Of a DNA stretch of 64,000 nt, positions 1 to 64,000 are shown in pieces. Under the pieces are notes generated by a model that saw only the letters and a program-made list of their open reading frames with translations, was not told the origin of the DNA and did no database searches. The translations under genes were made by a program, and so were the position numbers. Position 1 is the first letter of the stretch; each line of letters starts with the position of its first letter. The DNA comes from Anthoceros angustus (lineage: Eukaryota; Plantae; Anthocerotophyta): NCBI GenBank assembly GCA_010909165.1, contig MU008162.1, positions 1,054,001-1,118,000 on the forward strand, written 5' to 3'.

Positions 1-604
1 TCGCAGAGCACAAGCCTGAGGCAGCGCCGGATTGCTCCTTCCCACCACGTCCAGTCCAGGCACGACAGCAGATCCGTGGCAAATGCCAGGTAACCCGTGA
101 AGGAGTGGGCAGACGCGGTCACGGTCGGTCCCGGCGATCCATTTCCACCGGCATCCGCTTCCTCCTCGGCTCTGGCCGCAGTATCAGCACATCTCCCAGC
201 AGCAGAGGGAAATGCATACCAACTCCACCAGCATCCAGATACTTCCACACACAACAGCGAGAACCCCAAACCAACCTATAATTGCCTGGTTCCAAGGTCC
301 CGGGACTGCCGGACCCGGAAACTAACCCGCCCGGCCTCGACCTCCTCGCAACTGCAGCACCCGAATGCAGCCCAGCTGGGCCAGCGGCAGAATGCGAGCG
401 GGAGGGATGCAGCAACCTGCGAGTATGGACTCGCAGCCGGAATCGAAATCCGAACGGGGAGCTGCTTGCTCGGCTCAGCAGCGGCGGGAATGGGATTCCA
501 GACGGGCCGAGACACAGGTTTGAGGCAGATTGCGCAGCGGTTTGGTCTGGAGAAGGCGAAGGCGGAAGCGGAGGCGGAGGCGGAGGCGCGGGATGCGGCG
601 GCAA
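1..604 (-). CDS. Possible 5' exons of a host gene running off the left edge; product unknown
   Basis: GC-rich minus-strand reading (..GTLEPGNYR), a plausible GT..AG intron at ~275-172, then an open frame RAEEEADAGGNG..WTWWEGAIRRCLRLVLC to the window edge. No start codon or domain identified. Confidence 0.25.
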
Positions 605-1336
605 CTGGGCGGAATCAGAAGGTGCAGCGGAAAACGAGACAGGTGAATGTAAGCCTCTACATGGCCCTCTGCGTGGCGAAGGAAAGAATCAGAGAACTCT
701 TCAGTCAGTTCGACAACGGGAGAACACGCCACGTTGTTCCTTGGTCAGTCTTTTCGTGAGTTTAGTTCGTCACTCTAGTTGTTGAAAGAAGAAGAAGGAG
801 TTCCCGATAAATAGAGAGAGGGGAAGAGGCTTAAACGTGTGTCATCCAAGTTCGACCAACCGGTAGTGGATACGTTGCTCTCCTTTTCCCGTGCACGTTG
901 TAGAACTGGTTCCAATTATGTACTTACTTATCTTTCTGGAAGGTCATTGTACATTGGAGGTGTTTGAGCTTTATAATTGTGTTATGTATTGATTTATTTT
1001 GGATCTAGAAATTTTATACGTTTTAATTGAATCAAGGTAAGATCGACGAGGAAATCAAACTTTGTTGGGCCTCTCCTTTAGTATGAGTGGGTGCTCATTC
1101 TTAGCGCTTATCTGATGCTTTCCCTTGAACGTCTCCTCCTCGTCGTACGTATCAAGCCTACTCGTCATCATCCACTCTTAATGGTGGCTCACAATATACA
1201 AGATGGAGGAGGGAACCAAACTTTGTTGGCCCGCTCACTCAGTATGAGTGAAAAATATTTTATGTACTCTGGGGTCTCTTCTCCTCTCCACCCCCTTAAT
1301 CTGCAGCCCAACTTTCGTTACCAAGCCAAATTAATA

Positions 1337-1640
1337 AAATTCTCCACACAACATTACTATCACCTTCAAATTCTTTCATTTTATCTTACCAACTTTTGCT
1401 GAAAAGACTGATCAACAAAATTCTCCACACAACATAACATCCACCTTCAAATTCTTTCATCTAATCTTACCAACTTTGGTTGAAAAGATAGATTGATAGA
1501 ATTCTCCACACAACATTATTTCCACCATCAAATTCTTTCATCTCGTGTTATCAACTTTCGTTGAAAAGATAGACTAACAAAATTCTCCATACAATATTAC
1601 ATCTACCTTCAAATTCTTTCATTACATCTTATCAATTGTA
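1337..1640. repeat. ~80-bp tandem repeat, ~4 copies
   Basis: Unit aaaattctccacacaacatta..caccttcaaattctttcat..accaacttt..gaaaaga recurs at ~1337, 1417, 1500 and 1578. Confidence 0.85.
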
Positions 1641-2080
1641 ATACACGTTGGACAAAACCGTTGCCTATCAGGCACTGCATCCAATTGAGGTTCCAAGCAA
1701 TAAATATGCCAACCATCGTTGCACCTGTCACACAACAACATACAATAATCATTACCAGGGTCTCCACACCCTAAATGGGCAAATGCCTTTCTGGGTACAA
1801 ACGTCAAATGTACCTAGAAACGTCAAACATAATCTCGCACCTTAAATTTTCTCACTTTGGGCCTAAAATGTCCACTTCTTGTCTTCCTATACCTCAACTC
1901 ATCTCTATGCTGAGCAATCAACAAATTGTCCATTGCCATAGGCATGATTCTCTAAACTAACTTTGCCCTAAGCTTGACTGCTTTTTAGCCATTGGCTGGG
2001 GTCATCCAACTCAACAATGATGCTCACCTTATCCTCCAACATTCCTGATAATTGTGATCTTCTTCCAATTGTGGTCCCCA
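1622..2080 (-). mobile_element. Ty3/gypsy (Phygy/Selgy-like) remnant: integrase C-terminus plus PHD finger
   Basis: Minus strand reads RIMPMAMDNLLIAQHRDELRYRKTRSGHFRPKVRKFKVRDYV (integrase tail of bryophyte gypsy elements), then MLLCDRCNDGWHIYCLEPQLDAVPDRQRFCPTC (PHD finger). Stops are present. Confidence 0.75.
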
Positions 2081-2119
2081 ATTTGTGATACGAGGTGAGG
2101 AAGTGATGATTGTGGATGT

Positions 2120-2375
2120 GCCCTGATACAATCCCCATGCTGTGCAATAGTATGCATGCACTGACAAGAGAAGGAACATTTTTCAAAGTCATGTCATTTC
2201 TTTTGAGTAGAATACAAAACTTACTTTTTAACATACCAGATGTTCTTTCTACGACCCTTCGAGTACTAAATTGAATAGAATTTCAATTGAGTTCTTCTCT
2301 AATGAATCCAACTTTATGTCCATGGAATGCAGTCAATATATCTAATTGGGGCCAATAACCTACATCTCCCACTTG
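2120..2375 (-). mobile_element. PIF/Harbinger DDE transposase (DDE_Tnp_4) remnant
   Basis: VGDVGY..N*NSIQFSTRRVVERTSGMLKSKFCILLKRNDMTLKNVPSLVSACILLHSM matches the Harbinger motif GD.GY..S.R..VE.AFG.LK.RF.IL..AC..LHN. Confidence 0.75.
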
Positions 2376-2506
2376 TGCAAACTTTTTTGGTGCAATCACA
2401 AGCCGGAATCGGAATAGGTATCTTGGTACTATTTGATATCCCCCCATTTATTGGGCGCTTTGGGCTACTGTGTGTAAGGTTTTAGGCGTGAGATCCTCTT
2501 GGAGGA

Positions 2507-2642
2507 AAGTAAAGTAATATAAAGTAAAGTAATGTAATATAAGGTGAAGTAAAGTGAAGTGAAGGTAAGTAAAATAAAGTAAAATAATATAATGTAATGT
2601 AAAAATATATAAAAATAATGTAATGTATTATAATATAATGTA
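2507..2642. repeat. AT-rich low-complexity pentamer tract (AAAGT/TAATG/TAATA)
   Basis: Degenerate pentamer repeats are directly visible. Confidence 0.8.
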
Positions 2643-2885
2643 TAGGCAACCGTACCCCAACAATAGAAATTTTTTTCAAATACTAGAAATGGTAGGATAA
2701 GCGAGCACCTATTTAAACAACTGTCTTGCCGTCTGTCTACATAGGTGGTCAAGTTTAAGCATAGAATCACTATAAAAAAGTCTGAGAGTAGATCATGGTG
2801 AAACAAGAAGTGCATTGCTAAGGAGCTGGAAGAAACCCTCACCAATCATCACAGAGGTACACGGTCACGCTTACATTTTGATGCG

Positions 2886-3596
2886 ATGGCAAGAATGCCT
2901 ATCTTCCTTTTAGTGGAATGGGATTGGTTTCCTTCGGACGACGTATTCGTCGTCGAATTCACATGTGTCACGAGGCTTATGAGAGGATATACCTCAAAAC
3001 TTGAAGCACAATCAGCTGCCCTCTCGGCGTTCAACGAGTTCGCCAACCAGTGGGGAGGGAAACTAATGTTGTACTACAAGGATCCCCGCACCCTGGCGCG
3101 GAATTGGACAAGCCTTTGCAATGTAGGAGAGCAATACAAAGCGATGTTGCAGTGTTTGAGATTGCGGAAGGACAATCGATCAGAGCATCCTTACGGCACG
3201 CTCTATGAGGTGGTGAAGATGGATTTACCTTTGGAAGCGTGGAACCTTCGCTCGCCATTCTCTGTATTTGTGGTGGTAAAGAGTCGCTTCGCAATTGGCC
3301 AAACATTGAATCCCTTCCGCACTCAGTTCTCCATTTTGTCTGCACATGTAGACGTGCTCAAAGCTCAGGCTGAAGCTGTTTCCTTGTATGAGGATCATGT
3401 TTCTAGGTCAGTCACTCAACAAGGAGAGCCCCTGCGTGTGATTGAAGAATGGGAATCTATAGATTCCTTGCAGCAATACAAGACTATGTTGGAGCACGAA
3501 CAAGGCAGAGTCACGGAGGACTCTGACATCGAATTTGTGTCATCTTTCATACCCCATTCGTGGTCAAGTCAATTTGATTTGCTTCAAGTGTTATGA
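2886..3596 (+). CDS. Intronless 236-aa ORF of unknown function, probably TE-associated
   Basis: ATG-initiated open frame with ordinary amino-acid composition. Its 3' half is duplicated at 3810-4354. No recognisable motif. Confidence 0.35.
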   Translation: MARMPIFLLVEWDWFPSDDVFVVEFTCVTRLMRGYTSKLEAQSAALSAFNEFANQWGGKLMLYYKDPRTLARNWTSLCNVGEQYKAMLQCLRLRKDNRSEHPYGTLYEVVKMDLPLEAWNLRSPFSVFVVVKSRFAIGQTLNPFRTQFSILSAHVDVLKAQAEAVSLYEDHVSRSVTQQGEPLRVIEEWESIDSLQQYKTMLEHEQGRVTEDSDIEFVSSFIPHSWSSQFDLLQVL

Positions 3597-4354
3597 AGAG
3601 ATCGGGGTGAAGTGAAGCCCCTGTAGGTCAGCAACAATGTGCGTTACTAGGGATGTTTCAAAGGTGGCTGGAGCGACATTTGTTTTGTGTTCGTTTTCTT
3701 TTGTCATGACTCAAGAGGTCATAGATTTGCAATGTCACATTAATTAATTTAAGTCTTTGAGGACTGTTCGAGAGAGGCCTAGTACACACCCATCAACATT
3801 TTAAGTAAAATTTGTGGTGGTAAAGAGTCGCAATTGGCCAAACATTGAATCCCTTCCGCACTCAGTTCTCCATTTTGTCTGCACATGTAGACGTGCTCAA
3901 AGCTCAGGCTGAAGCTTTGTATGAGGATCATGTTTCTAGGTCAGTCACTCAACAAGGAGAGCCCCTGCGTGTGATTGAAGAATGGGAATCTATAGATTCC
4001 TTGCAGCAATACAAGACTATGTTGGAGCACGAACAAGGCAGAGTCACGGAGGACTCTGACATCGAATTTGGTGTCATCTTTCATGTCTTGCATTCGGTGG
4101 TCAAGTCAATTTGATTTGCTTCAAGTGTTATGAAGAGATCGGGGTGAAGTGAAGCCCCTGTAGGTCAGCAACAATGTGCGTTACTAGGGATGTTTCAAAG
4201 GTGGCTGGAGCGACATTTGTTTTGTGTTCGTTTTCTTTTGTCATGACTCAAGAGGTCATAGATTTGCAATGTCACATTAATTAATTTAAGTCTTTGAGGA
4301 CTGCTCGAGAGAGGCCTAGTACACACTGATTTAAACATTTTAAGTAAAAATTTG
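3266..4354. repeat. Tandem duplication, ~545-bp unit x2
   Basis: 3266-3809 is repeated at 3810-4354. ATTTG lies at the start, junction and end. Confidence 0.9.
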
Positions 4355-5869
4355 CAGAGTAAGGTACAAAACTAAAAGAAGCCAATGCAAAGAGAGCTCA
4401 ATAGAACAAGTTAATTGTAATTGATTAGAATGTGAAGGATTCAAAGAAATTGTAATTAATTGAAAAGCGGTTACTAAAGACCATAACCTTTATAAGTTTC
4501 ACATGGAGCTTGACTGTTGGCTGTACCATTAAAAAATAATTAATCAGCTAATAAAGGAAAGAAAATTAGATGGCAAGATTAGACGTGGATAGGGTCGTGG
4601 GTAGGGGACGTGGTTAGTTGTTGAAAACCATAAATGTAAATTATGTGGTAAGGTGGCACCATTCACACATAGAATTGGAAAACTATCACCTGAAATCGTT
4701 ATTGAAGGTGAGCATATTTACATGCCACTATGTCGAAAGCATAATTATTTAGAGAAATGAGCAATGAATATCCAGGAATGAATTGGTTATGTTTGGATAT
4801 TCAATAGTATATATCAGGTTATTAGTTGATGAGTATACTAATTGATTGAGACATCTCTCAATATGAAGCTTGTGATTTATCATATTTGGGAATAGAACCG
4901 AAATATTTTTTACAATAAAATTATAATAAGTCATTGGGAATCAAGAGTGAAATTAGAACTGTAATCAATTCAGAAATCCAAATAGTAATAGATTAAGAAT
5001 AAGATTCGAGATGTCTTAAATGGCTTTCATTCTCTCAAAATGCCATTACCGATTCCAACACGATGGCGAGGAGCAAAAGAAAATGTATGAGAGACATGCC
5101 GCTTAGAGGAAGCAAGTTCCAGCAAGTCCTTGAGCAACAAGCAGAGCAAGTTGCCCAATTGCAGGAGAAGATATTTAAACAAGGGAGAGAAGACGGCTAC
5201 GGACAAAAGGGGAAAGAAAGTGGAGGAACGCGCTGCACCTTCCAGGGAGCATATCCCACTTCAACACAAAAAGGAGGTCAGGAATCAAATATGTCGCACA
5301 TAAGCACGTCTTCCAACATCTGTTTGGTTGGAGGACAAATTAGGGCTGAAGCACAAGTGGAAGAAAACCAAGACCAGGGAATCAGATGCAGATTAAGTGG
5401 TGTTGGGAGATAGTGGCGGTGGAAGATTACTAGTAAATGTGACCATGACAGGGGACAATTGCTCGAGGGAGGAAGCGGAACATGTAATCGTTTCTTGCAT
5501 TGAAAGGGAGGAAATTTCAGTGAGAACAAGGGAAGAACGAGCAAAACATAATTGGGCAACACGGTTGGAATTTGCTGGTGAACGGACTTGCCAACTTTGT
5601 GCTTGTTAAAGAGGGTTTAAATACGCTCGAGGACAGCAATGGTGGGTTTGAAATTGGAGGTCTAAATTCGCTGGAAACATCTGATGCTTACAATGGTGTC
5701 CACGCAAAGCCACTTTGGATGCTCGGGTGATCAGCCAGGGCATTTTGATTAGCAAAGACAACCTGACCACTGGTACCTATGTAATCAGGGATGTGGTACC
5801 TATGCAAGCATTGTAATAGTTGGAGAGAACACGAGCGGAAAGTTTCATGCGGTTGAAGAGGCCGCAAAT

Positions 5870-6035
5870 GGAAGCACTCTGGGGTGAGGGCGCATGCAAC
5901 GACGCGTACTAGTGAAGACACATGCAACTGTGCTCAAGTGGTTCGTGAAGATACATGCAATGGCACTCAAGTGGCTGGTGAAGACGCACATGCAAGCACT
6001 CAAGCGGTTGATGAAGACACATGTGTGCACAATGA
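5870..6035. repeat. 33-bp (11-codon) tandem repeat, ~5 copies; also at ~7425-7590 and ~8390-8550
   Basis: Unit gcactcaagtggctggtgaagacgcacatgcaa, translating as LKQLVRAHATT/LKWFVKIHAMA/LKRLMKTHVCT. Confidence 0.8.
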
Positions 6036-6218
6036 GAGCAAAAATGCAGACTTTTGGGCAGTCTGTGAGGGCGTAAACACTCATGTGACTGGCAAAGGTG
6101 CAGGCGGTTGATGGAGATGAAGTTCTCGAGCATGTCCTTAGGACAACGGACGTGCATAAACGGAACAAACATTCCCTTGGGAACGGAACCCATATTGCAA
6201 CGACACGGGACTGGTGCG

Positions 6219-6339
6219 AAAAGCAAGTGCGGATCATTGAGGGGCACGAGCGGGTACGAGCGAAAGCACGAGAGCGCCGCAGAGAAGAATGAAAAAACGG
6301 TTATTTTGTTTACGGGAAATTGCTGAATATATTTCTTCA
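6219..6339 (-). repeat. 3' LTR of the copia element (further copies at ~7777-7882 and ~8714-8817)
   Basis: Near-identical to 33197-33310 and begins TGAAGAAATA directly after the polypurine tract. It lacks ~80 bp present in the 5' LTR. Confidence 0.8.
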
Positions 6340-9034
6340 CTCCCTCTTAGTTGCAATGAATATCCAGGAATGAATTGGTTATGTTTGGATATTCAATAGT
6401 ATATATCAGGTTATTAGTTGATGAGTATACTAATTGATTGAGACATCTCTCAATATGAAGCTTGTGATTTATCATATTTGGGAATAGAACCAAATATTTT
6501 TACAATAAAATTATAATAAGTCATTGGGAATCAAGAGTGAAATTAGAACTGTAATCAATTCAAATCCAAATAGTAATAGATTAAGAATAAGATTCGAGAT
6601 GTCTTAAATGGCTTTCATTCTCTCAAAATGCCATTACCGATTCCAACACGATGGCGAGGAGCAAAAGAAAATGTATGAGAGACATGCGCAGAGGAAGCAA
6701 GTTCCAAGAAGTCCTTGAGCAACAAGCGAGCAAGTTGCCCAATTGCGAGAGAAGATATTTAAACAAGGGAGAGAAGAACGCTACGACAAAAGGGAAAGAA
6801 AGTGGAGGAACGCTACCGCACCTTCCGGGAGCATATCCCACTTCAACACAAAAGGAGGTCAGAATCAAATATGTATAAGCACGTCTTCCAACATACATTT
6901 GGTTGGAGGACAAATTAGGGCTGAAGCACAAGTGGAAGAAAACCAAGACCAGGAATCGATGCATTAAGTGGTGTTGGGAGATAGTGGCGGTGGAAGATTA
7001 CTAGTAAATGTGACCATGACAGGGGACAATTGCTCGAGGGAGGAAGCGGAACATGTAATCGTTTCTGCATTGAAAGGGAGGAAATTTCAGAGAACAAGGA
7101 AGAACGAGCAAAACATAATTGGGCAACACGGTTGAATTCTTGGTGAACGGACTTGCCAACTTTGTGCTTGTTAAAGAGGGTTTAAATACGCTCGAGGACA
7201 GCAAGAATGGTGGGTTTGAAATTGGAGGTCTAAATTACCGAAACATCGATGCTTACAATGGTGTCCACGCAAAGCCACTTTGGATGCTCGGGTGATCACC
7301 ATTTTGATTAGCAAAGACAACTCTTTGGTACCTATGTAATCAGGGATGTGGTACCTATGCAAGCATTGTAATAGTTGGAGAGAACACGAGCGGAAAGTTT
7401 CATGCGGTTGAAGAGGCCGCAAATGGAAGCACTCAAGCAGCTGGTGAGGGCGCATGCAACGACGCTCATGCAGCTAGTGAAGACACATGCAACTGTGCTC
7501 AAGTGGTTCGTGAAGATACATGCAATGGCACTCAAGTGGCTGGTGAAGACGCACATGCAAGCACTCAAGCGGTTGATGAAGACACATGTGTGCACAATGA
7601 GAGCAAAATGCAGACTTTTGGGCGGCAGAGGGCGTAAACACTCATGTGATCGCAAAGGTGCAAAGTGTTGATGGAGATGAAGTTCTCGAGCATGTCCTTA
7701 GGGACAACGGACGTGCATAAACGGAACAAACATTCCTTTGGGAACGGAACCCATATTGCAACGACAGGACCGGGTCAAAAAGCAAGTGCGGATCATTGAG
7801 GGAGAGGCGGGTGCGGCTGCAGGCGCCGCAGAGAAGAATGAAAACGGTTATTTTGTTTACGGAAATTGAATATATTTCTTCACCTCTTAGTTGCAATGAG
7901 CATTAAGGTAAAACATGAAGATAATAATATCGTCTTAAAAACGGAACCGATTCGGTTCGGATCAATCTACTTGAGATCCAATACGCCATTGTTCCTTGAC
8001 CGCCGCCTCCTCATGACCAGCAAGTTGTTACGCTCCTCGCCTCCTGCGCCTCCACCAATCACAAATACCATGGCGCTCCACACCTCCATCTTCAAGTCTG
8101 TAATCAGCCGTTGTCCTCCGGGTTGGTTTGCAATCGCCTCATAGGGATATGGCTGGGTTGTAGCACCGCCGCTAGGGTCTAAGCACGATGGTGACCACAA
8201 CCGGAAACATCCGATGCTTACAATGGTGTCCACGCAAAGCCACTTTGGATGCTCGGGTGATCGCCGGGCATTTTGATTAGCAAAGACAACGACCACCGGT
8301 ACCTATGTAATCGGGGATGTGGTACCTATGCAAGCATTGTAATAGTTGGAGAGAACACGGAAAGTTTCATGCGGAAGAGGCCGCAAATGGAAGCACTCAA
8401 GCGGTGAGGGCGCATGCAACCTCATGCGCTAGTGAAGACACATGCAACTGTGCTCAAGTGGTTCGTGAAGATACATGCAATGGCACTCAAGTGGTGAAGA
8501 CGCACATGCAAGCACTCAAGCGGTTGATGAAGACACATGTGTGCACAATGAGAGCAAAAATGCACTTTTTGGAGGGCGTAAACACTCATCGTGGTGCAAA
8601 GTGTTGATGGAGATGAAGTTCTCGAGCATGTCCTTAGGACAACGACGCGTGCATAAAGCGGAACAAACATTCCCTTGGGAACGGAACCCATATTGCAACG
8701 ACACGGATGGTGCAAAAGTGGATCATTGAGGGCACGAGCGGCAGCAAAAGCACGAGCCAGAGAAGAATGAAAAAACGGTTATTTTGTTTACGGGAAATTG
8801 CTGAATATATTTCTTCACTCCCTCTTAGTTGCAATGAACAGACTAAGGTAAAACATGAAGATAATAATATCGTCTTAAAAAAACGGGAACCCTGATTCGG
8901 GTTCAGGACTGAATCTACTTGAGATCCAATACGCCAGTTGTTCCTTGACCGCTCGCTCCTCATGACCAGCAAGTTGTTACGCTCCTCGCTCCTCTGGCCT
9001 GCCTGTTGCGCTCCAGAATTCAGCTACAAATACC

Positions 9035-9201
9035 ATGGCGCTCCACACCTCCATCTTCGAAGTCTGTAATCTAGCTGTTGTCCTCCTGGGTTGGTTTGCA
9101 ATCTGCCTCATAGGGATATGGCTGCTGGGTTGTAAGCACTGCTGCTTAGGGTCTAAGCACAGTATGGTGACCACAACTTCTGGAAACGCAGAAACCGTCC
9201 C
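9035..9201 (+). CDS. 5' part of a small putative membrane-protein ORF, antisense within the copia 3' region; interrupted at 9202 and resuming at ~21267-21327
   Basis: MALHTSIFEVCNLAVVLLGWFAICLIGIWLLGCKHCC..ETVP joins in frame to PPGSTTIATTDSLISASNL* once 9202-21266 is removed. Confidence 0.45.
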
Positions 9202-9606
9202 CAGTTGGCATGTTCGAGTTCTGTGGAATATGTTTTATGCAAAAATATCGTCAAATTGATCTCAATTTTAGTGTACAATACGTTTTTTGGGAGGAGAATT
9301 TTGTTGAATTTTTTTCTCCATAAAAACATGCATAACATATATCATTGCCATTATTACCTGAATTAACGGTGGGACAAATGACAATTTCAGTGACTAAGTA
9401 CCCCTTGTCCACCTGCTGAATGCGCCGCGGCGACGCGACCACATGTGTTGATTAGGTCTTTGGTTTTGCAAAACGAGTGTTTTGGGGGCGGACTCTTCAT
9501 GTGAACAGACGTTTGTGGCGTGGAAGTGTGGCGCCCGTGAGGCCAGCCATCGTGTGCAGACGATTGCACGCGTGGAAGTGGAAGTGTGGGTGCTTAGATT
9601 CGTTTG

Positions 9607-10992
9607 TGGGTGGCCGCGGGGCATAGGAGCTGGATTTCGATCGATTGGAGGCTGCTTGCTTTTGGAGGTCGTTTCTAACACGGTTTTGTTTGCTACCTAG
9701 GAGGGTGCTAGTGTGGCGCCCGGTGAGGCGTTTTGGGTGCTCAAGTGCTAGTTTGGTGGTGCTTGTGTGTGGGCGGTGTGGGCGGAATCCATGGGTGAAC
9801 CACTTGGTGGTGGAGGGAGACAGCGGTGGCTTTTTGGGAGGCAGGCGGCTATGGCAGCATCTGCAGGTGAGGATGGTGGCCAGGGGAGAGCATCACGCCC
9901 AAGGGAGAGTAGGAACGTAAGGAGGCAACAGAGGGCTGCCACCCTTCGCACTGAGAGAGTGACCGCAGCCTTGCAAGTCGACATCTCTTCAGCAGAGCAG
10001 GCTGCGCCGTGGAATTGGCACTCGGGGGATGCGGTTCTATCCGCTGTTGGTGTGAATGTGCGGGATGAGAACCTGGCAATTGGGCTTAAGGAACGTGTGG
10101 GTGGCGCGGGGTAGGGCTGGATTCGATCGATTGGGCTGCTTGCTTTTGGAGGTCGTTTCTAACGGTTTTGTTTGCTACCTAGGAGGGTGCTAGTGTGGCG
10201 TGAGGCGTTTTGGGTGCTCAAGTGCTAGTTTGGGTTGGTGGTTGTTTGTGTGTGGGCGGTGTGGGCGGAATCCATGGGTGAACCACTTGGCGGGGTGGAG
10301 GGAGGCAGTGTGGCTGCGGGGAGGCGGCGTGCGGCTATGGCGGCATCTGCGGTGAGGATGGTGGCGGCAAAGTAGGAGCGTAAGGAGGCAGGCTGCCACC
10401 CTTGGCCCGAGAGAGTGACCGCAGCCTTGCAAGTCGACATCTCTTCAGCAGAGCAGTCGCGGAATTGGCACTGGGGATGCGGTTCTATCCGCTGTTGGTG
10501 TGAATGCGGATGAGAACCCGCAATTGGGCTTAAGGAACGTGTGGGTGGCGCGGAGCCGGATTTTGGATCGATTGGAGGTCTGGCTTTTGGAGGTCGCTAA
10601 CACGGTTTTGTTTGCTACCTAGGAGGGTGCTAGTGGCGCCCGTGAGGCGTTTTGGGTGCTCAAGTGCTAGTTTGGGTTGGTGTGTGGGCGGTGTGGCGGA
10701 ATCCATGGGTGAACCACTTGGTGGTGGAGGGAGATGTGGTGGTGGAGGGAGGCACAGGCGGCTATGGCAAGATCTGCAGTGAGGATGGCTGGGAGAGCAT
10801 CACGCCCAAGGGAGAGTAGGAACGTAAGGAGGCAACAGAGGGCTGCCACCTTCAACCGAGAGAGTGACCGCAGCCTTGCAAGTCGACATCTCTTCAGCAA
10901 GCAGGCAGGAATTGGCACTGGGGATGCGGTTCTATCCGTCACAGGAATGTGCGGGATGAGAACCGCAATTGGGCTTAAGGAACGTGGTGGCC
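9607..10992. repeat. Tandem triplication, ~450-490-bp unit
   Basis: Units start at ~9607, ~10097 and ~10541. GTGGGTGGC is present at each junction and, degenerate, at ~10985. Confidence 0.88.
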
Positions 10993-12550
10993 GATGTTTT
11001 GGCTAGGTACTTTGGAGGCCTTCCGAGCAAATGATGGCTACCTTCTAGGGACTACTAATTTCATCGTCTGTGGAAGAATGGAGGAACATCGATGACTTGG
11101 TGTATGATTGTACGGCCGGCCTAGCTTGCCGCATGTAGGGTTCCTCAAACCTTGGCTGGTGTTGGTGGAGAAACCGCCGGTAAAAGGGTGAACTGCAAGC
11201 TTATTGGGACAAGCTTCAGATGAAGAAGAAACAACGGAAGTGTAAAGATGGTAGTGACGCTGGGACGAGGAAGGTGGAGGTGAGGAAGATGAGGGCTCGG
11301 ATGCAATGATGATGCTCCACCACCGTGAAGCTTGGGTGGGGGCTGGCTGCCCATGTCCGGAGGGAAACTCCTGCTCGCAGGAGCCCACGGAGGCCACACG
11401 ACGGTCGTCCAACAAAGTTTGGAGCTGCCAACAAAGGAAAAGTACTGTGATTGACAAGGAGCCATTGTCCTCGCCGAAAGTTGTGGCGAGCTTGACGAGA
11501 AGGACCACGACGCCCATTGAAAGGTAAGACATATGACCGTGAGAAAAGTGGCCTCCACCATGGGCTCCAATGGAGGTGATTTTGGCCGTGCTCGTGTGAA
11601 GAAGGACTTGGAGGCGGCGCGATGAGGAGTCAAAGCTTGCTAAGGCGGAGGATGCCTTGAAGGATCTGGACTTGACGAAGGTCCAACAGCGTACTGCTCA
11701 ATGGCGTGGGTTGGACTCAAACACAACGATGCACCATGGAACCGTCCGCCAAAGTGTGAAGGCCAAGATGACCATTGTAATGTTGTGAACAAGAAGTTGG
11801 CGAAAACACGGCTTGTAGGAGCAAGTCGCAAGAACATGTTCTTTGGTTTTGGATTTTGAACAGCGATCCAAATAATTCACCAGCTAAGAGTGAAGAAGTC
11901 CACGCCGGCACAGGCGGTGGCTCCATGCCACTCCCACGCCACACCACGTAAAAAGATGCCGTGTCTCGCACTGTATCGCCATAGTCCAAAGATCACAGTC
12001 ATTCGCAATTCTCAATGGTGCTGTCTCGAGGGGGAGTTTTTGATTTTGTGTCCCTTCGATCTCATGTGTGCACATGTTTGTTATTCCTGCTGGAATATGC
12101 GGAGGATGTTTCTGAAGGTCAGGGGTTGCTGCAATGAGTGTGCAATGATTGCTACCTACAAACAGGTCGGCGTGTTTGTTGTTCTCCAGTAAGTCCTGTT
12201 TCTAAGGGTGGTAGTGAAGGCTGGTAGGGAACCGGAGCACTTGCTTTTACTCTCTATGATCTGAGTTGATCTGCATGCGCGGCTTTTGGCGTGGAAGTCC
12301 ATGTGTTTGATTGTGGTGTGTGAAGATGCATGCGCCTGCGGAGATGGTGCACTAGTTTGCCATTCTATTTCTTGTCGGTTGTTGCATGTGTGGTAGACTG
12401 GTGGTATGCACGCACTGTGAGGCATGTTGCTTGTATGCATGCACCGTGATGGAATGACAGGATTTGTTGTGGTGGACGGGGTTGGTGGTCGATTGGACAT
12501 CATGGAGATGTGGTGGCATGTGGAGATGTGGTGGCGTCGAGCATCATAGA

Positions 12551-13010
12551 GATGTGGTGGCGGGGTTGGTGCTTAACAGCCCGAGTTTGTGACATGGTGG
12601 CCGCTTACTTGATGTGGTGGTGGGTTTGATGGTGAAGTGCCCGAGTATGTGCCATGGTGGCCGCTTACTTGATGTGGTGGCGGGGTTGGTGGTCAACTGC
12701 CCGAGTATGTGCCATGGTGACCGCTTGCTTGATGTGGTGGCGGGGTTGGTGGTCACCTGCCCGAGTATGTGCCATGGTGGCCGCTTGCTTGATGTGGTGG
12801 CGGGGTTGGTGGTCAACTGCCCGAGTATGTGCCATGGTGGCCGCTTACTTCATGTGGTGGCGGGGTTGGTGGTGAACCGCCGAGTATGTGCCATGGTGGC
12901 TGCTTGCTTGATGTGGTGGCGGGGTTGGTGGTGATCCGCCGAGTATGTGCCATGGTGGCCGCTTACTTGATGTGATGGCGGGTTGGTGGTGATCCGGTAT
13001 GTGACATGGT
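12551..13010. repeat. 60-bp minisatellite, ~7.5 copies
   Basis: The unit gatgtggtggcggggttggtggtcaactgcccgagtatgtgccatggtggccgcttactt aligns vertically in the 60-column layout. Confidence 0.95.
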
Positions 13011-14427
13011 GGCTGACACGATGTGCTGGCGCTTGGTGGTCTTCAATCCTCTTTGGTGATGTGTTGGCAAGGATTGTAATGTAGTTGCGATAGCTTGTGA
13101 TGTTCGATGAATGCTGGCCAGGATTTGTTGGTGAAGGCGCAGCTCTTCTGACTTTAACGTGGGTCTTTCTGTAGGTGGTATGCATGCAACGAGATGGTAT
13201 TCGCGCCCTGTGGGCATTGCTTCCATGACATATGTCTCTTCCAAGCGTTGCAAAAGGCATGTTCTGCCGCTTGGTGCAACGGAGATTTCAAAAACCTGGT
13301 TGCTGGCCAAGGGGTGGCCCTTCAAAGGACACCCAACTGCACCTGCATCGTGGGAGGATGACCAATGGAAGCCGAGTATTTGGAGATTATTCGCGATCCC
13401 GCAACACGCATCATAGATGGGCGAAGGTGGCGCCGATAAGCTCAAACAATCGCTAGCAACACCTCGAAGTACTTAGAATCACTGGTTTGCACTTGCACAT
13501 TGCTATCTACCAACGGTGAGCGAATTTCCGCCATATTTGTATCATTCTTCTCATTTTTGAATGGTGCCGCTTGTGTGGAACATGAGCAGCCGCCCCCATG
13601 TCCACAAACTTCTCCATGCATGCCGTAGCCTCTTTAAAACACCGCCAAGACCAAGACCGCCTAGGGCTCCACCAGAAAAAGCTAATACGGAGGTGCGCTC
13701 ATGCTGGGACATGCACGAATATGTGCTTACCACGCCTCGGCGAAGACGCGCAATCCGGGCCAATTGTCGTGTCCACATGCAGCCAATCCAATCCTCCAAA
13801 GATGGACTCGAGGTGGTGGCCCTTCTGCATGTGGTCAAGGTCATGCTTTGGGAACGGAGGGCTTGAAGGAACATGGACGGTGTGGCCCTTAGTCCCTAAT
13901 GGCTGCTCGTGTGCCCCTACAGGCACCTAGCACTCTGGAAATTGTCAGCAGGGAGTGCTGAAGGATGTGGATGCCATTGTTGGTCGACTTTGCTCCTAAG
14001 ATGGCGTTCGGAAGAGTTTTGGCGATAATTTTGTAGGGTCTAGTGATGTGTGTCGATGGTGCTGCCACATTGGTGACCAGTAGTTCGCACCCAATGTGAA
14101 GAACGCGATGGCGGAGCGCTCGTGAGGGTGATGAGATTGAATTGGTGACCATGGTCGCATGCTTGTTGCTCTGTGCCCAAGAGGTTATAGCTGCAGTGAT
14201 GTTCACCTGCTAGTGGTTTGAAGCCTGAATTGTGTAGCTCGTCCTTTGGTGACCATGTGGCTATGCTTGATGGTGATGGTGTGGACAAGAGTGAAAAGGT
14301 TGGTGATGGTCGTTGTGATCTCCATCGCCCGCATGGAGACAGCTCTTCTCAAAGCCGCCGAGGGGCCAACTGTGGAGGCGATCAAGTGGACAATGACGAG
14401 CATGCAGAAGCTCATGACAAGGATGAA

Positions 14428-17400
14428 GATGCCACCCTGCATGCTCAAGAGGTGGATGACAGGTTGCCAGGTTTAGTTGCTGCTCTTGTAGAACAGATGA
14501 GAGCACAAATGCAGGTACAGGAAGTTCGCACCCTTCACGTGGTAGTGGCCGCCGTGGAGGAAACAATCGTGGTCGGGCTGGCCCATTGAAGCGGAGAGGG
14601 GCTGGGCGTGGAGGGAGGAACACTCGTGCCAGACGTAACCAGCCTGATGAAGAGCCTCAACGACCTGAAGGTATGGGCTATGGTTCGTGACCGACGTGTG
14701 TACAAATTTCATGGTGTTGGCTCAAGGGAAATCCCGAGGAAGTGGACTTTATCTCTTGAAATGTATGGAACTCTGCAGAACTTGACCTTCAAGGATACTA
14801 ATTGGGGAGGGGAGGAGTTTGAAGCAGGCACTATTGTTGTGAAAGCCTTCTACTATGAGCAAGTTCCCGACAGCATTGGTATGTACACTTTGTCGACTGA
14901 AGTAGCTGCCACCACCCCGGAGGACTGTGGCGACTAAGTTTTTGATGTGGCCAATGGAGAAGCAAAATGAAAACGCAGAACAACTGTACTGGCTCCACCC
15001 ACATGAGAGGAAGTACATAGAGTGGTTGGCAAAGGTCGAACATGGGCGAAAAAGTTGAAGACCGTGTGACGATTGAATGTGTTTGTTGTGTGGATCATGT
15101 GAGGGGTCTCGTGAATTTGTCCGCACGGTTGTGAGTGTTCGAGGCCATGTGACCACATTTTTGGACAAATGCGGTGTGAGTCGGGGATAAACACTTTGAG
15201 TCTGGATCCCATGTTGTATCAATGGGTATACGCCTTGTGACGAATGCTCCATTTTGTGAGGGCACACCGAAAAAACCCCCTATGTACCGAATGGTTCAAT
15301 GTATACGCCTTAGAATGAACGAGTGCCCTTCAAATTGCGTCACAAGATGACAATTGGGTCCAACACGATGCCACCGCATGCTCAAGAGGTGGATGAGTTG
15401 CCGTTTAGTTCTTGTAGAGCAGGGATGAGAGCACAAATGCAGGAAGTTCGCACCCTTCACGTGGTAGTGGCCGACGTGGAGGAAACAATCGTGGTCGGGC
15501 TGGCCCATTGAAGCGGAGAGGGCTGGGAGGGAGGAACACTCGTGCGACGTAACCAGCGATGAAGAGCCTCAACGACCAAGGTATGGGCTATGGTTCGATG
15601 TGACTACGGTACAAATTTCATGGTGTTGGCTCAAGGGAAATCCCGAGGAAGTGGACTTTATCTCTTGAAATGTATGGAACTCGAGAACTTGACCTTCAAG
15701 GATACTAATTGGGGAGGGAGGAGTTTAGGCACTATTGTTGTGAAAGCCTTCTACTATGAGCAAGTTCCCGACAGATTGGTATGTACACTTTCTGGACTGG
15801 CGTGCTGCCACCCAATGCTCCTCTGGAGGACTGTGTCGACTAAGTTTTGATGTGGCCAATGGAGAAGCAAAATGAAAACGGAACAATCAGATCCCCACAT
15901 GAGAGGAAGTACATAGAGTGGTTGGCAAAGGTCGAACATGCGAAGGCGAAAAAGTTGAAGACCGTGTGACGATTGAATGTGTTTGTTGTGGATCATGTGA
16001 GGGGTCTCGTGAATTTGTCGGCACTGGTTGTGAGTGTTCGAGGCCATGTGACCGACATTTTTGGACAAATGCGGTGTGAGTCGGGGATAAACACTTTGAG
16101 TCTGGATCCCATGTTGTATCAATGGGTATACGCCTTGTGACGAATGCTCCATTTTGTGAGGGCACCGAAAAGTGCTAACCCCCTATGTAATGGTTCAATG
16201 TATACGCCTTAGAATGAACGAAAGTGCCCTTCAAATTGCGTCACAAGATGACAATTGGGTCCAACACGATGCCAACCTAGCATCCTCCACCCACAAATGG
16301 CACAAGCGATGGCATGAAGAGTGAAAACCGGAAGGGCTCAAGCACACCGCCCATCACACCGGTGGAATTGGATGAAACACATATAAGGACATCACCCACA
16401 TTCCTACTCGGCATTCAAACCGGTGCATGAACAACACAAAGCTAACTAAGGAAGTATGCGCTAGCCTATGAACAAAGGAACATGTAAGGTCTGCGAAGTT
16501 CCTTCCCATGCGTTAGGATGGATTAGGCATCCACAACGCTTCCACCATCGCTATCCTCGCCTCTTGCACCATATTATTGTCCACACTCGGATCTGCAGAT
16601 TCGGCTCCCCGCCCGCTTCCCGACCATACGGCGCCGACGCCGCAGCCCAATACCGCTGACTGCTGCACGGGCGCCGCGGTACTCCACCGCAAAGAGCTTA
16701 ACGCCGCCATGGCTTGCATCGCCCTCTTGCACCATATTATTGTCCACACTCGGATCTGCAGATTAGGCTCCGCTCGCGCGTTCTTCCCGACCATACGGCG
16801 TGGCGTCTCGCCCGCAGCCCAATACCGCTTCCGCCTTTGTTGCCGGCGGTGGCGCTCGCGGTACTCCACCGCAAAGAGCTTAACGCCGCCATGGCATCGA
16901 TCCTCTTGCTTCCACGGCCCGGAGGTGCATGACCGCACTGCGTGGTGCCTCTTCGACGGTAGCAACGATGACGCCTAAGGCACTCGACCGAGCACCCACC
17001 CCATGTTGCTACCGGTGCGGACTTAGCGTAAGATGATCGGCTTCATGGGTGAAGGCGAGAGTGGAATGAATTGGGTGTCATATTACATCGCTTTTGTACA
17101 CAACCAAGCTGTTGCACCCGGCGGTCAAGTGGCCACCGTCATATGGCTCGGCTCTTATTCCCCACGGCGGGGGCGGCCTTTGGCATCACGTGTCCTCGAT
17201 GAAAACTTGAGGAGGACTGGTCTTGGCGACTAAGTTTTGATGTGGCCAATGGAGAAGCAAAATGAAAAAGCCAGAACAAGATCGCTCCACCCACATGAGA
17301 GGAAGTACATAGAGTGGTTGGCAAAGGTCGAACATGCAGGCGAAAAAGTTGAAGTGTGACGATTGAATGTGTTTGTTGTGTGGATCATGTGAGGGGTCTC

Positions 17401-18428
17401 GTGAATTTTGTGCACCTGGTTGTGAGTGTTCGAGGCCATGTGACCGGACATTTTTGGACAAATGCGGTGAGTCGGGGATAAACACTTTGAGTCTGGATCC
17501 CATGTTGTATCAATGGGTATCGCCTTGTGACGAATGCTCCATTTTGTGAGGGCACACCAGTGCTAACCCCCTATGTCTTGAATGGTTCAATGTATCGACG
17601 ACTTAGAATGAGCAGTGCCCTTCAAATTGCGTTCGCGCGACAATTGGGTCCAACACGGCATGCCAACCTAGCATCCTCCACCCACAAATGGCTGGATGGC
17701 AGTGAAGAGTGAAAAAGCGGAAGGGCTCAAGCAATCGCCCATCACCACACCGGTGGAATTGGATGAAACACATATAAGGACATCACCACACCATTCAAGC
17801 GGTGCATTGTGAACAACAGCTAACCAAGGGAAGTATCGCTAGCCTATGAACAAAGGAACATGTAAGGCCGGTGCGAAGTTCCTTCCCATGCTAGGATGGA
17901 TTAGGCATCCAACGCTTCCACCATCGTCATCGCCCTCTTGCACCATATTATTGTCCACACTCGGATCTGCAGATTAGGCTCCGCTCGCGCGTTCTTCCCG
18001 ACCATACGGCGTGGCGTCTCGCCCAGCCCAATACCGCTTCCGCCTTTGTTGCCGGCGGTGGCGCTCGCGGTACTCCACCTGCAAAGAGCTTAACGCCGCC
18101 ATGGCTTGCATCAATCCTCTTGCTTCCACGGCCCGAGGGAGGTGCGCCGGCACTGCGTGCCTCTTCGACGGCGGTAGCAAGCCGGTGTCGGAAGGCACTC
18201 GACCGAGCACGACCCCATGTTGCTACTGGTGCGGACTTAGCAGAAGATGATCGGCTTCGCGGGTGAAGGCGAGAGTGGGAATGAATTAATTGTCATATTA
18301 TTTTGTACACAACCAAGCTGTTGCACCCGGCGGTCAAGTGGCCACGTCATATGGCTCGGCTCTTATTCCCCCCAGGCGAAAAGAGGCCGCGCCGCATCAC
18401 GTGTCACGATGCGAGGAACTTGGAGGAA
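14428..18428. repeat. Overlapping tandem duplications (~0.9-kb x2, ~1.2-1.4-kb x2, inner ~160-bp x2)
   Basis: GATGCCA at 14428/15367/16268. GGAGGA at ~15825/17210/18422. Inner repeat ~16554-16715 recurs from ~16716. Confidence 0.85.
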
Positions 18429-18528
18429 TTAAGAATCATTATTGAATGCATTAAGTGTACCCGCATGTACAACTAATGAACGCAATTGTGATTACAGCTC
18501 ATGAGTACAATTGTTTTTTGGCATTTGC

Positions 18529-20460
18529 CTATGTTTCCATCAGATGCCCGCTTAATTCATTTTCTGCTAACAAGGTAGTCACCCGATGGAGTGCGTCACC
18601 CTCTAAAGCAAAGTACACACCCCCTACTGCACCTCGTCTTATGGTCATCTCAAATTTGCACATCTGCACGCATTCCGCACTGAGGATGCAATCGCATGGT
18701 CCGAATAAAGGCACACCGCTCGCATCTTGAATAGTGTAATACATTCCAACGACATGCTCCTAAGATGAAACGCCTTCATACTCCAAGGACACGATCTTGG
18801 GTGCGAAGAGTATGCTTTGCCTCCGCATCCGAGGACATAAAATGTTGTCCTCATCCGGGGGTCTGCAAAACGAGGAAGTTGTCTCCTACTTCGTAAGGTC
18901 AGCCATGTCGGAGATATCTTCACTCTCATTGTCCAGGATAACATCAGGACCATTGGTCCCTACGTCTGCACATCCGAGGCTAGAGGAGCACCATTAGGCA
19001 TGTTCGGAGGAGGCCTCGCTTGCGCACGAGTTATTCGCCTGGATTTGGCCATGTGGCCTCAAAGTGAAGGCTTTCCAATACCGAATGAGGCACCGCTTCG
19101 TATTCGCGCGCACTTCCTGCACTCCACGCAAAACAAGCAAGGCTACGCATTTTCAGCGGATCCGCTAAGCTAAACCCATAGATGTGCATTTTTTGGACCT
19201 GTGGGTCGCAACCAAACTTATTCCTGCTTACTTGGGCTTTTCTCTATGAGCCAAGCTCGATGCGCATGGTGTCCACTTGTGTAAGAAGAAAAGGCCCCCC
19301 CTGAAATATGACTTGTAAGGTAGGCCACGACATCCGCCGCTGATTGAAGCCTGGGTGCCGTTGGGGATGATTATGCTGCCCGCAACGCTCTTTTCGAATA
19401 GCTCCTGCTCCGTCATGTTCACCCTTCCCATGGCCACTACCGAAATACGACCACAACATCCGACACCCGCCAGTGAGACTGGGGTATCTTGCAATGAAAT
19501 ATGAAGGCCGACATGCCTTGAACTGGCTTGCAGCCCCATCCGACCAACACCAATGTTCTCGTGGCCGCGGAAACCAGAATCTGCCATCCATTGCCAATGC
19601 TTCATAACGCAATGTTGGACGAACAACGTATCGTGAACCAAGTCATCACTGATGTAAAAATGATAATACTTCTCAACGCTAGCCCTGGGTCTTGGGGTCA
19701 ATGGGCCCATTTCAGAAAAGACCAGACCAAAATGGATACTTGATCATTCCGCCATGCATAGATGATTGCCTCGAACACCAAAAGCATAGTTTTGATCAAG
19801 TCCATAATCGAGACAACGACATCCGATGGGAACCACTCTAAGCATTGCCTAAATTCCAAAGCCATCACGCACATAATCGTGGAGGATGAACTCCCTCATC
19901 TTTTCGAGAAGTATGACACAAACTCACTGGATGAGTCTCCATGAAAACTAGCTTTATGCGCTTCTTGTCCCGCCTCACTATCTCTACCAACCACTTGATA
20001 TTGAAAGCGCCGCCACTTCAAAATGGAGTCGGGTGCACCTCCTTTGATGTCTCACCGTGATGTAATCGCACCTTCCTCACGCCACAACGGGCCCGCTCAA
20101 GACATGCAAGCTTGTGCCATGCAAGATCACACTCTTTCTTTCGCTTCAAGAAGCAACCTGTATACAACAGTCGGTCGCATTGCAATGAAGAGGAGACTCT
20201 TCTACCGAGTGAGGAACACAAATGTCACACCGAATGGCATTGTCCACGAGGATGCACTCTTGAAAGCCCACCACGCAAAGCATTAAAAGCGCCCTTGAGG
20301 AAGGCCATTTCTACATGGTACCGGCAGCATGCGTTGCGCTTTTTTGACGAAATACGGTTTCGCTTTTCAAAAGTACGCCCCTAACTTGAATCTCTGGTGC
20401 TCCAAGAAACCGCAAGTAGAACTCCGTCTGCAACACCCAGGATAGGCCATCAGGATTGAG
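18529..20460 (-). pseudogene. Sola2-like transposase, frameshifted
   Basis: Motifs across frames: VVSIMD(F.E)NYAF..MHW..DQVSILV; HFYISDDLVHDTLFVQHC; HWCWSDGAASQFK; LWSYFGSGHGKGEHDGAGA. Family assigned from recalled motifs, not a search. Confidence 0.65.
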
Positions 20461-20759
20461 ACACGCCATCACACAAATTACTAGCTACTGGCTTTGAGCA
20501 ATAACACAACGTGTGCAAGCAAGGAATGTGCCACCCGCGGTCTGCACACACATTTCCACACTCATAGCATACAAGCGTCTCCGTGGACACCAAGCCACCT
20601 GCCTACCATAACACCACAAACCACGCCATAACACCAGACCACCTCGATGTCCTCATGACCAGGGGATGACACTATCACGGTGGCTACATTGCTCACCGCG
20701 TCACTACATCACCACAACTTGCATCGGCCACAAATGGGCCCACCACCACCTCCAGCCCC

Positions 20760-21160
20760 GCCACATCCGAGCTCGCCACACCACCTCCGGAGCCCCGCCA
20801 ACACATCCGAGCTCCTGCCACCACCTCCGAGCTCCTCGCCACCACCTCCGAGCCCTGCCACCACCTCCGAGCCCTGCCACCACCTCCGGAGCCCTGCCAC
20901 CACCTCCGGATCCCTGCCACCACCTCCGGAGCTCTGCCACCACCTCCCGAGCTCCACCACCACATCCAGAGCTCCACCACCACATCCGGAGCCCGGCCAC
21001 CACATCTCGAATGCGCGACCACAGCATCCGGAGCCCGACCACCACATCTAGAGTCGAACATCGCACCGGAGGTTGACCACAACATGTGGAGCCCTCCAAC
21101 CATATCCGGAGCTCGACCACCGATTCGTAGCCCGACCACCACATCCGAGCCCGACCACCG
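20760..21160. repeat. ~21-bp GC-rich minisatellite near the transposon end
   Basis: ccaccacctccggagccctg-like unit repeated about 15 or more times. Confidence 0.9.
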
Positions 21161-21721
21161 CATCCACGTCCCACCGCATCCGCCACCGCATAACAACATC
21201 ACCATGCCTAGCACGGCTACCACATGCCCACATCCCAAACCCGCCAACATGCCAAACCGACGTACCACCGCCCGGCTCCACCACCATTGCAACCACGGAT
21301 TCCCTAATATCCGCCTCCAACCTATAGCATCACCTCATGGAGGCAAAACCCACCGGTCGGACCATCTCCAACAACCTACGAGCACAATGGACTAAAAAGG
21401 AAGCGTTGAAGTGCCGGGCACTTAACGAGCAAGTCAGACTTGCACAAAGAAGGAACCCACATCCCAAGCAACGTGGAAAAAATCACAACACACACGATGC
21501 AATTAAATCGCCATTGTAGGTCCATACCCGAAGCCTTAAGCTCAAGAAGGTGCACCCTCCTCCCGGTCAGAACTAACCACTCGCCTGGAGAACAGAGCAC
21601 GAACCAATCCGCAAGAACATCCAGGAGCACGCACCACACAAATGGCCAGTTTCGAATGCAATATGGAGGATGCCTAAGCGCTTCTAAACGAGCGGACATT
21701 TGACATAAGAACCAGCATGGC

Positions 21722-24700
21722 ATGAACACGGGATCGCTCCCATCAGACGTGCTCCTACAAAGACCACTTGCACCAGCATGCCCTTTCGAACCAAACAAGG
21801 TTCTTAGAAGACGCATGTGGACTACGGACTTCCCTGGGGAGTTAGAAATTAGGTAGGGTTTTGTTTTTTTAGGAGTAAAGGATAAAATGAGGCGAAAAAG
21901 GGGGAAATAAGCACGGTTAGCACTCCGGACGGCACTCCGGAGTATACTCCGACCGAGTGAACAGCCTGGCGGCGGCGCGGGTAACGGATAAGTCCGGACC
22001 CACTCCAGACCAGTGATAAGTACGCTGTGAAAGTAACTTAGAAGGCCGTGGACGACCAGGCGACGCCACGGACGACCGAGTGGAGGACGGCATGGGTCAG
22101 ACCGTGAACTTGCTGAGGCCGGTATTCACGCCTGACGCGCGCGCGAGGGGCCGAGCACGCGCGCGAAGGCCGAGTACGCTGCAGCCAGAGGGGCCGAGGC
22201 CATGCACCGCGCTACGGATGTGGAAGAGGCGCCCCGCCCGCCGTTACTCCGGCGTGGTCGCGGAGAAGGCTCACGGCACCGAGACACTCGCGATCTCGCG
22301 CCCGCAACCGCTCGGGCGGTATCTCGTGGGACACTGACGCTCGGCTCACCGCTGAGGTCGGAGCAACGCGCGAAGAAGGCGAACGTGCTGCCAGCCTCCG
22401 ACAAGCCAAAGAACCAAGGAGGAGAAGGCGATGGCACCCAAAAGCCCGCGAAGTTTGGGAGCCATGGAACCTTGTGGAGCGCAACATTGTGACCCGCGCT
22501 ATCCGGACTTTGGGCTCGCCCGTGAAGCGGAGAATTGGTGGAGTGGCATTTGGATGTGTTCCATGGTCCGACATTTGATAGTGTCACCGTCCGGGAGTTC
22601 GCCCAAGATGCGGCGGTCAATAAGGAGGTGCGGTCCAAGAACCTCCGGAGGACCCAAGGCGATGGACCTTGAGGTCCCGAGGCGCCTACAACCGCCCCAA
22701 GGAGGAAGAGGGGAGGGTGCCGAGCCCCTCAAGGCGAAGGGAAGATAGGGCCACCAGCAGCCGATGCTAAGGCTCGACGCAACGACCACCAACGGTTGGT
22801 CGATATCCGACCTGCTGATGCCGAGTAAGGCGGTGGCCCGGATCATTGTCCATCGAACCTACTCACCAAGGTGGATCACCTTGGTGATAATCTGGTGTCG
22901 CACGCCGCAGGGGGAAGAGGGCGGACTGGGAAGGATTATCTTCGCCCGCTTAGCTGTGAGGCTCGCAAGCTCAGACCGAGAAGCCTTCGCCATCTGGGCC
23001 GCCCCATACCCGATCCATGTATGGGGGCATTTCGAGCTCCTCAAGGAAGGAGAGCTTGAGCGAGCGCCCGAAAGGACCGAGGCCCCGCCAAGTGGAGGCA
23101 AGGGCCGGAGGGAGGAGGCCCGAAAGCCAAACGGACGGAGGAGGACGATCGAGGATTCCGACTCCATACCCCGAACGGACCCTCACCACCTGTGGAAGTA
23201 TGGGAAGAAATTCCCCGCCTCCTCCTTCCGTGCCCCAACCAGAAAGCCCAAAGCAGAAGTGCCTGACCCCGCCAGCCGCCAGCCATCACTCCTACCGAGG
23301 AGCCCCCGACTGTGAGAGAGCCAAGAGACGCAAGACCACTACCAACGCTGCACCCTGGGCCGGTGCAAGATTCCCCGCCACCTGAGTGGCAAGAAGGGAG
23401 GAAGGGAGGCGAAAGGGACGCCGCCTGTGAGCAGGAGGACACCGCGCAGATCCAGACCGGCCCCTGCCGCTGTGAAGGGGCAAAGGGCGTTGCCTGACTC
23501 CATCACCTCCGCCGAGCCCTGTGGAGGAAAAGGGCGAGAAGGAGCTCGCGCCAAAAGGGCCAAGGAGGGGAAGCTCGAGTCAAAGACTCGTGACCTAAGG
23601 GTCCCGATTGAGAACCCACCGACTTTCGGATCATGCGGGAGGTCCGTCCATCCGCAAGGACCGAGGCCCCGCCACGGACTTTGTGGGAGCCTCACTCCGC
23701 CGGAAGAAACACGGCGGGTCCTGCTACCGCCATGGAGATGCCTGGGGTCTCGGGATGGCCGAGAAGACCTGTGGAGGTAGAAGCCACCCGAGGCGCATGG
23801 TACTCCTCCAGAGTGCTGAGGGAGCCCAGAGGCGAAGGAAGGCCAAGCTCTCGGCCGATTGAGGAAGGAAAACGGAGGCGGAGGAGGTCCGTCCATCCGC
23901 AAGGACCGACTAAATTCCTTCACCGGAGGAACCAAGGCAAGGAGGCCCAAGGAGGCGGAGGACCTCCGCAGTGAGGGGCGAGCGCAGAGAGCGAGGACGC
24001 CCGGCGCAAGCGTAACGGGCGCGGATCCGCGGAGGCAGCCTGATCGACCAGAGCCAAGCCGAGAGGCTGTGAAGGTGGCCAAGGAGGCGGAGGCCACGGC
24101 GAAGGCCGATCGCGATCACTATCGCGTGATCGAACCGTGGAGGAGGCGGCCGAGAGAGCCACGCCAATCAAGGCCGAGCAAGTGGTCATGGAGCAAGCAC
24201 GGCCGAGCCGTGAGGAGGCATCGAGGCCAAGACCCGGGAGATTGGGGACCCTGTGCACTGCAGGAGGTAGAAGAGGCGGAGGCGGAGGACAAGAAGGACA
24301 CCTTGGAGTTGCAACCCAAGATGCGGAAAGCAGGGGTTCTCAACGAGAGAATCCAAGACTTCGAGCGAGGTAGAACGCCCAGCCTAAAGACGGAGGAGAA
24401 TAGGCGACGTGCAAGGAGTTCGACGCAAGGTTGCAGGATGTGGAGGAAGCCGAGTGACGGGGATACCGCCCGCCTGGAGAAGGAAGGAGTGACCTCCGGA
24501 AAGAATAGACGAGGAAGAAAGCACCGGAGGAGAGGCTGTTGCTCGTCCGCAGGAAGCAGAAGGGGAGCTCACCCATGGCCCGAACCGTGAGGAACAACGA
24601 CGGAGGAGGAGAACGCCGAGAAGCCAAGGTTGCAAGAGGTAACTGAGGCAGCCTTGACGGCCTCAAGGAGTCCGCCCGCCACCGTAAGCTTGGCCACAGA

Positions 24701-26479
24701 GACAAGCAGCGGCGATCTGGAGCACCTCGAGGAGGGAGTAGTGCCCGGCTCATGTAGAGGAGGCGATTCAGAAGTCGATTCCGACTCGCCTACTACCACG
24801 CAGAGCTCCTCAAGGCTCGAGGTCCCGCGCCACCCCAGGTGAGGGTGGACTCCAAGGGATGGAAGGAGGAGCGAGAGAGGATGGGACGCAGACACCTGGA
24901 GTCCTAGGAGCTGCTTGATGACGGCAGCAGCAGCGAGGGAGAGCAGGAGGAGGAGGAAGGGTCGCCACACCGAGGTAAGCACCCAAGACCTCGCATGGAA
25001 GGAAGAGGGAGGATCTTGGAGAGGAAGGGAAGGGTGCAACCGGGCATTCGGGAACCAAGGGAGGGCTCAGAGATGAACCCGTGACTAGCCCGGTGAGGAG
25101 GCATGCCCAGAGTCGAGGGTCCTGACTTTGTCCGAGAGGAAGGCCGGATCCCGAGGTCCGCCTCAAGGAAGTCCGACTTAGGGATCCAGACTCCAGACCG
25201 ACCGAGGTCCGGACCCTGTGGAAGGGTTGGGTCCAAGACCGACCTGAGGCAAGTCCGACCCGAGGACCGACAAAAGAAGGCCGGACCTAGAGGTCCGGAC
25301 CCGGAGGAGGGAAGACTGACCTAGAGGTCCTGACCGAGACAGTGGTCCCGAGGTCCAAACTCGGGAGTGGGGAGACCACCAGAAGCATTTTGAGGGCCCA
25401 TCAGGGCCCGCCAGAGAGAGAAGAGGGGAGGACGAGGAAGACTTGGTGATCGCCGTCGCCGCCACGGTGGCGCCTCGGCTGCACTGAAGAGGAAGGGTCC
25501 GCCTCGCGGATCATCCGATTGCGCGCGCGCACATGGCTGTCGCTTGGGCCGTGCCAAGAAGGAATCGGGGGCCATCCAGCCCACCACCGACCAAGGCGGA
25601 ATAGGGAGGATAGTAGGCGGTTAGGCACACCGAAATGGGCCTCTCACCGTAATAGAGGTGTAATAAAGGCCGACCTTCAGTATAAGAGGGCTAAGGCCTC
25701 AATAAATCATCTTCTCTTGGTGTTGATGCCGCTGCTCTGCACCTTTGTGTGTCTTCTTGCTAACGTGAGTCCCGAGTCACCGAAAGGTGCACGACGCCCG
25801 GGAGATTGATCGTGGTCCCGTGACGGACCTAACGTGTTGTGGTGTGTGCGGTGGGAGGTGATCGGTGACCCGTGCTCGTCGAGCAGCGACCCGGCCGAGC
25901 GACGGGCATGTGGCCGGAGGAACTCGGGAGGCGTCTGAGCCGGAGGAACTCCGGAGGGCGGCAGAGTCCGGAGAGAGGCCCGCGAACGACGGAGGAGGTC
26001 CGGACCGTAACCCGCCTTTCCCTAAGACCGATGAGGCGAGTGTAGCGTGAGAGAGAGGAAAGGACCGAAGTGTGAGTGACGAATGAACGATACGGACGCG
26101 AACGGGTCCCTAAACGCTTGGCCATACCGGCCCGACGACGAACGCTAAGAAGCGTGTGCGAGGTCGAACGAAAGTGAGGTAAGAATCACCAAACGCGCAA
26201 CGGAGCCTATCATTCCCTTTGGGAATCCGACTCTTCCTACAACGACACGGATTGTGCGCCCCTACCGCCATCAAAGTCGCGCCACACACGCATCTGGAAG
26301 AACATGAACCACCACATGTCGTGCCCGCACAAACTAAATTGAAGACCAATGAGTATCACCGAGAGGTGTCGAGGAAGTGGATTATATGCTTGACATATAT
26401 GAGTTGGGACCAAGATGCATCCGCTTTGTGTCCTTGGTGTTTGAAGAAGGCCGAGATGCCACCTCCAAAATTGCACTAA
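21722..26479 (+). CDS. 124-aa antisense ORF of the copia 3' region, split by the 21835-26212 insertion
   Basis: MNTGSLPSDVLLQRPLAPACPFEPNKVLRRRMWTTDFP (21722-21834) continues in frame as LGIRLFLQRHG..LCPWCLKKAEMPPPKLH* (26218-26479) after removing the insert and one TSD copy. Confidence 0.5.
21835..26212. mobile_element. 4.4-kb GC-rich solo-LTR-like insertion (gypsy, Tat/Ogre-like) with a decayed internal ORF
   Basis: Begins TG and ends CA, flanked by TTCCC at 21830-21834 and 26213-26217. No gag/pol motifs and no terminal direct repeat seen. A frameshifted, E/K/R/A-rich + strand ORF runs from MAPK at 22431 to ~24900. Confidence 0.75.
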
Positions 26480-27304
26480 TGGTGGTTTCATAGCTATTGA
26501 GACAACGCCACACTTGTTCTCCTTCCACCCCACACCGTAGTATTTGTCACAACGCTGGCTCTCCACGACCATCCAACGCTTAATCTCGCTCCGACACCAA
26601 TGTGCTTTGCGATGTTGGAACCAAGTTAAACCGGTCAATGTCGTTCGACAATATGAGGTTCCACAAGTGATCTGCTGCAAGTGATCGCCCACTTGTACAT
26701 CTCTTAGATTCCCGTAGTCCCTCGTGTTCGTGATTACAACAAGAAACAACTGCATCTTTGGCGGCCCGTAGGGGAGAGTCCAAAACTCAAGGAGAGGAGC
26801 ATGAACCACTCCAAAATCTCACGATACATGGACCTGAAAACTTGTCTGCCATCTCAAAACTCTTCGCCAATGCCTTGGCCACTTGTCGCTTCCTTCAGAC
26901 TGCACTCCCTCACTTCCCACAGGTAAGTTGCTACGCTGCATCGCACGCCACACACGATTTTCGCTGGAAGTTGAAGGAGGTGTTGGCACTTCTCATTCCC
27001 TCTTCTCCAACAACCCTGAGGCCGGTTCTTCGGGCCGTGTCTCATCCCTTTACGCAGCTTGCCTCTCACGCCGCCACGCTTGTTGGCTGCCCAATCGGGC
27101 GCCGGCTCGGTGACTGTGACATGCCCTGCTCGCCTCAAGTCCTTGTATACACCTTCCTCTTCGCTAGCACATTTGCTGTCCATGCACACCTCCAACGAAA
27201 TTTCCAGTGTATGGAAAAACTTGCGCCCAACACGCACCAACAAACCCCATCACTCTAAACTTAATTCAAACGCGTCAACCTCCGCTGACTTTCAAGGTGA
27301 TGGC

Positions 27305-27898
27305 ATGTACGCCTGCGTGGTCGCTGACAACTTAGCCACTACCACGTTTTTGACCACCAAAGCGTGCATACACCCCTTACTCACTGATGAACCTATTACG
27401 AAGGTTCCCAATGGAGTTGAGTGCATTCACTGTGGAAGGGAGTGGATACCTGCTTCCAAATACTCTCCTCGACAGTGGACTCTACACAGCTCTATTTGCC
27501 AGCACCCACCTATGGACATCGACGCTCCCAAAACAGCAGAGCAGCAAGCCTTGAAGGACTACAACAAGGTATACTTGAAGACCTGGACACCAGCTAGCGA
27601 CAAGGTTCAACCTTACGACACACCTCGTGAAGTATCCTTCGAAAGAAGACTGACCAAGGAGCAATACCAAGCCGCTATGCTGAAGGCCATGCCAAAAGTG
27701 GAAGACGAGTTGGAATACTACTACTCGTACAGAATCAGCTCGGGAGCAGAAAAGACTCTCAGCAAGGAGGACCAAGTCATACTGATGCGAGCCACAAGGA
27801 TCACTGGCAATGATGGTACTCCCTCTGTAGGGGCAAGACAGAAAAAGAGAAAATATGACGACCCAGATGAGGAAGGTCGTGGCCAAGGGCACGTGTGA
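27305..27898 (+). CDS. 197-aa C2HC zinc-finger protein with a C-terminal NLS-like motif, antisense within the copia 3' region
   Basis: CIHCGREWIPASKYSPRQWTLHSSIC fits C-x2-C-x17-H-x3-C. RQKKRK lies near the C-terminus. The ATG-initiated frame is intact. Confidence 0.55.
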   Translation: MYACVVADNLATTTFLTTKACIHPLLTDEPITKVPNGVECIHCGREWIPASKYSPRQWTLHSSICQHPPMDIDAPKTAEQQALKDYNKVYLKTWTPASDKVQPYDTPREVSFERRLTKEQYQAAMLKAMPKVEDELEYYYSYRISSGAEKTLSKEDQVILMRATRITGNDGTPSVGARQKKRKYDDPDEEGRGQGHV

Positions 27899-28082
27899 GC
27901 TTCATCCACCCCGCCTCCTCGCTAACCTCTCCTCCAAGATGCTCGACTCACCTTTACCACTCTGTGTGGTCCTGCAGTCTCATGGATGAATTGAAGAAGA
28001 TGACAACTGCACGCAAAACACTCAAGAATCAGAGAGAAAGGCTATCACGTAAACCTAGGAGCATGCTGTAAGGAGGAGTAGA

Positions 28083-31000
28083 CTAGTGGGCTGTCCCTGT
28101 CCCAAGAGCAGGTGATATCTGACTGATCCCAGCTGCAGCCATGTGTTTGAGATGCAGCAATTTTGGAAGTGCCTTAGTCAGGACATCAGCAACATTCTCA
28201 CCTGTTGGAATATATCGGACATCTACCTCTCCTGTGTCATAAGCTTGTCTGATAAAATGATGTGTGATCTCTATATGCTTGGATCGAGCATGGAAAACCG
28301 GGTTCTTCGTGAGTGCAATGGCTGATTGATTGTCACACCACAACCTTGTGGCACCTGCTGGCAATTGTTGAAGTCCTCTAAGGAATGAACGAATCCAGAT
28401 TACCTCACGAGCTACTTGGGATAACGCGCCATACTCAGCCTCCGTCGAGGAAAGACAGATTGTTGTCAACTTCTTACTCGACCAGGACACCACTGAGCCT
28501 CCCAACAGATTGCAATAAGCTGCTATACTCCTTCTGGAATCCGGATCGCCTGCCCAGTCTGCGTCGCAGAAACCAACAAGCTCTAATCCAGCAGTCTGCC
28601 TAGTGTACTTCAAGCCTAACCGAGGAGTTCCTTTGAGATAACGAAATATTCTCTTCACAGCTGCCCAATGCACCTCTCCCGGGTTCTCTAAAAACTGTGA
28701 AACATTGCTCACTGCCCTGGATATATCTAACCTAGTCCATGATGCTAGGTACAGAAGACTACCAACTGCCTACCTATATGGGCGAGTAGACATAAGGTCC
28801 TTTTCCTCCTGCGTGGTAGGGCAGTGTTCCTTAGACAACTTCTCACTGGTAGACATAGGTGTAGATACAGGACGTGCTTCAACCTTGTTGAACATTGCGG
28901 GAGTGACAAAGTGTTCACGATCTTGACTCCATGCCTATCTGCGGCGGGCATACCAAGAGAGAAACGAAGTTGCCCAAGGTCCGTCATATCAAAACGAGAT
29001 AATAGAACACTCTTAATCCTAGCCATCAAGATCAAGGAAGTACTAAAAAGAAAATTGTCGTCCACATAAACTGATAGAATTAGAAAGTCGTCACCATCCC
29101 AAAGTATATAAACAGTATTGTCAGCATCTAAGCATGTAAATCCTAATTCGATCAGCAGAGCATGAAACGTTTCATTCCAAGCTCGGCTTGATTCTTTGAG
29201 GCCATAAAGTGTTTTGAGCAACAAGCAAACTTTCTCCTCGTCCATCACAAAACCCTCAGGCTGCTGCATGTAAATCTCCTCTTCTAAAGTACCATTAAGG
29301 AATGCTGTCTTGACGTCTAGTTGGTGAAGGTGAAGACCAAAATGAGCAGCTAGAGATAGCAATATTCGGACAGAGGTAGACTTAACCACGGGTGCAAATG
29401 TTTCATTATAGTCTAGGCCAGCAACCTGGCTATACCCTTTGGCAACTAATCTAGGCTTGTAGCGGCCAACACTGCCATCAGTGTTAAGTTTCTTTTTAAA
29501 GACCCATTTACAAGCCACTGGTTTACGACCTTCTGGCAAATCTACAAGTTTCCATGTACCATTGGCAATGAGAGAATTATACTCAGACTGTATGGACTCC
29601 TTCCAGAACTCTGCCTCAGGACCCGTAATGGGTTCTAGGTAGGTGGCTGGTTCAGATGTATTAAAATTGGGAACAAAAGTCGTGGAAGCTACACCTGTTA
29701 TGAAAGCAGGTTCTATCCACTCATGGCGAGGAGGTGGATTCCTAGTGGACCTGCGAAGAACAGGTGAAGAGAGTGTATCCTCGACAAGTATGGGGTCTGG
29801 ATCTGCAGCTACTAGAAAATCAGGAGACACTGGAGGATCAACTGCTACAGGTTCTTCAACAGGAGCAGACTCAGCAATTGGAAGTAAGGTAAACTCATCT
29901 GATGCAGTAGGAGATGACACAGACGGTGATGGTTGCTGAGGTCGCGGAGGTAACTGGTTGATCTGCCCCCGTGAAGCTGAAGGAGTTGTATCCTCGAAGT
30001 AAAAAATGGAAACATCAGTGTCCTTATCAGCAGCAAAATCAACTTCATCATCTACACCACGAATAGTGGCGGGTGGCAGCACAGAGGGAGGAGATAACAA
30101 GCTGTCATGTCGACGAAGTAAGGCATTCTCATGGAGAATTACGCTGCGAGAATAAGAAACTTGCCAAGTGCTAGGATCAAACAACTTGTAACCCTTGGCT
30201 TCCTCAGCATAGCCAACAAAAATTCGACGAACTGCCTTCGGGTCGAGCTTACTCCTTAGCTGAGAGGGAACAAGTGCATATGCCGGGCTGCCAAAAATCC
30301 TCATATGTGTGATACGAGGTTTCTTGCCCGTCCAGCGTTCGTATGGTGTGATGAGGCCAAGCTCCTTTGTAGGAAGGCGATTCTGCACATAATTAGCTGC
30401 AACGAGAGCTTCTGCCCAGTATCCACGAGTCAGCCCAGCAAAAGACAAACTGGAAAGTGTAGCCTCTTGTAAGGTACGATTCTTGCGTTCAGCAAAGGCA
30501 TTCTTGGCAGGTGTATATGGGACAGTAAACCGATGGGCAACTCCCTCTGCTGCACAAAAGTCCGAAAAAGCATGACTTACATACTCTCCACCATTATCTG
30601 ACCTAAAAATCTTGAGCTTGCAGCCTGTCTGTCGCTGAGCCATAGTGACAAAATCTTGAAAACAGGTGAAGGTGTCACTTTTGCTATGGAGAACATAAAC
30701 TGTGCAATACCGGCTCCACTCGTCAATAAAGGTCAGAAAGTAATGAGCACCACCAAAAGAGGCTGTGGACATGGGTCCACAAAGGTCACTATGAACTGTA
30801 TGGAGAAGACTAGGTGCTCGTGAGAGGTTTTGATCTCGGAAAGGCTGTGAGATAGCTGTGAGATAGACTTGACAGGAATCACAAAATGCATGGTCGTCGA
30901 AAGAGAAGGACGGAGAATCTCTAAAAACAGTGTTGTTCACCAACAGGGACAGACGCTGAAAGTGGACGTGTCCCAAACGACAATGCCACAGCTGAGTAGG

Positions 31001-32775
31001 AGATAGGGATGGAGACTGGCTGACCTGAACTGTAGTTGGCTGTGACAGCGTTCTGACATTCAAGAGGTACAGATCGTTAAAGGGAGTGCCAGAGAAAATC
31101 TCATCCCAGTCAGCTATAGTGGAAATTGAGCAACCAGAATGGTCAAAGCAAATTCTACAAGAAAGTTCTTTAGAAAGCTTAATCACTGACATAAGGTTTT
31201 TGGTCATGGCTGGGACGAAGAGCACACCTGTCAGAATCATGGTGGCTGAATTGGGCAACTCAATGGTAACTGAACCTAAACCCTTGATGGATAAGCCACT
31301 GTCGTCTCCTAATAAGACAAACTGCTGGCTGTCAAAAGAAGGAACAAAGTCATGGAAAGCACGCCTATCGTAGCAAATATGACTGGTGGCCCCCGAGTCC
31401 AAAAACCACATATCATACTGGATCTGAATTGAGGCCAAGCAAACAGCAAGGATAGAAGGTGACTTAGCAGTAGTTGTTGGCTTGGCTGTGGCTAGATTGG
31501 ATTCGGGAGCAGTCCCTTCCTTACGTGGTTCTCCAGCACGCTTCTTCCTACAGTCCTTCTCAAAATGCCCTGGTATCTTGCACCAGTTACAAGTAAACGT
31601 CTTCCTTTGGAGATTAGGCTGCTTGGCTGTTGGGTAGCCACCTCAACCTTGTCCTCCTCGACCTCGTCCACGAAAGCTCCCTCTGCCACGGCCAGAAAAG
31701 AGAACTCTTGAACTGGAATGTTGTTGTGCAGTTTCCTTTCCTTTATGATAACCCTTGGTGCGCTCCTCTGCTAATAAGGCCCCAATCAACTCGTCCAGAG
31801 TAAGGGCTGGAAGGCCTCCTGCCGCTGCAGAGGAGGCACGAGCAACTGTGAACTCATGAAATGACTGTAGCTTTGAGGTAAGGAAGCTAGCAGACTGGTC
31901 CCAGCTTGTTCCTCCGTGAGAGTTGTGCCACAATATGCCAAGGTAGCACGTGCTGTCCTAGAGCGGTTGATATAGGACTCCACAGACTCGTTGTCCTTCA
32001 TCCTCATGCCATAAAAATCCTTGTGTGCAAACACTTGAGATGCATTACTCTTGTCCTTATAGATCTGGCTAAAACTATGCCATACAGCCGCAGAGGTGAC
32101 AGCACCCAAGGTGTGAGGCATCATGTTTCTGTCAAGGGAAGCAATGAGAATCAAACGTGCTCTCCTGTCCTTTCGTTTCCAGTCGAGAACGTCGGCAGCA
32201 TTAGTTGCTGTTGCAGCAGGACATCTCTCACTCCCATCTACCACAGACATCAGCTCGTTTTCCTCAAATATCTGGGTCAATCTCAGTGACCACGTGTTGT
32301 AGTCGTTTCCATTGAAACGATCCTTATCCCTGAACTCGATCTTCAGGGCAGGTTGAGGAAGAGCTGCCGCCATAGTTGATGTGGATGCCCCCGTTGAGGC
32401 TGATGCTGATGAAGATGTTGCGATGGTAGAAGTGGTAGAAGCAGCGACAGTACCTCCAGTTGTGGTAGGTTGTGCCCTGTAAGCTGCTCCAGGAGAGATC
32501 AGAGGTGTCTCCTCTCCAGGATGTTGTCCACGAGAATAGTAAGCAAAACCTTCCCGTGGTCTCCCCTCGCGAGCTCCTTCTGTAGGCTCTCGAGAAAGAC
32601 CGAATTCAAAGTTGAAATCCGGGCGCCTATAGCGTTCTTCAACGCGTGGTGGATCAGTATCTTGATTCAGCTCAACGATGCCGCCAGCATCTAAGTCAAA
32701 CTCATCTTGAAGGGGCTCAGGGCGTCTCTGGTGCATCACATCACAAGTCGTGGGGTGGCTCCTCGCGACGAGCAA
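28083..32775 (-). CDS. Copia Gag-Pol polyprotein (Gag, CCHC knuckle, protease, integrase, RT, RNase H) with a few frameshifts
   Basis: Gag FNGNDYNTW..WKRKDRRA; knuckle CNWCKIPGHFEKDC; protease WFLDSGATSH; GAG-pre LWHCRLGH; integrase HSDLCGP/RSDNGGEY/AERKNRTL; RT QLDVKTAFLNG/YVDD; RNase H DADWAG/SSTEAEY/NVADVLTK. The INT-RT order is copia-type. Confidence 0.97.
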
Positions 32776-33184
32776 CCCGGCAACTCCAAGCGCATCTTGG
32801 GAGTTCTGATGGCTCTGACATCTAAGATGAAGTCATGCGATACCAGTGAGACACTCAACTGAGGTCCTGCAGCTCACGAATTTTGGCGCGAGCAGAAAGG
32901 ATCTCACTTTCCTTTACGCTGTCAGTGCCGCCTCAATCAGTGCGGGGAGCGGTACATACCGTTTTGTATCTGCTAGAGAAGGGTGTTGGACTCACTTTGA
33001 GCAGATTGATCGAGTTGGAAGCCTGGGTGAAGATTGGGATCGATGTGTGATGATTCTCCGGTATGCGAGGCAAAAACCGCTCGATGGAAGGAAAGTTGTC
33101 AACGTCTATGTTGACCTTCCGCCTGGGCGCACGTGAGGCAATCCCTCTCTTAGGCATCGTGGGCGCTCGTGCGGATTGCCTAAA

Positions 33185-33396
33185 GCTCTAATACCAAAAA
33201 GCAAGTGCGGATCATTGAGGGGCACGAGCGGGTACGAGCGAAAGCACGAGAGCGCCACAGAGAAGAATGAAAAAACGGTTATTTTGTTCACGGGAATTTG
33301 CTCAATATATACAATGGTGATAAGTCTGTTGTAATTGTTCATAAAACTACTAAAGCATATTCAACCTAACGTATAGATGAATTAACTATTTCTTCA
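33185..33396 (-). repeat. 5' LTR (33197-33396) and tRNA-iMet primer-binding site (33185-33196)
   Basis: Minus strand TGAAGAAATA...GCACTTGCTTTT is followed immediately by TGGTATTAGAGC, one mismatch from canonical TGGTATCAGAGC. Confidence 0.85.
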
Positions 33397-34104
33397 GTGC
33401 GCGCCCGGGTAGCCGTCAGCGAAAGTAATGCCACACTCCTTACCAACATTTCTCCTTAGCGAACTCCTCCACCAACTCTCGTATCAGCCTACCTTGCTGC
33501 CCAATTCTCCTCGCGGCCTCCACAATGGCCTCCCTTCACACCTACTTGCAGCCCAACTGCAAATTTTGCCTTCATAGCCTTTTGCAGTGCGATTCCTTCA
33601 CCATGTTGCAGACCCATCTTGTCACGCTTTCTTGTGGCTATGCCACATCTCCATCTTGTAGCCCAGTTGCAAATTTGGCTTGCCATGAGCGCTCTACCAC
33701 GACGTCTCATAATTCAGGACACGGCCCTATCATGCCATCCTCACCGCATCGTTACTCCACCGCAAGCACTTCCATGCTTTGGCACTGCCATGGCCTCCTT
33801 TTGCAAATGAATAGCATTCGGTGCACTATAACTTCAGCTCTCTTCACTGTCCTCTTCATCCTTTTCCTTGTGGCCTTCACCCTCTTGCAACATGTGCTAG
33901 GCACTCTCCAATTTCCCTTCCTTCACCCCCAAACTACAGTCTCTCTCAAAACATCTTGACACTCCTCCTTGCTTGGCATGGCCTTGGTGTCCATACCACA
34001 GTGAGGTATGGTACCTACCCTCGTAAATTGCAACCAAAACTTCTGTCTCCTCCACGTGCCACCCAGTGAGACCCCAGGAAGTGCAGGCATAGGCATCTCC
34101 ACTG

Positions 34105-34760
34105 TCAGATCACGGACCGCCATATCGCCGTCCGGAGTGAGTCCGGATTAGGGACTCCGGACCCAATCAGGACCCTTAGGTCCTGTCCGTCCTGAGTCTG
34201 TGCTTCCACCTCCTTGGCTCTTTTCGCCGCCAACTCCTTCTCCACACGTCTTCGCTTGGGGTTCGGGGAGGCGAGGGAGTCTGAGAACTGGCCCGCTTCC
34301 CCCTCCGCATAGGAGATAAGACTGGCTCGGGGTAGGATTGCTACCAGTGACCACCGGCGCCTTGGGCGGCATCGCGTTCCGCCCTCCTCCCTGCCTCTTC
34401 CACCTCCTGCCACTCCGTTGGCAAAGGTAAGGGCACCGGAGCTGTCCTTGGGACGGTGGAATTGGGCACCTGTTTCCTCTTCTTCGGTTCCCTCCTGGTC
34501 CGTCGAGGCTCGGCGGCTTGGTCTAGAGCAGGTTGCGGGGCGTTGAGGCGGCACCATCTCCATCCACTGTGTAGTAGCCCACAGGGATGGTGCAGTGGGG
34601 AACCAAGAGAAGGGAAGCGGGAATATTCTCCCATACTTCCCTTGGAGGAGAGGAGGTCCGCTCTAGCGTATGGAGTCCGGAATTCCCTCCCATTAAGAGC
34701 CTTCTTGGTGCAAACCAGCTAGGGTCTTGAATTTGTGCAAGATGGATAGGGAGGAGCCTT
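34105..34760 (-). mobile_element. Fragment related to the ORF inside the 21835-26212 element, inverted
   Basis: PLPTEWQEVEEAGRRAERDAAQ resembles PPPEWQEGRKGGERDAAC at ~23375-23430, and the GC-rich composition is similar. Confidence 0.55.
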
Positions 34761-35029
34761 AGATTCATGGTTGGGATTGATGGCTACGATAGAAATTAGA
34801 GGTTATGGCTGGCTGTACGGAATAATGGATGAGATATGGCCACATGCTTGCAGTAACCACTTAAATCTGCATTTTAGGATTCAATTTGGGCAAGCTCTGT
34901 TGGTATAATTGTCACATGAGAAGACTGGAGCACTGTCTAGAGGTACAGGGGGGGAGTGAGCTAGGATCACCAAGGATGGTAACAAGTGCAGCAATTATCG
35001 GCACTAGCAATGAACAACCTCTGGGTAGA

Positions 35030-38000
35030 AAGGGATTTCTCCGGCAAAAAGGGGTTATGGCTAAAATCCCATCTTGGTTGGGGCAAAAATGTGTATTCAC
35101 TGTTTTTTTAGGTGTTTTTTTTAGGGTGCTTGTTAATTTTAATGTGGTGTTCAAACCCATGGCGCCACACCTTTGGCAGCCATTCGAAGAGATGTTGGTG
35201 GGATTTGGAGCACGGCTCATGTGTATGACCAAATGTTCGACACCATGTTGCGCAATTGGAAGAACAATCTTACGAGATGCGCAAGACAATTTCTTGAGGA
35301 TAATCATCCACCTAAGTATAAGCCTCGAGATATTTCGGCTGACCATTGGGATCGCATTGTGGAGAATGAAAAAGCCCAGGATGGAGATGTCTGCACAAAA
35401 ACGCATAGCAATGTTGAGGGGGTTGAACTCGGATGCCCAGCCGTATGCCCACTTTGGTAATGGTGGGTTTGTGAAGTTTACAAATCGATTTTACCAACTC
35501 TTTGATAGACGTCCTACGGAGCAAGAGACGGAGGCTATGGCAAGAAGGCCCGAAAATTGGATAATAAAACTTGAAACAAATTGGACGGCTTCCAATCTTC
35601 CTCATCCCGAGCGTTTGGCTCCAACCCCCGGAATAGGTTTCAAACAATTGTGGCAGAACCTCAAGGATGCTGGTTATAAAGATGATGATTTGGATGGTAT
35701 GATTTTGATTTGATGTCTTTGCAAGTTTTGATTGTCCTATTTTAACTCGCTTTTTGATTTGCCATAGGAGCCGAATACTGCATTGAGCGCAAGCAAGTGG
35801 ACGATGACTGGTTTTGGACAATTTGGTGCCTAGATTGAAGCCCGGGTTAAGTGAGGATCTTTCTCCTCGTAGTTCTTATAGAAGATCTTTCAAGTGTTTT
35901 GTTGTAACACTGGCTTGGTAACATATTCGATTCTTGCAGACCGGTGTGGCCTCCGCCTCGGTGGGAAGCCTTAACCTCCCCAAATGTGCTCAACACCGGT
36001 GTGGAACGAAGCCTTGATGAAGTTGAACACTCCATCTCGTGGAAGAGGTGGAAGAATTTGAACAGGTTGAGGTATCCCTCTTTAAATGCACGGAAAATTC
36101 TTTCAGTCTCATGGTCTCTCATCAAACTAGACGACAGGAACTTGAAGCTCAATTCCTTGCTGTGAAGCTAGGTCTGGACTACGCCAAAGAGCTCAAGTCA
36201 TCAAGGGTGAAGAGCATGAAGAGGAAGGGAAATGAGGCTTCAACTTCGAAGTCTAATTTGAAGAGATCAAGGAGCGAGGAATAATAGTTTGGTGCTTTCT
36301 TTTAGTTGCACCTTAGAAACTCTTAGAAATTGATACTGATATTAATTCTGTGGGGAATGTCTCCTTTGTGTGTGTCTCGGTAAATGGCCCCAATGTTTAT
36401 GAATCAGTGCGTATGGGGAATGGCCCTAATGTTTGTTTGTGGGAGTCTGTGTGTCTGGGGAATGGCTTCTATGTTTGTGTGTTTATTTGTGTGTGTTTTT
36501 GTATGTGTGTGTGTGAGTTTCTATGCGAGCCTGTGAGAGCTGCGAGCTGTGAGAACTGTCGAGCCTGTGAGACCACAGGCGAGCTGTGAGACCTGCGGGC
36601 GAGCCTGTGAGACCTGGCGAGCTGTGAGACCAGGAGCTGTGAGACCTGGCGAGCCTGTGAGACCCTGTGAGAGTGTATGCGAGCTTGTGAGCGTGTGAGA
36701 CCCTGTGAGAGTGTATGCGAGCTTGTGAGCGTGTGAGAGCGTGTGAGCGTGTGAGAGCCTATGAGGACCTGTGAGCGCGTGTGAGAGCCTATGGGCACCT
36801 GTGAGAGCTTGTGTGCCAGGAGTGTGTGAGCCTTGAGCCAGCGAGCCTTGAAAATTGAGCCTTGAGCTTGTGAGAGCCTGTGAGAGCGAGAGTCTGTGAG
36901 CCTCTGAAAATATGAGAGCGAGAGTCTGTGAGCCTGTGAAAATATGAGAGCGAGAGCCTATGAGCCTGTGAAAGCCTATGAGCTTGTGAGAGCGAGAGTC
37001 TGTGAGAGCGAGATTCTGTAAGAGCCTGAGCCTGTGAGCCTGTGAGAGCGAGAGCTTATGAGCCTGTGAGAGCGAGAGCTTATGAGCCTGTGAGAGCGAG
37101 AGCTTATGAGCCTGTGAGAGCGAGAGCTTATGAGCCTGTGAGAGCGAGAGCTTGTGAGCCTGTGAGAGCGAGAGCTTGTGAGCCTGTGAGAGCGAGAGCT
37201 TGTGAGCCTGTGAGAGCGAGCGCTTGTGAGCCTGTGAGTAGGCGAGCCTATGAGCGTGAGAGCTTGTGAGCGCCTGTGAGAGCCAATGTGGGTTTGTGCA
37301 AGTTTGTGTGGGTTGTTGTGAGTTTGTGTAAGTTGAATGTGTGAAGTTATGTGAGGTGTGTGTTCATTTTGGGGCCTAGAGTCGCTTGCATTCGGTAGTA
37401 GCATTCCATTTCTCATGTGTCCCACTAATTCACAACAAGGTGCAACATACAAAATTTACAACAAAGCACGTTGTAAAACACTTGTTGTAAATATGTCCCA
37501 TTTAAAGAAGCTGAAAATTATATATTTGTATTATTAACTGGGATATTGTAGATGGTTTTGTAAAACAAGTCGTTGTAAAGTGCGTTGTACCCACACCGAG
37601 ACGTCTCAAACTTAGATGTTGTAATTCCTTTTGTAATTGGGATATTGTAAATGATTTTGTAAAATAGGTGGTTGTAAAGTGCGTTGTACCCGCTCCGAGA
37701 CGCTCAAACTTAGATGTTGTAATTCCTTTTGTAATTGGGATATTATAAATGGTTTTATAAAAGACGTTGTAAATAGATGACGTGGCAAGGGTTGCTAACT
37801 AGGTGCCACATGGCAGTGGGCACCACATCATCACATGGTGATGTGGCGATGAGGGCCATGTCATCAAATCCTGCACGTCATCACCTGATGCTGTGGCAAT
37901 GAAGGGCCACGTGGCAACAATATGACATGTCATCACTTGGTGATGTGGCGACACATCACCACTTTAATGACATGGCGATGGAACTGGCCATGTTAGCAAT

Positions 38001-38102
38001 TTTACAACGTCATTAAGCTCTCGGTTTACAACGGCGTTGTTGCACCGTTTTACAACGCCACGTTGTAACACCCGTTGTAAAAACCCTTATTTTCTTGTAG
38101 TG
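35030..38102 (+). mobile_element. CACTA/En-Spm element, right portion: TnpA/ORF2-like remnant, internal minisatellites, subterminal repeats and right TIR
   Basis: The terminus ..ttttcttgtagtg at 38102 is the reverse complement of CACTACAAGAAAA. Dense ACAAC/GTTGT subterminal motifs at 37455-38090. Frameshifted ORF ..LRNWKNNL..ISADHWDRIV..HFGNGGF at 35030-36285. Left TIR not found. Confidence 0.75.
36520..37285. repeat. GAGCCTGTGA-based minisatellite, including a 24-bp array at ~37040-37240
   Basis: tgtgagagcgagagcttatgagcc repeated about 8 times, plus degenerate variants. Confidence 0.92.
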
Positions 38103-38434
38103 TCACCTTCAAGTTGTGACCTCCTACATACATGCAGCAGATTATAAAGATAAGTTGGGCTTTATTTTCTTTGTTTTTTTTACGATAACTAATAAATACA
38201 TATTTTAGTCGATACCGATTGCATTCGATATCCACTTTTAGTAGATACCATATTTTATGAATACTTATTTTCAAGGAGATATCCATTTTAAAGCGTGTTT
38301 GAGTACATATGTATTAAATAATATGTTTCTTATTGTTAGAGTTGATATTTATTTAGCATATTATAGATACTTATTGTTATCATTTTTCGTAGATGCTAAT
38401 GCTACTAGTAGATTCCTATGAGTACTTTTATAAA

Positions 38435-38575
38435 AACAAAGGTAATAGAAAAAGGTAAGTATTCCTCCAAAGCGAATAGAAAAAGGTGAGTATTTATAAA
38501 AAAAGGTAAGTATTTCTCCAAAGGTAATAGAAAAAGGTAAGTATTCCTCCAAAGGTAATAGTTAAGGTAAGTAAT
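38435..38575. repeat. ~31-bp tandem repeat upstream of SKP1
   Basis: aaaggtaatagaaaaaggtaagtattcctcc repeated about 4 times. Confidence 0.8.
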
Positions 38576-38843
38576 CATACAGACCAAACCAAGACCCTAA
38601 GGAGGTGTAAACGATAGATAGTAACTCTCAAGGCTATATGTGCAAGAGGTTTTAATTGTCTCTCCCTGTTTTGGTTGGCTCGCTTGTCTTGAAAGGATTC
38701 TAGTGTTGGGGATTGGGGTTGGAGCTGCCCTTTGCCCTCACTCTAGTTTCAGTGTGCCATGCATAGGAAAGAGGAGGCTTAGGTTTCTCTGCATGTTGCC
38801 AAGGTTTGTTGGAGGAGGACTTGGAGGTCTAGTTGTAGTAGCT

Positions 38844-39593
38844 ATGTCTGAGGGAAAGCAAGTGACGTTGGTGAGCTCGGATGGCAAGTCGATCTTCAAG
38901 GTCGATGAAGCTGTCGCGTATGAGAGCGAGACACTGAAGAGTATGATTGAAGACTTGACAGAAAACATAATCATTCACTCCCTATTGTGAGCAAGGAGAT
39001 CTTAGCGAAGGTCATTGAGTTTTGTCAGTACCATGCCGAGGCTTTGAAGGCGTCAAAGGACAAGCCGGCGGCTACAGATGATGAAATCAAGAGTTGGGAC
39101 CTAGAATTTTTGAAGGTCGGCCAGGCAACCCTGTATCACCTCACAATGGTGAGTATACACCTGCTTTTGCTTTGTTTTAGTAGAATGAGGCCAATGTGCA
39201 CCACACTTCAACCCTCCTAGCCATTGTGGTCGCCATGACATATCATTGGGTGTGGATAATAGTTGGTCCATGTTTTGCTTGTTTGTTGTGTTGTGAACGT
39301 TCGTTGTTTTGGTCTGGGTCATGTGATCAAGGGTTCATCATGCCTTGGTTTGAGCAAACTAGCAATCTTGAGCTTTTCCCTCTACGAGATTGTAAATCTG
39401 CGTTTGTGGTGTGGAGCAGGCGGCCAATTACCTAAACATCAAGAAGCTGTTGGATTTGACCTGCCAAACAGTGGCAAATATGATTAAGGACAAGAGTCCC
39501 GAGGAGATTCGGAAGGTCTTCAAGATCAAGAATGACTTCACTCCGGAGGAGGAGGAAGAGGTTAGGAGGGAGAATCAATGGGCCTTCGAATAG
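38844..39593 (+). CDS. SKP1: SKP1/ASK-like SCF subunit; exons 38844-39148 and 39420-39593; 1-nt frameshift near 38975
   Basis: [27 protein letters not shown]; (P)[19 protein letters not shown]; [54 protein letters not shown]. The GT-AG intron is at the usual SKP1 position. Confidence 0.9.
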
Positions 39594-40293
39594 GAGTCCC
39601 AGATTTGCTCCTGATGAATTCGTGTTGGGATGATGAGGCTAGCATGTGGCTTTCCAACTTTTCCAGTTGGCAATCAAGTCGCAAGTCTTGACTTTGACTT
39701 GATAGGAATGAGAATCTTAATGCCTTCAAACACCTGGAGTAAGACTTGGGTTTGCCAAGGGAGGGTGGTATATGTTAGTGTGTTCGTTCAAGGTTTAATT
39801 ATGTAATTTCTTATTGTATGTAAATTGTCCTTGTGGCTAGACAACGCGCATTCTACTTTGCTAGCACCAGTTGTTGGTTTTAATTGTTGCATCTGTTATC
39901 ACTTCGAAAGTAGTAGTATGTTGTGATAGCTTCGCTTTTCCATCGATACCCAGTGGTCTTCAAGGCTACAAGTATGGCCTGTAAGGCCACGTTATCATAG
40001 AGGACAACATCCTCTGCTTTTCTAAGGGGACGTCCATCTCGAGAGGTTGCCCATCCCAACAGAGTTCCGATGGGATTCGATGTAATTGTCATGGAATGAT
40101 CGCACCATGTGCACCCCAGCTTTCACGGTTGCTCAATTGCAATCACGACATATATACATATGTATGCCGGCATTCCCAACTATGCTGGTAGCCAGAGGAC
40201 TAGTCTTTCATATTAAGCATTGTAAACCCATTCTTCCACACCTCGTTTGTTAAAACAAAATCTCAAAAAAGCGTATTGTACATTTGTTTTACT

Positions 40294-41454
40294 TATCACC
40301 TCACAATGGTGAGTATACACCGCTTTTGCTTTGTTTTAGTAGAATGAGGCCAATGTGCACCACACTTCAACCCTCCTAGCTACATTGTGGTCGCCATGAC
40401 ATATCATTGGGTGTGGATAATAGTTGGTCCATGTTTTGCTTGTTTGTTGTGTTGTGAACGTTCGTTGTTTTGGTCTGGGTCATGTGATCAAGGGTTCATC
40501 ATGCCTTGGTTTGAGCAAACTAGCAATCTTGAGCTTTTCCTCTACGATTGTAAACTGCGTTTGTGGAGCAAAGTACCAATTACCTAAACATCAAGAAGTC
40601 GTTGGATTTGACCCGCCAAACAAGCAAATATGATTAAGGACAAGAGTCCCGAGGAGATCTGGAAGGTCTTCAAGATCAAGAATGACTTCACTCCGGAGGA
40701 GGAAGAAGAGGTTAGGAGGGAGAATCAATGGGCCTTCGAATAGGAGTCCCAGATGTACTCCTGATGAATTCGTGTTGGGATGATGAGGCTAGCACGTGGC
40801 TTTCCAACTTTTCCGGTGGGCAATTAAGTCACAAGTCTTGACTTTGACGATAGGAATCAGAATCTTAATGCCTTCAAACACATGGAGTACGACTTGGATT
40901 TGCTGGGGAGGATGGTATATGTTAGTGTGTCCGTTCAGGGTTTAATTATGTAATTTCTTATTGTATGTAAATTGTCCCTTGTGGCTAGACAACGCGCATT
41001 CTACTTTGCTAGCACCAGTTGTTGGTTTTAATTGTTGTTGCATCTGTTATCACTTCGAAAGTAGCACTATGTTGTGATAGCTTCGCTTTTCCATTGATAC
41101 CTAGTGGACTTCAAGGCTACAAGTATGGCCTGTGAGGCCACATCATCATAGAGGACAAAATCCTCTGCTTTTCAAAGGGGATATCCATCTTGGGAGGTTG
41201 CCCATCCCAACGGAGTTCCGATGGGATTCGATGTAATTGTCATGGAATGATCGCACCATGTGCACCCCAGCTTTCACGGTTGCTCAATTGCAATCACGGC
41301 ATATATACATGTGTGTGCCGGCATTCCCAACTATGCTGGTAGCCAGAGGACTAGTCTTTCATATTAAGCATTGTAAACCCATTCTTCCACACCTCGTTTG
41401 TTAAAACAAAATCTCAAAAAAGCGTATTGTACATTCTGTTTTTACTTATCACCT
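40294..41454 (+). pseudogene. Tandem partial duplicate of SKP1 (intron, exon 2 and 3' flank)
   Basis: Copy of 39134-40293 with substitutions, a damaged acceptor and frameshifts. TATCACCT at 39134, 40294 and 41447. Confidence 0.88.
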
Positions 41455-41545
41455 ACGCCCGCTTAACTTTGGAGTTCTGATGGGATCCAGTGCAATTGTC
41501 ATGGTATGACCGCACCACATGCGGGACACCAAGCAGGCGAGTGCC

Positions 41546-43925
41546 TGAAAAAGTATTAGATTAGTAATTATATTATCATACCTAAACCACTCTCCTTCAC
41601 ACAATTGTGTGCTCACGCTGTGCTTTGCCTACATCCACCAATGCGATCCTAAACACTTTATAGTATCAGAGTATGGATCGCATCCAAGCGTATGGCAGGG
41701 CATCCATGCCCCGTGTGTGGTCTAAACCTATTTTATCAATTGGATCGTGGACACACCGACGGGGGCCCGTCTCTACTTTTCTGAATGTTTTCAGATCTCT
41801 TGGAGATGTAATCAGGCACCTCACGTGCTGACTCATAGCGCTTACATAATTATGGACCGGTTGTTTAGCAATGCCGACAATGGATTCCTCTGCCTCTCAG
41901 CAAACCCTGGACGGAGAGCAAAAACAAATTTATAGTCAATTGCTCAAGCATTACTGGCAGGAGAGTAGCAGATGGATGCATATGCAATGTTACCGCAAGT
42001 AGGTGCGGTTGCACCATGATGCGCAACAACAATTTTGTTGCTTTTAAACAAGTTCTGCAAAGGGTGCACTTACCATCCCAATTTGGCCCTCATTTTCAGA
42101 CTTGCCAGACTTGTTCTTGTCATCAATTTTGCAACCAAAGCATGCATCGCCCATCGGCTTGTTGTTCTCAACCTGCCCACAATCAACCTGATTGTAGTCC
42201 AGACCCTCTTAGCATCCACACTAGTATCCTTAAAAATTTGCATTTTAAACTATCGCTTCTAGGAGATAGAATCCTTGATAGCCGGGATAGTTATAGGAAG
42301 GACCATCAATGCTTAAACAAACAGATCACAACATTACGCAAAGAAACTTCAACAACTATCCCATTAATGGGAATGACCGTCCCATTCCCATTCACCATGA
42401 ATGGGAATGACTATCCCATTTGGGAGGTGCGCCTAACGGCACTTCTTGATGAGCATGACCTAATGGACATAGCGATTGGGAAGACAGCTAACCCAACCAC
42501 TCTTACTCTTAAAGGCACAAACGAAGAAATTGCAGCTTGGATGAAGGAAGATAAGCGGGCCAAGAGCATTATCCTACCAGCTTTGGATTGTAACATGATC
42601 CAACATACTCAAGGGCAGGCCACCTCTGATGTTGTCTGGAAGGTCTTCAAGGGCATGTTTGCTGCAAAACATTCGATGTCGTTGATAAATGCGACCAGGC
42701 AATTTTATGCTTTACATATGAAGGATAGCAAAATCATTGAGCACTATATATACAAGTTCCGTACCTTGCGAGCTTGATTGTCCTCTTGTGGAATAGATGT
42801 GACAGAGCTATAGGCAGCTGTTGTTCTTTTGACGTCACTGCCACAAAGTTACATAGTATTTGTTAGTTCTCAAAAGCAATTAGACAAGTTGTAAAGGCCA
42901 CAACAGCAAGTAGGCAACCAAGTCTTACCATCTCAAAAATAATTGGAGCTCTGCTTGAGGAGGAGTCGAGCTGGATAGCCACGTGGCCAACAACATGTAC
43001 AGCAAGTCCTTTTCACTACAAGGGGAAGTGGAAGAGGGAGAGGCTCTTATAGGCCAACTTTCCAATCAAGGAGACTGTATACAACACCCCATACTTCTTC
43101 CACTCAAAGGAAGCCTAACTTGGCGGGTACATGTCATTGGTGCCGCATTCTTGAAAATGAATGTCGCAAAAAGTGGGTAGGTGACCCTCGTCGTGAAGCT
43201 CCATCTGGTGTTGAGTCCCATACAATGACTCAAGGATAATTAAGCAATGCCCATAGTGTTAAAGCTCCCACTATCCTTGCTGTGTGCTCATCCCTCACAC
43301 ATGCAAACTTCTTAAATGGACCTCTCGACGAAACTATCTGCATTCATCAGCCGGAGGGGTACATTTCTGATCCAGCCAAGGTATGTAACCTCCTCAAATC
43401 GATCTATAGTTTGAAACAATCAACAAGAATATGGAATGCACGAGCAGATAAGAAACTTTGCAAGATGGGTTTTGTACCTCTTGTAGCTTACAGCAGCGTT
43501 TATATCTTACGAAGGGGCACTCAACTTTGTATCATTGCTTTATATGTTGACGATAATTTCCTATTTTCTAGTGATGATGGCATCCTTGCAAATATTAAGA
43601 AGGAGTTGTCCCGAGAATGGGACATGACTGATGTTGGTCCATTGAAATTTGCACTTGGGATACAAATCTTGTTACAACTCCAATAGCTATCCAACTCTTT
43701 TGGATAGTCCTACTACCATTGCAGAAATATTAGAGATGGCTACTATACCTTATAGGGAGGCTGTAGGAAGCCTTCTCTATCTTGCAAGGTGGACTCGTCC
43801 AGATATTTCACAAATTGGGATTGTGTCACGTTTCTTAGTGAACCCTAGCCACAAGCACTAGATTGCCGTTAAAAGAATCGTACGTTATTTCAAGGGCACC
43901 AACAACTTCTACATTGAATATGTAA
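41546..43925 (+). mobile_element. Second, older copia remnant related to the first (short LTR, PBS, gag, partial RT; protease and integrase deleted)
   Basis: LTR-like TGAAAAAGTA..cacttta at 41546-41660 and PBS-like TAGTATCAGAGT at 41661. Gag MNGNDYPIW..WMKEDKRAK. KAPTILAVC resembles KSPSILAVC of the first copia. RT FLNGPLDE..YVDD..PYREAVGSLLY..TRPDI. Confidence 0.85.
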
Positions 43926-45596
43926 GCGTTGGGAGCTTATTTCTTACAACACCGTAATATTTGAAGCAGCTGAATATACAAAGCCGCTTTCAGAAACCCC
44001 GGACCAATTTTAGATTCACCGTACAGTCCCAAAACCCGTGATTCTTAATGTTCTCGGTTTACGCATTTGGGTCTTGTTACTGCCTCGTTGCGGTTTGGTC
44101 CGTTTGGACAAAATTTTGCCTCTAGGTATAGTGCATGGCACATGTATGTGAGCGCCGGCATGCCGGCGCCCTAAAAGAAACTCAACTTAACTAGTATAAA
44201 AACTACAACTTGGATCTCGAACTCGCGACCTATGATTCTTAGCCGAGTTTTTTACCACTTTACCAACTTTAGGAAACAACAAAACTTTATGATACGCAAA
44301 TAATGTATACTAATGAAGGTGCCAATATGCTAGCACCCTATGCTCTCTTATGCTCCCTCTAGAGGGCGCCGGCATGCCGGCGTCCTTAAATAGGCTTTCT
44401 ATGAGCGCGAGGGTGGCTGCGTCCGCATTAACACTAGGGCTACAACCACTTGTCGTGCACCCATGCACATTATGACTTACATATATTAGGCCATGCATCG
44501 CTTGCTTGCGCAAGAGAATGAGAAAAAACACACCACTTTTCACACTTCCGATCACAACGCAGCCTTGGTCGCTCACAAAGACGGTGTTCAACACAAAAAA
44601 AACGTATTCAATTGCTATGACCTATGTAGAAAGATAGTCACGGCCTACACTGAGCTCGAGAATAGGGAAGAAACTTGGCCGTATCATGTCTCTCTTCACC
44701 GTTCCGATTCAAGTAAAATTTGCGATCATGAATATTAGGGCATGGGTAATTTCAAATAGCATGCTTAGAAAACTGTTGAAATTTGAAAATAATTTCCATG
44801 ATTTTGAGTTCAAGACTACGAATTATTAGAATAAGAAAATTTTAAACCAAACTAATTGTCTATCACTTTTACAACACAAACTATGCTCTCATTTCTAGTC
44901 ATATTACCTGTTCCTTACACAATCTGAAAAGTTTACCTTTATAGGCGCCGGCATGGAAGACTTGAATTGAAGACCTCTGGTTTTTATCTCCCAAGTCTTA
45001 CCACTTCTCGTTTCTATCTCCATACACATAAAAAGAAGCACAAACTATATGTTGAAATACAGGCGTCGGCATGCCGGCGCCCCTACTACGTATAACATTG
45101 CCATGAATCCAGTTGTCTAAAAAGTGACCTTGCAATTTGAATGCATAACAACTTGTACGGGATGCAAACCATAGTAGGAGCTTGTTGAGCCCAATCTCAT
45201 TTACAAAGTTGGAGAAGTCATTTTATCGTATAGGAAGCACTACTTTATTACAAGAAAACAAAACATTTGAACCTCATTGAGAAAGCCCTCAGCGTAATAT
45301 TGTTTGATAATAAAGCAAATATATCATTTAGCGCAAGGTTGTTTGTGTGAATATTGAGCAAAAGCTCATGAGAATTATTTTTTTAAGACAAGCAAAGTGT
45401 GCGGAAGTTGATCTTGCTTTGGACAAGCCCGATATGATGGGAGATTCGATCATGATTATTGACAATATTATGAGTTGCATTTGTGAAATACAAAAATGAT
45501 CACTGATTTGATAATTGTATTGATCAAATAATTCAACATGAGGAGTCCATCATTTAAAAGAGGAAGAATGATACGTTCTGCTACTAAACTAAAGGA

Positions 45597-45760
45597 TACC
45601 ATGATAAAAATGCTAATGATAGATGTTAAATGGTACCATGATAAAAATGCTAATGATAGATGTTAAATGGTACCATGATAAAAATGTATCTATTTGCTTT
45701 CCAATTTGTGCTACATTAGCATTTTTATCATGGTAGCATTTAGCATCTGTCATTAGCTAA
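45597..45760. repeat. 36-bp direct repeats with an inverted copy (hairpin/MITE-like fragment)
   Basis: accatgataaaaatgctaatg occurs 2-3 times, and its reverse complement cattagcatttttatcatggt lies at ~45714-45734. Confidence 0.7.
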
Positions 45761-48201
45761 ATATAGAGCTAGATTTAGACCACCCAAGAAAACCACTCAA
45801 CAAGTTAGGAAAAGAGTGAATGATTTGATTGACAATGATGTCAACTTAGATGATGTGAATAATCAAGAAGAGATAGCACCCAGAGGATGATAAAAATAAC
45901 ACAATCTCATCCATAAATGAGTTCAAACAAATGTGTTTAATTAGAGGCCTATAAATTGTAGAGAAAAAACCAGAGCAAGGTGTAGTTATTTTCAATGAGA
46001 AACCCTTAGTTACAAAAAAGAGAGGTAGATGTATAATGCATCTACTACAGAAAAATAGAAAAATTGTTGGACATCCTACACCAAATGTATCAATTAAACA
46101 ACTAATGTGTATGCTACATGTATTAAAGATGCAATAATGCGGAGGTAGGGATAGTGATAGTCAAATAGACCAGAGCTATGAATTTGCTATGATAGGGACT
46201 TTAGTAACTCTGGAAGCATAAAAGTTTTATGTTAGTTGTTATACACAAGTAGTCATAGAAAACCAACATCCTAACTTATTAAAAGAGGTTAGATATGAGT
46301 TTTCCTTTTTCCAATGCTTAAAATTTGAAGAATCAAATTTATCAATTATCAAATTAAAAAAAAACTAGATGAGACGGCATTAATGTTATACAACAAAGCT
46401 AATCAATTGATCTAAGACATAGAAATGCACAATGAACTTGAGATTTGTCATAAATATATTGGTAATTTGGATGACAACATTAGATACGGTGTATGCCAAG
46501 AGTTGATACTAAAATATGGGAGAAATTAGGCTTGAGCTAAAGTTTTCTCAATTGCTGAAAAACATGAACAAGCTAAAGCATTGATGAGAGCATTGGATAA
46601 GAAAGCTACAAGAGATAGAGAATATAATACAATTCGTATGGGAGGAGGAATAAACATTCAATACCAATAGAATTCGCAATGGAATTCGCAACAGGTGGAG
46701 ACCGGGGAGGAATTCTACAGATATACTCAAAATTCCAATGAATTGGATAAATTGATTGATTTACATATGAGAGTAATGTATTAAACGATGAACACATGAA
46801 TGAGAACACAATTGTGATAGAAGTTGTGTAAAACCCATTGCATTTTTAAATAATGCTACATGGAATATGCACCTACTAAAGTAGTATTTGATACTAGGGG
46901 AAGATACAAGGTTTCATACTTGCCCGGGGCATGGAATTAGCATGACGTGAAGCTATGCGTGCAGAGCCACTCTTCCTGGGCGCTTGAATTTATCTGCGCA
47001 TCATTTTCGTGAACTTATTCATAAGCCGCTATTGTAGTCGGTGGCGGTCATCCTAAGGGTCTTCATCCTAAGACCATTAGGGGTAAGTAGATACCCCAAT
47101 TCAGCCTGGACTCACATAAGGAGGCTTATACATAGGCCTTGACTCATCCATAAACTCAGACTTATACATAGGCCTCGACTCATCCACAAACTCATTGAAA
47201 GCCAAGAAATCGTAAACCATCCCACTCACTTAGCAATTTGAAACATAACAATGCTCATAAGAATTATCACTCAGCACGGAGTTATCATTTGGCTTTTGGC
47301 AGGCCATTTTATATTATAATCCTGGAGTTATGCAATAACTATGTAGACCGTATAATGTAGAATATATTATATTAATTTTATATATTATATATCCAATATA
47401 GAATCTGTTATAAGATATATTGTCGATCCCACAAACATGTACTAAAGGGACTCTCATGGAGGTTGCAAGGCAGGAGTGGGTGCAGCCTGGATGTGACAAA
47501 TTCCCGCACGGAAGCTAGACAGACTATCCGAATAAAACAGGCAGGTTCATAGAAAATGAACTGAATAATTTTTGGGTTAACAAAACGGGCCAGATGCAGA
47601 GACGAGACGGTGTCCACATACCAATGCACCAGTCCTAACGACGGCCGGGCCCGGTGCTGCGCATCTGGACCGTCTCTCGTCCTCCTCAAAAAGCCTCCGT
47701 CGGCTACACATTGCCCAGCCAAACGGCTATGTACTCTTTGCTTGCCTTCGGGCCTCCCCAATCTTGAACACGCACACGCACCACAACAGTAGGCTTTTTA
47801 GTTCCTACCAGCAGGCCCAGGCCCATGCTCGCAGCAGCCGCCCAACGGCTCCTTACGTGCCCTGTACTTGCCAACCGGTTCTGGCACAAAATTTCAGGCT
47901 GCCTCCAACAGCCAAAAAACTTGCTCCGCCCATCCTTTAAAGCCTCCCTTCCCGCAGGACAGCTCTCCCAACGTCTTCCCCTCCGCTTGTCCAGTCGTTC
48001 CCTGCCTGCTCCGCAATTCTCCAATTGCACAAGTCTTGCCTCGCCCGGCTCCGGCTCCGGCTCTGCCTCGTCCTGCAGGCCCCGGAATGCAGCGGGCAGT
48101 GACATGACCTTGTTTGGGCCTCGCTAGAGCAGGAAGCTTGTTGGGCGGTTGGGAGCAAGCGTGTTGTAGCAGGTTGCAGAAGCAGGAGGAGGAGGAGGAA
48201 G

Positions 48202-50061
48202 ATGGCCTGCTCGCCCATGAAGCCCGGCTCCAGTTCCAGAGAGCATCCCGCCTGCTCCGACTCCTTTCACGTCATCTTTAAAGTGCCGGCTGGGGATTCT
48301 CCGTACGTGAAGGCCAAATATGTGCAGGTGGGCGCCGGTTTGTTGTCCCACTTCTGGTGTGCAGAGTGGTTTTTGGTTGCAAGCTTCCGTTTCTGGGTTG
48401 TGGGTTCTGACAAAGGGCCTGTTTCTGGTGGTGGGTTGGGATGGAGCAGCTGGTGGACAAGGACCCAGAACGAGCAATCGCGCTTTTCTGGGCTGCGCTG
48501 AATGCCGGAGACAGAGTCGACAGTGCGCTCAAGGACATGGCCATTGTGATGAAGCAGCAAAACAGGCCGGAGGAAGCTATCGAAGCTATCAAGTCGCTGC
48601 GGAGTCGGTGTTCAGACCAGGCTCAAGAAGCGTTGGACAATGTCCTGCTCGATCTTTACAAGGTAAGTGACGTGTTCCATGCTAGGACATACCACTCGTC
48701 AACACTTTTAATAAGACTGTTTTCAATGCTTTGCTTCAATACTGATTGTTGCACATTTGGCCATTGTTGCAGAGATGTGGGCGCCTGAGTGATCAGATAT
48801 CCTTACTGAAGCACAAGTTGCACCTTATCAACGAGGGCATGGCCTTCAATGGCAAACGCAGCAAGACTGCCCGCTGCCAGGGAAGAAAGTTCCAAGTCTC
48901 CATAGAGCAAGAAACAACCAGGCTCCTGGTAATCAACACAACGCAAATGCCTTTCTCCTGTGCATGCTTCCCTCTGAACCTTCGCATGCATGCAGTCACG
49001 TAAAGAAAACAAATTAAACAATCTTTCTTCCTTCAGGGCAACTTGGGCTGGGCTTACATGCAACAATCCAACTACGCTGCTGCTGAGGCGGTTTACAGGT
49101 AATACTTGCACTTCCATGTGTGGGTTGATTGCCATGCTCCATGTTCTGCAGAGTCTGCTTCTCCTCTTCTCTGCTGCTTCCTTCGTTACTTTATTAACGA
49201 ACTAATCAGCTAGTTAAACTGAATCAACTAAGCAGCTAGCTTCCTTGCATCCTTGGTGTGAGCAGGAAAGCGCTGAGCATCAAAGGTGACAGCAACAAGG
49301 TGTGCAATCTGGGCATCTGTCTGATGAAGCAGGGGCGCTTGGCGGAAGCTAGAGCAATTTTGCAAACTGTCTCACCCGCATCTGTATCCAGTAGGCCGGG
49401 CTCCGACTCGCACCTGAAATCCTACGAGCGGGCTCAAGCCATGCTGCGGGAACTCGACTTCTACGCAACATCGCACCTTCTTGACTGTGCAGGCCTCTAC
49501 CCTAGTTTCTCCGAGCCCCCACCTCCGCCCAGGCCTCAGGCTCAGGCTCAAACTCAAGTGCAAGCTCTCCTGTCCCGCCTCCGGACGATTCCACAGCAGC
49601 CCGCTGTGATGACGTCTTCGCTGCCGTCTTATCCAGGTCCGTGCCCTTCTTCACACTTGCATTCTACAGGCTTCGTCTATGTGGTCTTGCATTTACACTT
49701 TTTGTTGGGTTTTGTGCTGTTTCCAGGAAACGACGACACCCATGTAGATGCGGGAATGATGTTCGAGGCCTCGGAAAATCCCTGTATGGTAATACGTGAT
49801 CAGGATCAGGATCCCACGGGGCTTCGAGGCTTCCAGTCCGATGGTCCCGTTGGCTTTGGCCTTGGGAAGAGCATGCATTCCTCCCTGGGGAAGGTGGACT
49901 CGCTCGGAATGACAGGTTTCGATCTTCCTGAGAAATTCCCGCTCACCTTCGATCGCACGAACGACTGCCGGCTTGGAGACAATGCGTTTCGGGACCATGT
50001 GGCCGACCGGTCGCTGTTTTCTCAGTTCAGCATGCGGACGAAGCTGAGCCGCATTTGGTGA
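48202..50061 (+). CDS. MS5/POLLENLESS3/SDI1-family TPR protein; exons 48202-48327, 48450-48662, 48773-48928, 49037-49098, 49266-49636, 49727-50061
   Basis: FHVIFKVPAGDSPYVKAKYVQLVDKDPERAIALFWAALNAGDRVDSALKDMAIVMKQQNRPEEAIEAIKS..GNLGWAYMQQ..NKVCNLGICLMKQGR. GT-AG introns keep the frame. Confidence 0.93.
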
Positions 50062-50287
50062 ACGGTTGGAAGGCTTGGACTGACTGCCATGCTGTGGCTG
50101 CTGGGAGTAGTTATTAGGTAGGTAGGTAGGTAGTTAGATGCAGGCTGCAATGTAAACAGTGGAAGATCATCAAAGCCAGTTTGATGCTGAGTAGTCGTGT
50201 AGAACGAATTCTTGGGACAGATGTGAAGGACCCTTTCACTTGTGGTGTGCCGTGATGCTGGGTAGTAGTAGTTAGCATAGCAGGCAG

Positions 50288-50670
50288 GCTTGGCTAGATG
50301 TAAGGTGTGTTACCAGCCTATTCCAGCCCATTCATTTGTAGATAACTGAATCTGCAGAGCAGATTGGATTGGCTGGAGATGTAAAGTGTGTAATCAACCT
50401 GTTCCAGCCCCAGTCAGTTGTAGATAACTGAATCTGCAGAGCAAATTGGAAGGCTTGGCTAGATGTGAAGTGTGTTATCGTCCTATTCCAACCCATTCAA
50501 TTTTAGATCACTCAGATTGTAAGAAAAGATGAATATGTGTCACAAGCGGATGGACGAAAGTGTTAACGTGAGCTCGTGTGGCAAGACATGTAGCAGAGAA
50601 GGCTTGACTAGATGTGAAGTGTGTTACCAGCCTGCTCCAGATCATTCATTTGTAGTTAACTCAGATTGTA
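50288..50670. repeat. ~83-bp degenerate tandem repeat, ~4 copies, downstream of the TPR gene
   Basis: ggcttggctagatgt.aagtgtgttaccagcct.ttccagccc..tca.ttgtagataact recurs at ~50288, 50370, 50452 and 50601. Confidence 0.75.
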
Positions 50671-51813
50671 AGGAAAGAAGAAAGAGTATTCACGTGAGTT
50701 CGTGTGGCAAAGACATGGCACTGAAGGTGGAGGTAGCTGGCATCTGTGTTGAAAGACCACTGGATAGCATACACAAACCGTTTAGGCCCATCGACCACTG
50801 GATAGCATACACAAACCGTTTAGGACCATCGGACACCTACCATACACCCTTCTCCAGGGAGGTTCCAAATCATGGAACAATGCATCCTATTGCCTTGGGA
50901 CAGATTGATTCGTGAGACAGAGGGTGCGTTTCGCAGAATGCTGCAGGTGCAGTCGAACACCAGTTCCTGCGCAACATACCACCAGAATATAGAAGCCCTG
51001 TCCCTCGCTGAGCTTACCAGTACACTGTGAAGAGCAGATATTCCGTCAACGGATATGGAGCTTGTATCCCTAGTCCGGAGGGGTCGTGTTGCAGCAGCCG
51101 AGGAGGAAAAGGCATCAACGGCAGGCACGGGGGTCTGAGCAAGCGCACAACATTCCCGAGGGCATACCGGGAATCTGGACATCCTGCGGCTGTCACATCC
51201 TTAGCAGGCGCAACATGCGAGTGTGTCGGTGTGGCGGAGGGGACGAGTGGAGCTCAGGCTGCGCATGCCGGCTGCCTGGCAACACCGTTATGTAGTATGT
51301 AGGGCACCTGAGAGAGAGAGCGTGGGATGCTATACAACATGAAGCAGACGTGCCAGATCAGACTTGGGATAAGCAGGCCGCGCCAACAGTACAGCATCTC
51401 CCCACCCGAGCCCACCGTATCCTCTGGGCCTCTAAATATCCCGAAGTCCAAGACAGAGCATGTGATCCTGGCAAGTGGAAACCACAGACGGGGCTTCGCC
51501 AACGATTTCGCTGATCTTGCCCAGTGACTTTCCGCTTTCTGCATTTGCCTTGGACATTTGGGATTCTCAGGAGGCCTCGGGCCCGGGTTGGCCCGGCCTC
51601 CCATTCTGGTATTGGATCTCTGGGGACCAGAGCTGCGGAGATGAGTACAGCAGGCCCGCTGTCAGATGAAAAAGCTCTGCAGGCTGCGGGATCCTGTGCT
51701 TGAAGCTTAACCTGCTCCTGCTCCTGCCCCTGCTCCTCCTCCTGCTGCTGCATTTGCACCTGCGGCTGCACAGCTGCGCCTGTGCCTTCTTCCTTGGTTC
51801 GTTGCATCAGCTC

Positions 51814-53470
51814 ATGGCGCTCAGGCTGCAGAGATGTCTGGGTGAGGTGTCCTGTCACCTGCACTGGGCCGCTCAGGCTCATTCTCAGGGCTCCCCTGCT
51901 TCCCGGAGCAGCCTGCAGGTGCGGTGCGTGTCGAATTCGGTGCCCCGGGAGAGCCCGCATTTTGGCCGGCGGAATGCGCATGCGCAGGATGTGGCGCTGT
52001 CGGCTACCGAGGTGAGGATTCCATTCCATGCTCGGGACTGGGTGGCAGGCATGAGAGTGATTTAGTGCACCAGCTTGTGGTTCTGTTTGTGGGCGATGAA
52101 GAATGGGATTGGAATGCTTGGGTGCAGGGGAGGACAGCCAATGCCGCCTCCACCACCTGGATGCCGGAGCTGGGCGCGGATTGGGGCTTCCTAGGCCCGC
52201 GTGATGACGTGGACATGGCGAGGGCGGTTTTGTCAGCGGCAACGGAGGAGACGTCCTCTGCGGGCTACCAGGCTTTGAGAGACGGGCTGGAAACCCTGGC
52301 TATGCTGCAAGAAGTGCAGCTTCCGTGGGACATAGCTGCGGATTTGGATGCCTTGCCCGGGAACGAAGGTGTGTGATAATGGGCAGGGAATTTGCTTCTG
52401 CTCGTGAACTGCATTGGACGTTTTAGTCATGTCCCGGATACCTGGTGTAATGGCTGTGCAGAGGATGAGGAATGGAGTTTTCAGGCCGAGGATTTTCAGG
52501 TAAGAAGGAAAACTGTGTGGAAGAGTGCCAGAGATGTAGAGTGTTTTTGTGGCAACTTCCGTGCTCCCTCGGGTATTTCAGGTCTGTCTTTGATGCCGCT
52601 GCCGCTGCTGCCATGTCCAGTGGGCAGATCGACGAGACCCCTTGACGACTTTCAGCTCCTTGGAAGGAGCATCCAGCACCAGCTATGACCGGATCTGGGA
52701 GCTCCGAAAAAGGCACGGTTTGTGGTACGTACTTCACCTCTCTCGGCCTTCCTTTCCCCGGTAAACCTGAACTAAATTCATCTCCCGCTGTGCTCCAGGT
52801 TCCCTGCAGACCAGGCCAGCCATCCCCAACCAGCTTGCTCACTCAGCCATCCTGCTGACCTGCAGTCCAGATCTGAGGTGGGAAACACAGAGGTTAGCAT
52901 GTCGTTTTGGTTTGAGATCCTCCCAGCCAGCTCGCCAGCCTTCCCAGCACCTTCTGAGAGCACAGTATGTTGTCTCCCTTCCTCCTGCAGATGCAGACTG
53001 GCGGAAACGCAGCAGCTTCAGCCACCAAGCCCAGTGATGTTTGGGTGTTGGACTCTTCTTTCCTGGTGGCTCTGCTAGACAGCGATGATCTCTACTCCCC
53101 GCTCTGTTTGCGGGCTGTGGAGCTCATGGGGGAGTCCAGGAAGGTGCTGACACAGGAGTGCGTCACAGAAGCGACTCAGCTCATCCGGAGCAAGATCAGA
53201 GGAATCAGAGGAGCCCAACTGGAGCTCTTTCTGTACAAATGCATCGAGACAGGAGTTTTCGAGGTTGTTTGTCCTGGGTCGTGGAGGGAGTGGTCTATGT
53301 TCGCTCGCCTTCTCAGGTACTGGAGACAGACCAGGCTGGGCAATGCAGCTTCCTCCGTTTTGGCCTTAGCGGAGCGGCTGTCTACTCCAAATGTGGCCAC
53401 CTTGGACAGAAGGACCTTCGATTTAGTAGCCACCAAGCACACCGCTACACTCAATCTTCTGCCTAACTAG
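51814..53470 (+). CDS. Predicted plastid-targeted protein with a C-terminal VapC-type PIN domain (384 aa); exons 51814-52011, 52128-52368, 52462-52499, 52621-52724, 52799-52892, 52991-53470
   Basis: Five GT-AG introns of 74-121 nt splice to an uninterrupted 1155-nt frame. The N-terminus MALRLQR..SPASRSSLQVRC/VSNS is transit-peptide-like. The last exon WVLDSSFLVALLD..CVTEATQLI..SVLALAERL...VATLDRRTF..LNLLP follows the bacterial VapC pattern. The PIN exon is more certain than the upstream exon model. Confidence 0.75.
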
Positions 53471-54320
53471 CATGTGCGAGAATCCATGCCTGTATACAGC
53501 TTCCTACACCCTGTACACATAGCGACTCTGTACATCAAATTCATCATTTTTTTCAAGTAGTACCTAATTGTGCACGCAAGCAAACAATAGTTTAGCGAGC
53601 GAACTTTCATAATGAATAGGTGTGCCGTTCTTATGACCTGGGAGCTTGGATTCCATACATGAAGATCACCATGTGCACTATCTAAACGAGGAGGAAGGAC
53701 GGAGAAGGTAACGCTATGTCGAGAACTATCTGGCTGAGACAGTGAATAGCATACACGAGAGACTCTGACTCCAAAATTCGACGCACTGTTCTACTTGAAA
53801 GATGGTGGTATCCAAGATCGCTAGCCTACACAGACCACCACAAGAATCAGTTGCTCTCCAGCATGCTTTCGTTGCTGCTAAGAGTGCGAGGGTTATGTGC
53901 ACGAAGAGAAAGCCGCTTGTTGCCAGGGGTGGTACAGCAAGGTCTGTTAGAGAAGGACATGGACAATCAAACTGCCAGTGGTAGGAAGAAATGTCTATTT
54001 GAGATGGGAGAGCGACATGGAACAAACAAATTTCCCAGGGTTGGTAGGTAGCAGGTCTCTTTGAGAGGGATATGAACAATGAAACCACCGAATCGAGCTG
54101 CAGCACAACATACCTGGCACACGCATCATCAGCTGCTACTCCCGCATCTCATTTCTGGCAAGCAAAGTAATCGCATAGAAATAATTACTTTTTTCTCTTA
54201 AACAGAGCTTAGTTCAATATGTTTTTTCTTATTTGTCTATCATATTTACACGACTGTAGGAAAAAATCAAAATATGCACACGGGAGCATGAGTTAGAAGG
54301 CTGAAGTTCCGCAGGAGCAT

Positions 54321-56716
54321 TCAGTCCAACTTCCCATGCTTCTCATCCCAGATTTTAGGAAGACTGTTACCACGAAGAGCGGAATGGTAAACACGTTTCT
54401 CAGGTAGGCCGATATCTACCATCGTTAGGGACCCCTGCCAGACGGCGATGACCACCGTTTTCAGCGCGAGGACTACTGGGCACCGAATTTAGAGATCTGA
54501 ATGAAACATAGCCGAAATCAAAACTTAAACTCACCTCTGCAGCCATCAACCTGCGAACATTTTGCGCGTACAATTTTGGGTCTTCACACTCCTTTGTTGA
54601 TGGACGATACAGTGGTAGTCTGGTAACTTCCAAATTGTTGACAAACTGGCAGAGCAGTAAACATACATGGCGGACCTGTAAAACCCAAAATGACCCACAC
54701 GAGTTGAGCTCATCCGCGACAACTGGCTTTTTCTTCCAAAACCGACGGGATCATGATGGCCCTTACCCCCGATATAGTGTCCCAAGCAGGACTGAACCTG
54801 ACGTAAGGATATCTCAAAATCACTGGCAGTACAGGAGTCCCTGCCAGAAATGCACCAGTCTTGAAAGGCAGCACATAATCGCCATTGGTGGTTGTGCCCT
54901 CTGCAAAGAAACAGATACATAAGATGAAAAATAAGTTCCCGCTTTAACAATGCCTGTTAACCATGGTTGCTGACAAGAATATGCCTAAATACTATGCATC
55001 ACAATTTCAGGTCATCACCTGGAAAGAGCAGCAGGGATGGTGCTTCTTCATGCTGAGTTGCTGCCTGCAATCGTTGGACAACTACGCCTATAAAAGAACC
55101 ACGAAAGTAATAAGAGGATAGAGTAAACCCACAGTCTTGCAAATGCTTGAACGGACATAGACACAATCTGAATAGAGAACTTTGACTGTGGGATTAACCT
55201 GAAACTCCCTTGAAATCAGTAGATTTTGATTCTCGTTGCACATAAACGCATCCTAGGCACTTGCTGGGACATCAGGAAGAAAAATCCAAACCATTCACAT
55301 AAGCTTGTCAGTTACGAGCTCCAGTTTTGCAAAAGCCAAATTTTTGGGTAGCAATTGAGCTGCAAGTAGTTGACACTAAAACAACCCACCTGATCAAACC
55401 CACAAGAGGTATTCGGGCCACTGATCTCTTCAAATTTGCACCAAACAACATGACCATGAAAAAGGACACGTAGCAACGACGGTAAGAAAATCAGCTGACT
55501 GCAATTTGCCTCTTAGTCACTCTAGCAGAAAGGATAATTCCGCATAAAAAAACTAGCAGTAAGCTGCACACCTTCGCCACGAAACTTGGAAACGACGCGG
55601 ACATGTGATAGAGTATGTCCAAATACGATATGTGGTTGGAAACAATAGCACCTGCTCGAACCGAAGCATTGTCGTCCTCCTCATTGTTCTGCCGCAGAAA
55701 AACAAGGAAATGATGAGGACATATCAAGCTCCCTCGTTCAGAATTCGCTGGCCAAAAGAGAGCATTACGCTTCAGCTACAGGTCCCACGGACTCCACGGC
55801 AGTGAATACCTCGCCTGGTTCTCCCAAGCCAAGCTGAAGCCGTTCCATCAGCTCAGTGTCCCTCTCCGTCACACTGATGTAGTAGAAGCCCAGAATGAAC
55901 AAAATGAGCCGTGCACAGAAACGGCCCGAGTTGAAAATGATGGAGCGGCGAAGACCAGTCAGATGTGCATAGCCATCTAGTCCGTCCTGCAAGGCAACAT
56001 TAGGTTAGAACCCGCTCCGCATCCGGAACACGAAGGAAGCTCTGGTTTGGGGGCCATAGGAGCTGGTGTGCAGGAATTCACATGACAGCTCGCTTGCTCC
56101 CAAGTCCCAAACCAAGAGCTTGAGCTAGAACCTGCTGCGAGGGTGTCCGAAACAGTGTGCAGACCCGGCAAATGACGTAGAAGAGCACAAGTACGAACAG
56201 CAGCGACACCACGCGAATGGGAACAATAACAAGGACCGCCAGAAAGAGCTTGGCAGCCTCCCAGATCGTCACCGGCCCCGCACCCCAAGTACCGTAAGCA
56301 TCCTTCCTCACATATGCAGCATACTTCACTTCCATCTCCTCCAAGCTGTCGGATTCCGCCAGAGTGCCGTTTGCAGCGTGATGCAGCTGCTGATCCAGGC
56401 CGTTGGAGGAGGAGGAAATGACATGGCTGGGAACGTGTCCCTTCATCAAAAGCGGGGCCTTGTCCTCCTTCCTCCTTGACGAATCCAGCTCCTCCGCCTC
56501 TGCCTCTGCCTCTTCCTCTGCATCCGCCTGCTCCTCCACCTCCACCTCCCGTTCCCTTTCCGCAGCAACAGGTGCAAGAGGATGAGAATTGTGGTAGCCC
56601 GCAGGTGTTGAATCCGAGAATCCGTTCATCTCCTTTCTCACCCTCAGCAGCGGCACGTCGTCCATCTCTGCCGCCAGCCCCAGCTGCTCCGACGCCATCT
56701 CCAACTCCAGCCCCAT
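54321..56716 (-). CDS. LPEAT1: Lysophospholipid acyltransferase LPEAT1-like (PlsC domain), multi-exon
   Basis: KYAAYVRKDAYG; IVSNHISYLDILYHMSASFPSFVAK (HxxxxD); LFPEGTTTNG; FKTGAFLAGTPVLPVILRYPYVRFSPAWD; LPLYRPS..E.EDPKLYA.NVR.LMA. Stop at 54321-54323. Confidence 0.92.
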
Positions 56717-57132
56717 GGCAATCAATCCCTTCTACACGTCCGCACCTCCATGGCCAAATCTTTCCTCCACGCTTTCCCTTTCCGATCAATTGGCCTCCAG
56801 TTCAAAGCCGAGAAACGTGCTTCAAGACGTCAACACGCGGATCGTTACGTACCGTATTTATTTCACATTCACCACCGGGTGCATCTCACAACTTGGATTC
56901 TCTGTTCATGGTGCGGGAACCAGGCCCAGCTACTTAAATTTAGGAGATAGGTATATAGGTTACTTCAGTTTGGTTATAGTCATGGTACCGTAGTTTTATT
57001 ATTAGGGCTTTGGGTTTTCCACATCAAAAGGCCAAGCCCTGAGATAGCGAGGTCTTTTCTTCCGGCGGCCATCAGCTCTGACCCTGAGCGGGTGAGGAGG
57101 TCCGTTGCTCGGTACCTGCAGCGGCTTCAGCT
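56717..57132. promoter_or_regulatory. Short divergent promoter region shared by LPEAT1 and RPL9
   Basis: The two ATGs are head-to-head and ~416 bp apart. A telo-box-like ttagggcttt lies at ~57002 and a pyrimidine tract tcttttcttcc at ~57053, ahead of the ribosomal protein gene. Confidence 0.5.
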
Positions 57133-57998
57133 ATGAAGACCATCAAGGCGTCGCAGACTATGGACATCCCAGCCGGCGTGAAGCTGGAGATTAGGGCTAA
57201 GAAGGTGCGGGACGTTTGTTTGTGAGGGGTGGAAGGAGTGGTGTGTTGAATTTGAGCTCGAGCGATGACTGTGTCGTGGTTGTGGCGCTCCAGGTCCGTG
57301 TGACAGGGCCGCGGGGCGTTTTGCTGCGGGACTTCAAGCATCTTAATCTGGACTTCCAGATCATTGAGAACGGCACCAAGCTGCAGGTGGATGCCTGGTT
57401 CGGGAACCGGAAGACGACGGCTGCTATCCGCACCGCCATCAGTCACGTAAACAACCTTTTCATCGGAGTTACCAAGGGCTACCGCTACAGAATGCGGTTT
57501 GTGTATGCTCATTTCCCCATCAACGCTAGCATCTCCTCGGAGAAGGACAACATCGAGATCAGGAACTTTTTGGGGGAGAAGAAGGTGAGGATTTGTGACC
57601 TAAATCTGTGGTTCCTGGTCCAGGTTGAGGGTTTTCTGGTGGCTGATGGTCCTCTGTTAATGACGTGGATGTGTGGCAGGTCCGCAAGGTGGACATGCTT
57701 GGCGGTGTCACGGTTACAAGGTCTGAGAAGACCAAGGACGAGCTGATTCTTGAGGGCAACGACATTGAGCTCGTCTCGAGATCAGCAGCCCTAATCAACC
57801 AGGTCCGAGTCTTCTCCTTTTCTGTACTCGTTACTGGCCGTCGTAGTTTGTAACCAATCTTAGCTTGCGGGACGTAGTAACCGTGGGTCTGGTGGCTCCC
57901 TGCAGATCTGTCACGTGAAGAAGAAAGACATCCGGAAATTTTTAGACGGGATTTATGTCAGCGAGAAGGGAACCATAGCTGACGAAGAGAACTCATAG
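57133..57998 (+). CDS. RPL9: 60S ribosomal protein L9 (uL6), 192 aa; exons 57133-57204, 57294-57584, 57680-57802, 57906-57998
   Basis: [76 protein letters not shown]. Confidence 0.97.
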
Positions 57999-60157
57999 GC
58001 AGATTTAATGTTGAGGCTTTTTGGGACGTGGTGCTGGACTTTGAATGCTGTGCCCGCATGGTGTATGGTATTCAGTTTTGTTCTCCGTCTTCTGTTTTGG
58101 CAGAAGACACCAATCATATGCTTTGCGTAGATAAGAGGATCCATTGGCTCGGTATGCTTCTGATTGACATCTGCGACCAAGCGAATCGAAGAATGTTCTG
58201 ATCCGTCTCCTTGACATTCATCGTCCCCTCGTTCGTATTGGGCAACAAATGCTAGCCCCTCTCTCTGATCTAATTGGACCTTGTCGGAGAAGGAAGTCCA
58301 TCAACTTATTTACTGCGTACAAATCAGGTATTTCGGGCATTTCAGATCCCATTCACTCCATATCTTTGTGTTCTGGACGACGCCTGAACGATTTTTTGGA
58401 GATGATGGTTATTGCCTTCGATTGGAAGTAGTAGGTGACAGTGATCCCAACTTCGAAAAAGTACCGGTATGAACACCATTCCAGTGTTTGGAATTCTGGC
58501 TTCCGTTTCTTGCATTCCTATGTACAGTCGAGTACTTATCTTTCCTCTATGTGCACACAATTTGCCCTGCACTATGAGTTTCTGAACATGTACAAGAAAG
58601 CTTTGGAGTCGTTCCAAATGAACACGCTGCCCTGTTGTACTTGAAAAACATCTTTACATCTTGCAACATTGAACGGTATGATTGAATTGAAAAACATCTT
58701 TACATCTTGCAACATTGAACGGTATGATTGAATTGCACAGCATGAAGAATACAACATACTGGGTGCTGTGGCGAGTTGAAGTAAGAAAAAGAAGTGGACG
58801 GCTTTCTTAGAAACCTACAAGTGCACATTACGACAGGCAGAAAGTCAGAGCTAGACAGGCAGAAAGTCAGAGCTAGAATTCTAACGTTCCCATTTGTCAA
58901 TGGCTATCCGGAATCTGTGAAAGCTCTAGCTTTCACAATCTCTACTTTTACTAAAAGGGAAGGATGAATACATTTGCAAAGCATGCAAGTTTGAGGGCCC
59001 ATCAACAAGGGAAGTCTGGCTCACTAGAAAAGTGACTTTAGGAAATGATACACGCCCGGCCCTGCCATTATCACAAATGCCTGGATGCAAGCGAAGTTTT
59101 GGAAAGTCAAGTTTAAAAAACTTACAACTTCACGATTGGAAGCACTTTGAGTAGATACAATGACGGATAAAACTAGAAATTGCGAGTAGATACAATTACA
59201 GACAGAACTAGAAATTGCGGGTCGTTTTACGCTAGCTTATGACGGTCAAAGAAAGAAAAAAGAAAGATAATGCTACTTCTTCATTCAGACCAATACTTTG
59301 TAGTGCAAGTTTCCAAAGTCATAACTCCTGTTTGTGTGGAAGTGAAAGATGAAGTTATTTGAAAATTATGGTGAATCACTTTATGCTATGCCGTCTTTTT
59401 TGTCAACTTTCAAATGTTTACGAGCTTATGATATTCCCTGAAATCTTTTCCGTGCTAACGAGGTGTGTGACTTGTTGGTAATGAGCAGACATGAAGCTTC
59501 ACGATGTTGGATAGCAAATCAACCTTTGGCTTATGTTCCACTCCAGATCAAATGTTTTGGAAAGAAGAAGCTTTAGCGTATGAGAAGCTTCTTTTGGTTT
59601 TGAAAGGACAGCAGCCCAACGGACTTCACATTTCTAGTTGCTGTTAGAAAGGAGGAGTAGAGAGCTTAAATAATATGTGGACACTTGCTCTACACTCGTT
59701 TCTCTTCTCTTGTTACTTTCTTTTGGAGAGATGACTTCCTGGAAGTCTTCCAAGCTTGCTTGTATGCATTGTTGCAATTTAGAACACCTCAAATATTATG
59801 AAGTCTGAAAGTCACGACTTGGGGAAGTTAATTGGCAGGGGCTACAACAAAATTGCAATCTGTTGTGAAGTTTGCTAAACTCACGTTAACTTCGTCAGAC
59901 GTTCGATGTCTTCAGCACCAAGCCATGAAGACTACAAATGCCTTATTCTTGCTAGGCCGCACATACGAAGCGTGTGTCTTCTCCTCAGACGAAGGGCCGA
60001 TTGTGTAGCTGAAAAAAGCCCTTGTAAGGGCGCATTTTTCTTCCCTTTATAAAAAGATTTGCTAGGTACAAGAAGATCTAGGATCTAGAACTATGAATTG
60101 TTAATGAAAAAAATTAGCTCAGTCTCTACCCAGTTCGTTAAATTTACAACCGCCTCT

Positions 60158-63100
60158 TTAGGCAGGACAGTTCAGCCTCTTGCTTCCAAGCTCTACAGCC
60201 TCTTTCAGTGACTGGCCGAGAGCTCGTGCGAGTGGTGGAGGCACGGCATTTCCGATTTGCCTGTGCTTGAAGTTGATGTTGCCACAGAACTTGTATCTGT
60301 CCGGAAAGCCCTGCACAAGGTAACGGTTTCAACTGATAAGCAGTAGGCACAGTGGAGTCCACGACAGCGGAAAGAGACAAGGCCATCTGCGGTATCCAGT
60401 GGTTAACCACGTGGAGTACTATACCTGGGAGCGTGCGCATTCCCGCACTGTGACGATACGATCTTGCTCCGGGTGGAAGCACATGCCGACTTTGCCCATA
60501 GGCTGAGGGTCTGTGACGGACGTCGGGAAATTCCCTTCCCAATCAAGACGTCCAAACAGGCCCTTCCATTGATTATGTCGGGCGGCAGTGTTAGGAAGAC
60601 ACCACGGGATCAGATCCACCACGGCTCCGGTTGACAGCTTCACCTGTACAGTTCCAACGAAATTCCTCGTTATGAAAATTTCTGGACGTGATTGATGTTC
60701 AAGGCCTCCCAAGTTCGTCAGTCATCAACTCTTCATTGCGACAAGCGGCGGCCTTACCTTTTCCTCCGGAAGGTCACGCCAATCCGCTCCTGGCCGCTTG
60801 GGAATGCGCTTGCACCTAATGTGATTTAGCTCATTCATTTCTTTGCAGATGTGATCCTGGAGTACGTTCTGGTCTCCTCGTATTTCTTTCTGGAACCATG
60901 ACTCCGGATTGTTTCCATACTGCACACCGAGAAGGGTGTTAGATGCAGGACAACTTCAGGAGCACGTATGACCAAGGCCAGATAGCAATCTAGTAGGCTA
61001 CTAAAATTGGCTTGCACCCCGACCCAAGCAGGTGCGATCCCTTACCCCCATTTCCTCAAGTTTGGCACCATTGCTCACAGCAGGAAGGTCACCGACTGTG
61101 TCCCGAACTGTTATTGATCTCAATGGAGCACCCAGAGCAGCGTCCTCTACAGCTGCATACTGCAGACCTCCTGGCAGTGAGACCTTCAACTGTGAGCTGG
61201 CGAACACATGCAATGGCTCCGGCCATTCCGGCAGCCGTTCCTCAGGGGAGGCTGCCCAGATAAAAGCTCGTTTTCGCGACTGAGGAACGCCATAGTTGCC
61301 CGCCTCAAGAACACCAAACCTTACCTGCAAACAACCATTGGGCTCTTAGCATCCAATGAGCTTAACTGCCGAAGTACAGGGGCATAACATTGCCACACGA
61401 GTTGCCGAATCTGAGTCACAATACCTGATAGCCCATCTCAAGAAGAGTAGCCAAAGTCAGACGAAAAGTTTGTCCCTTATTGAAAGACACAAAATTCCGC
61501 ACGTTTTCCAGCAGGAAGTACCGTGGTCGATAATAGTCAGCATACCCAAGAAACGCAAGTATCATCTCACATTGGATTTTGCTCCAAGCTCTGTTACTGA
61601 ACCTGTTCATTCCGGAGAACCCCTGGACAGAGCCGTGGAAGCATGTGAAACATCAGCGAACACCCTCAACTCTAAATCGCAATTTCACATCCCAAGGACG
61701 TGTAATGAGAAATACCTGGCAAGGTGGTCCACCGTTGATGAAGTCAACTTCGCCAGGCAGTGGTAACTTCTTTATAACGTCACTAGTGAGCTGCTTGGAC
61801 AATTCTGCAGCTTCAGGTGTGGTATTGCAGTCATCGAGGTCCCCACCCTTCTCCATAATCGATCTGCCAAAGAGCAACACATAAGATGTGGTGATGAAGT
61901 TGGTGCAGGAAGTGTGCTGGAATGCTTATGCGAATGTACAAGTCAGCACTGTGCGTACCGCAATATCACGTTGCAGTTCGCACAAAACACTTCCGCATCA
62001 GCATGGTTCAGCTTAAATGCATCAGCCGCCAGCTGATCATATTCAATGGCCCACTTGGTGCGGCTCACTCCTGCAAAACATGACAAGCAAGTTCCAGGTA
62101 AGAAAAGAGAGCCACAGAGAAACAACTCAACTCTGGCGCTGTAACAAATCGAGTGGAGTAAGCCCATACCAGATTGCTGCAGCCCTTCAGAGAGACCACC
62201 GCAGCCAGCGAAAATATCCAGGGTGGCAAGGCGCTGATCAGAGCCAGACTCGACTGTATCTTCGCATACTTCCACCGCCTTTCCTTTGCCTTTAACATTT
62301 GTGGGAGTCTCTGGAGAGTGTGCTCTTGAAGAACTGAATTTGACGTGCGCTGGCAACTGTAGACAAACAAGGGCTCGTGAACCTTCAGGGAGGGAAACAT
62401 TTTGACCACAATACACCATGAAAACGGAGGATAGTGATGGTTGTCATATACCTGTTTAACCGTGCCAGCTTTTGGGTCATAGATACAACTGCAGAAGAAA
62501 ACATGTCTCAGGGCAGATTTCGCAGATGTGAACTGCACTTCCGAGCGCCTACGGACGTCACATTTCCCCTTTAAGCGGAGTATGTCGACCTTCGTCACTT
62601 CCTCGGTGTAGTATACCTGCCATAGCACCACCAAAGGTTGACAAATACGATACCGATGGACTGCGGCTCTACCAGCGCCAATCACGACCCACAGTCGTTA
62701 GCTCAAGGAGATCACAGATCGAGAAAAGATAGGCACCTCATAAAGATCAGCTTTGTACGCCTTTTGAGGGCCAACATCCTCAGGCCTATAGAATCTGCGG
62801 ACCGTTAAACTTGAGGGCTTGGTCTCACTCTGGAAGCCAACAAGCTGGCAGATAGCAAAAGCCCTGAGGCCTTTGTTTCTGCTAGCTTTCACCCTTTCGG
62901 CACACGTTGCTTCTGGCAGCGCAGACTTAAATGAATCAGGATCGAGGTAGATGAAATCATCTTTCAGATACTCAACTCCAGCAAGTGCGAACCCGTCTTT
63001 GCCCGGGAGAACCTGTATGCGCTTTGCTTCCTTTTCCCTGCTTGTTTCTTCACACGCTTGACACCTACCGTCACCGCGTGCCAACTTATCAGTTGGGAGA

Positions 63101-64000
63101 CTAAGGAAAGCCCCCTTTCCGGCAGAATATAGAGCTCGGCAGAAAAATTGAACAGGAAGACCACTCTGTTCTCTTTCAATGGCTAGGGCTCTCTCTGCTT
63201 CATCGAGCTTGGTATTGTCTTTCCTGTTGATATATCCCCACGGTCGCTTCCTGATCTCAACAGCGATGGTTCCTAAGGTGTTCTCTATTTCAACATCCAT
63301 GCAATCCTGCACTAAAAACAGCTCTCGCTCGTCAGCAGCATTACCGAGTACCGTGTTCATGCCTCGTTCCAGAATCCTCCCGTGAATCATATGCAGACCC
63401 TTTGTTGTTTCATACAAATACTCGACAAGGAGAATGACACTCTGATCCTGCCCACCCCCATCTACGAGGACAGCGGCCCCAGCACATATCTCTTCGTCGT
63501 TGTAACGAGCTTTCTGATATAGGAGAAACTTCGAGGTTGGCTCACGCTCCGGCTCCCCCGTCCATGTAAATGCATTCGAATCTCTGGTTTCTTTAGTCTT
63601 CGACCTCTTGGGCACAACAGGCTTCACCTTGATGTCGCTTGCAGTCTGAAACACGGTATCCTCCTCAGACTCACTGTTGTCTCCTTCATCTACTTCATCG
63701 TTCTCCTCCACACACACCTGATCTGCTAACGTTCCACCCTCTTCACTCTCAAGTTCCAATCTCTTGTAATAGGAACTCCAGATCCGATTGACAAGGTTGG
63801 TGGTCGTAGCTCGCATGGGTTTCTGCTTCTTGACATCGGGTCCGAGATACGCCCTGGGGTTCAAGTTTCTCCCCTTTTTAACAATGATGGTCTTCTTCTT
63901 GGACACTGATAGCTTGGTGTGATGCCTCTGTTCCATCTTGCTGGCCAGGCCAGAAATAAATGCACAGTTCTTAATCCTGGGATCAGGAAATTCTTCAAAC
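60158..64000 (-). CDS. MET1: DNA (cytosine-5)-methyltransferase 1 (BAH domains plus catalytic domain), multi-exon; 5' end lies beyond the window
   Basis: Motif [71 protein letters not shown]1-specific MRATTT.L.NRIW and RRFYRPED. Stop TAA at 60158-60160. Confidence 0.97.

Follow-up and report, generated by a model that had tools for sequence, protein, structure and literature searches.

Two toxins of M. tuberculosis, VapC26 (5X3T) and VapC20 (5WZ4/5WZF), are the two known enzymes that cut the sarcin-ricin loop (SRL), and VapC26's active site comprises Asp4, Glu42, Asp97, and Asp116, of which Asp4 and Asp97 bind Mg2+ (PMC5737657). Uncharacterised VapC26-like PIN toxins occur in Chloroflexota, Actinomycetota, and Cyanobacteriota. 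These are single-domain proteins of 135-155 aa encoded behind a small antitoxin-like gene, and all four acidic residues are present in about 98% of them. PIN-like domains also work on organellar RNA in eukaryotes, where PRORP, the organellar protein-only RNase P, carries PPR repeats. PRORP belongs to the PRORP/NYN variant PIN-like group and is an active enzyme that sits behind a targeting peptide (PMC5499597). Other PIN proteins, namely Utp23, SMG5, DIS3L, and DUF1308/C7orf25, have lost catalytic acidic residues, and Utp23 is described as having no nuclease activity and serving to bind RNA (PMC5499597).

Bacteria-to-plant transfers are common in general: published surveys count 1,809 bacteria-derived gene families in 49 streptophytes (PMC12513842) and 14 in one hornwort (PMC7027989). 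In a classification of PIN domains, VapC clusters include a small number of eukaryotic sequences whose presence is unexplained; COG2402, for instance, has 11 (PMC5499597). The available parts of three transfer surveys (PMC12513842, whose main HGT tables lie outside this scope, PMC7027989, and PMC8075897) contain no VapC, PIN, or toxin-antitoxin entry, and our search of the literature, which covered sources other than subscription papers and bioRxiv supplements, found no plant VapC. The family described here may nevertheless stand unremarked in a published HGT table.

We analyzed a 64-kb stretch of Anthoceros angustus DNA (hereafter the window) that contains a six-exon gene ending in a VapC26-like PIN exon. 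Its product resembles VapC26 and VapC20 in its compact PIN fold, its equivalents of Asp4, Glu42, and Asp116, and a TLDRR motif. Unlike these toxins, to which it is about 21% identical, it lacks equivalents of Asp97 and His119, is encoded in the nucleus with no adjoining vapB, and bears a 220-aa N-terminal extension encoded by intron-separated exons. The uncharacterised bacterial toxins supply its best bacterial sequence matches, at 27-38% identity over the whole domain. The likeness to Utp23, SMG5, DIS3L, and DUF1308/C7orf25 is a functional analogy, as these are separate PIN lineages and the eukaryotic PIN structures listed score only Z 8-9; the likeness to PRORP lies in an organellar setting, which for our protein is only predicted. 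We found no earlier description in the literature of an antitoxin-less toxin of a toxin-antitoxin system that carries five introns and is under purifying selection.

Gene structure and transcripts

The gene occupies positions 51814-53470 of the + strand. Translation begins at ATG 51814, the first in-frame ATG, with an in-frame stop upstream at 51667, and runs to the stop codon at 53468-53470, yielding a 379-aa product with zero internal stops. Five introns interrupt the reading frame (52012-52127, 52369-52461, 52500-52620, 52725-52798, and 52878-52990, all +), each of the GT-AG type, 74-121 nt long, with a GC content of 0.49-0.55. A single 1838-nt contig from run X1 skips all five and shows no differing letter in its five listed pieces. 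Contigs from three other organisms (runs X2, X11, and X22), whose exons are ~93-96% alike, have the first four joints in identical positions and use a different intron-5 donor at 52893, which adds 5 aa and gives a product of 384 aa. Exons 1-5 are joined to the PIN exon in all four runs compared, the RNA status of which is presumed (no RNA holder is on record, with 23 runs listed), and X1 is possibly the window's own sample. These contigs bear out the five canonical junctions put forward in a preliminary description made from the sequence alone. An acceptor for intron 3 at 52581 was considered and rejected, as it creates an internal stop and the contig-supported acceptor is 52620.

Exon 1 (51814-52011, aa 1-66) contains a candidate targeting peptide at aa 1-38, with the sequence QVRC/V at aa 35-39 as previously described. 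Exon 2 (52128-52368, aa 67-146) is acidic, Ala-rich, and without a family match, and the acidic exon 3 (52462-52499, 38 nt) is deduced from 37 letters between the second and third contig joints. Exon 4 (52621-52724) encodes the first part of a motif of about 50 residues (DRRD...SY..W.LRK.H.L) shared with P0001, a 252-aa protein from a Logan record. The second part of this motif (F.ADQ.SHP.P), followed by a linker, lies in exon 5 (52799-52877, extending to 52892 in the relatives). Exon 6 (52991-53470, aa 221-379) consists of a short linker and the VapC26-like PIN domain (~53039-53467), in which every PIN motif quoted in the preliminary description is present. Coverage by the X1 contig further defines a 5′ leader at 51473-51813 (+), containing two upstream open reading frames (ATG 51641, 20 aa; ATG 51666, 14 aa), and a 3′ untranslated region at 53471-53827 (+).

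The surrounding genes are eukaryotic and intron-bearing, encoding TPR, acyltransferase, ribosomal L6/RPL9, and BAH plus DNA methylase proteins, and a copia element is also present. The GC content of the window is ~0.49, and that of one hornwort genome is 49.6% (PMC7027989). No Rfam family was detected in 47000-60000, and no second copy of the gene occurs within the 64-kb window.

Comparison of the window with its relatives yields a pN/pS of 0.13 for the PIN exon (15 silent and 6 replacement changes; binomial p = 8e-6), a test that amounts to roughly one comparison because the three relatives have 21 listed PIN-exon changes in common. The changes listed number 21 of 27 for X11, 21 of 28 for X2, and 25 of 31 for X22, those near the ends of pieces being omitted; the row at 53072, which derives from a second, paralog-like X22 contig, was excluded from the count. 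Across exons 1-5, the X11 rows found among the 40 best-supported of 111 rows include 14 silent and 8 replacement changes, of which exon 1 contributes 5 silent changes and 1 replacement. Purifying selection acts on the PIN exon.

A PIN match below the Pfam cut-off and the loss of one catalytic residue are features that might arise from contamination, from chimeric assembly, or from the decay of a pseudogene. Five GT-AG introns spliced in four organisms, an open frame, the pN/pS value, and the paralog-like X22 contig argue against all three, which we regard as exceedingly improbable. The preliminary description had already discounted contamination, and the spliced contigs, the contigs of the relatives, and the eukaryotic, intron-bearing neighbors agree with it. 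The locus is a genuine spliced nuclear plant gene.

The PIN domain and its relatives

The AlphaFold model of the PIN domain has a pLDDT of 88, and the best Foldseek match is VapC26 (5x3t; E = 4.6e-8, TM 0.73/0.84). Structural comparison gives a Z score of 18.4 for VapC26, with an rmsd of 1.9 Å over 132 residues, and 16.4 for VapC20, versus 7.9-8.9 for the eukaryotic PINs of SMG6, Rrp44, Nob1, and a 90S pre-ribosome chain. VapC26 is also the sole sequence match in the PDB (E = 1.2e-4), and the family profile scores E = 3e-36 against VapC26 versus 6.5e-8 against VapC20. VapC26 ranks first in five of five comparisons, and VapC20 takes second or third place in each of the four where it appears. 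The best ESM Atlas clusters are 100% bacterial PIN (score 0.95), and no Pfam match to Fcf1, PIN_4, PIN_6, DUF1308, or PRORP, or to the families of SMG5/6, NOB1, UTP24/23, and RRP44, was found at E ≤ 1. The modeled domain is clearly a compact PIN fold most like VapC26 and VapC20, in accord with the preliminary description, which had set it apart from SMG5/6, NOB1, UTP24, and RRP44. The same description called the domain complete; this holds for its length and fails at the active site, where the third acidic residue is Ala. The match to the Pfam PIN family PF01850 (18.9 bits, E = 0.0024) lies below the cut-off of 23.6 bits and no NCBIfam VapC model matches; the bacterial proteins P0002 and P0003 likewise fall below these cut-offs.

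A search with exon 6 against 5.8 billion proteins returned eight matches: P0001, at 50% identity to exon 6, and seven bacterial-type PINs of 135-154 aa at 30-34% identity. With a plant-only profile, HMMER recovered 50 matches at E ≤ 0.001 among 1.84 billion representatives, of which only P0001 reached E ≤ 1e-10. The preliminary description had allowed that the best matches might prove to be a widespread, already described plant PIN family; no such family is among them, in collections that contain few spliced plant proteins, and P0001 is the only close homolog. We consider P0001 a true family member because the exon 4-5 motif is common to both (55% identity over ~50 aa), although P0001, possibly truncated, has no matching N-terminus. 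A screen for longer homologs of 280-2000 aa found none among 2510 candidates, which is weak evidence, and searches of metagenome and viral contigs with the PIN exon, and of unnamed ESM Atlas clusters with P0001, yielded nothing further. The named plasmid relatives, which come from Streptomyces, Tsukamurella, and cyanobacteria, form small two-gene modules: in ten of ten a short gene lies upstream, in several cases annotated as antitoxin-type. Homologs were present in 65 of 401 genomes in the phylum search; because searches centered on G001, G002, and G003 drew identical genomes, they sample a single phylum, probably Chloroflexota, and include no cyanobacteria.

All five trees unite the window protein with P0001 in a clade whose stem is very long, at 1.5-2.2 changes per site. 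In none of these is the clade sister to the cyanobacterial homologs, of which seven were sampled, all plasmid-borne. The 70 Anaerolineae-type rows were thinned to every fourth or every eighth, the long branches L115 and P0014 were removed from one tree, and a further 21 rows were removed for a 73-row tree; three trees contain rows from unpublished genomes, whereas the 40-row set, also used for the AU tests, is free of them. The 40-row tree places P0022 as sister (support 98/83) with a stem of ~1.8 changes per site, and the 73-row quick tree disagrees. The endosymbiotic origin considered in the preliminary description is unsupported as stated because the four cyanobacterial rows rank 61, 66, 68, and 73 of 73 by score. 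Yet AU tests do not reject three cyanobacteria as sister (p = 0.34 and 0.10), nor P0024 (p = 0.42), L092 plus P0013 (p = 0.16), three Anaerolineae-type rows (p = 0.27), or L090 plus P0026 (p = 0.14); no cyanobacterial, actinobacterial, or Anaerolineae-type sister is rejected (p = 0.10-0.34). A bacterial origin of the PIN domain is very likely. We infer that horizontal transfer is favored over an endosymbiotic origin, since the family seems narrowly distributed and the cyanobacterial homologs score low; a cyanobacterial donor is neither favored nor rejected.

Active site, RNA-contact surface, and antitoxin

Three of the four VapC26 acidic residues are retained, as is the TLDRR motif: Asp241 (53051-53053, +) corresponds to Asp4, Glu280 (53168-53170, +) to Glu42, and Asp359 (53405-53407, +), which shows a silent change in the relatives, to Asp116. 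The full acidic active site is absent, as the catalytic Asp97 position is occupied by Ala340 (GCT, 53348-53350, +), whose codon has no listed change in X2, X11, or X22, and by Val in P0001. Asp occupies this column in 120 of 122 bacterial homologs and in 151 of 153 in an enlarged set, both counts coming from biased sets in which 70 Anaerolineae-type rows were found via P0002 and which include L097 and L100 from the unpublished genomes G348 and G177. The two bacterial-type exceptions, L103 and P0005, have Gly. The position of His119, the hydrogen-bond partner of Asp97, is Thr in the window, Ala in the relatives, and Asn in P0001. In H. influenzae VapC1, a screen for loss of toxicity yielded D99G, and the D99N variant is non-toxic (PMC4229260), and Rv2019 D98K is likewise non-toxic (PMC5175181). 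Because the Asp97 equivalent is lost in both plant-type sequences, the intact VapC RNase implied by the preliminary description is unsupported; judged from these residues, catalysis is likely lost or strongly reduced.

No vapB gene lies beside the PIN exon, where the upstream sequence consists of the gene's own exons and the TPR gene, in line with the earlier remark that no VapB partner is visible nearby. A fused antitoxin in exons 2-5 was also considered and set aside. Neither exons 2-5 nor the N-terminal region of P0001 matches any ORF at 124 bacterial loci (lowest E = 0.14), and neither outscores shuffled sequence against 128 VapB-position ORFs, where exons 2-5 reach at best 4.6 bits, a score equaled or exceeded in 14 of 20 shuffles; both search sets include two unpublished-genome loci. 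The sole match to the exon 4-5 motif, P0025, is a repeat-rich STAND/TPR protein that we take to be a chance hit. We do not classify the protein as a VapC toxin, because it was tested for the full acidic site and a linked antitoxin and has neither.

The retained residues could instead belong to an active but attenuated RNase. Both plant-type sequences retain Asp241, Glu280, and Asp359 and also carry an acidic residue at Glu276 (53156-53158, +), a position that corresponds to Tyr38 of VapC26 and at which just 1 of 153 other homologs is acidic. Together, these four side chains might coordinate metal and cleave plastid rRNA or tRNA during stress, with either the acidic exons 2-3 or an exon 4-5 helix serving as a built-in antitoxin. 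Alternative active sites have a precedent in VapC1 (PMC4229260), and the exon 4-5 motif, conserved in P0001, is predicted to be helical at low confidence (pLDDT 53-63). However, VapC1 and Rv2019 require the equivalent Asp, which in VapC26 is an Mg2+ ligand; Tyr38 takes part in dimer contacts and is not a metal ligand (PMC5737657); and exons 2-5 do not resemble the VapB-position ORFs. Taken together, these points make residual cleavage unlikely.

The RNA-contact surface has also diverged. Substitutions affect the conserved Tyr45 and Pro37 as well as the Arg/Pro of the C-terminal motif, and the relatives have Lys in place of Arg360; because these RNA-binding surface residues differ, SRL specificity need not survive. 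Five basic residues (R66, R73, K83, R99, and R106 in exon-6 numbering) are common to both plant-type sequences and rare in bacteria, a pattern that fits RNA binding. We lean toward RNA binding being retained, and the ribosome would be the binding partner with about half that probability.

N-terminus and proposed role

Residues 1-38 contain 16% Ser plus Thr, 11% Arg plus Lys (all of it Arg, at 11%), and 3% Asp plus Glu, and are followed by an acidic region, a composition that we take to be like that of organellar presequences. No hydrophobic signal peptide is present in the sequence. An amphipathic helix that bears Arg4 and Arg7 and has a hydrophobic moment of 0.59 is predicted for residues 1-11, residues 13-34 form a Ser-rich, uncharged stretch, and an Arg occupies position -2 relative to the proposed cut. 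The preliminary description had based its transit-peptide argument on a (V/I)-x-(A/C) motif. That argument is unsupported because [VI]-x-[AC] arises in 49% of N-terminus shuffles, a chance-level frequency, and because the helix fits mitochondria equally well; the narrower pattern [VI]R[AC] arises in 6.5%. On compositional grounds, import into an organelle nonetheless appears somewhat favored.

The plastid is the more likely destination from these features, as the Ser-rich, uncharged stretch and V-R-C presumably fit plastid peptides. A mitochondrial factor, otherwise acting in the same way, would account for the amphipathic helix with Arg4 and Arg7 and for the Arg at -2; set against the stretch at aa 13-34 and the V-R-C sequence, whose pattern is the rarer one in shuffles, we judge it improbable. 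A different reading is that the disarmed PIN domain works outside organelles or without RNA, as a cytosolic or nuclear scaffold, a dimerization module, or a decoy for microbial VapB/VapC. The evidence for targeting is weak, residues for both RNA and dimer contacts are changed, and the dead VapC1 D99N variant still binds its antitoxin (PMC4229260), all of which would suit such a role. The presequence-like composition of aa 1-38, the lack of a hydrophobic signal peptide, and the new basic residues common to both plant-type sequences speak against it, and we hold it to be doubtful.

The explanation that we tentatively prefer, at somewhat less than even probability, is that a transferred VapC was disarmed and became a non-cutting RNA-binding factor in the plastid (or mitochondrion), plausibly acting, like its relatives, on large-subunit rRNA. 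A vapC gene would have entered the nuclear genome without its antitoxin, and loss of the catalytic Asp would have rendered it tolerable. Intron-bearing N-terminal exons would then have been acquired, and the protein would have been turned to a different function in RNA binding or regulation, much as happened to Utp23 with its degenerate PIN domain. Following its predicted import into an organelle, the product would associate with structured RNA, with large-subunit rRNA as the most plausible target. Loss of the catalytic Asp hints at a way in which a cell may survive such a transfer, by disarming the toxin first and repurposing it afterward. Should organellar ribosome binding prove true, the protein would represent a new kind of regulator of plastid or mitochondrial translation; as merely a lineage-specific pseudo-enzyme, it would be a modest addition to the transfers of bryophyte type.

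A more specific and quite unlikely extension of this preferred explanation is that the disarmed domain docks on the sarcin-ricin loop of plastid 23S rRNA as a reversible translation brake, blocking elongation factors without cutting and under the gating of the exon 4-5 helix; a second eukaryote-like family, the P0072 cluster, which has an intact site and a presequence-like N-terminus, would then represent a stage of this domestication that is either earlier or parallel.

A second cluster of VapC26-like proteins

Four JGI and Logan proteins (P0024, P0071, P0072, and P0073) form one cluster that represents another VapC26-like PIN protein. All four acidic residues of the VapC26 active site (Asp4, Glu42, Asp97, and Asp116) are present in the cluster, which carries an N-terminal extension of ~80 amino acids rich in Ser, Arg, His, and Gln. 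The ends are variable, resembling splice forms. The cluster and the window protein are 30% identical and have the motif LEL.L...IE....EVVC in common, and the cluster may constitute a second eukaryotic family. Grouping the window protein with P0024 yielded p = 0.42 in the AU test, which neither demonstrates nor rejects shared ancestry of the two. The Pleurocapsa and Bacteroidetes titles of the records L075 and L023, respectively, are probably misleading, since the “phylum” genome set of both records is identical to that of an Anaerolineae genome.

Intron 5 and a putative paralog in related organisms

The intron 5 donor lies at 52878 in X1, a public run that may derive from the window's own sample, whereas the three relatives (runs X2, X11, and X22) use a donor at 52893, 15 nt further downstream. 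The base preceding the GT at 52878 is G in the window and A in all three relatives, a substitution that may account for the shift. Record 4 of X22 is a second contig of 1530 nt that aligns with the first part of the PIN domain (53042-53106), showing 9 differences over 65 nt. Beyond this match the contig continues into related yet different sequence, and a weak joint ties exon 3 to it. In the X22 organism, this contig looks like a paralog.

Upstream region and neighboring genes

The 5′ leader of the PIN transcript contains two short plus-strand upstream ORFs (51641 and 51666) and a CCTGCT repeat (51711-51751). Further upstream, two tandem arrays (82-nt unit, 2.7 copies, 50286-50512; 38-nt unit, 2 copies, 50755-50831) separate the PIN gene from a plus-strand TPR protein gene (about 48200-50061), which we take to be SDI1/MS5-like. 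The other neighbors encode an acyltransferase (about 54300-56800, minus strand), ribosomal protein L6/RPL9 (about 57200-57750, plus strand), and a presumably MET1-like BAH and C5-methylase protein (about 61900-62700, minus strand). A Ty1/copia retrotransposon with gag, integrase, and RT (28083-32832, minus strand) and a second gag fragment (41869-42777, plus strand) lie 10-20 kb from the PIN gene.
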